Assembly (NCBI GenBank): GCA_050250255.1
Contig: JBFWOZ010000020.1
Span: 1 to 52,479, forward strand
Reading direction: 5' to 3'
Source: Bdellovibrionales bacterium
GTDB taxonomy: Bacteria > Bdellovibrionota > Bdellovibrionia > Bdellovibrionales > DASUEL01
Length of the DNA stretch: 52,479 nt
The notes below the pieces were generated by a model. The model was not told where the DNA came from. It made no database searches and saw only the letters and a list, made by a program, of their open reading frames with translations. Below, one piece after another: positions 1 through 52,479 of the stretch; within the stretch, counting starts at the first letter, position 1, and each line of letters opens with the position of its first letter. The position numbers were made by a program, and so were the translations under genes.

Positions 1-2
1 CC

Positions 3-254
3 ACATCTTTTGTCGTGAACTGTAAAGATCAAAAAGAAGTGGATTATTTCTGGGAGAAACTTTCGGCAGACCGGGCGTCAGAGCAATGTGGCTGGCTAAA
101 AGATAAATTTGGCGTTTCTTGGCAGATTGTCCCTGAAGAGTTGAATAAACTCATGAGCGACGCTGATCCGGTAAAAGTGGAGAAGACGATGACAGCAATG
201 CTGAAAATGAAGAAGCTTGATGTTGCGAAATTGAAAGAGGCCTACGGTAGTTAA
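3..254 (+). CDS. VOC/PhnB-like (3-demethylubiquinone methyltransferase-like glyoxalase) protein, 5' truncated
   Basis: Frame is open to the window start; SFVVNCKDQKEVDYFWEKL...CGWLKDKFGVSWQIVP is the typical family C-terminus. Confidence 0.85.
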   Translation, partial: TSFVVNCKDQKEVDYFWEKLSADRASEQCGWLKDKFGVSWQIVPEELNKLMSDADPVKVEKTMTAMLKMKKLDVAKLKEAYGS

Positions 255-268
255 TTGAATAAACCTTA

Positions 269-303
269 AACACCAGAGTGCCTCTTCGGGGCACACGGGT
301 GTT
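269..303 (+). terminator. Hairpin after the VOC gene, possible terminator
   Basis: AACACC/GGTGTT outer stem and GTGCCT/GGGCAC inner stem; no clear U tract. Confidence 0.35.
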
Positions 304-372
304 CTAAGTCCCTAGAATTCCTCCCTAAAAGGTACATACTTTGCTCTTTCATGAAACTGGAGGAGCATCTTA

Positions 373-1326
373 ATGGTTACTCATACAGAAAAAATCGCAT
401 GGGTCTGTGTTTATTTACTCATTTTGTCTTCCCTCATCAGCTGCGACAGCAGTTTACGAGCGATGAAAGAGCAAGGGCAGATCGAGTCGGCACTCACAGT
501 TATTAATTTACCTCCGGAAGCATATTCGTGTGGTGGCGAAAGATTTGAATCGGATCTTTACCACGAAGGTAGCATTCATGGACAAAACGGTTGGACGACT
601 TTCCTTTCTTCTTTTAGTCAAGAAATCGTAAGATCAGATTCTGCTTGTCGAGGAAATGGTATGTGGAAATTAAGTAACTCGGTGACCGATGGTGGATACT
701 GGAATCAACCGTCATCGCCTGTTTTAACTCACGGAAGTGGGGAATCAGGCGTGCGTCGAGACGGAGATGGGGATGCTATGAGTCTCTCTTTTTTCTTTCG
801 AACTGTAGCGCCCAATGCAGATGGATCCGAATTTACCGTGAGCTTATCTCCAGAAGAAGCAGATCGACATGTGCTTCTGACCATCGTGAATGATACGAAC
901 GCAAAAGGTGGATTACAGATTGTCACCACCGAATTTAAAGGAAGTTTTGTTTCACGCGTGCTTGCAAGAAATCTATCGAGAACAGAGTGGCATCATGTTA
1001 AAATCAGCTCTCAATTGGTCGATCGAGTGAGGCCTACTGAAGGGCCAAACGATATCGTAACAATTTTTGTGAACGGAAAATTTGTTTATCAGCAAACGAG
1101 CTGGGAGAAATATTTCTGGGATCGAAAAAATGCGAATAAACAAAAAGAAATGCGCGTTGACCGACTCGTACGAACACTTTTTCGTCTCCCACCCAATTCC
1201 ATGCTCAAGGCTCGTTTTCCTGACGGACGAGATGGATTTTTTATTGATGATCTTAAGCAATGGACTTTTGATAGCGCCAACCCATCTGTAGTCATCGATC
1301 AATATAATACAGGGTTCGAACTTTAA
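373..1326 (+). CDS. Hypothetical lipoprotein, possibly concanavalin A/LamG-like beta-sandwich
   Basis: GGAGGAG RBS; hydrophobic N-terminus with lipobox LISC; WHHVKI...IFVNG and FFIDDL strands resemble ConA-like folds. Confidence 0.6.
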   Translation: MVTHTEKIAWVCVYLLILSSLISCDSSLRAMKEQGQIESALTVINLPPEAYSCGGERFESDLYHEGSIHGQNGWTTFLSSFSQEIVRSDSACRGNGMWKLSNSVTDGGYWNQPSSPVLTHGSGESGVRRDGDGDAMSLSFFFRTVAPNADGSEFTVSLSPEEADRHVLLTIVNDTNAKGGLQIVTTEFKGSFVSRVLARNLSRTEWHHVKISSQLVDRVRPTEGPNDIVTIFVNGKFVYQQTSWEKYFWDRKNANKQKEMRVDRLVRTLFRLPPNSMLKARFPDGRDGFFIDDLKQWTFDSANPSVVIDQYNTGFEL

Positions 1327-2165
1327 GAGAGTACGGATAATTCTTTCTTAGGGTTTTCAAAAATTTTGTGAATCGTTTGACACATGTGACTCGCATGTAC
1401 GCCATCAATCACCCGATGGTCAAAGGTCACGCAGAGACGAATCAAGGGCAACACAACCACTTTTCCGTCGCGTACTTCCGCTCGATCTTTGATCGCTCCC
1501 ACTGCAATAAGAAGAGGAATACGGCAATAAGGCACAAGTGGCACGAAGGCAGTTTCAAGCCCTAAAGAGCCAATGTTCGTAACCATGGCGCTACCAAAAG
1601 AATCTTTGGGGACTCCAAAAAGAGGAAGCCAGATATTGAGTCCGTACATAATAAAGCCAGAAAATTGTATGAGGTATTTTGCGAGAAACCCCGGTAGTAG
1701 AGACATCATATTTTTCATTTTTTTGTAAGAGGCGTCTTTACCTTTTTTAACTTTGTCCACAGACAAAGACATTTCTCGCGCTAACTCACTCACACTTTTG
1801 GTGTCCACGTTACGAGCTGTGACGCCGGAGAGATCTTGACCTTCCAAATCACTCGCGACTTGATAGAAAATATCGATCGTTTTTCGGGGATAGAGTTTGC
1901 CAAAACGTAACACCGAGTTGATGTCGGGATGACGACGTATGGTTTCCGCAATGGCTTTTCCTACAAAGTGGGTTGCAGTAATGCGTTCACCAGTTCGAGT
2001 TCTTTCTCCCTCAAGGTACTGAAGCATTGCGGAAGCATCGAGATCCATCATCCCGTAAACGCTGGGGTCACCTACGGTATTCCAGGTACCAATAGCGATC
2101 TTTCGCCAGGACGATAATCTTTGAGGTGGCCCATATTGAATATTTTGAGAGAAAAATAATGGCAT
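1323..2165 (-). CDS. 2-oxoacid dehydrogenase E2-type acyltransferase, catalytic domain only
   Basis: RKIAI start, GSAMVTNIGSLG and TFDHRVIDG catalytic motif; no lipoyl domain. Confidence 0.85.
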   Translation of the reverse strand: MPLFFSQNIQYGPPQRLSSWRKIAIGTWNTVGDPSVYGMMDLDASAMLQYLEGERTRTGERITATHFVGKAIAETIRRHPDINSVLRFGKLYPRKTIDIFYQVASDLEGQDLSGVTARNVDTKSVSELAREMSLSVDKVKKGKDASYKKMKNMMSLLPGFLAKYLIQFSGFIMYGLNIWLPLFGVPKDSFGSAMVTNIGSLGLETAFVPLVPYCRIPLLIAVGAIKDRAEVRDGKVVVLPLIRLCVTFDHRVIDGVHASHMCQTIHKIFENPKKELSVLS

Positions 2166-2311
2166 AAATTAGCTATATCCTGTGCTTCAGTTTTTTGCGA
2201 GACTTTCAGCTGTTTTAAGAAGTTATTCAAAAATACTGAGATTTGTATCAAGATGAGAATTTCATTTCATTAGCTTTCAGAAGTCTCTGAAACAATTAGC
2301 GAAAATCGTTT

Positions 2312-2338
2312 TAAGTTAGTAGCCCGAAATGCCGAAAA
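2312..2338 (+). promoter_or_regulatory. sigma28 (FliA)-like promoter
   Basis: TAAG-N15-GCCGAAAA against consensus TAAA-N15-GCCGATAA. Confidence 0.7.
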
Positions 2339-2346
2339 GAAGTGGT

Positions 2347-4608
2347 ATGGCTGCACGTATGTCGAGACTAAAAATCAATAGTTCGGGTTTCATGATTATC
2401 GAAGGTGTGATTGCCGTCATGCTCACACTCATCATTGCAAGCGGTGTTGGTTATTATGTGAATAGTAATTCTACGAGTTCCATTGCTGTTGGTAATGCCT
2501 CTTATTGTAATCAGTATGTCACAAGTTTTTCTAGTTTTTTACAAAGTAGTCAAAACAACCTTACGACGATTTCTTCTGGAGTTGCGCTGACATGCTCAGG
2601 CACCGTGCAAGCTGTTCCGCAGTCTGCGGTAGATCCTTATTGTCCTACGACAAATGCAGGATTGAACGTCACTGGTCCTGCCGGTGATCAGGTAGTGCGG
2701 CGACGTGCACTGTTATGTGGTCAATTTAGTGGAGAGCCCGCAGATTCTCAGGTTTTTAGAAATGGTGCGACTTGGGCGCAGAATCTTTATATTAACTGCG
2801 GAAATGCTGCGGGTTGTGGTTTTGGTACTTCTGGTCTTTTGCATAATCTCATCAGCGCAACTCCACTCGTCTTAGATACAGATGTGCAGATTCAAACATT
2901 CTATGATCTTTTGCCCCAGCCTTGGCTTTTTCCGGCCGGTGGCTCGCTTGATGAATTAAATCCATCGCCTGTTCGGTTGGAAGTATCCATCAGGCCTTTG
3001 AATGTTTTTAATCGTAACGTCACTTTTAACTGGGGTGCCGGACCAACAAGCTTTGCAACCGCCTATAAAGTGAATGACCCCAACGGATATCAAATTACAC
3101 TTCGTCCTTATTTTAAAAAAGTCGCGCGACTTCCGGTGTCTGCAGAAAACCCTATGACGGGTTGTCAAGATGTCACGATGATCGTGGGTTTTACTCAGGA
3201 TAATTCCTCAACAACACCGATTGTGGGCGCCCCATGGCTTACGGAATTGGTGAACTCAGGAGCTGATGGAGTTATTGACCAAGTGGATCCTAACGGTGCC
3301 ACCAATGCGGACAACTCGGTTTTGAATGCTCCTAACAACATCTATTATCGTGACGGAAGTGTTCGACAGGCTGGCGCGAAATGTAGTTGTCCGACTGTTG
3401 CAGCAGGAAGTTTCGTGGGAGAGTCTTGTGTAGGCTGGGATGATGTTGGTGTTTTTGCACGTCTTAATGAACCTCATGCCGTGCCCGTTGCGGAAGCTGG
3501 GGTGAATACAACTCCAGAGCAATGTGCGGAAGCTGTTTACCCGGGCGACTCGGATATGCGTGATTACACCTTGGCGACAAATGAAACATATTTATCTTCG
3601 GTGTGGAGAAATATGCCACACAGTCGTCTTCTCTCTGTGGGGATCCGTGATTCAGCAGGAAATCTTCTTGTGAGTGCGGCAGCTCCCGCAACCCCTCAAA
3701 GTGTGATGATTATTCCCGGATTTTGTCCTGCAACCAATACTTATTGTTCAGATGGTTCTCAAACAGACTTAGGTAATATGGCCACGAGTGCTGCGGCCTG
3801 TGGAGCCAATACGAATACTTATCCAGGTGCTGCGATGAATATTAATTGTAAACCTCACGATGGATGTTTCGGACTTTGTGGAAGTGGATCTCGCGCTTAC
3901 AATAATCCCGCAGGTCATCAAGCCAATTGTCCCGCAACCAATACTTACTGTTCTGTTGGCGTGAATCGCGGGCCTTATGCCTGTACTGCGGGCATAGATT
4001 GTACTCTTGATGCGAGATGTGCAGATAGCGTCTGCGATGAGTGCGGGCATGATACATGTCCTAACTCAACAATTCCTGTTGGGAATACTTGCCCTGCGAC
4101 AGCTTCATATTGTCCTGCAGCGGTAGTAGGTGGTGGCGGAATCTGGGGTAGACCTACGGATACTTGTGGAGCGGCTTGCCCTGTAGGGACACGTGCGGGT
4201 GTAGGGTGTCCAAATCCTGCGGCCGTATGTATAGGAACAGGTACGGGTGTTGACGATTGTGGAAACGCATGTCCAGCAGCAACCTATGGCGGTGGCGGTT
4301 GTGCAGATCCTGCAACTGTTGCTTGTGGAGTGGCTATTAATAATGATTGTGGATTTGCTTGTGGTACCACGGGAACTTCTGGGTGTGGTGGTGGTGGCGC
4401 CGGTGGTGGTGGCGGGTGTCCTGAATATGGATGGGATATGGCGGCTGAAGCGGCCCATGGTGCTGGGGGGCACTACCATTGTTTAGGTGATGGTGGTTGT
4501 GGTGATGGAACTTGGGGTGCCGGAGATTGCGAAGCTGTTCACTGTGTTGATTTCTGCTGTAGCTCTGCGGGCATGAGTTGTTGTGACGCTGGCATGGGTG
4601 GTTGCTAA
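2347..4608 (+). CDS. Large type IV pilin-like Cys/Gly-rich protein, paralog A
   Basis: Prepilin cleavage motif G|FMIIE plus hydrophobic helix; Cys-rich C-terminal half; start moved to ATG 2347 (or 2359) because ATG 2329 overlaps the promoter. Confidence 0.8.
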   Translation: MAARMSRLKINSSGFMIIEGVIAVMLTLIIASGVGYYVNSNSTSSIAVGNASYCNQYVTSFSSFLQSSQNNLTTISSGVALTCSGTVQAVPQSAVDPYCPTTNAGLNVTGPAGDQVVRRRALLCGQFSGEPADSQVFRNGATWAQNLYINCGNAAGCGFGTSGLLHNLISATPLVLDTDVQIQTFYDLLPQPWLFPAGGSLDELNPSPVRLEVSIRPLNVFNRNVTFNWGAGPTSFATAYKVNDPNGYQITLRPYFKKVARLPVSAENPMTGCQDVTMIVGFTQDNSSTTPIVGAPWLTELVNSGADGVIDQVDPNGATNADNSVLNAPNNIYYRDGSVRQAGAKCSCPTVAAGSFVGESCVGWDDVGVFARLNEPHAVPVAEAGVNTTPEQCAEAVYPGDSDMRDYTLATNETYLSSVWRNMPHSRLLSVGIRDSAGNLLVSAAAPATPQSVMIIPGFCPATNTYCSDGSQTDLGNMATSAAACGANTNTYPGAAMNINCKPHDGCFGLCGSGSRAYNNPAGHQANCPATNTYCSVGVNRGPYACTAGIDCTLDARCADSVCDECGHDTCPNSTIPVGNTCPATASYCPAAVVGGGGIWGRPTDTCGAACPVGTRAGVGCPNPAAVCIGTGTGVDDCGNACPAATYGGGGCADPATVACGVAINNDCGFACGTTGTSGCGGGGAGGGGGCPEYGWDMAAEAAHGAGGHYHCLGDGGCGDGTWGAGDCEAVHCVDFCCSSAGMSCCDAGMGGC

Positions 4609-4636
4609 AATTAGCGTCTCAAATCAAGTCGCTAGT

Positions 4637-4663
4637 TTAGCTATGTTCTTTATTTTCCGACAA
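4637..4663 (+). promoter_or_regulatory. sigma28 (FliA)-like promoter
   Basis: TTAG-N15-TCCGACAA, 6 nt before ATG 4670. Confidence 0.55.
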
Positions 4664-4669
4664 GTTTGT

Positions 4670-6976
4670 ATGAGGAATCGACAACATTCTCGGAAAATTC
4701 GTCATGATTTGGGATTCATGATGATTGAAGCCGTTCTTGCCGTTATGCTCGCGCTCATCGTTGCGAGTGGCGTGGGCTATTTTCTAAATAGCACTTCCAA
4801 TAATTCTAAAACCACAAGTACCTCCTCTTACTGTGGACAATATGTTGTGAGCTTTAATAGCTTTGTTCAATCCAGCGACAACACTTTAAAAACAATTTAC
4901 GGAGACCTGGCGCAGATATGTACTGGTAGTGTGAGTGCGGTACCTCCTTCGGCGACAGATCCTTTTTGTCCAATGACAAATGCAGGATTAAACACAACGG
5001 GCCCGGCGGGCGATCAGTTGGCGCGAAGACGAAGTCTTCTCTGTGGGCAATATAATGGTGGCCCTGCCGACCCTCAGCGTATGAGAGGTGTTGCCACTTG
5101 GGCGCAAAATCTTTACATCAATTGTGGAAACTCATCGGGTTGTGGATTTGGGGCTTCGGGGTATTTACATAATCGTATCAACGAAACTCCTCTTGTTCTT
5201 AATACCGACGCACAAATTCAAACATTTTACGATCTCCTGCCGCAGCCGTGGCTTTTTCCTGCGGGTGGTTCGGTGGATGAGTCGAATCCATCGCCTGTGA
5301 GATTAGAAGTTTCTATTCGCCCCCTCAATATTTTTCAGAGAAATACTACTTTTGATTGGGGCGTTGGCCCTACCACGTTTACAAATGCTTATCGCGTGAA
5401 TGATCCTAACGGTTATCAAGTGGTAATTCGTCCGTACTTTAAAAAAGTCGCAAGACTTCCGGCTTCTACAGAAAATCCAGAGCTTGGCTGCCAAGATATT
5501 CAGATGGTCGTCGGATTTTCAAGAGACAATTCAAGTCCGACCGCCATTACGGCGACCCCTCCATGGACTGCTCAACTTGTAAATTCGGGACCTAACGGAA
5601 CGATTGATCAAGCAAATCCTGCGGCGGCTACAAATGCCGATAATCCAACTCTCAATGCGCCAACAACAATTTATTATCGCGATGGAACCGTCAGACAAGC
5701 GGGCGCTATGTGTAGTTGTCCGAGTGTTGCGGCGGGAAGTTACAGCGGAGAATCTTGCATTGGTTGGGATGACATAGGAATTTTTGCGCGCTTGAATGAG
5801 CCGCATGCTGTTCCGGTTGCTGGCGCGGGAGTGATTGCGCAACCGAACCAATGTGCTTCTGCTGTCTATCCATCAGAAGCGCAAGCGCGTGACTACACAA
5901 TTGCTAACGATGAAACCTACATGTCAGTTGTTTGGAGAGGGATGCCTCATAGTCGTCTCCTCTCTGTAGGAATTCGCGATTCTGCGGGGAATCTTCTGGT
6001 CAATGCGACAAATCCATCGACTCCACAAACCATCATGATTCTTCCTGGCTATTGTCCTGCTCCAAGTTCTTATTGTGCCGATGGATCACAGACGGACGTG
6101 GGAGTTGTCGCGACAAATGCTGCGGCTTGCGGAGCGACCACAAATACTTATCCAGGTACGGTAATGAACATCAACTGTAAACCTCATGATGGATGTTTTG
6201 GACTTTGTGGAAGTGGCACGCGTGCTTACAACGTACCGGCTGGAAATCAGGCAAATTGTCCTGCGACAAACACCTATTGTTCCGTTGGTTTTAATCGGGG
6301 TCCCTACGCGTGTACTCCTGGTATCGATTGTAGTACGGATGTACGTTGCGGCGACAGTGTATGTGATGAATGCGGACACGATTCTTGTCCTAACTCGACA
6401 ATTCCAATTGGCAACACTTGTCCTGCAACGACCAACTATTGTGCGGGTGCCGTTGTTGGTGGCGGTGGAGTTTGGGGAAGACCCACGGACACTTGCGGAA
6501 ATGCGTGCAGTGTAGGGACGCGTGTAGGTGTAGGTTGTCCAAATCCTGCGGCAGTTTGTATCGGTACAGGCACAGGCGTTGATGATTGCGGACAAGCATG
6601 CCCAGCAGCGACGATGGTGTGTTGTGTGCCGAGTTGTGCGGATCCTGCGAGTGTATGTTCTGGCGATTCTATCAGCGATGGTTGCGGTGGAAACTGTGGT
6701 GGTGCAACAGGTACGATGGCATGTGGTGGACCAGGTGGTGGTGCGGGTGGCGGCGCGGGCGGTGGATGTATTCCGTCGGGTGCGCAGTGTTCTGCGTACT
6801 ACGATCCCAACCCTGAATGTAATGGCGGCGTAAGTTTTGACAATTGTGGAAATTGTTGTAACGGCGTGAACGGTCATCATTCCGGAGGGAATGCGACTTG
6901 TCCTGGAGTTGACGAGTCAGATCCAAAATGGACTGCTGGTAATTGGCCGCACGTTTGGTACGAAGTCTGTGACTAA
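4670..6976 (+). CDS. Large type IV pilin-like Cys/Gly-rich protein, paralog B
   Basis: Basic leader MRNRQHSRKIRHDLG|FMMIE plus hydrophobic helix; colinear with paralog A up to CPAAT, then divergent. Confidence 0.8.
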   Translation: MRNRQHSRKIRHDLGFMMIEAVLAVMLALIVASGVGYFLNSTSNNSKTTSTSSYCGQYVVSFNSFVQSSDNTLKTIYGDLAQICTGSVSAVPPSATDPFCPMTNAGLNTTGPAGDQLARRRSLLCGQYNGGPADPQRMRGVATWAQNLYINCGNSSGCGFGASGYLHNRINETPLVLNTDAQIQTFYDLLPQPWLFPAGGSVDESNPSPVRLEVSIRPLNIFQRNTTFDWGVGPTTFTNAYRVNDPNGYQVVIRPYFKKVARLPASTENPELGCQDIQMVVGFSRDNSSPTAITATPPWTAQLVNSGPNGTIDQANPAAATNADNPTLNAPTTIYYRDGTVRQAGAMCSCPSVAAGSYSGESCIGWDDIGIFARLNEPHAVPVAGAGVIAQPNQCASAVYPSEAQARDYTIANDETYMSVVWRGMPHSRLLSVGIRDSAGNLLVNATNPSTPQTIMILPGYCPAPSSYCADGSQTDVGVVATNAAACGATTNTYPGTVMNINCKPHDGCFGLCGSGTRAYNVPAGNQANCPATNTYCSVGFNRGPYACTPGIDCSTDVRCGDSVCDECGHDSCPNSTIPIGNTCPATTNYCAGAVVGGGGVWGRPTDTCGNACSVGTRVGVGCPNPAAVCIGTGTGVDDCGQACPAATMVCCVPSCADPASVCSGDSISDGCGGNCGGATGTMACGGPGGGAGGGAGGGCIPSGAQCSAYYDPNPECNGGVSFDNCGNCCNGVNGHHSGGNATCPGVDESDPKWTAGNWPHVWYEVCD

Positions 6977-7053
6977 ACTTCGTATTACCGAAGAGTGTCA
7001 TTGAGTCTAAAAGTTTTCTTTTCTCTCTCGGTCTCCTGTGTTTAGATAAATAC

Positions 7054-8337
7054 GTGGGGAAACAAAAAAGTTTTTTTAAAAAATTTCTGTTGAAAAAGAA
7101 ATTGCTTTGGGCTCTTGCCATTGTGATTGGCCTATTCAGTTTTAAAATTCTTCTCGATCAAACGGTAGAGTACGAAGCGAACGAAGATGCCTTAGAAGCC
7201 GAGACTCTTGTAGAGTCTGTAGAGGACATTTATCCCCATCTCATTGTTCCAGGAACCACCCTTTATGCAGATTTATTAAAATTAAATGTCAGCGGTTCAA
7301 CAATTCATAAAATTGTTCAAGCCGCAAAACCTGTGATGGATCTCAAACATCTTAAACCTGGCGTTCGATTTCAACTCTTTTACATACCGCAGTCGATGAC
7401 AGAACTCGCTTCCATTAAATTTCGCTTCTCTCCTGTAGAAACTTTAGAAGTGAGAAACGAAACTGGAAATTGGGTCGCAGAAAAAATCACCGCAGAAGTA
7501 GAGACCAAAATCACTCATTTTATGGGTTATGTGACCAGTTCTCTTTGGGAGTCCGCAGAGAATGCGAAGATGGATCCCAATCTGATTTCTGAGCTCGCCG
7601 AGATTTTTGGTTGGCAGGTCGATTTTGCGAGAGAGGTTCGGGCCAATGATCGATGGAGACTTCTGGTTGAACAAAAATTCGTAAAAGATGAGCCCTACGG
7701 CTGGGGTTCTATCATTGCGGCAGAATATGTGAACGCAGGGCAGGCTCACTCCGCTGCTCTGTTAAGAGTGGACGGCAAAGATATGGGTTATTTTGCTCCA
7801 GACGGCTCGAGTCTTCGTCGAATGTTTTTAAAAAGTCCTATTCGTTACGGTCGGATTTCTTCCAGGTTCCAGCGGAAAAGGTTTCATCCTATTTTAAAAA
7901 TTATGCGTGCCCATCAAGGTGTTGATTATGCAGCTCCGCAAGGTACTCCGATTCGAGCCGTGGGAGACGGGGTTGTGAAATTTGTGGGTTGGAGCGGTGG
8001 TGGAGGGAAAGTGATTAAAATCCGCCACAATTCTACATACGAAACAGCTTACAAACATCTGAGCGGTTTTGCTAAGGGACTACGTTCAGGGTCCTCTGTG
8101 CAACAGGGACAGGTGATTGGTTATGTGGGTAACACAGGCCTTTCAACGGCTTCACATTTACATTTTGAGTTTTTCGTGAGTGGACGATTTGTAGATCCGC
8201 TCGGAAGAAAATTCCCTACGGCGGAACCTGTGCCGTCAAAGTTTCTCTCTGTGTTTAAAACAGAAGCACTGACTCAGCTTGCGAATCTTCCACCATGGCA
8301 GTCGATCGTACCTGCTCGTGAGCCTGCGACTTACTAG
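7054..8337 (+). CDS. M23 family peptidoglycan DD-metalloendopeptidase (MepM/Csd3-like)
   Basis: N-terminal TM; HQGVDYAA (HxxxD) and HLHFE (HxH) zinc motifs; FLKSPI-RISS-R-HPIL segment. Confidence 0.92.
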   Translation: MGKQKSFFKKFLLKKKLLWALAIVIGLFSFKILLDQTVEYEANEDALEAETLVESVEDIYPHLIVPGTTLYADLLKLNVSGSTIHKIVQAAKPVMDLKHLKPGVRFQLFYIPQSMTELASIKFRFSPVETLEVRNETGNWVAEKITAEVETKITHFMGYVTSSLWESAENAKMDPNLISELAEIFGWQVDFAREVRANDRWRLLVEQKFVKDEPYGWGSIIAAEYVNAGQAHSAALLRVDGKDMGYFAPDGSSLRRMFLKSPIRYGRISSRFQRKRFHPILKIMRAHQGVDYAAPQGTPIRAVGDGVVKFVGWSGGGGKVIKIRHNSTYETAYKHLSGFAKGLRSGSSVQQGQVIGYVGNTGLSTASHLHFEFFVSGRFVDPLGRKFPTAEPVPSKFLSVFKTEALTQLANLPPWQSIVPAREPATY

Positions 8338-8386
8338 AGCCTATTTATGAGATGAGCTCTAGAGCAGATACGAATTTAAAGTTTTA

Positions 8387-9457
8387 TTATTCCTTCGCTC
8401 CTGCAAAAGGAACGACAAAAAGACCAGCAGAAATATCAGAGAAGATCAATTTACCAGATTTAAAGTAAGGATAGATTTCCCAAGCTCCTTCGTAAGAGGG
8501 TGGCATGGTTTCACGGAATTGATGATGAGCGACTTCCACAGGCATAAAGGGATTCATCATATCTAAAATGCGAATGCCCGCTCCATAGTGAGCGATGTAA
8601 GCATAACGACCTTTAATATGAACGTTATGAGCAAGGTTGTTAGGTCCAAGATATTCAGAGACAATGCGAATATTTGATAAATTCGAAATATCCCACACTT
8701 TAACTGTTTTTCCTTCGGGGATTTCTTCGGTCGTCATCACGTATCGATTATCTTCTGTTACCGCCGTGTTATGTACATAACCGCCATTAGGAATTTCCAC
8801 TCGCGTGATAAGAGTGGGTGCGCGCGGATTTGTCGTATCGTACATGGACCAGCTGCTGTGGTAACCTTCTGCGACGTAGGCGATATTATTTTTCACATAC
8901 ATATCGTGGCATTCTACGCCAAAGGAAGAAATCTGCTGAGGTTGTGTGGGATTTGAAATATCAAGGATCCGAATCACCGCACTGTTATTACCCTCAGTGA
9001 AAATCAATTTCCTCGCTTCATCGATATAGATCGTATGAGCTGTTTTAAATCCAGTATAAGTAGAAACAAGTCGCGCTGAATTTGGAAGTTGTGTCAGATC
9101 AATGATCTGCATTCCACCGACGTTTCCTGGAGGATCGTTTCTTTCGGTATCAAACACGACATAAGCATAACCGTTGAAAGCTTTGAGCTCACGCCAAGGT
9201 GTTTTATACCCAGGGATAAAGGCCACTTCGCGAAGTGTAGGAGCATCGGTGATATCAATAATGCTTGTTCCGTGCTGCACACCCAAAATCGCATATTCTC
9301 GGCCGTCAGGAGCCGTGTAGCCCCATAACGCGGAGTATTCCATTTCAGGGTATTTATTAAATTGGGCAAGGGTTTCTAATCGGACGGAACTTGCTTGTAC
9401 GTTGACGCTAAAAAAGAAAACAAAAAGCAGAAACAAAAAATATTTAGTTTTGTGCAT
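8387..9457 (-). CDS. Secreted LVIVD-repeat / choice-of-anchor B-like beta-propeller
   Basis: Signal peptide; WGYTAPDGREYA, WRELK, repeated HN/HD/HT blades, GAWEIYPY; GGAGGA RBS before ATG 9457. Confidence 0.8.
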   Translation of the reverse strand: MHKTKYFLFLLFVFFFSVNVQASSVRLETLAQFNKYPEMEYSALWGYTAPDGREYAILGVQHGTSIIDITDAPTLREVAFIPGYKTPWRELKAFNGYAYVVFDTERNDPPGNVGGMQIIDLTQLPNSARLVSTYTGFKTAHTIYIDEARKLIFTEGNNSAVIRILDISNPTQPQQISSFGVECHDMYVKNNIAYVAEGYHSSWSMYDTTNPRAPTLITRVEIPNGGYVHNTAVTEDNRYVMTTEEIPEGKTVKVWDISNLSNIRIVSEYLGPNNLAHNVHIKGRYAYIAHYGAGIRILDMMNPFMPVEVAHHQFRETMPPSYEGAWEIYPYFKSGKLIFSDISAGLFVVPFAGAKE

Positions 9458-9581
9458 TGCGGTCCTCCAGGAATCCATCTCTACTTAAGGCTAGGTGGGC
9501 TTTCTCTAGAAATCAAGCTGATTGACCAAACTCATATTCTTTTGAAAGCTACTGGTGGGTATTGACTCAAGGAGGACGGAA

Positions 9582-10910
9582 ATGAAATGGGGATTTTTAC
9601 TTTACGCATTATGTTTTTCTCTTGATGCGAAAGCGGTGCCGCGTGCACAAACCGTAAAACAGATTTCCTCAGGAATTTCTTTTACCTGTGCCGTATTGAT
9701 GACGGGTCAGGTGAAGTGTTGGGGAGATAACCAATTTGGTCAGTTAGGCCTTGGTAACACGCTAGTTAAAGGGGCACGCCCAGGAGAGATGGGAGCAAAT
9801 CTTCCGGCTCTGAATTTGGGGACCACGGAATCAGTGCAATTTCTTTCAACGGGTGATGAGTTTGCCTGCGCGATTTTTCAATCAGGAAAAGTGAAATGTT
9901 GGGGAAGAAATACTACGGGCCAATTGGGTCTTGGTGACGTGGAAAATCGTGGCGATGCTCCGACAGAAATGGGAACAAATCTTCCTTATGTAGATCTCGG
10001 AACAACGTCGAAGGTTACGAAAATTGCTTTAGGAACGGCTCACGTTTGCGCAGCCTTTGAAGACGGTCGACTAAAATGTTGGGGCGACAATGCGGATGGA
10101 CAGCTTGGCCTCGGCAACGTTCAACCTCGTGGTGACGGAGCAAACGAAATGGGAACGAATCTTCCTTATATTGATCTTGGGCCAAACGAGAAAGTAAAAG
10201 ATGTGTGGGTAGGAACGGCATTTAGTTGCGCACTTTTAGTTTCTGGAAAAATAAAATGTTTCGGAGCCAACGGTGCAGGCCAATTGGGATTAGGCGATCA
10301 ATTAGATCGTGGTGACGGGGCAAACGAAATGGGCGCCAACCTACCTTACGTGGATTTAGGAAGTGATATTCAAGTTCTTAGCCTTGCGCTTGGAGATGTT
10401 CATTCTTGTGCGCTCACTCACCAATTTAAAGTGAAGTGCTGGGGAGATGCCAATTACGGACAATCTGGTTACGGGGATACCGAGGACCGTGGTGATGAAC
10501 CGAACGAAATGGGTGATGCTCTTCCAGCAGTGGATTTGGGATTCGCTCAGTTCGTGATTGATCTTCGATCATTCAATCAGACGACCTGCGCTCTTATGGT
10601 GAACGGAACTATGAAGTGCTGGGGAAATAATGAAACAGGAGCTTTAGGACTTGGTGATGTGAACTCTCGAGGCGATCAAACAGGAGAGATGGGTGAATCT
10701 TTGCTCCCTCTCTATCTCGGTAAAAAACTTTCTGTCTCGGATATTGCAACAGGGCTTGATCACACCTGCGCCATTGTAGGCACGAAGTTGCAGAATGCGG
10801 TGAAATGTTGGGGAGCAAATGCTCGAGGTCAATTGGGTCTCGGTGATACCGTTTTAAGAGGAGATTCACCAGATGAAATGGGCGACAACCTTCCGATCGT
10901 CGCCCTCTAA
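9582..10910 (+). CDS. Secreted RCC1/BLIP-II-like repeat protein, copy 1
   Basis: Signal peptide; seven KC(W/F)GxNxxGQLGLG...RGD...EMG.NLP repeats; AGGAGG RBS before ATG 9582. Confidence 0.9.
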   Translation: MKWGFLLYALCFSLDAKAVPRAQTVKQISSGISFTCAVLMTGQVKCWGDNQFGQLGLGNTLVKGARPGEMGANLPALNLGTTESVQFLSTGDEFACAIFQSGKVKCWGRNTTGQLGLGDVENRGDAPTEMGTNLPYVDLGTTSKVTKIALGTAHVCAAFEDGRLKCWGDNADGQLGLGNVQPRGDGANEMGTNLPYIDLGPNEKVKDVWVGTAFSCALLVSGKIKCFGANGAGQLGLGDQLDRGDGANEMGANLPYVDLGSDIQVLSLALGDVHSCALTHQFKVKCWGDANYGQSGYGDTEDRGDEPNEMGDALPAVDLGFAQFVIDLRSFNQTTCALMVNGTMKCWGNNETGALGLGDVNSRGDQTGEMGESLLPLYLGKKLSVSDIATGLDHTCAIVGTKLQNAVKCWGANARGQLGLGDTVLRGDSPDEMGDNLPIVAL

Positions 10911-10916
10911 CAAAAA

Positions 10917-11618
10917 TTACTTAGAATTGAATGTGATGTTGTGACCGACCTGGCTCGTTTCGTGGTTGTGACAGTAGTACTGTCCAACAAAGCTAGGACG
11001 GTTTCCTGGAATTCTCACTTCGTAAACACCACCGTGACGTTCTGGCGTTGCACGAGCAAGAGGTGTAGACGCGTGAGGAATTGCGCCTGCGCCGTGAACT
11101 AAATGTTCTGACGATTGGTCGTAGTTATAAACGCGAAACAAAACTCCGTTAGGATGAGTGCGAAGAGCCGCTTGTCGTGGGGTTGACCAAGCATGGTTTG
11201 CATCCAAACGCACTTCGTAGATCGCTTCTACTTTGAGCGCTACTTGTGCTTGTGACGCTTCCATTTTTCCGACGGTTTTTGCATTCACTAGAAAAAATCC
11301 ATTATCAAATGAAGGAGAGCCTGCTGCAGTTGTTAAAGCGAGCGGAACTTGTATCGTTTGGCCAGCACGAATAACGATTGGAGTTGTTGGGATTTGAATC
11401 ATCACTTCTTTTTCAAGATCAACAGTGTCAAGAGTGCGGCGATCAATGGAGAGCTCGATGGCTGTACCATCAAAATCAGTAGGTGCAGTAAGAGTCATCA
11501 TGATCGTTTGTGTGGCGGCGAGAGGAAGCGCGAGTGCAGGTGCCGTAACTTGAACGGGTGCTGCATGTGCCGCAACGGACATGATAAAAGCGCAAGTGAA
11601 CGCGATTTTGTTAAACAT
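10917..11618 (-). CDS. Secreted hypothetical protein with C-terminal cupredoxin-like motif
   Basis: AAGGAG RBS before ATG 11618; signal peptide ending AHA; EHLVH...GQYYCHNHE metal-ligand pattern. Confidence 0.6.
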   Translation of the reverse strand: MFNKIAFTCAFIMSVAAHAAPVQVTAPALALPLAATQTIMMTLTAPTDFDGTAIELSIDRRTLDTVDLEKEVMIQIPTTPIVIRAGQTIQVPLALTTAAGSPSFDNGFFLVNAKTVGKMEASQAQVALKVEAIYEVRLDANHAWSTPRQAALRTHPNGVLFRVYNYDQSSEHLVHGAGAIPHASTPLARATPERHGGVYEVRIPGNRPSFVGQYYCHNHETSQVGHNITFNSK

Positions 11619-11652
11619 GGAATATCTCCTTTTGTTGTTTGGAATCGTTCCA

Positions 11653-11681
11653 AGACTAGGAAGCCTTTGTATTCTCGTCAA
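11653..11681 (-). promoter_or_regulatory. sigma70-like promoter of the cupredoxin-like gene
   Basis: TTGACG-N17-TAGTCT on the minus strand. Confidence 0.6.
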
Positions 11682-11790
11682 GCTTAACGCACGTCGCTAA
11701 CGATTGGAATTGGCAAATAAGTTTGACCCTCCATAGAGTATGAACTTTATAGTGCTGACATAGAGTAGAGTATGTCCACTCTTTTTGTTT

Positions 11791-11829
11791 AATGAGACGG
11801 TTAGCGAACTGTCGTTTGTGGAGTTGTAA
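11791..11829 (+). pseudogene. Decayed 3' end of a lost RCC1-like paralog
   Basis: Reads NETVSELSFVEL* against NEMGDNLPYVEL*; 27/39 nt match to 13117-13155, last 13 nt identical. Confidence 0.55.
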
Positions 11830-11835
11830 AAAATA

Positions 11836-13155
11836 ATGAATTTTATTTTGGCTTTGATTCTCCTGTTCTCATCCGATGGTTTCGCGCAGTCAGCTCCCAT
11901 CAAAGATGTATTCGTTGGGGGTCGTAACGGATGTGTTTCTCTCATCGACGGAAGTATTAAATGTTGGGGAGATAATGATACTGGTCAGCTTGGGTTAGGA
12001 GATAATACAATTCGTGGTGATCAGCCGAATGAAATGGGAGCGAATCTGCCAACTCCTCAATTAGGTACGGGCTTAAAAATAAAAGAATACGCAGGCGGTA
12101 CAATTCATAATTGTGCTCTGTTTGAAAACGGTCGTGTGAAATGTTGGGGTTATAATTATACGGGCGCTTTAGGTTTAGGCCACACGCAGACTTTGGGCAG
12201 AAATGCAGGCGAAATGGGTGATCGATTGCCATTTGTTGAGCTTGGAACCGACATAAAAGTAAAACATTTAGCGGTGGGTTTTTATAATACCTGCGCTGTT
12301 TTTGAAGATGGAAAAATAAAATGTTGGGGCAGAAACAATGCGGGACAGCTTGGACTTGGCGATAGACGTGACCGTGGCGATGAGCCTGGTGAAATGGGAG
12401 CCAACTTACCATTTATTGATTTAGGCAGTGGTGAAAAAGTAGAGAATGTGTGGGTTGGTCGAGATGCCATCTGTGCCCTCCTACAAAATAAAAAAATTAA
12501 ATGTTGGGGATACAATACCAACGGACAATTAGGGCTTGGCGATCAGCAAAATCGTGGTGACACACCCAGCGAAATGGGAGCCAATCTTCCTTATGTTGAT
12601 TTAGGACAAAACGTTGATGTGCAAAGCCTCTCCATGGGTGGCAACCATGTTTGCGCAGTGACGACAGCGATGCAGATAAAATGCTGGGGATCTAATGTTT
12701 ATGGTGAGCTTGGTCTTGGCGATACCGAAAGTCGAGGAGATAAACCCAACGAAATGGGAACTAATCTTCCTTATGTTGACTTAGGGCCTCATGAGTTGGT
12801 TGTGCGTGTGGCAACTTACTTTGAAGGCACATGCGCTCAATTAATGAATCGCACTGTGAAGTGTTGGGGCGACAATCTTTATGGGCAATTAGGAGCTGGT
12901 CATAACAAGAGACTCGGTGATGATGCGGGTGAAATGGGGGGTGCATTGTTGCCTATTTATCTTGGTAAAAAGCAAGTGGTACAGCAGGTTTCGGCCGGAG
13001 GCTGGAACGTATGTGCGATGGTAGGGACTGTAGCAAAACCACAAATTAAATGTTGGGGTCGTAATACCTCCGGGCAGCTAGGATTGGGACACACGAGAAA
13101 TGTGGGAGCCGCGCCTAATGAAATGGGCGACAACCTTCCTTATGTGGAGTTGTAA
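11836..13155 (+). CDS. Secreted RCC1/BLIP-II-like repeat protein, copy 2
   Basis: Signal peptide; seven KCWG...GQLGLG...EMG repeats. Confidence 0.9.
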   Translation: MNFILALILLFSSDGFAQSAPIKDVFVGGRNGCVSLIDGSIKCWGDNDTGQLGLGDNTIRGDQPNEMGANLPTPQLGTGLKIKEYAGGTIHNCALFENGRVKCWGYNYTGALGLGHTQTLGRNAGEMGDRLPFVELGTDIKVKHLAVGFYNTCAVFEDGKIKCWGRNNAGQLGLGDRRDRGDEPGEMGANLPFIDLGSGEKVENVWVGRDAICALLQNKKIKCWGYNTNGQLGLGDQQNRGDTPSEMGANLPYVDLGQNVDVQSLSMGGNHVCAVTTAMQIKCWGSNVYGELGLGDTESRGDKPNEMGTNLPYVDLGPHELVVRVATYFEGTCAQLMNRTVKCWGDNLYGQLGAGHNKRLGDDAGEMGGALLPIYLGKKQVVQQVSAGGWNVCAMVGTVAKPQIKCWGRNTSGQLGLGHTRNVGAAPNEMGDNLPYVEL

Positions 13156-13156
13156 G

Positions 13157-14485
13157 ATGAAGTTTTTATTTCTCATTTATCTCTTTACTTTTCTAAACGC
13201 TTTGGCTGTAAATGCTTTTCAGCAAGAGTCCATTAAACAATTGGTGACTGGAGCGCAGCATTCTTGCGTGGTTTTTCAGTCAGGTAAAGTGAAGTGTTGG
13301 GGAAATAACAACTTCGGACAATTGGGATTAGGGGACGTAGAAGTTCGAGGGGATGAAGCGAATGAAATGGGAGCTCGCTTGCCTTACGTGAACTTAGGGA
13401 ACAATCTGGAAGTGGATCATTTAACTGCAGGTCATAATCATACCTGTGCTTTTTTTCGTACTGGACAAATCAAATGTTGGGGAGCCAATAACATGGGCCA
13501 ACTCGGCTTAGGTGATAGGAACCCCCGAGGAAAAACTCCTGAAGAAATGGGAGATGCACTTCCGTTTGTGGATTTGGGTACAAATCAACAGGTGAAGAAG
13601 CTCTCTTCTAAAGGCAATCACAATTGCGTGTCCTTTGAAGATGGAGCTCTTAAATGCTGGGGTTGGAATAATTTTGGTCAGTTGGGCATTGGTCATCTCA
13701 GCACAATTGGAGATGAACCGAACGAAATGGGAGGAGCGCTTTCTTATACAACATTAGGATTAAATGAAAAAATAAGGGAGATCTATACTGGATATCAACA
13801 TAGCTGTGCTCTTCTTGAATCTAAAAAAATAAAATGTTGGGGTTATGCTGGTAGCGGGCGTTTAGGACTTGGAGATAATAAATCTCGGGGTGATACCCCT
13901 GACGAAATGGGTGACGCATTACCAATTCTCGATCTGGGGAGTGGGTTTGAAATTAAAAGTTTATCTATTGCTATACCTTCATGCGCTTTAACAACTCAAG
14001 GCAGAATGAAATGTTGGGGAGCAAACTCTTATGGAGAGCTTGGTATAGGAGACAGTACGTCCCGTGGAACTAAACTCACTGATATGGGGGATGCGCTCGC
14101 GCACGTGGACCTTGGATTTAACCAAGAGGTGATTGAGATCTCTGCGGGCTCTGGCGGTGTGTGCGCCGTATTAGCTAACCAAACTGCAAAGTGTTGGGGC
14201 CGAAATGGCTCAGGACAATTAGGTTTGGGAGATAGAGAGGCCCGTGGCGATAATCCAGGTGAGATGGGAGAAAATCTTCAACCTATTTATTTAGGACGAA
14301 GACAACCTATCCTTCATGTCGAAGTCAGTGAGGAATTTACTTGTGCTTTACTTGGGACTCGGACTCAAAATGCTGTGAAGTGTTGGGGACGCAATGGTTT
14401 GGGCCAGTTGGGAGTTGGGGACCGGCGTGAGCGCGGTGCTCAGCCAAGTGAAATGGGCGACAACCTGCCATATGTGGAGTTGTAA
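13157..14485 (+). CDS. Secreted RCC1/BLIP-II-like repeat protein, copy 3
   Basis: ATG 13157 (MKFLFLIYLF signal peptide) lies 1 nt after the upstream stop; seven repeats. Confidence 0.9.
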   Translation: MKFLFLIYLFTFLNALAVNAFQQESIKQLVTGAQHSCVVFQSGKVKCWGNNNFGQLGLGDVEVRGDEANEMGARLPYVNLGNNLEVDHLTAGHNHTCAFFRTGQIKCWGANNMGQLGLGDRNPRGKTPEEMGDALPFVDLGTNQQVKKLSSKGNHNCVSFEDGALKCWGWNNFGQLGIGHLSTIGDEPNEMGGALSYTTLGLNEKIREIYTGYQHSCALLESKKIKCWGYAGSGRLGLGDNKSRGDTPDEMGDALPILDLGSGFEIKSLSIAIPSCALTTQGRMKCWGANSYGELGIGDSTSRGTKLTDMGDALAHVDLGFNQEVIEISAGSGGVCAVLANQTAKCWGRNGSGQLGLGDREARGDNPGEMGENLQPIYLGRRQPILHVEVSEEFTCALLGTRTQNAVKCWGRNGLGQLGVGDRRERGAQPSEMGDNLPYVEL

Positions 14486-14495
14486 TCTCTAAAAC

Positions 14496-15950
14496 ATGGA
14501 AGATTACGGAATACATTGGTTCAGACGTGATTTAAGAGTCGCCGGCAATTCCGCACTTCTTTATAATTGGAAGAAAAACAAAGGCCGTGTCGTCGGCGTA
14601 TTTTGTTTCGATTCACAATTTTTATCTCGCCCTGACTTTTCTCATAATCGTTTCGCTTTTTTCCTCAAGACTCTTAAGGCCTTAAAAAAGGAACTCCAAG
14701 AAATTGGCTCAGATCTTTTAATGGTCAATCAACTTCCAGAAGTTTTCTTTTTAAGTTTGAACACAGACGTACAACAGCCACCCCATTTGATCACATGGAA
14801 TCGCGATTATGAACCTTTTGCTTGTGATCGAGATAAAAAAATTGAAAATACATTGTTCAAAATGAGTTTACCTCATCATGTAGAACGAGACCATTTGCTT
14901 CTAGAACCCGAAGAGGTCTTGAAGGTTTCTTGTGACTCCTATCAAGTTTTTTCAGCTTACGCGAAGAGGTGGTATTCGCTTTTACATACCGATGAGGTGC
15001 AAGAGCGACTGCAGCGTCAGACGGCAGGGATTCAGTATCTTGGACGAGCTGAAAGAAAAAAGAATTTTTCTCTTCAGTGGAAAGATGTTCTTAAAAAACC
15101 GAAAAGAGATGCTCTCGAGCTTTTTGAAAGGAAGAATCAACAGAAAGTGACCATCTTAATTCCTGATGGCGGCAGTCATGAAGCTTTTAAGGCGCTTGAT
15201 TGGTTTCGCTCAAGGCTGCCTTATTATGAAAAATTGCGAGATTTCCCATCTGAGTCAGGGACCTCTCGTCTTTCCATGTATTTAAAAAATGGTTCACTTA
15301 CCACAGCACAAATCATTCATTATCTTGATCTAGGAAAACAGAGCTTTGAAAGTACGGAGAGCTCCAATAAGTTTTTAAAGGAGCTTGTTTGGCGCGAGTT
15401 TTACTATTCGATTCTTTACCATCACCCCCGTGTTGAAACTGAAGCCTTTATTGGAAAATATAAAAAAATAAAATGGGTGAATAACAAAATACTTTTTAAA
15501 TCATGGTGCAGGGGAGAGACGGGTTATCCCATCGTCGATGCGGGCATGAGGGAGCTCAATACGACCGGTTGGATGCATAATCGTGTGCGAATGATTGTGG
15601 CTTCCTTTCTAACGAAAGATCTTTTGATCGATTGGCGACTCGGTGAAAAGTACTTTATGAAGCAGCTTTTAGATGGAGATCTTGCACCCAATAATGGAAA
15701 CTGGCAGTGGGCGGCTTCTACCGGTTGTGATGCCCAACCTTACTTCCGCATCTTCAATCCGCTCTTGCAAAGTCAGAAGTTTGATCCTGATGGCAGTTAC
15801 ATTAGAAAATTTGTCCCAGAACTCCGTCATCTTTCAGACAAGGAAATTCATAATCCCACTCTGGAGTCTCGGAAAAAATATCGCTATTCGCTCCCGGTTG
15901 TGAGCCACGAAATTCAAAAGAAAAAAGCCATAAAGCTATTTGACATATAA
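14496..15950 (+). CDS. phrB: Class I CPD DNA photolyase
   Basis: WFRRDLR, TSRLS, ELVWREFY, GWMHNRVRMIVASFL, NNGNWQWAASTG motifs. Confidence 0.93.
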   Translation: MEDYGIHWFRRDLRVAGNSALLYNWKKNKGRVVGVFCFDSQFLSRPDFSHNRFAFFLKTLKALKKELQEIGSDLLMVNQLPEVFFLSLNTDVQQPPHLITWNRDYEPFACDRDKKIENTLFKMSLPHHVERDHLLLEPEEVLKVSCDSYQVFSAYAKRWYSLLHTDEVQERLQRQTAGIQYLGRAERKKNFSLQWKDVLKKPKRDALELFERKNQQKVTILIPDGGSHEAFKALDWFRSRLPYYEKLRDFPSESGTSRLSMYLKNGSLTTAQIIHYLDLGKQSFESTESSNKFLKELVWREFYYSILYHHPRVETEAFIGKYKKIKWVNNKILFKSWCRGETGYPIVDAGMRELNTTGWMHNRVRMIVASFLTKDLLIDWRLGEKYFMKQLLDGDLAPNNGNWQWAASTGCDAQPYFRIFNPLLQSQKFDPDGSYIRKFVPELRHLSDKEIHNPTLESRKKYRYSLPVVSHEIQKKKAIKLFDI

Positions 15951-16094
15951 TTGGGTAAGAAATTCAAATATTTCTTCTTCATCACAGGTTTTGAGAGTCA
16001 AAGAAGATGACAATAAGTCTTTTTGAAAGCTAAAACAGGCCCCGTTTGCTCGGGCTTCCTTGAGTCATAAGTTCCTAGAGTTTAAGAGGTGGTT

Positions 16095-17426
16095 ATGAAA
16101 TCATTTATTTTATTTTTTGTTTACTGGGGTTTATTTTTTCAAACTTCAAAAATTTTTGCCGCAACTTCTGTGAAGCAAGTGGATGCAGGTAACAATCACG
16201 TTTGTGCTCTTCTCATGACCGGAGAAGTGAAGTGTTGGGGCGGGAATCAAACGGGAGCACTTGGCGCCGGAGACAATAAACCACGTGGTGATCGTGTGGC
16301 CGACATGGGCGCGAGACTTTTGCCGGTGGATTTAGGTACAACCGAAAGGGTTGTAAGCCTGAACGTTAACAGTTTTCAATCCTGTGCGCTTTTTGAAGAA
16401 GGACGTATGAAATGTTGGGGTGATAATAGATTTGGTCAACTTGGCTTAGGGGATGTAATCTCTCGTGGAGATGCCCTCGGTGAAATGGGTAAAAATCTTC
16501 CGTTTATTGATTTAGGAACCAATCAAAAAATTCTTAGTGTCTCTGTTGGCGGTAATCATGCCTGCGCCATCTTAGATGGTTATCGTTTGAAATGTTGGGG
16601 CCGTAACTCAGATGGACAGTTAGGGCTTGGTGATAATCTCAATCGAGGTATTGAGCCCAATCAAATGGGCGATCAGCTACCCTATGTCAATTTAGGAACT
16701 GACGAAAAAGCTTTGAGAGTGCAGGCGGGGGATTTGCATACTTGCGTACTTTTGTTGTCTGGGAAAGTGAAGTGTTTTGGTCGCAATAATATTGGTCAGT
16801 TAGGTCTCGGAGATACTCAGCCCCGAGGACTTTTACCAGGGCAGATGGGTGACAATTTGCCGGTGGTCCAGTTGGGAACAGCTTTAAAAGCGATCAATCT
16901 TTTTTTAAGCTCGAGCCATACTTGCGTTCTTTTGGAAAACAAAAAAATCAAATGTTGGGGCAATAATAACGGCGGACAATTAGGTCTTGGTGATACACAG
17001 AACAGAGGAGACACGGCTGAAGAAATGGGTGATGCGCTCCCGTTTGTAAATTTAGGGTCTGGAGAAATGGTTGTAGGTCTAAGTCTTAACGGAAATCAAG
17101 GCTGCGCTCAGCTCATCAACAATACACTCAAATGCTGGGGTAATAATAATTTTGGACAGCTGGGAATTGGGAATAATTTAACTAAAGGCGACGAGGCTGA
17201 TGAAATGGGTGGCTATCTCCAAACGGTCTATGTAGGCAGTCGAAAAAATGTTGTTTCTTCTTCTGTGGGAACGCAATTTGCTTGCGCGGTGATTGGGAAT
17301 CCTGTCGAAAATGGTGTCAAATGCTGGGGGCGTAACATTCTAGGCCAACTTGGAATTGAAAACGATAAAACCATCGGGCTTACGATGGAAGAACTCGGGG
17401 ATAATTTAGGCTTCGTAGCGCTTTAA
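16095..17426 (+). CDS. Secreted RCC1/BLIP-II-like repeat protein, copy 4
   Basis: GAGGTG RBS before ATG 16095; signal peptide; seven repeats. Confidence 0.9.
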   Translation: MKSFILFFVYWGLFFQTSKIFAATSVKQVDAGNNHVCALLMTGEVKCWGGNQTGALGAGDNKPRGDRVADMGARLLPVDLGTTERVVSLNVNSFQSCALFEEGRMKCWGDNRFGQLGLGDVISRGDALGEMGKNLPFIDLGTNQKILSVSVGGNHACAILDGYRLKCWGRNSDGQLGLGDNLNRGIEPNQMGDQLPYVNLGTDEKALRVQAGDLHTCVLLLSGKVKCFGRNNIGQLGLGDTQPRGLLPGQMGDNLPVVQLGTALKAINLFLSSSHTCVLLENKKIKCWGNNNGGQLGLGDTQNRGDTAEEMGDALPFVNLGSGEMVVGLSLNGNQGCAQLINNTLKCWGNNNFGQLGIGNNLTKGDEADEMGGYLQTVYVGSRKNVVSSSVGTQFACAVIGNPVENGVKCWGRNILGQLGIENDKTIGLTMEELGDNLGFVAL

Positions 17427-17459
17427 ATTATCACAAAGGCTAAGTACGCGAATCTCTAA

Positions 17460-18113
17460 TTATTTATTGAGCGCGTACTTGTTATAAACTGTTGAAAAGA
17501 CAGATGAGTTAGAAGACTGCTGACTCTTCATAATGTTCGTGATCCCTACGCGAATCATCATTACCGCAATGGCAGCTAAGAAGAGGGCCGCGACTTTTGC
17601 GAAAGCTTTTGTGCCGCCCTCCCCAATGATTTTTACGATGAAATGAGAATAGGTAAAAAGAACCCACACGATCGCAAGATTGAGTGCGATCGAGATCAGC
17701 GTCAGCCAATAGCCATGGATATTTTGAGTCACGATGATGGTTGTCAGCGCTCCGGGACCGATGATGAGCGGAATGCCGATAGGGACGATCCCAATATTTA
17801 ATTTTGTGGTGCCGGGTTGTCGGCTTGTATCATCATCGGGAAAAAGAAGATCCGTGATCGCAAGAATCAAAAGAATGATTCCTCCACCAATTCGAAAATC
17901 GTCTTGCGTGATTCCCAAAACAGAAAACACGATGTTTCCCGTAATGCAAAAAACAACCGACACAATAAAGGCGGCGGCGGTAGCCTGCCTCACTAATTTT
18001 TTCTTTTCGTGAATGGATAGACCCTCAGTGAGCGAGAGAAAGAGCGGGATGATACCGGGAGCATCAATAGCGACAAGAAGAGGAATGAAAGCGAGCAGGA
18101 AACTCTCAAGCAT
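17460..18113 (-). CDS. MarC family integral membrane protein
   Basis: IDAPGIIPLF, FRIGGGIIL and VPIGIPLIIGPGALTT motifs; about six TM segments. Confidence 0.9.
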   Translation of the reverse strand: MLESFLLAFIPLLVAIDAPGIIPLFLSLTEGLSIHEKKKLVRQATAAAFIVSVVFCITGNIVFSVLGITQDDFRIGGGIILLILAITDLLFPDDDTSRQPGTTKLNIGIVPIGIPLIIGPGALTTIIVTQNIHGYWLTLISIALNLAIVWVLFTYSHFIVKIIGEGGTKAFAKVAALFLAAIAVMMIRVGITNIMKSQQSSNSSVFSTVYNKYALNK

Positions 18114-18219
18114 GCCTTATCTTAATCAAATCCCATCTCAAAAGGCAGTACCGCCGGACTAAGGTCGGGACGCTGGTCTGTGAGTTTATCTTCTTAGAGA
18201 GAAATTCCGAACAAAAAGT

Positions 18220-18951
18220 ATGAGATTAGCTTTCTTGATCCTCTTTTTCATAAGTAGTTTTGTGCAAGCTCAAGTCAGTGATCTTTGTAGGGGATTAGAG
18301 CAGGGACTTTATAATTCGTGCCCTAGCTGTAAATCAAAGGGTTACGAAGTCTGCGAAAAAGGGGCGCCGAGAAACGTCTCGAAAGCGAATGAGTTTATTT
18401 TATGTGCGCAGGAATGTATCAGCGGAAAAGTAGAAAGTTCGTCGGGAAAACCTCAATCGACAAAACCACCAACTCTCCCTGCCGGAAAAACAGTGGAACT
18501 CGTAGAACAGACGAATTTTTCTGAAAGAATCAAAAGTTATAACAGGCTCATTTGCAATTCGTGTCGTTCCTTCACCCTCGGAGTTGATCAAATGTATAAA
18601 GGGCGCGCTATTCCTAACGACAACGCCCTTTTTACTAAGTGCCAGGAGCAGTGGTCTTCTGCCGTATCCAATAGCACCTACAGTTTTGAGATCTGCACGA
18701 CGGGGTTGACGGCATACCGATCAGGTACGGATATGTACAGAGCTGGAACTTTTCGGTCGCAACGATATCCCGCAGTCAAAATAGAAGACAACTTATGCAC
18801 AACAGCATTCAAGCTGAGTGATTCCGAATTAAGGTGTATGCGAACGATGCAGGAATCTATCGTTTCTTATCCTCATTACTATAAAACACCCCCAGGAGAA
18901 GCGAATTCCGTGAAGACCCCTTCGAAAAAGTCTCCTCAAGGCGCTCAATAA
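18220..18951 (+). CDS. Secreted Cys-rich hypothetical protein
   Basis: Signal peptide ending VQA; CPSC and CNSC plus further Cys; no recognised family. Confidence 0.65.
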   Translation: MRLAFLILFFISSFVQAQVSDLCRGLEQGLYNSCPSCKSKGYEVCEKGAPRNVSKANEFILCAQECISGKVESSSGKPQSTKPPTLPAGKTVELVEQTNFSERIKSYNRLICNSCRSFTLGVDQMYKGRAIPNDNALFTKCQEQWSSAVSNSTYSFEICTTGLTAYRSGTDMYRAGTFRSQRYPAVKIEDNLCTTAFKLSDSELRCMRTMQESIVSYPHYYKTPPGEANSVKTPSKKSPQGAQ

Positions 18952-18969
18952 GAGTTATAACTTTTCTCT

Positions 18970-20553
18970 ATGTCACTCCAAACCGAAATCGAGCGTCGTC
19001 GTACGTTCGCCATTATTTCTCATCCCGATGCGGGTAAGACCACGATCACCGAAAAAATTCTCTGGCATGGCGGAGTGATTCAGGTCGCGGGAGAGGTGCG
19101 CGGAAAAGCGGGCACAAAGGCCGCAACCAGCGACTGGATGAAGATGGAGCAAGAGCGTGGAGTTTCGATCACTTCCAGCGTGATGCAATTTGATTATCAA
19201 GGCCTTCGCGTCAACCTTCTCGATACTCCTGGCCACAAAGACTTTGGAGAAGACACCTACCGTACTCTTATCGCTGTCGATTGTGCGGCGATGCTGATGG
19301 ATGCGGCAAAAGGGGTGGAAGAACAAACTCGCAAACTGTTTGACGTGTGTAAGCTGAGGAAACTTCCTATTTTTACTTTTGCAAATAAAATGGATCGCGA
19401 GGGGAAAAGTCCGCTTGAGCTCATCGATGATGTTGAAAAAACTCTCGGGATGATTTGTTATCCGGTTACTTGGCCGATTGGTATCGGAGATCAGTTTAAA
19501 GGTCTCTACCACCGTTTAGAAAATAAACTTTATCTTTACGTTCGTGGCCGTGTGGAGCCTGAAATTGTAGAAGTAGAATCGTGGAGCGATCCTAAAATTC
19601 GTGAACGTGTGGGTGAGCGTCTCTTTGATACTTTGCAAGAGGAGATGGAACTCCTTCAAGGGGTTGTGGGAGATTTTGATGAGGAGAGTTTTCTAAAAGG
19701 AGAACTTTCGCCGATGACGTTTGGAAGTGCAAAACATAATTGGGGCGTAGATATTTTTTTACGACTTTTTACCGACCGTGCACCGCCGCCTCAACCGCGA
19801 CAACTTTTGAACGGTGAAAGTGTTTCTCCTTACGAATCCGAATTTTCCGGTTTTGTTTTTAAAATTCAAGCGAACATGGATAAGCGACATCGTGACCGTG
19901 TGGCTTTTATCCGTGTGTGCTCTGGGCAATTTGATCGTGGAATGAAAGTACAGCATCAACGCTTGGGAAAAGAGCTCCGCCTCAATTACGCCAATCAATT
20001 TGTGGCGCAAGAGCGTGAGACCGTAGACCAAGCCGTCGCGGGAGATATTTTAGGTCTTAACGACATGGGGAATTTCCAAATTGGTGACACGATCACTTCG
20101 ACAAAAAAGTGGCAATTCGGCGGGATACCACGTTTTTCTCCAGAACATTTTGGCCGTGTCGTAATCAAAGAAGCTCTGAAAAAACGTCAGCTCGAGAAGG
20201 GCGTACGTCAGCTCGTTGATGAAGGTACGATTCAGTATTTTTACGATCCGCTTGTGGGCCATCAAGATCCTATTTTGGGTGTGGTTGGAGTTCTTCAGTT
20301 TGATGTGCTGATGTATCGCTTAAAGGATGAGTATGGTTTAGAAGCACGGCTCGAAATGCTTCCTTTTAAACTCGCGCGTTGGCCTTTTGAACCTGACGGC
20401 GCGCCATTAAAGACGCCTCTTAAAGGTTCACGCACTAAAACTTACTTTGATATCAATGATAAGGCCGTGATTCTGCTCGAAAAAGAGTGGGATATGCGCT
20501 GGATTCAAGAAGACAATCCTGACATTGTCTTTAAATCGACTATTTCCGACTAG
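18970..20553 (+). CDS. prfC: Peptide chain release factor 3
   Basis: [37 protein letters not shown]. Confidence 0.97.
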
Positions 20554-20590
20554 GCGACTCGACGAGCGGTGTCATTCGGCGAACGGTTTG

Positions 20591-20617
20591 AAGGGCCCGT
20601 GCTCGGGGACTTTTTTT
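20591..20617 (+). terminator. Intrinsic terminator after prfC
   Basis: CCCG-tgct-CGGG stem followed by T7. Confidence 0.5.
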
Positions 20618-20701
20618 GAGCTGAGAGTCGAACTTGTTTTTGCATTGACCCTTATCACAGGTACTGAGAGTTTAGACACGTTCTTATTTATAGGAGGATT
20701 T

Positions 20702-21145
20702 ATGGCAGGGGTAAATAAGGTTATTGTTGTTGGTAATTTGGGAGCAGATCCTGAATTGAAATACACAGCGAATGGCCAAGCAGTGGCGCGTTTTAATATC
20801 GCCACCAGCGAAAGTTGGACGGATAAAAATGGTCAAAAACAAGAGCGAACCGAATGGCATCGCATTGTTGCTTGGGGAAAATTAGGCGAAATTTGCGGCA
20901 AACATCTCGCAAAAGGCCGACAAGCTTATGTGGAAGGTCGCTTGCAAACTCGTCAATGGGAAGACAAAGACGGACAAAAGCGTTACACGACCGAAGTGAT
21001 TGCAGGGACAGTTCAATTCTTGGGATCTCGTGAAGGCGGCGCAAGCCGTGGCGGTCCTTCGAACGAATACGGTGAAGAATCGCAAATGAGCCCAGGCATG
21101 GGTGCGGAACCTTCTTTCGACGCGAACGAAGAAATTCCGTTCTAA
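20702..21145 (+). CDS. ssb: Single-stranded DNA-binding protein
   Basis: [24 protein letters not shown]...TEWHRIV; acidic C-terminal EEIPF. Confidence 0.97.
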
Positions 21146-21170
21146 ACTAAATATAATAGAGATGAAATGC

Positions 21171-21203
21171 AAAGCCGCGCTTTTAGAAGTAGCGGCTTTT
21201 TTT
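21171..21203 (+). terminator. Intrinsic terminator after ssb
   Basis: AAAGCCGC...GCGGCTTT stem plus T run. Confidence 0.8.
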
Positions 21204-21260
21204 ATTCCTAAAAAAGTCACTTTCTTCAGTTATTTCCCAAAAAACAGTTAGCAGTAAGAG

Positions 21261-22271
21261 ATGCAAAATCAAAATTCTCTGGCTACCTGGAAAACCCAGT
21301 TGGCACGCTATCAAGCCTCCCACACCGGTCGAAGTACATGGCAAGTGATCAACACTTTGGTTCCTTACTGCACACTTTGGTATTTGATCCACTGGAGTTT
21401 GGGTGTTTCTTACTGGCTCGCTTTTTTCCTGATGGTTTTAGCAGCCGGCTTTTTAGTTCGTACTTTTATTATTTTTCATGACTGCGGACATGGATCGTTT
21501 TTTAAATCTAAAAAAGCCAACGATATTGTAGGCACTATTTTAGGATTATTAGTGTTTACGCCTTATCTGCACTGGAGTCGGGAACATGCTCTTCATCACG
21601 CCACCACCGGCAATTTAGATAAACGTGGTCGTGGAGATCTTTGGACTCTTACGATTCAAGAATATTTAGAAAGTCCTCGTTGGCAACAAATTGCTTACCG
21701 ATTAGCTCGTAATCCCATCATCTTGTTTATTGTTGCACCGGCATTTTTAATGGTGGTGAAGGAGCGGGTGCCCGTACCTCAAGCTCAAAGACGTGAACGT
21801 TATTCTGTCCATCTTACAAACTTAGCTTTGGTAGGAATGGTTGTGGGCTTTAGTTTCGTCTTTGGTTTTAAACATTATATTTTGATTCAGTTAGTGGTGA
21901 TTGGGATTGCAGGAACCGCAGGAGTTTGGCTGTTTTACATTCAACATCAGTTTGATGGTGTGACCTGGGAAAGAGGCAGCAACTGGGATTATACGGATGC
22001 GGCTCTTCAGGGAAGTTCCTTTTATAAACTTCCTAAAATCTTACAGTGGTTCACAGGGAATATCGGTTTTCACCACATTCATCATTTAAATTCGAAAATT
22101 CCAAATTACCGTCTGGAGAAATGTCATCAATCGGTAGCCATTTTTCAAACTGTGAAGCCCGTCACTTTTTTTGCAAGCTTTCACGCCCTCACTTTGCGGC
22201 TCTGGGATGAACAAAACCAACAGATGATCAGCTTTCGCCAGTTGCGCAAAATCCAAAACACGCGTAGATAA
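21261..22271 (+). CDS. Membrane fatty acid desaturase (Bacillus Des-like)
   Basis: Three His boxes HDCGH, HALHH, HHIHH; TM segments. Confidence 0.92.
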   Translation: MQNQNSLATWKTQLARYQASHTGRSTWQVINTLVPYCTLWYLIHWSLGVSYWLAFFLMVLAAGFLVRTFIIFHDCGHGSFFKSKKANDIVGTILGLLVFTPYLHWSREHALHHATTGNLDKRGRGDLWTLTIQEYLESPRWQQIAYRLARNPIILFIVAPAFLMVVKERVPVPQAQRRERYSVHLTNLALVGMVVGFSFVFGFKHYILIQLVVIGIAGTAGVWLFYIQHQFDGVTWERGSNWDYTDAALQGSSFYKLPKILQWFTGNIGFHHIHHLNSKIPNYRLEKCHQSVAIFQTVKPVTFFASFHALTLRLWDEQNQQMISFRQLRKIQNTRR

Positions 22272-22275
22272 CCCC

Positions 22276-22296
22276 AAAAGGTGCGCCGCTCCTTTT
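22276..22296. repeat. 21-bp quasi-palindrome AAAAGGTGC-N5-TCCTTTT, copy 1
   Basis: Between the convergent desaturase and gspN stops; second copy at 38954-38974. Confidence 0.45.
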
Positions 22297-23260
22297 AGAG
22301 GATAGTGATGCGAGGGGGGACGTTGAAGTTTGAGCCGGTGAGTCTGAGGGCGTATTGTGTGTTTGCAGCGTTGGAAGATTTTTTGTAGTCGCTTAAGAAG
22401 CTTAAAAATAGACTCGCTTTTTGTTCAAAAGACGTCACGGTCGTTAAGCGTACTTCGATGTCATAACTTCCCGGTATAAGTTGTGTGCGCCCGGCGAGAG
22501 TTGCAACTCGTACATCTACGCGGCCCTTCACTTGCGCCACCAACTCATCATTCCCTTGCCCTGCCGTGAATCTTTCGATTTGAAGTCGTCCATCTTTTAA
22601 AACTCCTTCAAAAGTCACATTTTTCAACGTAATGCTCGGAAGGGCAAGAGGACCGAGTGGAGTGGGTACCACTTCTGTAGGGAGAACAAATTGGTTTACT
22701 TGAAGCTCAATGCGGCCGCTAGGCTGTTCAACCATTTGAGGGTCAATGTCGGTATATCCTGAAATCTTCACTTTCCCTTGTAGACCAAGAGGAATGGGAG
22801 AAAGTTTGATGAGCTGATTCAAATCTAAATTATTTCCATCAATACTAATATTTTGACTTGTTGTTTTGTTGTTAAGCTTGGCCTGCTTCAAGCCCATATC
22901 GATGTCGCCACCCATGAGACCAACCGCATGAATATTCATCCCCGGTTTAAATGCAAGAAGACTTGCGATAGAAGGATACACCGAGAGCGAACGTGCCTGA
23001 AGCGGAGGAAAGAGCGGGGTCTCTACGTGAACTTCGTTAAGCTTAATACCAAAGCCAGGAAACAGAGAAAGACTTGGCTCGCGAAATTGAACAAAAATTT
23101 GGTTATTCGTCATTTTGGAAACTTGAGAGGAAACAAAGTCTCCCACGTCTTGAAAAGGGAAGAGAATAACGAGGCTAAACACAAGACTGGCAACGAAAAA
23201 AATGACTTTAAATTTATGAAAACGAAAAGTGTGAATGAGAGACTGTATTAAGCCTTTCAT
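22295..23260 (-). CDS. gspN: Type II secretion system protein N
   Basis: Last gene of the gsp operon; N-terminal TM ending LFPFQD followed by a beta-rich body. Confidence 0.75.
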   Translation of the reverse strand: MKGLIQSLIHTFRFHKFKVIFFVASLVFSLVILFPFQDVGDFVSSQVSKMTNNQIFVQFREPSLSLFPGFGIKLNEVHVETPLFPPLQARSLSVYPSIASLLAFKPGMNIHAVGLMGGDIDMGLKQAKLNNKTTSQNISIDGNNLDLNQLIKLSPIPLGLQGKVKISGYTDIDPQMVEQPSGRIELQVNQFVLPTEVVPTPLGPLALPSITLKNVTFEGVLKDGRLQIERFTAGQGNDELVAQVKGRVDVRVATLAGRTQLIPGSYDIEVRLTTVTSFEQKASLFLSFLSDYKKSSNAANTQYALRLTGSNFNVPPRITIL

Positions 23261-23946
23261 TAAGCACCCTTCTTCTTTGGTGCTGGCGCTTTTGTAGGAG
23301 CTTCGGGCTCGACAGAAGACGTAGGCGTATCAATCGTAAATCCCACCAAACGATAAATCACATCGTAATAGTGACTATCACTCGTATTCGCTTTCATATC
23401 CATTGCTGTGAGGTGGACGTTGCGATTGAGTTGGCTCAGTTTTGTACCGATATCGACCACTTGTTTTAAGTTCAGTTTTACGAGCGTGACTTCGACTCCT
23501 TGCTCAATAACAGAGGCTGGAACCAGAGAAGTTTTAGGATCGTGTTCGGGCATTAATTCCATATTTCCCTGGATCTGTTCACTTGCGAGACCTGCTTGTG
23601 AAAGCGTTTCTTGTACAAGTCCCTGTAAAAGGGATGGAGTAGGGGGGTCATTCACCTCAGGAGCGCTTGCAAGTTCTCTTTGTACGCGAAGTAGATCCCT
23701 TACGGTTTGAATATTTCCTTCAAAGGCCGCAATGTTTTCTTGGCTCGTAGTAAAGCTTGCAAAAGGAATTGCTAAAATAAAGAGGACAAAAATTATACCC
23801 GCAACGAAAAGGGCAATTTTTTGATTGAGCGGAGAAAGTTCGTAGAAACGCTCTTCCCCTTTTTGATAAAGAGAGCTTTCATGAATTTTTGTCCAATAAG
23901 TTTTGAGCTGTTCAAACAGTTGATCTTTCAGTTGTGTCAGATTCAT
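23260..23946 (-). CDS. gspM: Type II secretion system protein M
   Basis: Operon position; FYELSPLNQK followed by TM; EQGVEVTLVKLNL. Confidence 0.7.
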   Translation of the reverse strand: MNLTQLKDQLFEQLKTYWTKIHESSLYQKGEERFYELSPLNQKIALFVAGIIFVLFILAIPFASFTTSQENIAAFEGNIQTVRDLLRVQRELASAPEVNDPPTPSLLQGLVQETLSQAGLASEQIQGNMELMPEHDPKTSLVPASVIEQGVEVTLVKLNLKQVVDIGTKLSQLNRNVHLTAMDMKANTSDSHYYDVIYRLVGFTIDTPTSSVEPEAPTKAPAPKKKGA

Positions 23947-25604
23947 TGCACACCTCGACGAGCCACTTTCACACTATAAGCAAATGCAATTCGGCCACCT
24001 TGTGCAGGCCGCGATGGTTTAAGCTCCGTCACTTGACGGTTTACGGCAAGAGATTGAAGAGCTTGCTTTAAGTTTGTAAGAGAATCTTGACGAGTTACTT
24101 GACCTTCAAGAGTGAGGACATTATTGAGAAGATAGAATCGGTTCACGTCTAAAGTGATTTGCTCTTTTTGTGGCACTAATTGTGAAAGACGATCCATGAT
24201 GCTCAAAGCAGAGTTAATGTCTTGAAGCTCAGAAAGGATTTTCCTTTTCTTCACTTCTTGCTCTTTTTCCTTAATGTAACGACGAACTTGTGTCACGCCC
24301 GTTTGGCCCCTCTTAAGCCCTAATTCTTGAGCTTTGCCTCTTAAAAGAGTTCCTGAAGTTTCCGCAATTCCTGCTGCAAATGGATCTCTCAAAAATGCAT
24401 AGAGATAAAAACATCCGACGGCAATAGCTGCCAGTTTAACGGCGTAATGCCATTTTTCCCATAAAATGCGAAAGGTGCTGTTCTCTTTGCTGAGTTCATC
24501 TTTACGAAAGTTGACGGCAGGATTTGCGGGACGTTTCGTGCCTTCAATTGCAAGGCCGAGAGCCAGTGAACAACGAGTGCCAACGGGTTCTGGAATATCA
24601 GAACGTTGGAACGACTCGAGCGGGTGGAGTATGTTGCAAGGAATTTCAATTTTTTGAGTTAAAAAAGGACAAAGATTTACGAGTTGGCTCACTCCGCCGG
24701 TAATATTGCAATGAGAGAGACGAATTTTAAAATCCCCTTGAATCTCAATGACGGCGCGGTGAAGATCTTCTTCAAATTCTTTAAAGGAAGAAGTAATCGT
24801 ATTTGAAAAAGTGATTTGATCAGCTGTAGCGCCACTTTCATTTGTGAGAATAAACCCTTTTTCAACAAGTCCTTTTAAGGCATCGCCGTAAGGTATTCCG
24901 TATTGCTTCATGATGGACTTAATAATTGTGACACCACCAAAATAAAAAGTACGTGTGGCGATGAGGCCACCCATATGAAAAGCACATAAAATTGTGCGCT
25001 CATGACCAATATGAAGAAGTAGATTCGCTGACTCAGGATGAAACGCGATTTCGCTAGAGGTTTGCTCCGATACAAAAGCCTTATCATCCATCTTCTGAGG
25101 AGTTGCTGACCAGTCTTCTTGGAGAGCGGAGAGAGCGGCCGCTTCGCAACTGATCACATCCGGATCAATGGAACCGTCGTGAAAATTGTTGATGATATTA
25201 ATAATGTTTTCTTTAGGACAAATAAGAGCAAGAACTTCGGTGGAATTTGCATGGTAATGCAAAACTTTTGCTTCAAAAACAGCTTGGTCAGAATTAAGAG
25301 GAATATCATCTTCTAATTCAAAAGGTAAACTTTGAAGAATTTTATTACGCTCTCGGAAAGGGAAAATTTTGTGTCGAATGCTAACATGCTGTTGGGCAAC
25401 CGCGACGGTGATTTTTGTTTTTGTAGGATCAGTTTGGCTTGCAATATCGCGAAGAATTTCAAGAATCGCGACACTCCTGTCTTGAGCAGGATCAGAGTTT
25501 AAAGGCATTTCAAAGCAGTCGACAAGGCGAACAGATTTCGCAGAGACCTCGAGGCTCACAACTTTTACTCCGTAGGTCCCTATATCAATGCCAATACTTT
25601 TCAT
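23943..25604 (-). CDS. gspL: Type II secretion system protein L (PilM-like cytoplasmic domain, TM, PilN-like domain)
   Basis: IGIDIG actin-like start, LPFELED.IP, ITGGVS, VNFRK followed by TM. Confidence 0.8.
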   Translation of the reverse strand: MKSIGIDIGTYGVKVVSLEVSAKSVRLVDCFEMPLNSDPAQDRSVAILEILRDIASQTDPTKTKITVAVAQQHVSIRHKIFPFRERNKILQSLPFELEDDIPLNSDQAVFEAKVLHYHANSTEVLALICPKENIINIINNFHDGSIDPDVISCEAAALSALQEDWSATPQKMDDKAFVSEQTSSEIAFHPESANLLLHIGHERTILCAFHMGGLIATRTFYFGGVTIIKSIMKQYGIPYGDALKGLVEKGFILTNESGATADQITFSNTITSSFKEFEEDLHRAVIEIQGDFKIRLSHCNITGGVSQLVNLCPFLTQKIEIPCNILHPLESFQRSDIPEPVGTRCSLALGLAIEGTKRPANPAVNFRKDELSKENSTFRILWEKWHYAVKLAAIAVGCFYLYAFLRDPFAAGIAETSGTLLRGKAQELGLKRGQTGVTQVRRYIKEKEQEVKKRKILSELQDINSALSIMDRLSQLVPQKEQITLDVNRFYLLNNVLTLEGQVTRQDSLTNLKQALQSLAVNRQVTELKPSRPAQGGRIAFAYSVKVARRGVQ

Positions 25605-25610
25605 GAATTT

Positions 25611-26885
25611 TTACTTTTCCATCCAATAAACGATAGGAGGCCTTCCTTTTTGAGAAGCTGACTGACCTTCTTGAGCACTAGAGCCTCCATCACCTGCGGT
25701 ACCGCTACCCGTGTTAGTGTCTCCTGTTGCTTGTCCTGCGGCCTGTCCGGTCGCTTGTCCCGTAGTTTCACCGGCAGCTGTACCCGCCTTTTTTTCTTTT
25801 GTTAAAACCGAAGACAACCTCTCTTTTACTTTATCAAAGTCGTAGACAATGGCAACGATCTCACTAGACGTTCGGCCATAGTTTCCCGTACTTGTGATTC
25901 GAAAGTTAAATTCGGAGTCGAAGATGAGCGGAATGTTCTGTTCCTCAATGGGTTTTGTATCGATCCCTCGAGAAGCGAGGAAATCATAAAATTGTTTTTC
26001 GCTTTGAAACGGACCGTCTTCACCGCTTCTTCGATCAATGATTTCTTGTGCAAGTTCGGCAGAGATTGTGGGAGCTAAGCTTTGAAGAACGCTACTCTCT
26101 GCATGATTGACCTGAAGTCCCTTCACTCCATAGATGGTCACAGCGGGGGCAAGGAACTCAAAGATCTCGTCTGTGATGCCAGAGACGATATGAAGCTCGT
26201 CTAAAGTCTTGAAAGGTTGATTGGGTGGAAGTTTGGAATCTTCTATTTTTGAATAATAGCTACCCTCATCTCCAGAATTCAAACTCACGTTGTCGGCATC
26301 CATCCAATCGATGAGGTTATTCACTAGAGTTTGCGCGTTGAGATCTCTGTTGTTTTTGGCCCATTCATCATCAGCCTGCAGACGATTTTCAATAAGTTGT
26401 ATTAAAGTTTTTTTTGTATAGGCCGCAAGTCCCTTAGAAGGACTGACAAGATCCGTCAGATCAATTTTTGAACTTTCAGATTGAATGGTGGCAAGATACT
26501 TGGCTTCCATCAGACTTTCTTTCGTCACCGTCTCCATCTGATCTTTGTCTACGGCGTGACCTTCTTCGGGAATCATGGGGGGCCACATGAATGGTGTGTT
26601 CCAGATCTGATCGAGAACTTGTCGATTATTACCCAATTGTTTCCCGTACTGTTTTTGTACTTTTTGATAGATATGAAGTCGTAAGAGACTGATCTCAACT
26701 CCAGCTTTCGCGGCATAACGAGATTTTAATCTTTGAATTTCTTGAGAAGAAATCAAATATTCGCTAGCCGTATCGTAACTTAATTCCACTGCAATAAATG
26801 CGATCAAGGCAACGGAAGTGATGGCGAGAAAAAGCGCAACACCTCTTTGATTTTTTAAGACTCTAAAAGGCGAAACCCATTTCAT
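25611..26885 (-). CDS. gspK: Type II secretion minor pseudopilin K
   Basis: RG|VALFLAI; ESSKID; LIDWMDAD; PPNQPFKTLDEL. Confidence 0.88.
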   Translation of the reverse strand: MKWVSPFRVLKNQRGVALFLAITSVALIAFIAVELSYDTASEYLISSQEIQRLKSRYAAKAGVEISLLRLHIYQKVQKQYGKQLGNNRQVLDQIWNTPFMWPPMIPEEGHAVDKDQMETVTKESLMEAKYLATIQSESSKIDLTDLVSPSKGLAAYTKKTLIQLIENRLQADDEWAKNNRDLNAQTLVNNLIDWMDADNVSLNSGDEGSYYSKIEDSKLPPNQPFKTLDELHIVSGITDEIFEFLAPAVTIYGVKGLQVNHAESSVLQSLAPTISAELAQEIIDRRSGEDGPFQSEKQFYDFLASRGIDTKPIEEQNIPLIFDSEFNFRITSTGNYGRTSSEIVAIVYDFDKVKERLSSVLTKEKKAGTAAGETTGQATGQAAGQATGDTNTGSGTAGDGGSSAQEGQSASQKGRPPIVYWMEK

Positions 26886-27811
26886 GAGCCACCTCTATCA
26901 GGAGGTGGTGGTGCTCCGGTCGCGCCGGCTCCTCCAGTTGTGGCTCCTGCCAGAGGATCGACTTCTTCCTTAGGTTTGTTATTTGGAAAGTGAATGGGAA
27001 TAATGGCGGAGAGTGTAGATTCTTTCCCCTGATCTTCTGCGGTCAGAGTGAGTTCTACTGCAAGAGGAAATTTATCTGTCGCCGCCTCGTCCATACCTTG
27101 AGTGGATTTCCAAGTAGATACCCAATCGAGCTTGTCTTCACCAAAGTATTTTAATTTAAAAGTTTTCACGTTTTCGAGAAGCACGGTGCTAGCGCCTCCT
27201 TTGTCGACCTCTTTGTCGATGTAAGGAGAGGAGCGTCGCCAGAGGCACATGGCTTCTTTGTCGGAATTTCGCGGTTTGCAGACCTCTAAATAATAACCGA
27301 CTTCAGATTGTTCGCTTTCGGGAGAATCTTGCATGAGCCGAATATGACTTAAAGTGGTGAAGTGCATGGATTGATCTGTCCCTAGAAATTGTGTGAGCTG
27401 TTCGTACTTTTTAGGCTCAAAATCTAAAGGAACGTTGGGAGTTCCGGTGGCTCCGCCTGGAGTTTTTCCTTGCCCGGAAGGATCATCGGGATCAGTTGGG
27501 GGTGCGGGGGGCGCACCTGGATTACCTACGCCTGCACCCGTTGCGGTGTTACCCTTTTGAGATTTCAGTTTCACGGCTTTTTCAATTTCTTCGTTCAGAT
27601 CACGATAGTGAAAAGCCAAATTGATATCCCGCTCAATCAAACGAACGGCATTTTGAAGTTTTGAGTCACGATCAATTTCCTTTTGTAAACGGGCCTTATC
27701 TTTACTGGATTTAATAATGCTTTGAGAAGTCAAAGCGGCGAGGCCCGCGAGAATCGTAATCGCAATGAGTACTTCAAGAAGTGTAAAGCCACCTTGCTTC
27801 GTGATCCTCAT
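26882..27811 (-). CDS. gspJ: Type II secretion minor pseudopilin J
   Basis: G|FTLLEVLIA prepilin motif; IERDI; FPLAVELTL; operon position. Confidence 0.85.
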   Translation of the reverse strand: MRITKQGGFTLLEVLIAITILAGLAALTSQSIIKSSKDKARLQKEIDRDSKLQNAVRLIERDINLAFHYRDLNEEIEKAVKLKSQKGNTATGAGVGNPGAPPAPPTDPDDPSGQGKTPGGATGTPNVPLDFEPKKYEQLTQFLGTDQSMHFTTLSHIRLMQDSPESEQSEVGYYLEVCKPRNSDKEAMCLWRRSSPYIDKEVDKGGASTVLLENVKTFKLKYFGEDKLDWVSTWKSTQGMDEAATDKFPLAVELTLTAEDQGKESTLSAIIPIHFPNNKPKEEVDPLAGATTGGAGATGAPPPPDRGGS

Positions 27812-28311
27812 GGGGTAGGTCCCTCTTTTTTGTACTCCACCATGTAGGTTGCAAGAGAGTGTTCAAGGGTTTTTTGTTCGTTTTTAAAAATGACCGAGAC
27901 TTTCATTTCCTTTACGGCGTCTTCAATCATCTCGGTGAGTTGTTTCACAATCATGATTTCGACCTCGGTAGCGCCACCAGGACGGGAGGTTAATGCGGAC
28001 GACATATCGGGGATTTCTAATTTCTTCGACTTCATTGTCCAAGAAATGGATTTGTAGTCGTCGCCAAAGTCGCCATCTTCCTCGTCGGGAATATCAGAGA
28101 GTGGGCGGTCTTTATATTTCAATTCGAACTCGGTCATTTTCTTTTGCAGCAAAAAAGACATTGTCGTCAGTTGTCGAGATCGACCTAACGAGCTAAAACT
28201 TCCGCTCCAGGAGTTCATAAGCACAATCAAGGCACCTGCCAAAATGATCATAGCGATGAGTGTTTCAACGAGAGTGAAACCTTTTTTTGAAAAAGAAAAT
28301 GGGGATTTCAT
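27808..28311 (-). CDS. gspI: Type II secretion minor pseudopilin I
   Basis: G|FTLVETLIA; operon position. Confidence 0.8.
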   Translation of the reverse strand: MKSPFSFSKKGFTLVETLIAMIILAGALIVLMNSWSGSFSSLGRSRQLTTMSFLLQKKMTEFELKYKDRPLSDIPDEEDGDFGDDYKSISWTMKSKKLEIPDMSSALTSRPGGATEVEIMIVKQLTEMIEDAVKEMKVSVIFKNEQKTLEHSLATYMVEYKKEGPTP

Positions 28312-28940
28312 TTCTTCCTCAAGTCTTTAATTAAAATTTTTCCGGAGATGATATCGGCTTGACCGGTAAGAGGATTGATCCAGATAGTGTAGTTCAGATT
28401 TTCTTTGTCGGTGAGAAAAATACTGGCTTCTTCGACGACTCCCTGCGGAAGAAAATGAATGTAGGCTTTTTCTTGCTCAATCACTTTGTCGCGTGTTGCT
28501 AGCTCTACGCCGCCAAAAATAAGAGGGTGAGAAAGTTCTGCAGGTTTTTTCATGAAGGAGGGATCTACTTGAAAGCCGACGCCGTCACTTTCATCGTCCT
28601 TACTTGAATCCTTTTTTCTTAATTCCTCTTCAATTTGCTCGTCCGTTTTAAAGGTGACTTTCTGAGAAGAGCTTTCGACCCAATAGGTGTGTTCGTCGGG
28701 AGAGGTCATGTCTATGACCAGTCGATAAGTGACTCGATTCAAGCGTGCAAGGTGATGGAGGCGTTTAACAAGAACGGTGATGCTACGGAGCTCGCGGCGC
28801 ATTTTGGGTCCGCGAGTTTCAAGGCGAGGGATAACCACAGCGGCCATAATTCCTAATATGGCCAGCACCATTAAAACTTCAATGAGGGAGAAACCCTTAG
28901 AGCTCTTCCGAGCTGATATCGGCTTCGTTGGATGTACCAC
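28308..28940 (-). CDS. gspH: Type II secretion minor pseudopilin H
   Basis: G|FSLIEVL; IHFLPQG...INPLTG; start overlaps the 3' end of gspG. Confidence 0.8.
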   Translation of the reverse strand: MVHPTKPISARKSSKGFSLIEVLMVLAILGIMAAVVIPRLETRGPKMRRELRSITVLVKRLHHLARLNRVTYRLVIDMTSPDEHTYWVESSSQKVTFKTDEQIEEELRKKDSSKDDESDGVGFQVDPSFMKKPAELSHPLIFGGVELATRDKVIEQEKAYIHFLPQGVVEEASIFLTDKENLNYTIWINPLTGQADIISGKILIKDLRKK

Positions 28941-29328
28941 CCTCTTGGCCTCCTTTGCCGAGGGATTTCACAACATATGTTGAGCCGTTGGATTCATAGA
29001 TGAATTCATTGCCCCACGGGTCGCGAAGTTGTGCATCTTTTTTCACATATGGGCCATTCCAGTTGGCACATTGTTCTGGCTTAGTGACGAGAGCTTTTAA
29101 ACCTACTTCAGACGATGGATAGGTTTGGCAATCCAAGTAATAAGCCTCAAGTTCTTTCATGATGTTGCTCATTTGGATTTTGGCTTGTTTTGTTTGGGAG
29201 CTAAAAAACTTTGGCATCACTTGAGTGGCAAGAACAGTCATCAGACCGCCCACGATCACAAGAACGATCATGATTTCCACGAGAGTCATACCTTTTTGAT
29301 TTTTCCATTGTTTGAACATTTTTTTCAT
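28897..29328 (-). CDS. gspG: Type II secretion major pseudopilin G
   Basis: G|MTLVEIMIV; YPS..GLKALV; WNGPY; DPWGNEF. Confidence 0.93.
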   Translation of the reverse strand: MKKMFKQWKNQKGMTLVEIMIVLVIVGGLMTVLATQVMPKFFSSQTKQAKIQMSNIMKELEAYYLDCQTYPSSEVGLKALVTKPEQCANWNGPYVKKDAQLRDPWGNEFIYESNGSTYVVKSLGKGGQEGGTSNEADISSEEL

Positions 29329-29935
29329 TTCGAATTCCTATAAAGACTATGGGTTTTGCTTGGGTCTCGGCCTTAAGAATATTTTATCAATTCTTAAGAC
29401 CAAAACCAGTTAAACCTTTTTAATCCTCAAACTCAATTCAGCCAGAGGCGTTTACACGCCCTAGTTTGATTTATTTGAGAAATCTCAAAGGCTTATAGTC
29501 ACTTATTGTATCGAGATGAGAAGGCTTGTCCAATGATGACGCCAGTTGGCGATAAGGCAGGAGAGAGGGAAGAAAAGATCCCCTCGCAGCCCCATTCTTG
29601 GGGCCATCGAAGGAAAAGGTTTAGAGTTTTTTGCAGAAAGATCCATGTCTATCAGACTGATCGGTTTTTTAAGACCGAGGCTTTGTTGAAGAACTTTTTG
29701 GAGGCGCTCACGATCGCTATGTCCAGTGAGATAAGAGTCTCCTCATCTCACCATGCCTGAATCAATTTTCAAAATTGAGGTACGGTACATGTTGTTAACA
29801 CAATCAATAGGGGACACGGAGCTGGCCTGAGCTGATAAGCTCAATGTAACGCCAAGAGATTCCATATGAGCAATACCCAATATCGTTAATACCAAAAAAT
29901 TTCAGAGGATTAAATCAGAGAAAGGAGCTGGCGTT

Positions 29936-30056
29936 CGAGCTACCAAATAAAAATACAGTGTCAAAAACGAGTTCCGCAGGAAACTTCCACATGCAATGTG
30001 GAAGTTTCCGAGGACTGTCTGAGCTTTTTGACACTGTATTTTTATTTGGTAGCTCG
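29936..30056. repeat. 121-nt nested perfect inverted repeat (MITE/REPIN-like hairpin)
   Basis: 32-bp perfect arms 29936-29967 and 30025-30056; inner 14-bp perfect arms 29979-29992 and 29996-30009 with a GCA loop. Confidence 0.9.
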
Positions 30057-30089
30057 CCGAGAAGTCTTAATATTCCTAACAAAAGGGCA

Positions 30090-31313
30090 TTAAACGTTCG
30101 CCATATTGCTCATCTGGAAAATCGGCACCATGATGGCGAATACGATAATCGCAACGACGATACCCATGACTACAATCATGACAGGTTCCATAACGCTTGT
30201 GAGGCCTTGCACCTTATTTTTCACTTGGAAGTCATAGGATTCACTGACCTGAGCCAGCATGAACTCAAGTTCACCCGTTTTTTCACCAATGTTGATCATG
30301 TGAATCACGATAGGGGGGAACTCGTTTGATTTTTTCATAGGGCCCGCGATCGTTTCCCCTTCTGAAATATTATTGCGAGCGTCAGTAATGGCTTTTGCCA
30401 AAACGGCATTTCCCACGACGTTTCGAACAATGTCCATGGCATTCAGCATCGGTACGCCACCGGCGAGAAGAGTGGAGAGTGTGCGGGTAAAACGACTCAC
30501 GGCGATCATACGCGCCAAACCGCCCACAACGGGAAGTTTTAAAATGATGGTATCCCATTGGGCGCTGCCTTCTTCGGTGGCTTTCCAATTTCGGAATAAA
30601 AAGTAGGTCATGACTCCAACGGTTCCAATCACAAACCAATACGCCGTGAGGAAGTCGCTAATGCTAATAATGGCGAGCGTGTACCAAGGTAGTTTCATAT
30701 CTGCTTGGGCAAAGATGTCAGTGATTTTAGGAACAACGTAAATAAAAAGGACAAAGAGAAGTCCTGTCGTAAAAATGGTCATGATGACCGGATACATCAT
30801 CGCTGATTTGATTTTTGAGTTGAGTTCGTTCTGGGCTTCTGTGAATTCCGCGAGGCGAAGAAGAATCACATCCAGCGTGCCTGACATTTCTCCCGCTTCA
30901 CACATTGAGACATAAATTTTTGTGAAAATTTTTGGATATTTCGAAAGGGCTTTATTGAAAGAGGTCCCTTCGTTCACCATATTCTTAATGTCAGAGAGGG
31001 CTTCTTTCAAGACCAAGTTATCCACTTGCTCCGCAACCGCAGTTAAACTTTCTACGAGCGGAATATTGGATTTTAAAAGGGTGGCGAGTTGTCTCGTCAT
31101 AAGGGCTAAGTCTTCAATTTTGACTTTGCTGCCCGTGCCCTTGTTCTGGGTGCGTAAATTTTTAGCTTCCTGACGACCTTTATCTTTTAGGTTGCTAACA
31201 AATACGCCATCTTTTTTGAGTTTGGCGCGGGCCGAACGGGCGCTATCCGCATCGAGATTACCCCGCACGCTTTTGCCATTTTTATCCAAACCTTTGTATT
31301 CAAAAATTGGCAC
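30090..31313 (-). CDS. gspF: Type II secretion inner-membrane platform protein F
   Basis: TRQLATLL, AGEMSGTL, AMMYP, IGEKTGEL, EPVMIV. Confidence 0.95.
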   Translation of the reverse strand: MPIFEYKGLDKNGKSVRGNLDADSARSARAKLKKDGVFVSNLKDKGRQEAKNLRTQNKGTGSKVKIEDLALMTRQLATLLKSNIPLVESLTAVAEQVDNLVLKEALSDIKNMVNEGTSFNKALSKYPKIFTKIYVSMCEAGEMSGTLDVILLRLAEFTEAQNELNSKIKSAMMYPVIMTIFTTGLLFVLFIYVVPKITDIFAQADMKLPWYTLAIISISDFLTAYWFVIGTVGVMTYFLFRNWKATEEGSAQWDTIILKLPVVGGLARMIAVSRFTRTLSTLLAGGVPMLNAMDIVRNVVGNAVLAKAITDARNNISEGETIAGPMKKSNEFPPIVIHMINIGEKTGELEFMLAQVSESYDFQVKNKVQGLTSVMEPVMIVVMGIVVAIIVFAIMVPIFQMSNMANV

Positions 31314-31331
31314 GGAGTTATTCCTTCAGTA

Positions 31332-33023
31332 TTAAGTATCCACCTGAGTGTTCGCAACAAGTTCTTCAATAGTCGTAATACCCTGGAGAACTTTTTTTAC
31401 GCCATCGGAACGAATGGGAACCATGCCGCCGGTTTCAATGGCCGCGCGCTTAATGCTATTTCCATCTTTTCTTTGAAGAATGAGTTGGCGAACTTCTTCG
31501 GAAATACTCATAAGCTCCGAAACGACAGATCGTCCGATATAACCTTTTTGATTACATTGGTTACAGCCCATCGCTTTACAAATTTGCCCTTGTTGAGCCT
31601 GTTCCCGAGTGATTCCTAGAGTTCCTAGTTCCACATCTGTCGCTTCGTAAGCGACTTTGCAATGAGGACAGAGAACGCGCACAAGTCGTTGTGCCATCAC
31701 ACCTAAAAGAGAACTTGCGATCAAGAACGGTTCGCAACCCATATCAAGAAGACGGGGAACGACACCGGCAGAATCGTTGGTGTGAAGAGTCGAGAGAACT
31801 AAGTGACCCGTGAGGGATGCGTTGATCGCGATCTCGGCCGTTTCGTAGTCACGAATCTCCCCGATCATAATCACATCGGGATCTTGACGAAGAATGGCGC
31901 GTAAGCCATTTGCAAAGGTGAGACCGATTTTAGGATTCACTTGCGTTTGTCCCACCCCATGAAGTCGTTGCTCCACCGGATCTTCTACGGTCACGATATT
32001 GAGATCGGTACTATTGATCTTTGTGAGACACGCATAGAGAGTCGTGGATTTACCGCTACCGGTAGGTCCGGTGACAAGAATAATTCCGTGAGTTTTAAGG
32101 AGGAGTTGATCAATATGGGTCATCAAGTCTTCGCCAAAGCCTAATTGATCTAAAGACAGAATCACGTTCGATCTATCCTGAAGACGCATCACGAGTCTCT
32201 CGCCGTGAGAAGTGGGGAGGGAGCTTAAACGAATGTCGATGTCTTTACCTGCAAGTTTTAAAGGTATGCGTCCATCCTGAGGAAGACGTTTCTCGGCGAT
32301 ATTGAGATTCGCCATAACTTTAATTCTGGAAGTGATTGCGTTTTGAAGTTTTTTGGGTGGTTTAAAAATATCATATAAAACACCGTCAATACGAAACCGC
32401 ACAACCATGTCTCGTTCGTAAGGTTCAATATGAATATCGGAAGCTTTTTCTTTTACCGCGCGAAAGAGAAGTGTGTTCACGAGCTTAATCACGGGCGCAT
32501 CGTCATCACCAGATTCTAAAAGATCGATGATCGGCTCATCGAGGTCGTATTCTTCTTGTTCGATTTCATCAAGGCCCTCAAGGGCCGCGGTGCTTTTTTC
32601 GTAAACGCGGTTGATAGCGTCCTGAAGACGAGCGCTAGTGGTGAGGAGAGGTTTTGTGCGTTTATTAAAAAGTACCTGCATGTCATTGAGGATTTTCGAG
32701 TTCAATGGATTAGAAACTAAAATTGTAATTACATCCGGATCATCTTTGTAAGGAAGAACTTCATGAGTCTTCGCATAGTTAATTGGAATTTTACGAATCA
32801 AATCGACAGAGATATCGTTCACGGGAATGTCTTTAATAAATTGAAGATGCATCTCTTGGCAAAGAGCGGCCAAGAGCTCCTCTGCGGTATTGAGATGCGT
32901 TTGATTTAGCATCTCCCCGATCGTAGGGCCCTTATCTGAATTGGACTTCAGCAAAAATTTTAACTGGTCGGGAGTTAAGCTTGTATTTTTAAGCAGGACT
33001 CCCGAAACATGTTCAATGGCCAT
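31332..33023 (-). CDS. gspE: Type II secretion ATPase E
   Basis: ASDIHIEP, Walker A GPTGSGKSTT, LRQDPDVIMIGEIRD, CPHC/CNQC zinc site. Confidence 0.96.
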   Translation of the reverse strand: MAIEHVSGVLLKNTSLTPDQLKFLLKSNSDKGPTIGEMLNQTHLNTAEELLAALCQEMHLQFIKDIPVNDISVDLIRKIPINYAKTHEVLPYKDDPDVITILVSNPLNSKILNDMQVLFNKRTKPLLTTSARLQDAINRVYEKSTAALEGLDEIEQEEYDLDEPIIDLLESGDDDAPVIKLVNTLLFRAVKEKASDIHIEPYERDMVVRFRIDGVLYDIFKPPKKLQNAITSRIKVMANLNIAEKRLPQDGRIPLKLAGKDIDIRLSSLPTSHGERLVMRLQDRSNVILSLDQLGFGEDLMTHIDQLLLKTHGIILVTGPTGSGKSTTLYACLTKINSTDLNIVTVEDPVEQRLHGVGQTQVNPKIGLTFANGLRAILRQDPDVIMIGEIRDYETAEIAINASLTGHLVLSTLHTNDSAGVVPRLLDMGCEPFLIASSLLGVMAQRLVRVLCPHCKVAYEATDVELGTLGITREQAQQGQICKAMGCNQCNQKGYIGRSVVSELMSISEEVRQLILQRKDGNSIKRAAIETGGMVPIRSDGVKKVLQGITTIEELVANTQVDT

Positions 33024-33034
33024 ACTTTAAAATC

Positions 33035-35422
33035 TCACTCTGTGGCAGTCTCTTCAAGAGGAATATCTTCCTCATTTTCTGTTGACTCTTTTGCTGGAGG
33101 AGCTGGTGGCTGTTTAGCCGCTTGACTCAACGCCAAGTCGGCTTTGCGTTGAATTTTCTCAGCGTCGGCACCAAATGGATCACGACCACCCATATTGTTA
33201 CGGATGTATTCTACACGATCCGCCATTTTTCGGCTGAGTACTCTATCTGCATCGGTTTTTGTTCGTAGAACGTAAGGAGTCAGGAACACAAGTAGATTCA
33301 CTTTCTCTTTTTTGGTCGTTTTACCTTTAAAGAGCCAACCTAAAATGGGAATATCACCTAAAAGAGGAACCTTCGTGATGTTTTCGGTTTCCACATCTTT
33401 CATGAGACCACCCAGAACTGCCGTGTCTCCGTTTCTTACAACGATTTGGGACTTTAAATTTCTCTTTGTTGTTGTGAGGGCCACCTTTGAAAGTTCGCCA
33501 GCGGCGACTTGGTTCCCGATCTGTTTCACGAGTTGGTCAAACTCTAAGCGAATCGTGTCATCCGTTCTACTCAAATGAGGTTTGATCGTGAGTTTAATGG
33601 TCACGTCTTCACGGGTGGCCGTGGTGCTTGCAGACGTTGCACTTGTATTGTTACTGAGAGTGACCGGAACAGTGTCGCCCACTTCAATCGTTGCTTCTTC
33701 GTTGTCCATCGCAAGTACCTGTGGAGTGGAGAGGATGTTCACTGTACCTACAGACTTCAAAAAGTTAATGAAGCCAAGAGTGGAGGTGACCTTCACCGTT
33801 TTATCTCCTAGGGCCATATCGAAAGTTTCCCCACTTCCGAATCCTAAAATAGCGCCCGACGCTCCTGGATTTAAAAGACTTGTTAAGTTGCCGCTGGAAA
33901 ATCCGGTACGAGCGACCCCTTTAGATGCGGGATCAAACTTAAAGTAATTCACTCCATAGTCTTGGCCATTGCTGGCTGACATTTCCATGATGACGGCTTC
34001 GACGTAGACCTGATCACGAGGAATATCGATTTTTCCCATGAGATTCATGAGCACTTGATAATCTTGGCGGCTCGCTGTGATGATCAAACTATTTGTCTCT
34101 TTGCTGTGAGTGATTTTCACCTCGCCACCAAAGATTGGCTGAGTTTGCTCGGAAGGAAGAATAGGGGGGGCTCCGGGAGCACCAGGGGTTGTCGTTGCCG
34201 TTTGCTGTTTTTTCGCATCGGTTGCGAGGCCGTTAAGGGTTGTCGCAATTTTTTCGGCATCTCCGTGTTTTACGTAATAAACATAAACGCCACCGGCTTC
34301 GTCGGGTCTAACGCGACGATCGAGTTTGGTAACGAGTTCACGAATTTTTTCAATCCCTGCACGATTCCCCACCACGATGATGGAGTTGGTACGATCATCA
34401 GGAATCACGAGAGAAAACGCATCTGAAGCACCGGATTTCTGCGTTTGTCCAAAACGGGGAATACCCGAAGTAAAACCACCACTGCCTTGATTCTTTTTGC
34501 TAGCACCTTTATTGATAATTTGATCCATCAATTCAGCGATGTCTTTGGCTTTCGCGTGTTTGATAGTGATGAGTTCAAGTTGTTCTTCAAAACCTTTGAC
34601 GTCGAGTTCTTTAAGAATTCCGGTGATGCGTTCTACGTTGGAACCGAAGTCAGAAAGAATCAAAGAGTTGGTCGGTTCGTAGACGCTAATATCGCCAAAC
34701 TTACTCGAGAGGTTACGAAGTTTCGTGTTCACGTCGGCGGCGCTAATGTGTTTTAAGTGCACGATCCGCGTGATCATCTGATCGGTATCGGGAGAGTATG
34801 CGCCGGAGTAAGTTTCAATGCTATCTTTTTGAGCATCACGGGCAGGCTTTACCTTCATGAATTTTCCGCTTGGAACAACGCTAAATCCGTTGATCGCAAG
34901 TGCCGAAAGAAAAGCTTTATAAGCTTCGGCGACGGTGATTTTGCTGGGAGCAATGATCGTGATTTTTCCGCGAACGCCTGGATCAACAATGAAATTCTTC
35001 CCGGTGAGTTCGCTCATCGCTTTGATCACATCGGTGATCTCGGCGTTCGGGTAGTCAAAACTATCGATCAAGTCAGGATAATTCTCGTTCGTGATCTCAT
35101 CACTGCTAGCTTCGCTGATAGGTCGGCGTTTACGAGGAGACCCCGCACGACTTGGTCCACTGCTATCGTTAGAAGAAGGGGGATTGAAAGTGCTTGGTGG
35201 ATCCTGAGGAGGAGGATTGTCCATAGTTCCTGGAGGAGGGGGTTCGCTAGGAATAAAAGTTCCAGGAGGAGGGGCATCGAAGTCATCTTCGTTCAGAAAA
35301 TCTTCGGGAGGAATGGGCTGAGCCGAAAGCTCATGGGTTGGCATCGCAAGACAAAATAGAAAGAGTCCTACGAGCCATAACCGATGTGGTTGCATGTTAT
35401 TCATTGGGTTAAGTCCTTCCAT
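33035..35422 (-). CDS. gspD: Type II secretion secretin D
   Basis: Signal peptide, N-domain repeats (TNSLI), QVYVEAVIME, KVPLLGDIPILGWLF. Confidence 0.95.
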   Translation of the reverse strand: MEGLNPMNNMQPHRLWLVGLFLFCLAMPTHELSAQPIPPEDFLNEDDFDAPPPGTFIPSEPPPPGTMDNPPPQDPPSTFNPPSSNDSSGPSRAGSPRKRRPISEASSDEITNENYPDLIDSFDYPNAEITDVIKAMSELTGKNFIVDPGVRGKITIIAPSKITVAEAYKAFLSALAINGFSVVPSGKFMKVKPARDAQKDSIETYSGAYSPDTDQMITRIVHLKHISAADVNTKLRNLSSKFGDISVYEPTNSLILSDFGSNVERITGILKELDVKGFEEQLELITIKHAKAKDIAELMDQIINKGASKKNQGSGGFTSGIPRFGQTQKSGASDAFSLVIPDDRTNSIIVVGNRAGIEKIRELVTKLDRRVRPDEAGGVYVYYVKHGDAEKIATTLNGLATDAKKQQTATTTPGAPGAPPILPSEQTQPIFGGEVKITHSKETNSLIITASRQDYQVLMNLMGKIDIPRDQVYVEAVIMEMSASNGQDYGVNYFKFDPASKGVARTGFSSGNLTSLLNPGASGAILGFGSGETFDMALGDKTVKVTSTLGFINFLKSVGTVNILSTPQVLAMDNEEATIEVGDTVPVTLSNNTSATSASTTATREDVTIKLTIKPHLSRTDDTIRLEFDQLVKQIGNQVAAGELSKVALTTTKRNLKSQIVVRNGDTAVLGGLMKDVETENITKVPLLGDIPILGWLFKGKTTKKEKVNLLVFLTPYVLRTKTDADRVLSRKMADRVEYIRNNMGGRDPFGADAEKIQRKADLALSQAAKQPPAPPAKESTENEEDIPLEETATE

Positions 35423-35443
35423 GGATCCTCCTCATCCTCACTA

Positions 35444-36388
35444 CTACTGGATCGAGTAGTTGAGGTTTTCAAATCGACCATTTCGTTCAACCCCAATTGA
35501 GATCGAACCCGCGGTTTTCAGCTCATTGTAGAGCTCAAGCGCGCGTGCTGGTGAATCGACTTTCTGTCCGTTAACTTCTGTTAAAATGTCGTTTTTATTT
35601 AAACCGATTTGTTCAAAAATACTTCCTGGCTGGATATCGAGAATAATAAATCCCGTGGCCTTCGAACTTCCTGGGGGAGTGTAGGGGACGGCTCTGGCTT
35701 GCTGAAGATGCTCAGGAAGATTCGTGATGAGCTTATCAATGAGAGATTTTTTGATGACGAAGTTATTTCCTCTTTGATCAATCTCGGTGCTCACCGCCCC
35801 AGGCTTCTTTTTTGTTTCGAAAACAATCGTGGAGTCGTCTTTGATTTCGATGTATTCGATGCGGTTGTTATTGCTGTTGCGAAAAATGGCTCGCTTACGA
35901 TCCACTTTTAAAAGTTTTGCAAGTCCTTCCATGTCGTCATTGGGAATGAAGGGCAGAATTTTGTTGGAATTTTTAATTTCTACAGTGGCGATAGACCTTG
36001 CGGGGTTTACGTGAACGATGGTGCCTACAAGAATGATAGGAAGTTGGGACAGTACTGGCACATTCTCATCAGAAGAAGAGGACCCGTCGCCACCGATGGG
36101 TGGAGGAACTAAACCGTCTGCATTGAAAATATTACGAGCTAAAATTTTATCGTAACTTGTCTGTGCCAGTGGACGTGGTGGAGGGGCCGGGCGTGCGGGA
36201 GGAGCACTCTTTGGCATCATCAAATCGCGATGACGAACAATCAAAAGATCAGCGGTAAGAAATGCGATAAAAAATAAAAGTCCGTAAATATAATATTTTT
36301 CACCACGCGGGCGTTCGCCAACCTGCGTTTGGCGCAGGCCATGAGATTCCTCACCAGACTTATTTTTTGTATTTATGGGTGTCGCCAA
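35444..36388 (-). CDS. gspC: Type II secretion protein C (TM, HR domain, PDZ)
   Basis: GGAGG RBS 8 nt before TTG 36388; RNIF, LVGTIV; C-terminal PDZ GLNKNDILTEVNG. Confidence 0.85.
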   Translation of the reverse strand: MATPINTKNKSGEESHGLRQTQVGERPRGEKYYIYGLLFFIAFLTADLLIVRHRDLMMPKSAPPARPAPPPRPLAQTSYDKILARNIFNADGLVPPPIGGDGSSSSDENVPVLSQLPIILVGTIVHVNPARSIATVEIKNSNKILPFIPNDDMEGLAKLLKVDRKRAIFRNSNNNRIEYIEIKDDSTIVFETKKKPGAVSTEIDQRGNNFVIKKSLIDKLITNLPEHLQQARAVPYTPPGSSKATGFIILDIQPGSIFEQIGLNKNDILTEVNGQKVDSPARALELYNELKTAGSISIGVERNGRFENLNYSIQ

Positions 36389-36530
36389 ATCAGTGGCCTC
36401 CGAAGAAAATTTTAGCAAATCTGACGACTTAGGTCATAGTAAAAGGACGCTCATACCCTCTCTCCTAGACTTTTGAGGGGCGAGAGTTCCCTCTAGCCAA
36501 AATTCCATTTTCGATGTAACATAATTGCTC

Positions 36531-37286
36531 ATGAACTCAGAGATCAAAACTTTCATTAACGGAATGGAAAAAGCCGGTCGTCTGGCAGCCGAAGCTCTAC
36601 AAAAATTAGGGCAAATGGTGAAGTCTGGAGTCACAACTGATGAGCTTGATAAAGCCGGTTACGATTTTCTCATGTCTCGCGGAGCGAAGCCTGCGCCCTT
36701 GAATTATCATGGTTTTCCTAAATCGATTTGCACTTCAGTGAACGAAGTGATCTGTCACGGGGTTCCATCCTCTCAAAAACTCAAGGAGGGCGACATCATC
36801 AATATCGATGTGACTTCGCTCTTGGACGGTTATCACGGAGATACCTCAGCAACTTTTTTCGTAGGTAAAGTTTCAGAAGCCGCTCAAAGAATCACTTTAG
36901 CTGCTCAAGAGGCGATGTTTAAAGGGATTGAGGCAATCGAACCGGGTGCTACGACTGGGGATATTGGTTTTGCTATTAACAAACATGCGACAAAAAAGGG
37001 ATTTTACGTAGTCCGCGATATTGGCGGTCACGGGATCGGAAAGATCTTCCACGACGAACCTTTTGTTCCTTCTTACGGAAAAAAGGGAAAAGGGGAGCCG
37101 CTGAAGCTTTGGCGATGTATCACGGTAGAGCCCATGATCAACGAAACGAACGCTCCGATGATTGAGCACGATATTCCAAATTCCAGTCACAAATGGTACG
37201 CCACCGCCGACAAATGTCTCTCCGCCCAGTTCGAACACACGGTGCTTATTACAGATAGTGGCTACCAAATCATGACTCAGCTATAG
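36531..37286 (+). CDS. map: Type I methionine aminopeptidase
   Basis: CTSVNEVICHG, DIINIDV, GYHGDTS, GHGIG..FH, TVEPM, SAQFEHT. Confidence 0.96.
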   Translation: MNSEIKTFINGMEKAGRLAAEALQKLGQMVKSGVTTDELDKAGYDFLMSRGAKPAPLNYHGFPKSICTSVNEVICHGVPSSQKLKEGDIINIDVTSLLDGYHGDTSATFFVGKVSEAAQRITLAAQEAMFKGIEAIEPGATTGDIGFAINKHATKKGFYVVRDIGGHGIGKIFHDEPFVPSYGKKGKGEPLKLWRCITVEPMINETNAPMIEHDIPNSSHKWYATADKCLSAQFEHTVLITDSGYQIMTQL

Positions 37287-37392
37287 TGTTTGGTGATCCC
37301 CTGCAATGCATAGGTTTAAAGATGTTAAAATTTAATTCCAGTCCTTTTTGTTGAGGCTTTGGCTCCGATCACAATTTGATCATGTGACGTTC

Positions 37393-37421
37393 TTGACTTG
37401 TTCTTCCGAGCTGCCTATTCT
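37393..37421 (+). promoter_or_regulatory. sigma70-like promoter of ahcY
   Basis: TTGACT-N17-TATTCT. Confidence 0.6.
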
Positions 37422-37469
37422 CGCCCTTCCAACCCATTATTTCGATGATTCATCGACAGGAGATAGACT

Positions 37470-38954
37470 GTGTCTGTACGTACAATGACTAAAAATGCTG
37501 CGCAGAATAAACATCAAAAAGCAGCTCAAAAAATGGCGAATGAAAAAGTTTTGAATGAAGGAAAAAACATGAAATCAAAAGCAGTTGCGAAGTCTGCTGG
37601 AAAAGCGACGTCGAAAAAAACAAATCTTGCTCAAGTCGATTACAAAGTTTGTCGTGAGGCTATGGAAGATCCTGCAAAATTTGAAGAGCTAGCTCGTTGG
37701 GGTCGTAAAGAAATCGAAATTGCCGAAACGGAAATGCCAGGTTTGATGGCACTTCGTGCGGAGTTTGGAAAATCTCAGCCACTCAAAGGTGCGCGCATTG
37801 CCGGCTGCCTTCATATGACGATCCAAACAGCAGTACTTATCGAAACTCTTACAGCTTTAGGTGCAGAGATTCGTTGGTCTTCTTGCAATATCTTCTCAAC
37901 GCAAGATCATGCTGCGGTGGCGATCGCGGCGGCAGGGATTCCGGTATTTGCTTGGAAAGGCGAAACTGTTGACGAAGCGAACTGGTGTATTGAGCAAACA
38001 ATCACTGGTTGGGGGCCTGAAGGCTACAACATGATTCTTGATGATGGTGGAGACCTCACCAACATGATGCACGAACCTCGTTTCGCAAAAGAAATGAAAA
38101 ACATCTTCGGAATTTCTGAAGAAACAACAACAGGCGTTCACAATCTTGAAAAACTACGTGAGCAAGGCAAACTCAAATGCCCAGCGATCAACGTGAATGA
38201 TTCTGTGACAAAATCAAAATTCGATAATCTCTACGGTTGCCGTGAATCCCTTGCAGACGGTATCAAGCGTGCGACAGATGTGATGCTCGCAGGAAAAGTC
38301 GTTATCGTCGCGGGTTACGGAGATGTGGGCAAAGGCTGTGCGGATTCTCTTCGTTCTTATGGTTCGCGCGTTCTTGTGACCGAAATCGATCCTATTTGTG
38401 CTCTTCAAGCGGCAATGGAAGGTTTTGAAGTAACGACTATGGAAAAAGCGATTCCTCAAGCCGACATCGTTGTGACTGCAACAGGCTGCTGCGACGTCAT
38501 CACAGATAAACACTTCTCCGCGATGAAAGACGGTACGATCGTTTGTAACATCGGTCACTTCGATATCGAAATCGATATGGCCTGGCTCAATAAAAATTCG
38601 AAAAAAGACGTCGTGAAGCCTCAAGTCGATATTCACACAATGAAAAACGGCAAAAAAGTGATCGTGCTTGCTGAAGGCCGTCTCGTGAATCTTGGTTGCG
38701 GAACAGGTCACCCCTCATTCGTAATGAGCAACTCGTTCACAAACCAGGTACTTGCTCAAATCGAACTCTTCACAAACCGTAAGAAGTACGCTGAGAAAAA
38801 AGTGTACCGCTTGCCAAAAGAACTCGATGAAAAAGTAGCCGCTCTTCACCTTGGGAAAATCGGCGTAGAACTCACAAAGCTCTCGTCGAAACAGTCCAAC
38901 TACTTGGGAATGTCACCAAAAGGTCCCTTCAAGCCAGAGCACTACCGCTACTAA
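37470..38954 (+). CDS. ahcY: Adenosylhomocysteinase
   Basis: [53 protein letters not shown] before GTG. Confidence 0.97.
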
Positions 38955-38974
38955 AAAGGTGCCAGGTTCCTTTT
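38954..38974. repeat. 21-bp quasi-palindrome AAAAGGTGC-N5-TCCTTTT, copy 2
   Basis: Directly at the ahcY stop; 16 flanking nt identical to 22276-22296. Confidence 0.45.
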
Positions 38975-38990
38975 CCGGGTCACAGCGCGT

Positions 38991-39025
38991 AAAAAGCCGC
39001 TTCAAAAGAGCGGCTTTTTCTTTTT
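38991..39025 (+). terminator. Intrinsic terminator after ahcY
   Basis: AAAAAGCCGC...GCGGCTTTTT stem plus T run. Confidence 0.8.
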
Positions 39026-39081
39026 AAATAACCTACTTCGATTTTTTGTTTCAAAAGTAAATTTACCGATAGCAGGAGGGT

Positions 39082-40147
39082 AATAGGGACGGAGTCCGCG
39101 TCCCCTCCGATTTTAGGTTTACTTGTGCGTAGGTGTCCATTAATCCACATCTCACCTAGGCTCTAATTTCGCAAAGCTTTGCATTCCTATGAGAATTCCT
39201 CGATCCATTCAATTGTTCCCTTCAGAAGGACTTGTTCATCAATTTTGGCGCTGCCATAATAAAGAGCATTATTTAAATTCCTCTGAAATGAAATCCCTCT
39301 ACCTTCAAAGTTTAAAAGACGCGCTTAAAACCCATAATAAAGAAAACTCTCTCCATATCCATGCCTACATCTGCATGGATAATCACTTTCTCAATCTCAT
39401 GAATTATCTCAAAGAAAGCTCAAAGCTTTCTTCTTTTCTAAGACAAGCCCACGCTTTGTTTGGTTTGAGATACAATAGAATTCATAAAAGATCTGGCAAA
39501 GTAGCAGAAGGTAGACCAAAGACTTCGTTAATTGAAAATACGGATCACCAGATGAGAGTGCATTTTTATATAGAAGCTAATCCCTTAAGAGCTGGGAAGT
39601 ACACCGAAAGGCAATTAAGAGCTTATAAATACTCAAGCTACAGATTCTATGCTTATGGCATAAAGGATGAATTTACGGAAATTTTAACGATTCCTCAATG
39701 GTATATAGCTTTAGGAAGCACGCCCCGGGAAAGGCAAGCCAAATACCGAAATCTTTTTCAACAATATTTAAAAGATACGAACTTCACCAATTTCTTTGCT
39801 TCATTTATTGGCTCACCCATTTGGATCTTAAAGATTCAGCAGGCTGTTGCAGATATGGTAAAAAGAAAAGAAACCACACTTACTTCTTCAGCTTGAAGAG
39901 AAAAATAAAAATTTATTTTAGATAAAAACGATTTTTCATCAAATCAGGGGCCGACGTACGACTGAAATTCGAAAAATGTCTCTCAATTACCTACGGCACC
40001 GGGCACCATTATTTAAAAAGAGAAAAACTAAGCCTACTCACAGATTTCTTGAAGATGAACTGTTTAAAGAAATCGGTAAACCAATAAACTTAGGAAGCTT
40101 GAGCCTGAAATGCACCTGACTTCAATGGGATAAGCTCCGTCCCTATT
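39082..40147 (+). mobile_element. RAYT-like Y1 transposase element bounded by 13-bp inverted repeats
   Basis: AATAGGGACGGAG (39082-39094) and its exact reverse complement CTCCGTCCCTATT (40135-40147) flank the transposase; interior visibly AT-rich. Confidence 0.7.
39189..39896 (+). CDS. REP-associated tyrosine transposase (RAYT/Y1 HUH family), HUH motif degenerate
   Basis: H...RCHN, IHAYICMDNHF(L), YNRIHKRSG, YIEANPLRAG with catalytic Tyr, YKYSSY. Confidence 0.85.
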   Translation: MRIPRSIQLFPSEGLVHQFWRCHNKEHYLNSSEMKSLYLQSLKDALKTHNKENSLHIHAYICMDNHFLNLMNYLKESSKLSSFLRQAHALFGLRYNRIHKRSGKVAEGRPKTSLIENTDHQMRVHFYIEANPLRAGKYTERQLRAYKYSSYRFYAYGIKDEFTEILTIPQWYIALGSTPRERQAKYRNLFQQYLKDTNFTNFFASFIGSPIWILKIQQAVADMVKRKETTLTSSA

Positions 40148-40168
40148 TGAATGGTCCCTATTTGAATG
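40139..40168 (+). repeat. Perfect 15-bp tandem duplication GTCCCTATTTGAATG x2
   Basis: 40139-40153 and 40154-40168, overlapping the right inverted repeat. Confidence 0.9.
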
Positions 40169-40213
40169 CTGCTTATCCACCTCATGGTCTTGAAACAAAA
40201 AATTCGAAGTAAG

Positions 40214-40678
40214 TTATTTAAAAACGGCCTGACAGCCTTCGCTGTCTTTAGGAATCATGTCCGCCATTCTGGCGAAAGGATTGCTGAGAGTCGTATCGTA
40301 GGCGCGTTTCACTGATTGATCGTTACAGTCTAATTGATCAATTGAATTCATACAGACATCAGCCGCTTCAAAGTTAACGCTCATTTTCTTGGCGAGTTCG
40401 GCATCTACTAGAGCTTGATAATTCGCATACTTTCCTTGAGGGACTCCGAGTTCGTTGTCGATGTTGCGAAGTTCGAGCGCGCGCTCCAAGCATGTTCGGG
40501 TGTCAGTAGTGATGTTGCAGGAGTTGAGGCGACTACAAAGGGAGGCGAGGATTCGACCGCTGGCTGTGTTCGCCATTTGAGCGGTGGGGTCTTTTCCTGA
40601 TTGGGTCGTCGGACCGACTTGGAGGCAGGCGGTGAATAGGAAGGTTGAAAATAGCAAAAATCCGTTTTTGTATTTCAT
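40214..40678 (-). CDS. Hypothetical lipoprotein
   Basis: Lipobox FTAC; six further Cys. Confidence 0.7.
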   Translation of the reverse strand: MKYKNGFLLFSTFLFTACLQVGPTTQSGKDPTAQMANTASGRILASLCSRLNSCNITTDTRTCLERALELRNIDNELGVPQGKYANYQALVDAELAKKMSVNFEAADVCMNSIDQLDCNDQSVKRAYDTTLSNPFARMADMIPKDSEGCQAVFK

Positions 40679-40688
40679 GAGGCCTCGC

Positions 40689-41213
40689 TTAAGTGTGTTG
40701 AGGTTTGATAAATCCTACGTAATGTTTGAGTTCGTTGATGCTTTCTTTGATGTCGTCGAGGGCGCGGTGAGTTCCTTTTTTATCGTATTGGATATGGAAC
40801 TTGTTTTTCATCATGATCTTCCAGCTTGTGACATCGAGCATGCGGTAATGCAAACGATGGGCAAGATTTTTCCAGTATTTATTGATAAAGATGCGATCTT
40901 GGAAAATGGAATTTCCTGCAATGACCGCTGGTTCTGATGGAAAATTTTTTTGAATAAGGTCGATCAATTCTTGTTCTACAAGTTGGGAAGTTTTGCCACT
41001 CGGGATTTTAGCGATAAGGCCAGATTCGGAATGATGTTTTTTGTTCCAATCATCCATGTTGTCTATGTACTTTTGATCTTGCTGAACGACGGCATGATAT
41101 TGAGTTAAAAGATTAAAATGAAGGTCGGTGACAATTGCGGCCACTTCGATGATGACCTCTTTCTCAATGTCGAGGCCGGTCATTTCTAAATCAATCCACA
41201 AAAGTTTTTCCAT
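40689..41213 (-). CDS. orn: Oligoribonuclease
   Basis: LLWIDLEMTGL, GNSI.QDR.F, HYRMLDV, HRALDDIKESI. Confidence 0.95.
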   Translation of the reverse strand: MEKLLWIDLEMTGLDIEKEVIIEVAAIVTDLHFNLLTQYHAVVQQDQKYIDNMDDWNKKHHSESGLIAKIPSGKTSQLVEQELIDLIQKNFPSEPAVIAGNSIFQDRIFINKYWKNLAHRLHYRMLDVTSWKIMMKNKFHIQYDKKGTHRALDDIKESINELKHYVGFIKPQHT

Positions 41214-41219
41214 ATCTTT

Positions 41220-41249
41220 ATCCTATTTTAATATCGTACATCATCTCAA
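41220..41249 (-). promoter_or_regulatory. sigma70-like promoter of orn, leaderless spacing
   Basis: TTGAGA-N18-TAGGAT, 6 nt before ATG. Confidence 0.5.
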
Positions 41250-41255
41250 TAAATA

Positions 41256-41498
41256 CTAAAGGAAAATGATTAGTACGCCTTCGTTAACTTGCCCTTTTGC
41301 GTTTTTCTCATGGTTCCAGTGAAAGCCACCTAATTTGAGATAACGAAGGGTTTCTGCTTGAACGATTCCACGTCCTTTGCCAGTCATGATGCGCACTTTT
41401 TTAAGATCTGATTCTTGAGCACGTACTAAAAAACGATCCACAAGATCAAAGACCTCTTCTTTTGTTTTACCGTGCAAATCTAATAAATCCTTTGCCAT
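41256..41498 (-). CDS. Stand-alone Smr/MutS2 C-terminal domain protein
   Basis: LDLHG and IMTGKGRG motifs. Confidence 0.85.
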   Translation of the reverse strand: MAKDLLDLHGKTKEEVFDLVDRFLVRAQESDLKKVRIMTGKGRGIVQAETLRYLKLGGFHWNHEKNAKGQVNEGVLIIFL

Positions 41499-41504
41499 AG
41501 ATTT

Positions 41505-41533
41505 ATCTTAGTTTTTAAATTGATCATCTTCAA
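41505..41533 (-). promoter_or_regulatory. sigma70-like promoter of the Smr gene, leaderless spacing
   Basis: TTGAAG-N17-TAAGAT, 6 nt before ATG. Confidence 0.55.
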
Positions 41534-41575
41534 AGCTTAGTTTTAAACTCTTTGTGCTACTAGCATGAGGTGTCT

Positions 41576-42004
41576 ATGGCCCAATTTAAATCTTTTCGTC
41601 ATGAAATCTGGTTTGAGACCCAAAATCGGGTGGAATTCATCAATATTACAGAAGAGGTCGAAGCCGCGATTCGTAAAAGCGGTATTCAAGAAGGTCTTTG
41701 CCTCGTCAACGCTATGCATATCTCAGCCTCTGTTTTTATTAACGATGATGAAAAAGGTTTGCATCATGATTTTAAAAAGTGGCTTGAGAAATTGGTTCCT
41801 TACGCGCCCACGGACCAATATAGGCATAATGATACAGGCGAGGACAATGCCGATGCTCATATTCGTAGGCAGGTGATGGGGCGGGAAGTGGTCTGCGCTG
41901 TGACGAGCGGAAAACTAGATTTTGGAACTTGGGAGCAAATTTTTTATGGAGAATTCGATGGGAAAAGAAAAAAACGTGTTCTTATTAAAATTATTGGTGA
42001 ATAA
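41576..42004 (+). CDS. yjbQ: YjbQ/UPF0047 family protein
   Basis: [46 protein letters not shown]. Confidence 0.9.
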
Positions 42005-42008
42005 ACAA

Positions 42009-42509
42009 ATGCGTTTTTTCTGTGCGCTCCTTTTTTTATTTGCAAACCCGTCTTCTGTTGAAGCAAAAAACGTCGGGGAGACTTTCCCTCTCGTAAAAAT
42101 AAAAAATCTCGCGGGAACAGAAGAGACTTCTTTTATAGATTTACTGAAAACACACGATCTCACGATTGTTGATTTTTGGGCGAGTTGGTGTGGGCCCTGT
42201 ACAGAGGCGATGCCTTTTCTGGATCAGTTGCATTCAAAATTAAAAGATAAAAAAGTTCAGGTTTTAGGGGTGAATGTGGACGACAAAAGCACAGATCCCG
42301 ACGTAAAGGAACTCGCTTCGAAAGTGAAATTCCCCCTCCTCTTTGATGAAGGAAAAAAGCTGAGTCAAGAGGCCGGAGTGGTGACTATGCCGACCACTTA
42401 CATTCTCGATAAAAAAGGCACTATCTTGCATGTGCATCAAGGATTTCGAAAAGGCGATGAGAAGAAGCTTGAAAAACAGGTCCAGAAACTGCTTCCTAAA
42501 AACAAATAA
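42009..42509 (+). CDS. TlpA family thiol-disulfide oxidoreductase
   Basis: Signal peptide; VDFWASWCGPC; MPTTY. Confidence 0.9.
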   Translation: MRFFCALLFLFANPSSVEAKNVGETFPLVKIKNLAGTEETSFIDLLKTHDLTIVDFWASWCGPCTEAMPFLDQLHSKLKDKKVQVLGVNVDDKSTDPDVKELASKVKFPLLFDEGKKLSQEAGVVTMPTTYILDKKGTILHVHQGFRKGDEKKLEKQVQKLLPKNK

Positions 42510-42611
42510 AGTTTACCCTTCGCCCCATCTTGAGACGATTCACCTGAGATTTTTACGTTTCATTTCGAGAATTTAAATAAAATTCGTCAACTAAAGTATC
42601 AATGTGGATCT

Positions 42612-42638
42612 TTAGTCCCCTGGCCTTATGTCCGATAG
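42612..42638 (+). promoter_or_regulatory. sigma28 (FliA)-like promoter
   Basis: TTAG-N15-TCCGATAG. Confidence 0.6.
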
Positions 42639-42679
42639 GTATAGGCAGTAGAGATAGACTCTTTTGCGGGGGCTTTAAG

Positions 42680-44554
42680 TTGAGCAGTATAAATGTAGGT
42701 GCTTCTATATTAAAGAAGAGTCCTCTTGTGGTCTCGTTGCTCCTCTTTTCAGTGGGGATGACCTTTTCGTCACTTCTTTACGCTCAAGATTATGTTCCTG
42801 GCGAAGTGATCGTGAAGTTTAAAAGTGGAACCTCCGTTCAAAACTTTAATGCTTCGAGTGGCCGCATGATGGGACTATCTCATCGAGGTGGTTGGTCTTC
42901 GATGAATCTTCATCAATATTCGTTACCGGCAGGAACAACGATGACCGCCTCTATCAGCGAACTTTCCGCAAATCCTGACGTAGAATACGTAGAACCAAAT
43001 TATATCTTAAGAAAAAGTAGCGATGAGCCCGTGCAAGTGCTCTCCAGGCAAGATCTTGAGAGTTTAGGTGGGATCTCCATCCTTGCTGGGAGTTTCACGC
43101 AAACTGGAGCTGGGATTCAAGCGGAAGATGCTTGGGCGGTGGCTGTCGGTACGGGAATGCCTGTCGTAGCGGTGATTGATTCGGGTATGGATCTTACGCA
43201 CTCGGCCTTGCAAGATGCCTTATGGGTGAACAGCGGTGAAATTGCAAACAATGGCGTCGATGATGATAACAACGGTTACATTGATGATGTGAATGGTTGG
43301 GATTTTGTCGATAATGACAAAACTCCGAATGATGGTGATGGTCACGGTACGCATGTCGCGGGAATTATCCGTGGAACGAGCCAGAATTTATTTGCGACTC
43401 CTACCGAAACTCCGCTTATGAAGTTGATGCCCGTAAGATTTCTTAATAATAGTGGATCTGGATCCACTTCTAATGCCATCAAGGCGATTTATTATGCGGT
43501 CAACAATGGTGCGAAAGTTCTAAATAACTCGTGGGGCGGCTCTTCATTCAGTCGGGCACTTCTTGAAGCGATTGCATTTTCTTATGATCAACACACCATA
43601 TTTGTAGCGGCGGCTGGAAACTCAAGCGCTAACAACGATGTGAGTCCTATGTATCCTGCTAGTTATGATGTTCCTAATATCCTCTCGGTTGCAGCGACAA
43701 CGGATGCCGATACGCGCGCTGGTTTTTCGAATTATGGCGCAAATTCCGTTCATGTTGCGAGCCCAGGCGTTGCGATTCAAAGTACTTACAAGCTAAATAG
43801 TTACACACCACTTTCTGGAACAAGTATGGCAACACCTTTTGTTGCAGGTATTGCAGCGATGATTCTTCGTGAGCAGCCCACTATGTGGGGCTATCAAGTA
43901 AAACAAGTCATCGTTGCTGGTGCAGAATCAAAAGCGGCCCTTTCAGGAATCGTTTCGACGAGCGCGCGAGTGAACGTTCTTAATGCGGTGACCGGTGCGC
44001 AGGCCGCGGCTTTAAACTTTTCTCAACCCGGATATTCTATTGCTGTATCCTCAGCAGATCGTAGTCTTGCTTCGAATATTTCTGGAGGCGGCTGCGGACG
44101 CGTGCAAAAAATGTATCAAGATTTTAATAATAAGCAGGGACGAGGCAGTGGCGGAGTCGATTTTGGATTCCTCCTTTTGATGGCGGTCCCTTTTGCGATT
44201 ATGGCTTACAGAGCACGCACACAAAAATCTCCAGGCTTCAAACGTAAGTATGAGCGTTTCTCGATTGAATCTTCGATGAAGATGAAAGTAGGAGACAAAG
44301 TTTTTGAAGGGACTGTCGATACGATTTCTCTTGGTGGAGCAGCGATTAATGTTGCGGCAGCTCTTGAGTCGGGCAGTCTCCTCACGTTGACAATTGCTTC
44401 TTCAGATGGAAAAGAAAGCGTCACCGTACAAGGTAAGGTCGTATGGAAGGCAGAGTCTGAAAGCTACGGCGTGAGCTTCGCACACCTCGACGAAAAGGTT
44501 CAGAGTACCATTCAAAGTTGGACTGCGGGCTTAGCAGCTCAGAAGTCCTCCTAA
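42680..44554 (+). CDS. S8 subtilisin-like serine protease with C-terminal TM and PilZ domain
   Basis: Triad motifs VIDSG, HGTHVAG, GTSMATP; VPGEVIVKFK propeptide; TM; RKYER...TISLGG PilZ motifs; start (TTG 42680) placed downstream of the promoter and uncertain. Confidence 0.88.
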   Translation: MSSINVGASILKKSPLVVSLLLFSVGMTFSSLLYAQDYVPGEVIVKFKSGTSVQNFNASSGRMMGLSHRGGWSSMNLHQYSLPAGTTMTASISELSANPDVEYVEPNYILRKSSDEPVQVLSRQDLESLGGISILAGSFTQTGAGIQAEDAWAVAVGTGMPVVAVIDSGMDLTHSALQDALWVNSGEIANNGVDDDNNGYIDDVNGWDFVDNDKTPNDGDGHGTHVAGIIRGTSQNLFATPTETPLMKLMPVRFLNNSGSGSTSNAIKAIYYAVNNGAKVLNNSWGGSSFSRALLEAIAFSYDQHTIFVAAAGNSSANNDVSPMYPASYDVPNILSVAATTDADTRAGFSNYGANSVHVASPGVAIQSTYKLNSYTPLSGTSMATPFVAGIAAMILREQPTMWGYQVKQVIVAGAESKAALSGIVSTSARVNVLNAVTGAQAAALNFSQPGYSIAVSSADRSLASNISGGGCGRVQKMYQDFNNKQGRGSGGVDFGFLLLMAVPFAIMAYRARTQKSPGFKRKYERFSIESSMKMKVGDKVFEGTVDTISLGGAAINVAAALESGSLLTLTIASSDGKESVTVQGKVVWKAESESYGVSFAHLDEKVQSTIQSWTAGLAAQKSS

Positions 44555-44645
44555 TTCCCATCTCAAAACGAGACTTTTATCTGAATGAGAAGTAGGCGAT
44601 GTTATCAAACTAACACGCCTATTTCACTTTAGAGCCCTACGAAGG

Positions 44646-44661
44646 TGGCGGTGGCCTTGCA
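44646..44661 (+). promoter_or_regulatory. sigma54-like -24/-12 promoter
   Basis: TGGCGGtggccTTGCA, GG-N10-GC. Confidence 0.5.
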
Positions 44662-44727
44662 ATGTACTTTAGTGAGGCCTTAAACTGAAGTGGTAAGAAT
44701 TTTTCGTAAGAGGTCTGAGGGGGAAAT

Positions 44728-45288
44728 ATGAAGCGTCATGGAAAGCAAGTTTATGCTATTGGCCTTAGCGCCATTTTGTTGCTTCTGGTACTTACTCAAT
44801 TCCAAAATTGCGGAGCGCCTAACGGTGAAAGTGCTTTCGGCACGGACTCCTCTTCTTCCTCAAGCTGCGATAACTATGGCTGCATTGATGATGATGAACT
44901 TGGTACTGGTGGCGGTAGCGGATATGGTAGCGGCTCAGATTCGGGATCTGGTTCAGGAACTGGTACCAGTACCGGCGGTAGTAGTGGTTCAGGCACAGAT
45001 GGTAACACGGGCGGCGGCACTGGAGTCAGTGGACCAAACTGTCCCGTCACAGTTGTAGCCACCGCGACTCTCGGTAATATTAGTGTGGATGGCGATACTG
45101 TGTGTGCTCCATGGGTGTTCAGTAGCTGTCTATCAAATGGTGGCTACGTTCGTATCCGAACATGTCCTACTTCTTACGGCTGTCGTACAAGCGATGCGAA
45201 CGGGCCGGGGACTCCCCTCAACATTCGTACGACCGCAATGGAAAACATCACTTGTGAATTCCGTAACGGCCAATGGGTGAAACGCTAA
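44728..45288 (+). CDS. Gly/Ser-rich hypothetical lipoprotein with FQNC motif
   Basis: GAGGGGG RBS; hydrophobic stretch then QFQNCG; GS linker; small Cys-containing C-terminal domain. Confidence 0.75.
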   Translation: MKRHGKQVYAIGLSAILLLLVLTQFQNCGAPNGESAFGTDSSSSSSCDNYGCIDDDELGTGGGSGYGSGSDSGSGSGTGTSTGGSSGSGTDGNTGGGTGVSGPNCPVTVVATATLGNISVDGDTVCAPWVFSSCLSNGGYVRIRTCPTSYGCRTSDANGPGTPLNIRTTAMENITCEFRNGQWVKR

Positions 45289-45296
45289 AAAACTTT

Positions 45297-45338
45297 ATTC
45301 GGAATTCTGAATTTAGAATACCGAATACTGAACTCAGT
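45297..45338 (+). repeat. Six degenerate heptamer repeats that also form a hairpin
   Basis: ATTCGGA ATTCTGA ATTTAGA ATACCGA ATACTGA ACTCAGT; TATTCGG/CCGAATA stem between convergent genes. Confidence 0.55.
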
Positions 45339-45343
45339 TTTAT

Positions 45344-45430
45344 TGGTGGCCTCGGTCAGACTCGAACTGACACGTCATTGCTGACATTGGATTTTGAGTC
45401 CAACGCGTCTACCAATTCCACCACGAGGCC
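45344..45430 (-). tRNA. tRNA-Leu(CAA)
   Basis: GGCCTCG/CGAGGCC acceptor stem plus ACCA; TTGGA-CTCAAAA-TCCAA anticodon arm; long variable arm; TTCGAGT T-loop. Confidence 0.96.
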
Positions 45431-45614
45431 GTTGCAGAGACGAAAAATTAAATCAATCAGCCCTACTTATCAAGCACTTACCTTCTTTCAAAGAGCCCTT
45501 ATTTGTCAGCATGGCTGAAAGAAAGACACCTTCAAAATACCGAGTGCTTTTTGCAAACCCTTGGAATGACTTAGGTTTAAGCGACGAAAAAGATAGCTAA
45601 AATCGCGATTTTAC

Positions 45615-45630
45615 GGGCATGGGACTTGCT
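45615..45630 (+). promoter_or_regulatory. sigma54-like -24/-12 promoter
   Basis: GGGCATgggacTTGCT, GG-N10-GC, 40 nt upstream of ATG 45671. Confidence 0.55.
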
Positions 45631-45670
45631 CATGAAGGTCCTTGTAGGATTTTAATATTTTGGAGTCGAT

Positions 45671-46876
45671 ATGAAAAAAACATGGGTGAACACTTCCGCT
45701 ATCACTTTAATGATCTTCACGCTCGTTGGAACTCAGCCCGCTTTTACGGCGGATAGCTCGAGTGAACTCAAAAACGAATTGAGCCAGGAGATCGATGGTC
45801 TTTATCCTAAAGCGGCTCTTCGCAAAAAGGCGGCAAAGGATGTTGTAGCACAACAAGAACTCGATCTTGAGAACACTAAATCTACGACGATTATTAATAA
45901 TAACTATGCTCCTAAAAAAGATGTCATGGTGGAAGAGCAGCCAGAAACTCTCGTAGAGGCAGCCCCGCTTAGTGAATCACGTGTTGGAAAAGTCAAAAAA
46001 GCTCGTAATGATTTTGAAAAGTCCACTGAAGACACTCTCGTTGAAAAATTAGAACAAGATCGTATTGATGCCGAGAAAGAACGTGCAAAACGCGCTGAAG
46101 AACTTTTCACTAAAAAAGAAGAGCTAAAGGTGGAGCCTGTAAAAGAAGAACCTGTGGTTCAACCGATTATCGTTCAACCAGCAGCTCCCGTAGCAACGGT
46201 GGTAGCGGTTGACGATGCTGAAAAAACAAAGCCCAAAGAAGAGCGCACACGTTATTATATTTCAGGTGTTGGAGGCGTGGGTGATTACACGTCCGCAAAA
46301 AACGTTAAAGGAATTTATGCGGCCGGTGTGGCCTTCGGTATGGTTTTACCAGAAAACATCGTGATCGAAGCTTCTGCGGTTTTCTCAAGCTACGACGTCA
46401 CAGAAACTCGTTACGACTATTATTCTAACGTTTATTATCCTTCTGATGTACAGATGGATCAGCAAAACTTTTCAATTGCCGGTAAGTATCGTTTTCTGGA
46501 TGGACGAGTGAAACCACTCGTGGGTGCGCTCGTAAGTTACACGCACCGTACATTCCAAAACAAGTACTCAAATCCTTACGCGAGCCCTTATGGCAATGGT
46601 TATGGTTACCCTTACGCCGCTCAGAACTCGAATCAAAATTCGACTCGCCCCGACTCTTGGGCCATCGATGGTGGCCTCTTAGTTGGTGCCGATGTAAAGG
46701 TGAGCGAAGCATTTTTTATGGGCGCCGATGTTCGCTACATCATGAACTTAAGCTACCGTCGTGATAAAGATCCTCGTGATTTGAACTACTACGGTGTGTA
46801 CTCAAACGGGTACGGTACTCCAATTGAAGAGTTAAACTATTACATCTTTACGATCAATGGTGGTTTCAGCTTCTAA
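45671..46876 (+). CDS. Outer-membrane beta-barrel (OmpA/OmpW-like) with long charged N-terminal extension
   Basis: Signal peptide; E/K-rich helical region; amphipathic strands; C-terminal GFSF. Confidence 0.75.
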   Translation: MKKTWVNTSAITLMIFTLVGTQPAFTADSSSELKNELSQEIDGLYPKAALRKKAAKDVVAQQELDLENTKSTTIINNNYAPKKDVMVEEQPETLVEAAPLSESRVGKVKKARNDFEKSTEDTLVEKLEQDRIDAEKERAKRAEELFTKKEELKVEPVKEEPVVQPIIVQPAAPVATVVAVDDAEKTKPKEERTRYYISGVGGVGDYTSAKNVKGIYAAGVAFGMVLPENIVIEASAVFSSYDVTETRYDYYSNVYYPSDVQMDQQNFSIAGKYRFLDGRVKPLVGALVSYTHRTFQNKYSNPYASPYGNGYGYPYAAQNSNQNSTRPDSWAIDGGLLVGADVKVSEAFFMGADVRYIMNLSYRRDKDPRDLNYYGVYSNGYGTPIEELNYYIFTINGGFSF

Positions 46877-46987
46877 ATAAAAGAAGCTGACTCCATTGAA
46901 GATCATGGTGATGATTATGGAGCCTTTAAGTTTAAAGCGAAATATTCGATACCGCCAATTTTAAAATTCGAAACGCTCTAACCAGAC

Positions 46988-47016
46988 TTGCCTATTTATA
47001 AGATGAGTCCTAGACT
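46988..47016 (+). promoter_or_regulatory. sigma70-like promoter, leaderless spacing
   Basis: TTGCCT-N17-TAGACT, 6 nt before ATG 47023. Confidence 0.55.
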
Positions 47017-47022
47017 CTAAGA

Positions 47023-47727
47023 ATGTATTTTCTCTTGAGTTTTTTCACTTTCTTTCTTGTTTTCCCTCTTTGGGCGGCGAAGGAAGACTCTTCGAAGCCT
47101 GCGGCACAAGCGCCCACGGGTCCCGTACTTTCTAAAACGATCGGAACGGTAGGCGATCATGTTCTCACAAGCCGGGAAGTCCAAATTTATTATTTTCTCG
47201 AACAAGCTCTCAAAAACAAACCCGTAGACCCAACATTCGGCCCTGATTCTTCGAGTTTTAAAAATCAGATTTCTGAAAATCTTCTAGAGTGGATGGTTTA
47301 TCTTGAGGCGAAATCATTTAGCGCCGTAGAAGTCAGTACAAAAGAAAAACAAGAGGCGGAAGCGCAGCTTGCAAAAGCGATTCGTTCTTCAGGTGAGGTC
47401 GCACAATTTTGGCGACAGCTCGAAGTGAGTGTTGATCAAAAAAATGCGACAATCGATAGAAAATTGCGAGCCAAAAAGTTTCTTCAGTTTCGTGGACAAT
47501 CTTCTTTTGTAACGGTGACGGATCGCGAAGCCCTTAACTATTTTCAAAAGAACCGTACTAAGTTTGGAAATATGGGTTTTGAAAAATTCAAAGATCAAAT
47601 CAAAACCTATCTTTCTGAGCAGCAGGCCGACGAACGCATGCAAGAATGGCTCAGCGTTTTGCAAAAAAAGTACAACGTGCGCCACTTAGGCCTTCAAGAG
47701 TCATCCTCTCAGGACATTAAAAAATAA
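47023..47727 (+). CDS. Periplasmic SurA N-terminal-like hypothetical protein
   Basis: Signal peptide; IGTVGDHVLTSREV, VTDREALNYF, EWLSVLQKKYNV; no PPIase domain. Confidence 0.55.
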   Translation: MYFLLSFFTFFLVFPLWAAKEDSSKPAAQAPTGPVLSKTIGTVGDHVLTSREVQIYYFLEQALKNKPVDPTFGPDSSSFKNQISENLLEWMVYLEAKSFSAVEVSTKEKQEAEAQLAKAIRSSGEVAQFWRQLEVSVDQKNATIDRKLRAKKFLQFRGQSSFVTVTDREALNYFQKNRTKFGNMGFEKFKDQIKTYLSEQQADERMQEWLSVLQKKYNVRHLGLQESSSQDIKK

Positions 47728-48182
47728 TGACAAAACCCCTCATCCAGCCCGTGAATGCGACTCTTGTGGAGTCTGTTCATAAAATTTTTTCTTCATGGCA
47801 AACCCTCAATTCGGGACAGGCCACATTTTTTTCATCATGGACTCCAGAGCAGGTGACGCAGGAGCTCCAAGATCATTTCACTCTAGGGGCTTTCCAGGAG
47901 CAGGAATTAAAGGCTGTTATCTTTTATCGGAAAACTGAAAGCGCTTGGGAAATCAGTCAGTTAGCGACGCATCCTCAAGCGCAGCGTCAGGGTCTTATGC
48001 AGGCTCTTTTATTGTCTTTAAAGGGTCAGCTTCCGCCACGCCAACAGCTCTGGTTGGAAGTGCATGAAAAGAACACTCCGGCACGTCGGCTCTATGAGTC
48101 AGCAGGTTTTAAACAAGCCCATTATCGTAAGAGCTATTACCGGGATGGTGGGGGGGCTTGCCTCTACACTTATAGGAAGTAG
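47727..48182 (+). CDS. GNAT N-acetyltransferase (RimI-like)
   Basis: LATHPQAQRQGL, LEVHEKNTPARRLYESAGF, RKSYY.DG. Confidence 0.85.
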   Translation: MTKPLIQPVNATLVESVHKIFSSWQTLNSGQATFFSSWTPEQVTQELQDHFTLGAFQEQELKAVIFYRKTESAWEISQLATHPQAQRQGLMQALLLSLKGQLPPRQQLWLEVHEKNTPARRLYESAGFKQAHYRKSYYRDGGGACLYTYRK

Positions 48183-48188
48183 TATTTC

Positions 48189-48217
48189 TTGATTTTAATA
48201 TGAGTTTTTGCTAGTTT
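48189..48217 (+). promoter_or_regulatory. sigma70-like promoter of rimP-nusA-infB
   Basis: TTGATT-N17-TAGTTT with extended -10 TG. Confidence 0.6.
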
Positions 48218-48227
48218 ACAGCCGTTC

Positions 48228-48256
48228 GAAGGGCCCCAAAGGCCCTTCTTTTTTTT
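48228..48256 (+). terminator. rimP-leader terminator-like hairpin
   Basis: GAAGGGCC-ccaaa-GGCCCTTC followed by T8, between the promoter and the rimP start. Confidence 0.75.
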
Positions 48257-48281
48257 GTGGCCCTTTTGTTTACAGGAACAG

Positions 48282-48812
48282 ATGACCGTAGCGGATCCGA
48301 TTTTAGAAAAAATTAGAACTCTGGCGCTCCCCGTGATTGAGCGAGAAGACTGCCAGCTCTATGAATTGGAATTCGTTGGTGGTAGTAAAGGTAAAGGTCG
48401 CACATTAAGAGTCTACATCGATAAGAGTCCCAATGGGGCCTCCATCGAAGACTGCTCCAACGTTTCTCGGGCTTTAAACGAGATCTTGGATGTGGACGAT
48501 GTGATCCCTGGGGGCGCCTATATGCTCGAAGTTTCCACCCCCGGTTTAGATCGTATTTTGAGAGAGAAATGGCACTTTGATGCTGTTTTAGGAAAGCGAG
48601 CCCATTTTCGATTTAACACTTTGGTGGAGAATCGAAAACAAGTTGAAGCGACCCTTGTGAGTGTTGAAGGAGAAAGCGTCAACGTAAGTTTTGAAGAACA
48701 GAACGTAGAAAAGAAATTAAAAATTCCTCTGGAATCCATCCATCGCGCTCGATTGGTCTTTGAAGTCCCATCGAATGAGAAGGTGAAGCCAGGGAAGGGT
48801 AAGAAAAAGTAA
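48282..48812 (+). CDS. rimP: Ribosome maturation factor RimP
   Basis: LRVYID, IEDCSNVSR, YMLEVSTPGLDR; upstream of nusA. Confidence 0.95.
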   Translation: MTVADPILEKIRTLALPVIEREDCQLYELEFVGGSKGKGRTLRVYIDKSPNGASIEDCSNVSRALNEILDVDDVIPGGAYMLEVSTPGLDRILREKWHFDAVLGKRAHFRFNTLVENRKQVEATLVSVEGESVNVSFEEQNVEKKLKIPLESIHRARLVFEVPSNEKVKPGKGKKK

Positions 48813-48899
48813 ATAACGAATGATCGCTAGAGAGCCATCGGCACAGATAGTTCTTAAGATCATCGAGTCATTATCATCGAACAGATGATTGGGAGTTTT

Positions 48900-50342
48900 A
48901 TGGGAGCAGATAACGTATTTTCAGATTTATCGCGAATGATCGAACAGATCGGCAAAGACAAAGGTATCGATAAAAAAATTATTGTGGAGGCCGTTGTTCA
49001 AGGAATGCTGCTTGCTGCCCGTAAAAAATATGGAACTTACCGTGAGATTGAAGCTCAATATAACGAAGAAAGCGGCGAAGTTGAACTTTTCGAGTTCAAA
49101 GAAGTTGTCACCGAAGAAGAGTTTGTCGACGAAGAGGTCGAAATCAAATTGCCAGAAGCTCTTGTTCTCGACCCAGACGCTTCTTTAGGTGACTCCATCG
49201 GGGTGAAACTTGATGCTCGTGATTTAGGCCGTATTGCGGCTCAAACAGCAAAACAGATCATCACTCAAAAAGTAAGAGATGCTGAGAGAGAAATTATCTA
49301 TAACGAATTTGAACAGAGAAAAGGTGAGATCGCATCCGGTATCGCACGTCGTGTAGAGCGCGGAGCAATCGTGGTGGATCTTGGTCGTACGGAAGCTTTC
49401 CTTCCGCTTCGTGAACAAATTCCTGGCGAACAGTTTAAACCAGGTGATCGTATTCAAGGTTATTTGATTGACGTTCGTCAAACAACTCGCGGACCACAAA
49501 TCATTATGTCTCGAGCGAGCGAGCAATACTTAGTAAAACTTTTTGAAATGGAAGTACCAGAAATCCATGATGGTATCGTAGAGATTCGCGCGGCCGCACG
49601 TGAGCCAGGTTCACGGGCCAAAATCGCGGTCTGGAGCCGAGAAGCTTCAGTGGATCCAGTCGGTGCCTGCGTGGGTATGAAAGGAAGCCGTGTTCAAAAT
49701 ATTGTTCAAGAATTACGTGGCGAAAAAATTGATATCGTTAATTGGGATGAGGACGTCACCGCATTTGCTTGCAACGCTTTGGCTCCTGCGGAAGTTTCAA
49801 AAGTTTTCATCGACGAAAACAGCAAAGAAATGGAAATCATCGTTCCAGACACGCAATTGAGTCTAGCGATTGGTAAAAAAGGACAAAACGTACGTTTAGC
49901 AGCGAAATTGACAGGCTGGAAAATCGACATCGTTTCTGAAACCGCTCTTGCTTCAAAAACAGCGGGCGCTCTTATGAGCCTCATGGCCATTCCAGGTGTG
50001 AACGACACAATGGCTCAGAGTATTATGCAATCGGGTTTTAATTCAGCTCAAGATGTGTCGGATGCTTCTGTCGCAGAAGTTCAGACAATTCCTGGGTACG
50101 AAGATGAAGCAAAGGCAGAAAAACTTGTTGAAGATGCAAAAGTGGCTGCTGAAAAACAGGCGCAAATGCAAAAAGAAGCCATTGCTAATGGTACTGCAAC
50201 AACAGCGAAGCCGATTGATCCGGCCAAAGGAAATGCAAAATCTCTTGCAGATATGCGCTTAAAAGCGGAGATGGCTCAGCTTCAAAATAATAACACTGAG
50301 ACAACGACAGAAGAGCCTAGCAACACTGAGGATAAACAATAA
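48900..50342 (+). CDS. nusA: Transcription termination/antitermination factor NusA
   Basis: [11 protein letters not shown]1 domain, [24 protein letters not shown]. Confidence 0.97.
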
Positions 50343-50356
50343 GGGGAACAACTCGA

Positions 50357-52479
50357 ATGAGTGGACCAAAAGTATTTGAGTTTGCAAAAACAGTAGGAAT
50401 GGAAACTCTCGGTTTGATGGACAAATTGAGAGAGTGGAACATTCCTGTCAAAAATCACATGGCCGAGCTTGATGAAAGCATGGTGCAGTTGATTCGAACA
50501 AAACTCGAAGAAGCTCGTGAAGCTAAAAAAACACCTGCAAAAAAGGCTGCTACTCGAAAGGCGGCGGCACCTAAAGCTGCGGCTGACAAAGAAATAGAGA
50601 AGCCAAAATCAAAAGTAGAAAAACCAGCTGCTAAAAAGGGAGAAGCAACGACCAATGGTGCTTCTAAGACAACGAAAGTGGCGACAAAAGGAAAAGTGGC
50701 TGCCGGAAAAGTGATCCGTCGTAAAGCGGGAGAAGCTCCGCCTAAATCGGAAGAGGCGGAAGCTCCAGAAGCCGCTTCAGTTGCTGAAGCGATCACGCCT
50801 CCCGAGACAAAAACGGCAGACGCTCAAGCGCCCGTTGTTCCTGAAACTGTCGCTCCTGTTGCCGAAGTTGCGCCTGTCGTAGCGGCCCCTCAGGCGCCGG
50901 TACCGCCAGCACCCAAAATACCTCTTCGACCGGTAAAAAGAGAAGTTGTTCCAGGTACTGGAAAGGCTCCTTTAAGTCAGCCATCTAATATTATTGGTCG
51001 CATTGATTTAAACCGAGCTCAAAGTCAGCGTCCTCGCCCTCCTGGTTCTGGTGGACAGCATGGTGGTGCGAATGCAGGCCCACAAGTGCGTGGAACGATG
51101 AGAGCTGGATTTCAAGCAAATCCAAATCCTTTCATTGTGCCTGAAGAGCCTGGCCGCAGAGATGATCGTCGTAAAAAAACTGGTGGGTTTGCTCCTCGCC
51201 CTGGCGGAATTGACGAATCAGCGACCCAAAAAGAAGAAGAAGTTGAAGTATTTAGCGCTACAGAATTCCGTAAGCGCGAAATTGTTTTTCAACCTAAGAA
51301 GAAAAAGACCGTTCTCGCTCGCCAGGGAATGAAGACGGCCATCACGACCCCCAAAGCAAGTAAGCGTGTGGTTGAAATCTATGACACGATCAAAGTGGCG
51401 GATTTCGCAAAAGAAATGGGCATCAAAGCCGCAACCATTATCGCACACTTAATGAAGCAAGGCATGATGGTGACTCAAAATGACTCTCTGGATTTCGACA
51501 CAGCAGCCTTAATTGCTCCCGAGTTTCAGCATGAAGTTGTGAATTTGAAGAAAACGTCAGCCGACGCGACGAGTGCGGTGGCTTTCGGGGATCTTGAAGC
51601 CGAAAGAATTATTCGTGCTCCTGTTGTCACTGTTATGGGTCACGTGGATCATGGAAAAACGTCGCTTCTCGACGCAATTCGAAAAGCAGACGTCGCTTCG
51701 GGTGAAGCGGGTGGGATCACTCAGCACATCGGGGCTTATCAGGTAAAATTAGAAAATGATCAGGTCGTTACTTTCATCGATACTCCGGGCCACGCCGCTT
51801 TTACAGCAATGCGTGCTCGTGGAGCAAACGTCACAGATATCGTGATTCTTGTTGTTGCAGCTGATGACGGTGTGATGAACCAAACGATTGAAGCGATTAG
51901 CCACGCAAAAGCGGCGGGTGTGCCGATCATCGTTGCGGTTAACAAAATGGATAAACCAGGTGCTCAACCTGAACGTATTAAACAACAATTGACAGAGTAT
52001 GAACTCGTCGCTGAAGAGTGGGGCGGTACAACCGTATTCATGCCTGTCTCTGCTCTCAAAAAGACGGGCGTAAAAGAACTTTTAGAGCATGTGCTTGTGC
52101 AGGCGGAAGTTCTCGAATTGAAAGCCAATCCTAAGCGTTCGGGAACGGGCGTGGTGATTGAAAGTAAATTAGAGCGTGGTCGCGGAATTGTCGCCACGAT
52201 GTTAGTAAAAGATGGAACTGTTCGTCTGGGCCAAAGCATTTCGGCAGGAGTAACATTTGGTCGCGTACGCGCGATGTTCAATGATCGTGGACAGTCTTTG
52301 AAAGAAGCTGGCCCGTCGATGCCCATCGAAGTTTTAGGTCTTAATGAAACTCCAATGGCCGGTGATACTTTTGATATTTGTGAAAACGAAACGGCGGCTC
52401 AGGAGCTTTCGGCGCATCGTAAAGAAGCGCGTACAAAAGCATTAGAAACTCCAAAGGCAAAAGTTTCTCTCGAAGAACT
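50357..52479 (+). CDS. infB: Translation initiation factor IF-2, 3' truncated (absent from the ORF track)
   Basis: ATG 50357 [11 protein letters not shown]; in-frame [30 protein letters not shown]; runs off the window end. Confidence 0.97.

Follow-up and report, generated by a model that had tools for sequence, protein, structure and literature searches.

Tandem giant modular pilins with different cysteine-rich tips in a Bdellovibrionales genome, likely alternative tip subunits of a type IV pilus

Two long open reading frames lie in tandem near the start of the window (the whole stretch of DNA analysed, 52,479 nucleotides from a Bdellovibrionales genome, here G000, which is 99% complete and in 95 contigs). 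ORF A (2329-4608) encodes 759 aa with a class III prepilin leader, and ORF B (4670-6976) encodes 768 aa. In both, the class III signal is seen in the sequence as a hydrophilic leader ending in Gly, a hydrophobic stretch and Glu5, with predicted cleavage before position 2389 in gene A (G|FMIIE) and before 4715 in gene B (G|FMMIE), as a first-pass annotation of the locus had proposed. An Ig-like domain, five repeats and a tip are fused C-terminally to the pilin head. The features are as follows.

2311..2337, + strand: sigma-28 (FliA)-type site before gene A, TTAAG-N16-CCGAAA; 10/11 matches to the B. bacteriovorus attack-phase consensus
2347..4608, + strand: gene A, giant modular pilin (ORF opens at 2329, 759 aa)
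2347..2553, + strand: gene A, basic leader ending in Gly, Glu5, and predicted 54-residue alpha-1 helix (sequence; model helix residues 2-55, pLDDT 79-97)
2554..3198, + strand: gene A, pilin head, three beta strands plus a long loop insertion; two class-wide conserved Cys (model, fold search)
3199..3714, + strand: gene A, Ig/FnIII-like domain (fold search, Z 4-5)
3724..4386, + strand: gene A, Cys-rich stalk, five repeats from residues 466, 534, 588, 627 and 658
4387..4416, + strand: gene A, poly-Gly hinge
4417..4605, + strand: tip A, 63-aa Cys-rich domain; Trp, Glu and His-x-His-Cys conserved
4636..4662, + strand: sigma-28-type site before gene B, TTTAG-N16-CCGACA; 9/11 matches
4670..6976, + strand: gene B, giant modular pilin, 768 aa; head and Ig-like domain end at about 6043
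6053..6724, + strand: gene B, Cys-rich stalk, five repeats
6725..6766, + strand: gene B, poly-Gly hinge
6767..6973, + strand: tip B, 69-aa Cys-rich domain; no relative found
G000:C21:28071-29003, - strand: lipoprotein carrying tip A

Each protein contains 48 Cys. Tip A (10 Cys in 63 aa) and tip B (8 Cys in 69 aa) both have CC, Trp and His, and their sequences are unrelated; the hinge coordinates, tip lengths and tip Cys counts agree with those first reported. Position 2347, given earlier as the start of gene A, is the second ATG of the ORF; gene A probably starts there or at 2359, since the sigma-28-type site extends over the first ATG, at 2329. A Logan contig of 13,478 nt is identical to the window over 1800-7500, which serves as an assembly check only, because that run may itself be the source of the window.

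A and B are similar far above chance (tblastn, 71% amino acid identity over 689 columns, E 0.0). Their bodies are 70% identical in nucleotides, with a longest exact DNA match of 17 nt; 93/264 four-fold sites are shared and synonymous sites are saturated, so that the description of the body as constant does not hold. The CPAAT motif, at which colinearity was said to stop, ends at 4284 in A and 6613 in B. Indeed, the shared body extends that far, but a fifth Cys repeat (18/36 residues identical) follows 3′ of CPAAT in both genes, and because it still aligns, the true break between A and B is the hinge. A Gly run directly precedes the tip in A, in B and in both genes of the closest tandem pair, X1/X2; the hinge sequences of A and B are at best 71% alike.

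Neither A nor B matches the prepilin models PF07963 or TIGR02532, both of which match a third giant of the genome, paralog C. An AlphaFold2 model of the head of A (pLDDT 69.7) has a helix at residues 2-55 and three strands. In a fold search with this head, type IV pilins or pseudopilins made up 18 among the 50 matches listed, all at Z <4. The top match was TTHA1218 (Z 3.7, rmsd 2.9, 77/82 residues), described as EpsI/GspI-like (PMC5131608), and a chain of the XcpV-XcpW complex scored Z 3.5 over 88/89 residues. Ranks 1, 2 and 7 were TTHA1218 and the short chains of XcpV-XcpW and EpsI-EpsJ, assigned as such from their length (Z 3.1-3.7, tied with other pilins); since the pilin matches tie within 1 Z, the fold search cannot separate I-type from other pilins. 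Foldseek returned no match at E<=0.001. The stalk and tips had no match in Pfam, NCBIfam, PDB sequences or the Atlas, where best scores were 0.87 or lower and tip A found no usable match.

A joint profile detected giants of this kind in 62/384 Bdellovibrionales genomes at E<=1e-12, 46 of the 62 lying outside the profile. With the N-terminal helix removed, the A/B group matched 20 giants of other families with an HH probability of 98.7 (E 2e-16). Because at most four candidates were scored per genome in that search, its paralog counts are lower bounds. G000 has three giants (A, B and C). The class is patchy (7/44 genomes of the largest genus), and some members lack Glu5. In another search, 80 other genomes matched mostly by the N-terminal helix only and were not counted. 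The closest homolog, L073, has a frame break near 1100, where coverage is low, and only the part before the break entered the head alignment; a contig scan of the genomes found no relative. NCBI labels class members 'type II secretion system protein'. The literature searched, which leaves subscription papers aside, holds no description of the class or of its likely slot. Modular pilin design itself is already known, so that the locus is undescribed as to class and slot rather than as to principle: the giants are their own class of that design, so far without a name.

Where in a pilus might such proteins sit? A J-like (PilW/GspJ-like) gene is present in 57/62 class genomes, and 27 of these 57 have a giant no more than 7 kb away from it, often together with a PilX/GspK-like gene (six of the 27 had been used to seed the J profile). 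J, K and a giant occur together in L106, L107, L108, L110 and L112, and the grouping recurs across several families. In the other 30/57 genomes, many of them fragmented and four of them single-contig, the giant lies away from J; giants outnumber J genes in 10/57. G000 has one J/K pair (C9:54466-56239), with no third pilin beside it and on a different contig from A and B. It also encodes PilQ, three PilT-family ATPases, two A24 peptidases, a PilA-like pilin and FliA. PilY1 (PF05567) had no match in G000 or in 281 phylum genomes, a negative that does not show absence, since the control was also silent. Because giants adjoin J-like and often K-like genes, they likely occupy the PilV/GspI slot of a type IVa tip complex. 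A complex prediction of J, K and the head of A scored 0.01 (mark 0.32), with the partner fold uncertain, and counts neither for nor against this placement.

We therefore read A and B as giant modular type IV minor pilins, likely alternative PilV/GspI-type tip subunits that are each predicted to hold a different disulfide-bonded binding domain on a Cys-rich stalk; we give this reading a probability of about 0.6. On this model, PilD would cut the leader of the giant, and one giant at a time would join the J/K pair at its base and be pushed out at the pilus tip, where its end domain would bind a surface ligand, most likely prey; PilT retraction would then draw the cell in. A bulky I subunit would be unusual, because known tips are described with the K subunit or PilY1 on top, carrying the bulk (PMC12918778, PMC5131608). 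The giants could instead be non-core minor pilins, K-like caps, subunits of a type II secretion (T2SS) pseudopilus, or surface proteins anchored in the inner membrane. The NCBI label, the low fold scores, the position of A and B away from J/K and a T2SS cluster 19 kb from them in the window all point that way. That cluster, however, already has five pseudopilin-sized genes of its own, four with N_methyl matches, a separate Glu5-less K-like gene adjoins J, and the J-K-giant grouping is repeated in several families. We consider these assignments distinctly unlikely.

The sites before A and B resemble the attack-phase promoter consensus reported for B. bacteriovorus (PMC3627812), and FliA would likely activate each gene from its own site while the cell swims freely. 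With a spacer of 16, the sigma-28-type pattern stands before 43/2052 genes (other spacers, 10-26). Such sites also precede pilA, one pilT and, with different spacer letters, L073. A stricter initial pattern, picked after inspecting A and B, showed no genome-wide enrichment (27 matches versus 24-28 in shuffles), and the loose form precedes only 3/43 other giants and is absent before C, X1 and X2.

Tip A is found on three proteins: gene A, a pilin of another tandem pair in another genome, and the lipoprotein of G000 listed above. The three sequences share 17 invariant columns; leave-one-out searches recovered them at E 5e-6, 2e-10 and 4e-7, and the real score was reached by 0/2000 shuffles with Cys fixed. 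The tip A profile (three rows, hence weak) found no more carriers in 300 class genomes, 400 phylum genomes or a protein search, and the tip B profile (two candidates, also weak) matched only itself. The pair X1/X2 has a third tip and a mosaic gene: the head of X2 sides with its neighbour X1 (173 versus 44 sites) and its later stalk with A (14 versus 28; Fisher p 8e-9), a signal that could have another cause in fast evolution of the X1 stalk. The stalk tree yielded no firm branching order. The pattern is not that of only two tips in vertical descent. Tips have been exchanged over evolutionary time, with none switching now at the A/B locus, and the exchange points lie in the stalk repeats as well as the hinge. 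The proposal of a stalk with interchangeable Cys-rich tips thus stands, but not with the body as one block. The variety would have arisen by gene duplication and occasional recombination in stalk repeats or hinge, with no running switch here.

The first-pass annotation had also suggested the GGN-rich hinge as a recombination junction. The strong form of that proposal would be an active polymorphic switch, with tips traded at the hinge among members of one population, in the manner of a shufflon or pilE/pilS. The Gly run before the tip in all four genes of the two tandem pairs would suit it, and members of the class elsewhere appear to do so: in G009, two inverted copies match at 99.4% identity over 3,937 nt and are accompanied by two headless tip cassettes, while the copies in G368 match at 99.3% over 3,987 nt but end in unrelated sequences. 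The pilE/pilS-type layout of silent copies and near-identical tracts is thus present in G009, but it is absent at the A/B locus. Here the four-fold identity, the 17-nt longest match and the divergent hinges already argue against it, and a six-frame search of G000 with stalk and tip profiles found no headless copy. The hinges hold no inverted repeat pair; of seven tyrosine recombinases (PF00589) in G000 none is on contig C20, that of the locus, and no reverse transcriptase (PF00078) was matched (the control matched in 3/14), which together with the lack of a tip copy speaks against a diversity-generating retroelement. Contigs of three sequencing runs, a form of data that loses rare variants, showed no A/B joint or variant; sequencing runs X2 (not the gene) and X3 covered only scraps of the locus, and loose ends at the hinges came from unrelated GC-rich contigs. 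Database copies of genes X1 (four) and X2 (three) keep their tips unchanged. The G000 searches covered an assembly in 95 contigs. Such a switch here is already refuted in large part, and we regard it as highly improbable.

What the tips bind bears on the biology. The source organism is inferred from its order to be a predator, and putative prey recognition through the tips of A and B is plausible. The same proteins in the same pilus position might also serve a non-prey ligand: surfaces, biofilm matrix, eukaryotic cells, metal through the Glu/His cluster, or evasion of pilus-binding phage. Tip A retains Glu and His-x-His, the class is patchy, and known modular pilins are reported to bind host proteins or glycans (bioRxiv 2021.01.27.428410). 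Pilin genes of B. bacteriovorus are reported to be needed for predation and dispensable for prey binding (PMC5430801). Against this, the FliA-type sites suggest a hunting phase, variable minor-pilin tips are reported to set prey range in Myxococcus (PMC12075869), and variable fibre tips of B. bacteriovorus reportedly bind prey glycans (PMC10769870). A non-prey ligand seems rather unlikely. Bd2724, at most a candidate for this class or for its J/K partners, is listed in the supplements of PMC6561027 as a prepilin-type gene of the attack phase whose fitness on planktonic prey is low.

Among known systems, as far as the cited texts describe them, the modular type IV pilins PilB and PilC of Streptococcus sanguinis (Raynaud et al. 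2021, bioRxiv 2021.01.27.428410 / PMC8179133) share with A and B the class III signal, pilin module, C-terminal extras and expected tip position. The A/B class differs in that its added parts are an Ig-like domain, a stalk of Cys repeats and small tips without a family name; a genome can hold several paralogs, the head bears a large insert, and no Pfam family matches; the supplementary text of that study, which may omit the full protein list, does not mention Bdellovibrio. The PilI-J-K, PilV-W-X and GspI-J-K sets (PMC12918778, PMC5131608), like the J-K-giant groups of relatives, consist of three minor pilins with linked genes, of which one lacks the Glu5 seen in the other two, and the top-ranked fold matches, though tied with other pilins, are I-type; the giants, in contrast, would put the adhesive bulk on the I-like subunit, not on K or PilY1, with several I-like genes per J/K pair. 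The tips of the Kil Tad pilus of the predator Myxococcus xanthus (PMC12075869) likewise offer a choice between minor-pilin tips in which a large subunit varies, and they differ in prey recognition, but belong to a Tad system with four complete tip sets, whereas the giants are type IVa-like with one shared J/K pair (a comparison by description, not by sequence). The PilV shufflon of R64/TP114 (PMC9045228) resembles A/B in a constant pilin N-terminal part with short variable C-terminal adhesins (69-113 aa versus 63-69 here), but the A/B locus is without Rci recombinase, sfx-like sites or invertible cassettes, each tip being fixed on a full gene of its own. In the same order, the MAT fibres of Bdellovibrio bacteriovorus (PMC10769870) form a repertoire of surface proteins that also combine a conserved N-terminus with swapped tips; they are trimeric beta-prisms, many with S74, whereas A and B each carry a pilin leader and a stalk of Cys repeats and gave no Pfam match to S74.

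More tentatively, and with more doubt than confidence, we suggest that in Bdellovibrionales a giant PilV/GspI-type subunit, not PilY1, may bear the pilus adhesin, with an interchangeable set of such subunits for a single J/K core. Tips drawn from a pool of small disulfide domains shared with surface lipoproteins, and expressed in the hunting phase, might set prey range, and some lineages, such as that of G009, might have gone on to acquire silent cassettes through which the tip changes among cells of one population. If true, this would be a new type IV tip complex layout, in which the I subunit bears the adhesin, and the small Cys/His domain, mobile between pilins and lipoproteins, would be new as well; alternative tip subunits would mean a grip on different surfaces or prey. 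For the first recognition of prey by Bdellovibrio-like predators, the type IVa pilus is put forward as a candidate in a 2026 preprint (10.64898/2026.07.08.737194). The class offers concrete material for experiments on this step: a tip trio that cultured Bdellovibrio also has, tips small enough to be produced by themselves, and tip swaps that occur in nature.

The first-pass annotation had correctly placed, as we confirmed from the sequence, the two reading frames of the tandem giant pilin-like genes A and B (759 and 768 aa), with their G|FxxxE sites, hinges and tips. The tips are indeed unrelated: they give no alignment, while the bodies align at 71% identity over 689 columns. Judged by its DNA, the A/B duplication is old, since the genes are 70% identical, agree at 93 of 264 four-fold sites and share no exact match longer than 17 nt. 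Neither protein matched a Pfam or NCBIfam family. Because proteins from members of the host's order carry the name Bdellovibrio in NCBI, we infer that the source organism is a predator.

In the predicted structure (pLDDT 69.7), the leader is followed in the head region by a 54-residue helix and three strands; a large insert in the head is of low confidence. Pilins were the best structural neighbours of the head (18 of 50 rows of the fold search), with low, tied Z-scores: the top match was TTHA1218 (Z 3.7, rmsd 2.9, 77/82), and the next pilin was the short chain of XcpV-XcpW (Z 3.5). Residues 291-462 are modelled as an Ig/FnIII-like sandwich (Z 4-5), and Pfam fn3 matched 4 of 25 class members. 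C-terminal of this domain lie the five Cys repeats of the stalk, the Gly hinge and the tip.

The proposal that tips are exchangeable between proteins held up, as the tip A domain also ends X2, a giant of another genome, and a protein of the same genome as A and B (G000), which we presume to be lipoprotein-like from FQNC near its N-terminus; there too a Gly-rich linker precedes the domain.

Genes outside the A/B locus
G000 C21:28071-29003 (= L008:5072-6004): lipoprotein-like protein, 310 aa; three Cys repeats, Gly linker, tip A domain
L072:803-3295: X1, first gene of a tandem pair
L072:3420-5804: X2 (P0003), second gene of that pair
G000 C30:9517-11865: C, third, distant giant paralog
L054:1485-4661; L069:2071-6402; L071:613-2886: large prepilin-type proteins with other ends
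G009:C1:289784-307518 (L126, L127): array of two inverted giants and two headless cassettes, four tips on one body

The three tip A domains share 17 invariant columns, including eight Cys, Trp, Glu and His-x-His. Leave-one-out profiles each regained the third member (E 5e-6, 2e-10 and 4e-7 among 5,416 proteins), and none of 2000 Cys-fixed shuffles scored above 18.7 bits, against a true score of 31.0. The tip of X1 is of a third type, and in X2 an extra 42-residue module precedes the tip. Head identity follows the genome (A-B 71%, X1-X2 66%, between pairs 25-30%), whereas repeat 4 of X2 is 74-78% identical to A and B and 33% to X1, repeat 5 is B-like and the tip A-like. Counts of X1-like to A-like sites in X2 flip from 173:44 to 14:28 (p 8e-9) near residue 530, a breakpoint picked after the repeat-by-repeat identities were known. 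The A-X2 distance is ~2.1 changes per site in the head versus ~0.2 in repeats 2-3; the stalk tree does not resolve. The best reading of these alignments is that the C-terminal half was exchanged long ago; rapid change in X1 could contribute to the mosaic signal.

Close relatives are scarce: a representative protein search returned six proteins, among them B and X2. A profile of the A/B group led to giant pilins of ~450 to 2,650 aa with varied C-termini across the order. The A/B group and these outside giants still align with the N-terminal helix removed (HH probability 98.7, E 2e-16); the outside-giant profile matches C and four others and misses A and B. A joint profile was positive in 62 of 384 genomes, 46 of which had no part in building it. 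In the sister genome G001 two proteins have ends that, by eye, resemble the non-Cys tip of C; judged by this resemblance, some tips are inherited vertically. In other large prepilin-type proteins the end looks, again by eye, like thrombospondin repeats, a vWA domain or an S74 tail.

At L106, L107, L108, L110 and L112 a giant is grouped with a J-like pilin (with Glu5) and a K-like pilin (without it), labels assigned from size, Glu5 and gene order; no family model names either. The J-like gene is present in 57 of the 62 genomes with the class, with a giant within 7 kb in 27 of the 57 (six of the 27 being seeds of the J profile); a six-row K profile was positive in 27 of 62. The J/K pair of G000 lies on C9 without a third pilin beside it, the three giants being elsewhere, and giants outnumber J genes in ten genomes, by up to four to one. 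PMC12918778 describes I-J-K as the conserved initiation core. On the most economical interpretation, the giant would be the I subunit, with its paralogs as alternatives.

We favour, with a probability of about 0.6, A and B as putative alternative I-type tip subunits that would present different predicted binding domains at the pilus tip, probably toward prey, their diversity having arisen through duplication and old recombination. The same position with a ligand other than prey is a considerably less probable reading. Slightly less probable still is that the giants occupy another slot or machine: the complete-looking type II secretion cluster of the window (22295-36418) carries its own, separate pseudopilin set, and parts of a type IVa pilus are encoded in G000. 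A tip switch running at the A/B hinge, a strong form of the first-pass proposal, is very improbable. We found no headless stalk or tip copies in six frames of G000, none of its seven tyrosine recombinases on the window contig, no reverse transcriptase in the genome and no matching repeat sites at the two hinges.

Elsewhere the class does show, on nucleotide comparison, what appears to be recent tip swapping (G009, G368). In G009 two giant copies in divergent orientation share 99.4% identity across 3,937 nt and have different ends; each is followed by an inverted headless frame with 370-570 nt at 98% identity to the stalk end, then its own tip. This array is a candidate tip switch via homologous recombination; by eye, no recombinase was recognised in the stretch 280-316 kb of G009 C1. 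Two recently duplicated copies in G368 are 99.3% identical over 3,987 nt and then have unrelated ends; each adjoins a transposase-like gene (G368:C1:264010-301586; L138-L140). In a paralog comparison of six genomes the G064 pair was also close (96%), and those of G037, G389 and G015 were more diverged. A short tip-like frame in G037 (C1:601422-602024; L113), possibly a headless spare tip, overlaps a giant gene and extends past it.

A and B have the layout of modular pilins and resemble, in their proposed way of working, these pilins, Kil Tips and the products of the PilV shufflon; MAT fibres are a parallel set in the host's order. In the tests made, the A/B locus did not come out as a shufflon, a pilE/pilS system or a DGR. 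A literature search gave no description of the class; a bioRxiv supplement with over 1,200 modular pilins may include members.

A sigma-28-like site lies upstream of both A and B, and G000 has a FliA gene. Our first, self-made promoter pattern showed no genome-wide enrichment (27 versus 24-28). The attack-phase consensus TTAAG-N16-CCGATA, from PMC3627812, is matched at 10 of 11 positions ahead of A and 9 of 11 ahead of B; with up to two mismatches, its 16-nt spacer occurs ahead of 43 of 2052 genes, versus 10-26 for ten other spacers. The closest homolog (L073) has a site at almost equal distance with a different spacer; pilA and one pilT are also preceded by an attack-phase-type site. None of C, X1 and X2 has one, and among the 43 other giants 40 lack it. 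Just 7-9 nt separate the second box from the ATG in A, B and L073 (window 2338-2347 for A, 4663-4670 for B; L073 322-329), a spacing suggestive of mRNAs with no leader or almost none. The start of B is covered by an 18-bp hairpin (4652-4698).

Also encoded in the window (9555-17426) are four proteins of 440-460 aa that resemble one another and contain CWG motifs in repeats; they are presumably RCC1-like and possibly a second surface-protein paralog family. A further frame, at 39189-39896, is one that we take to be a REP-associated (RAYT/IS200-like) transposase-like gene.
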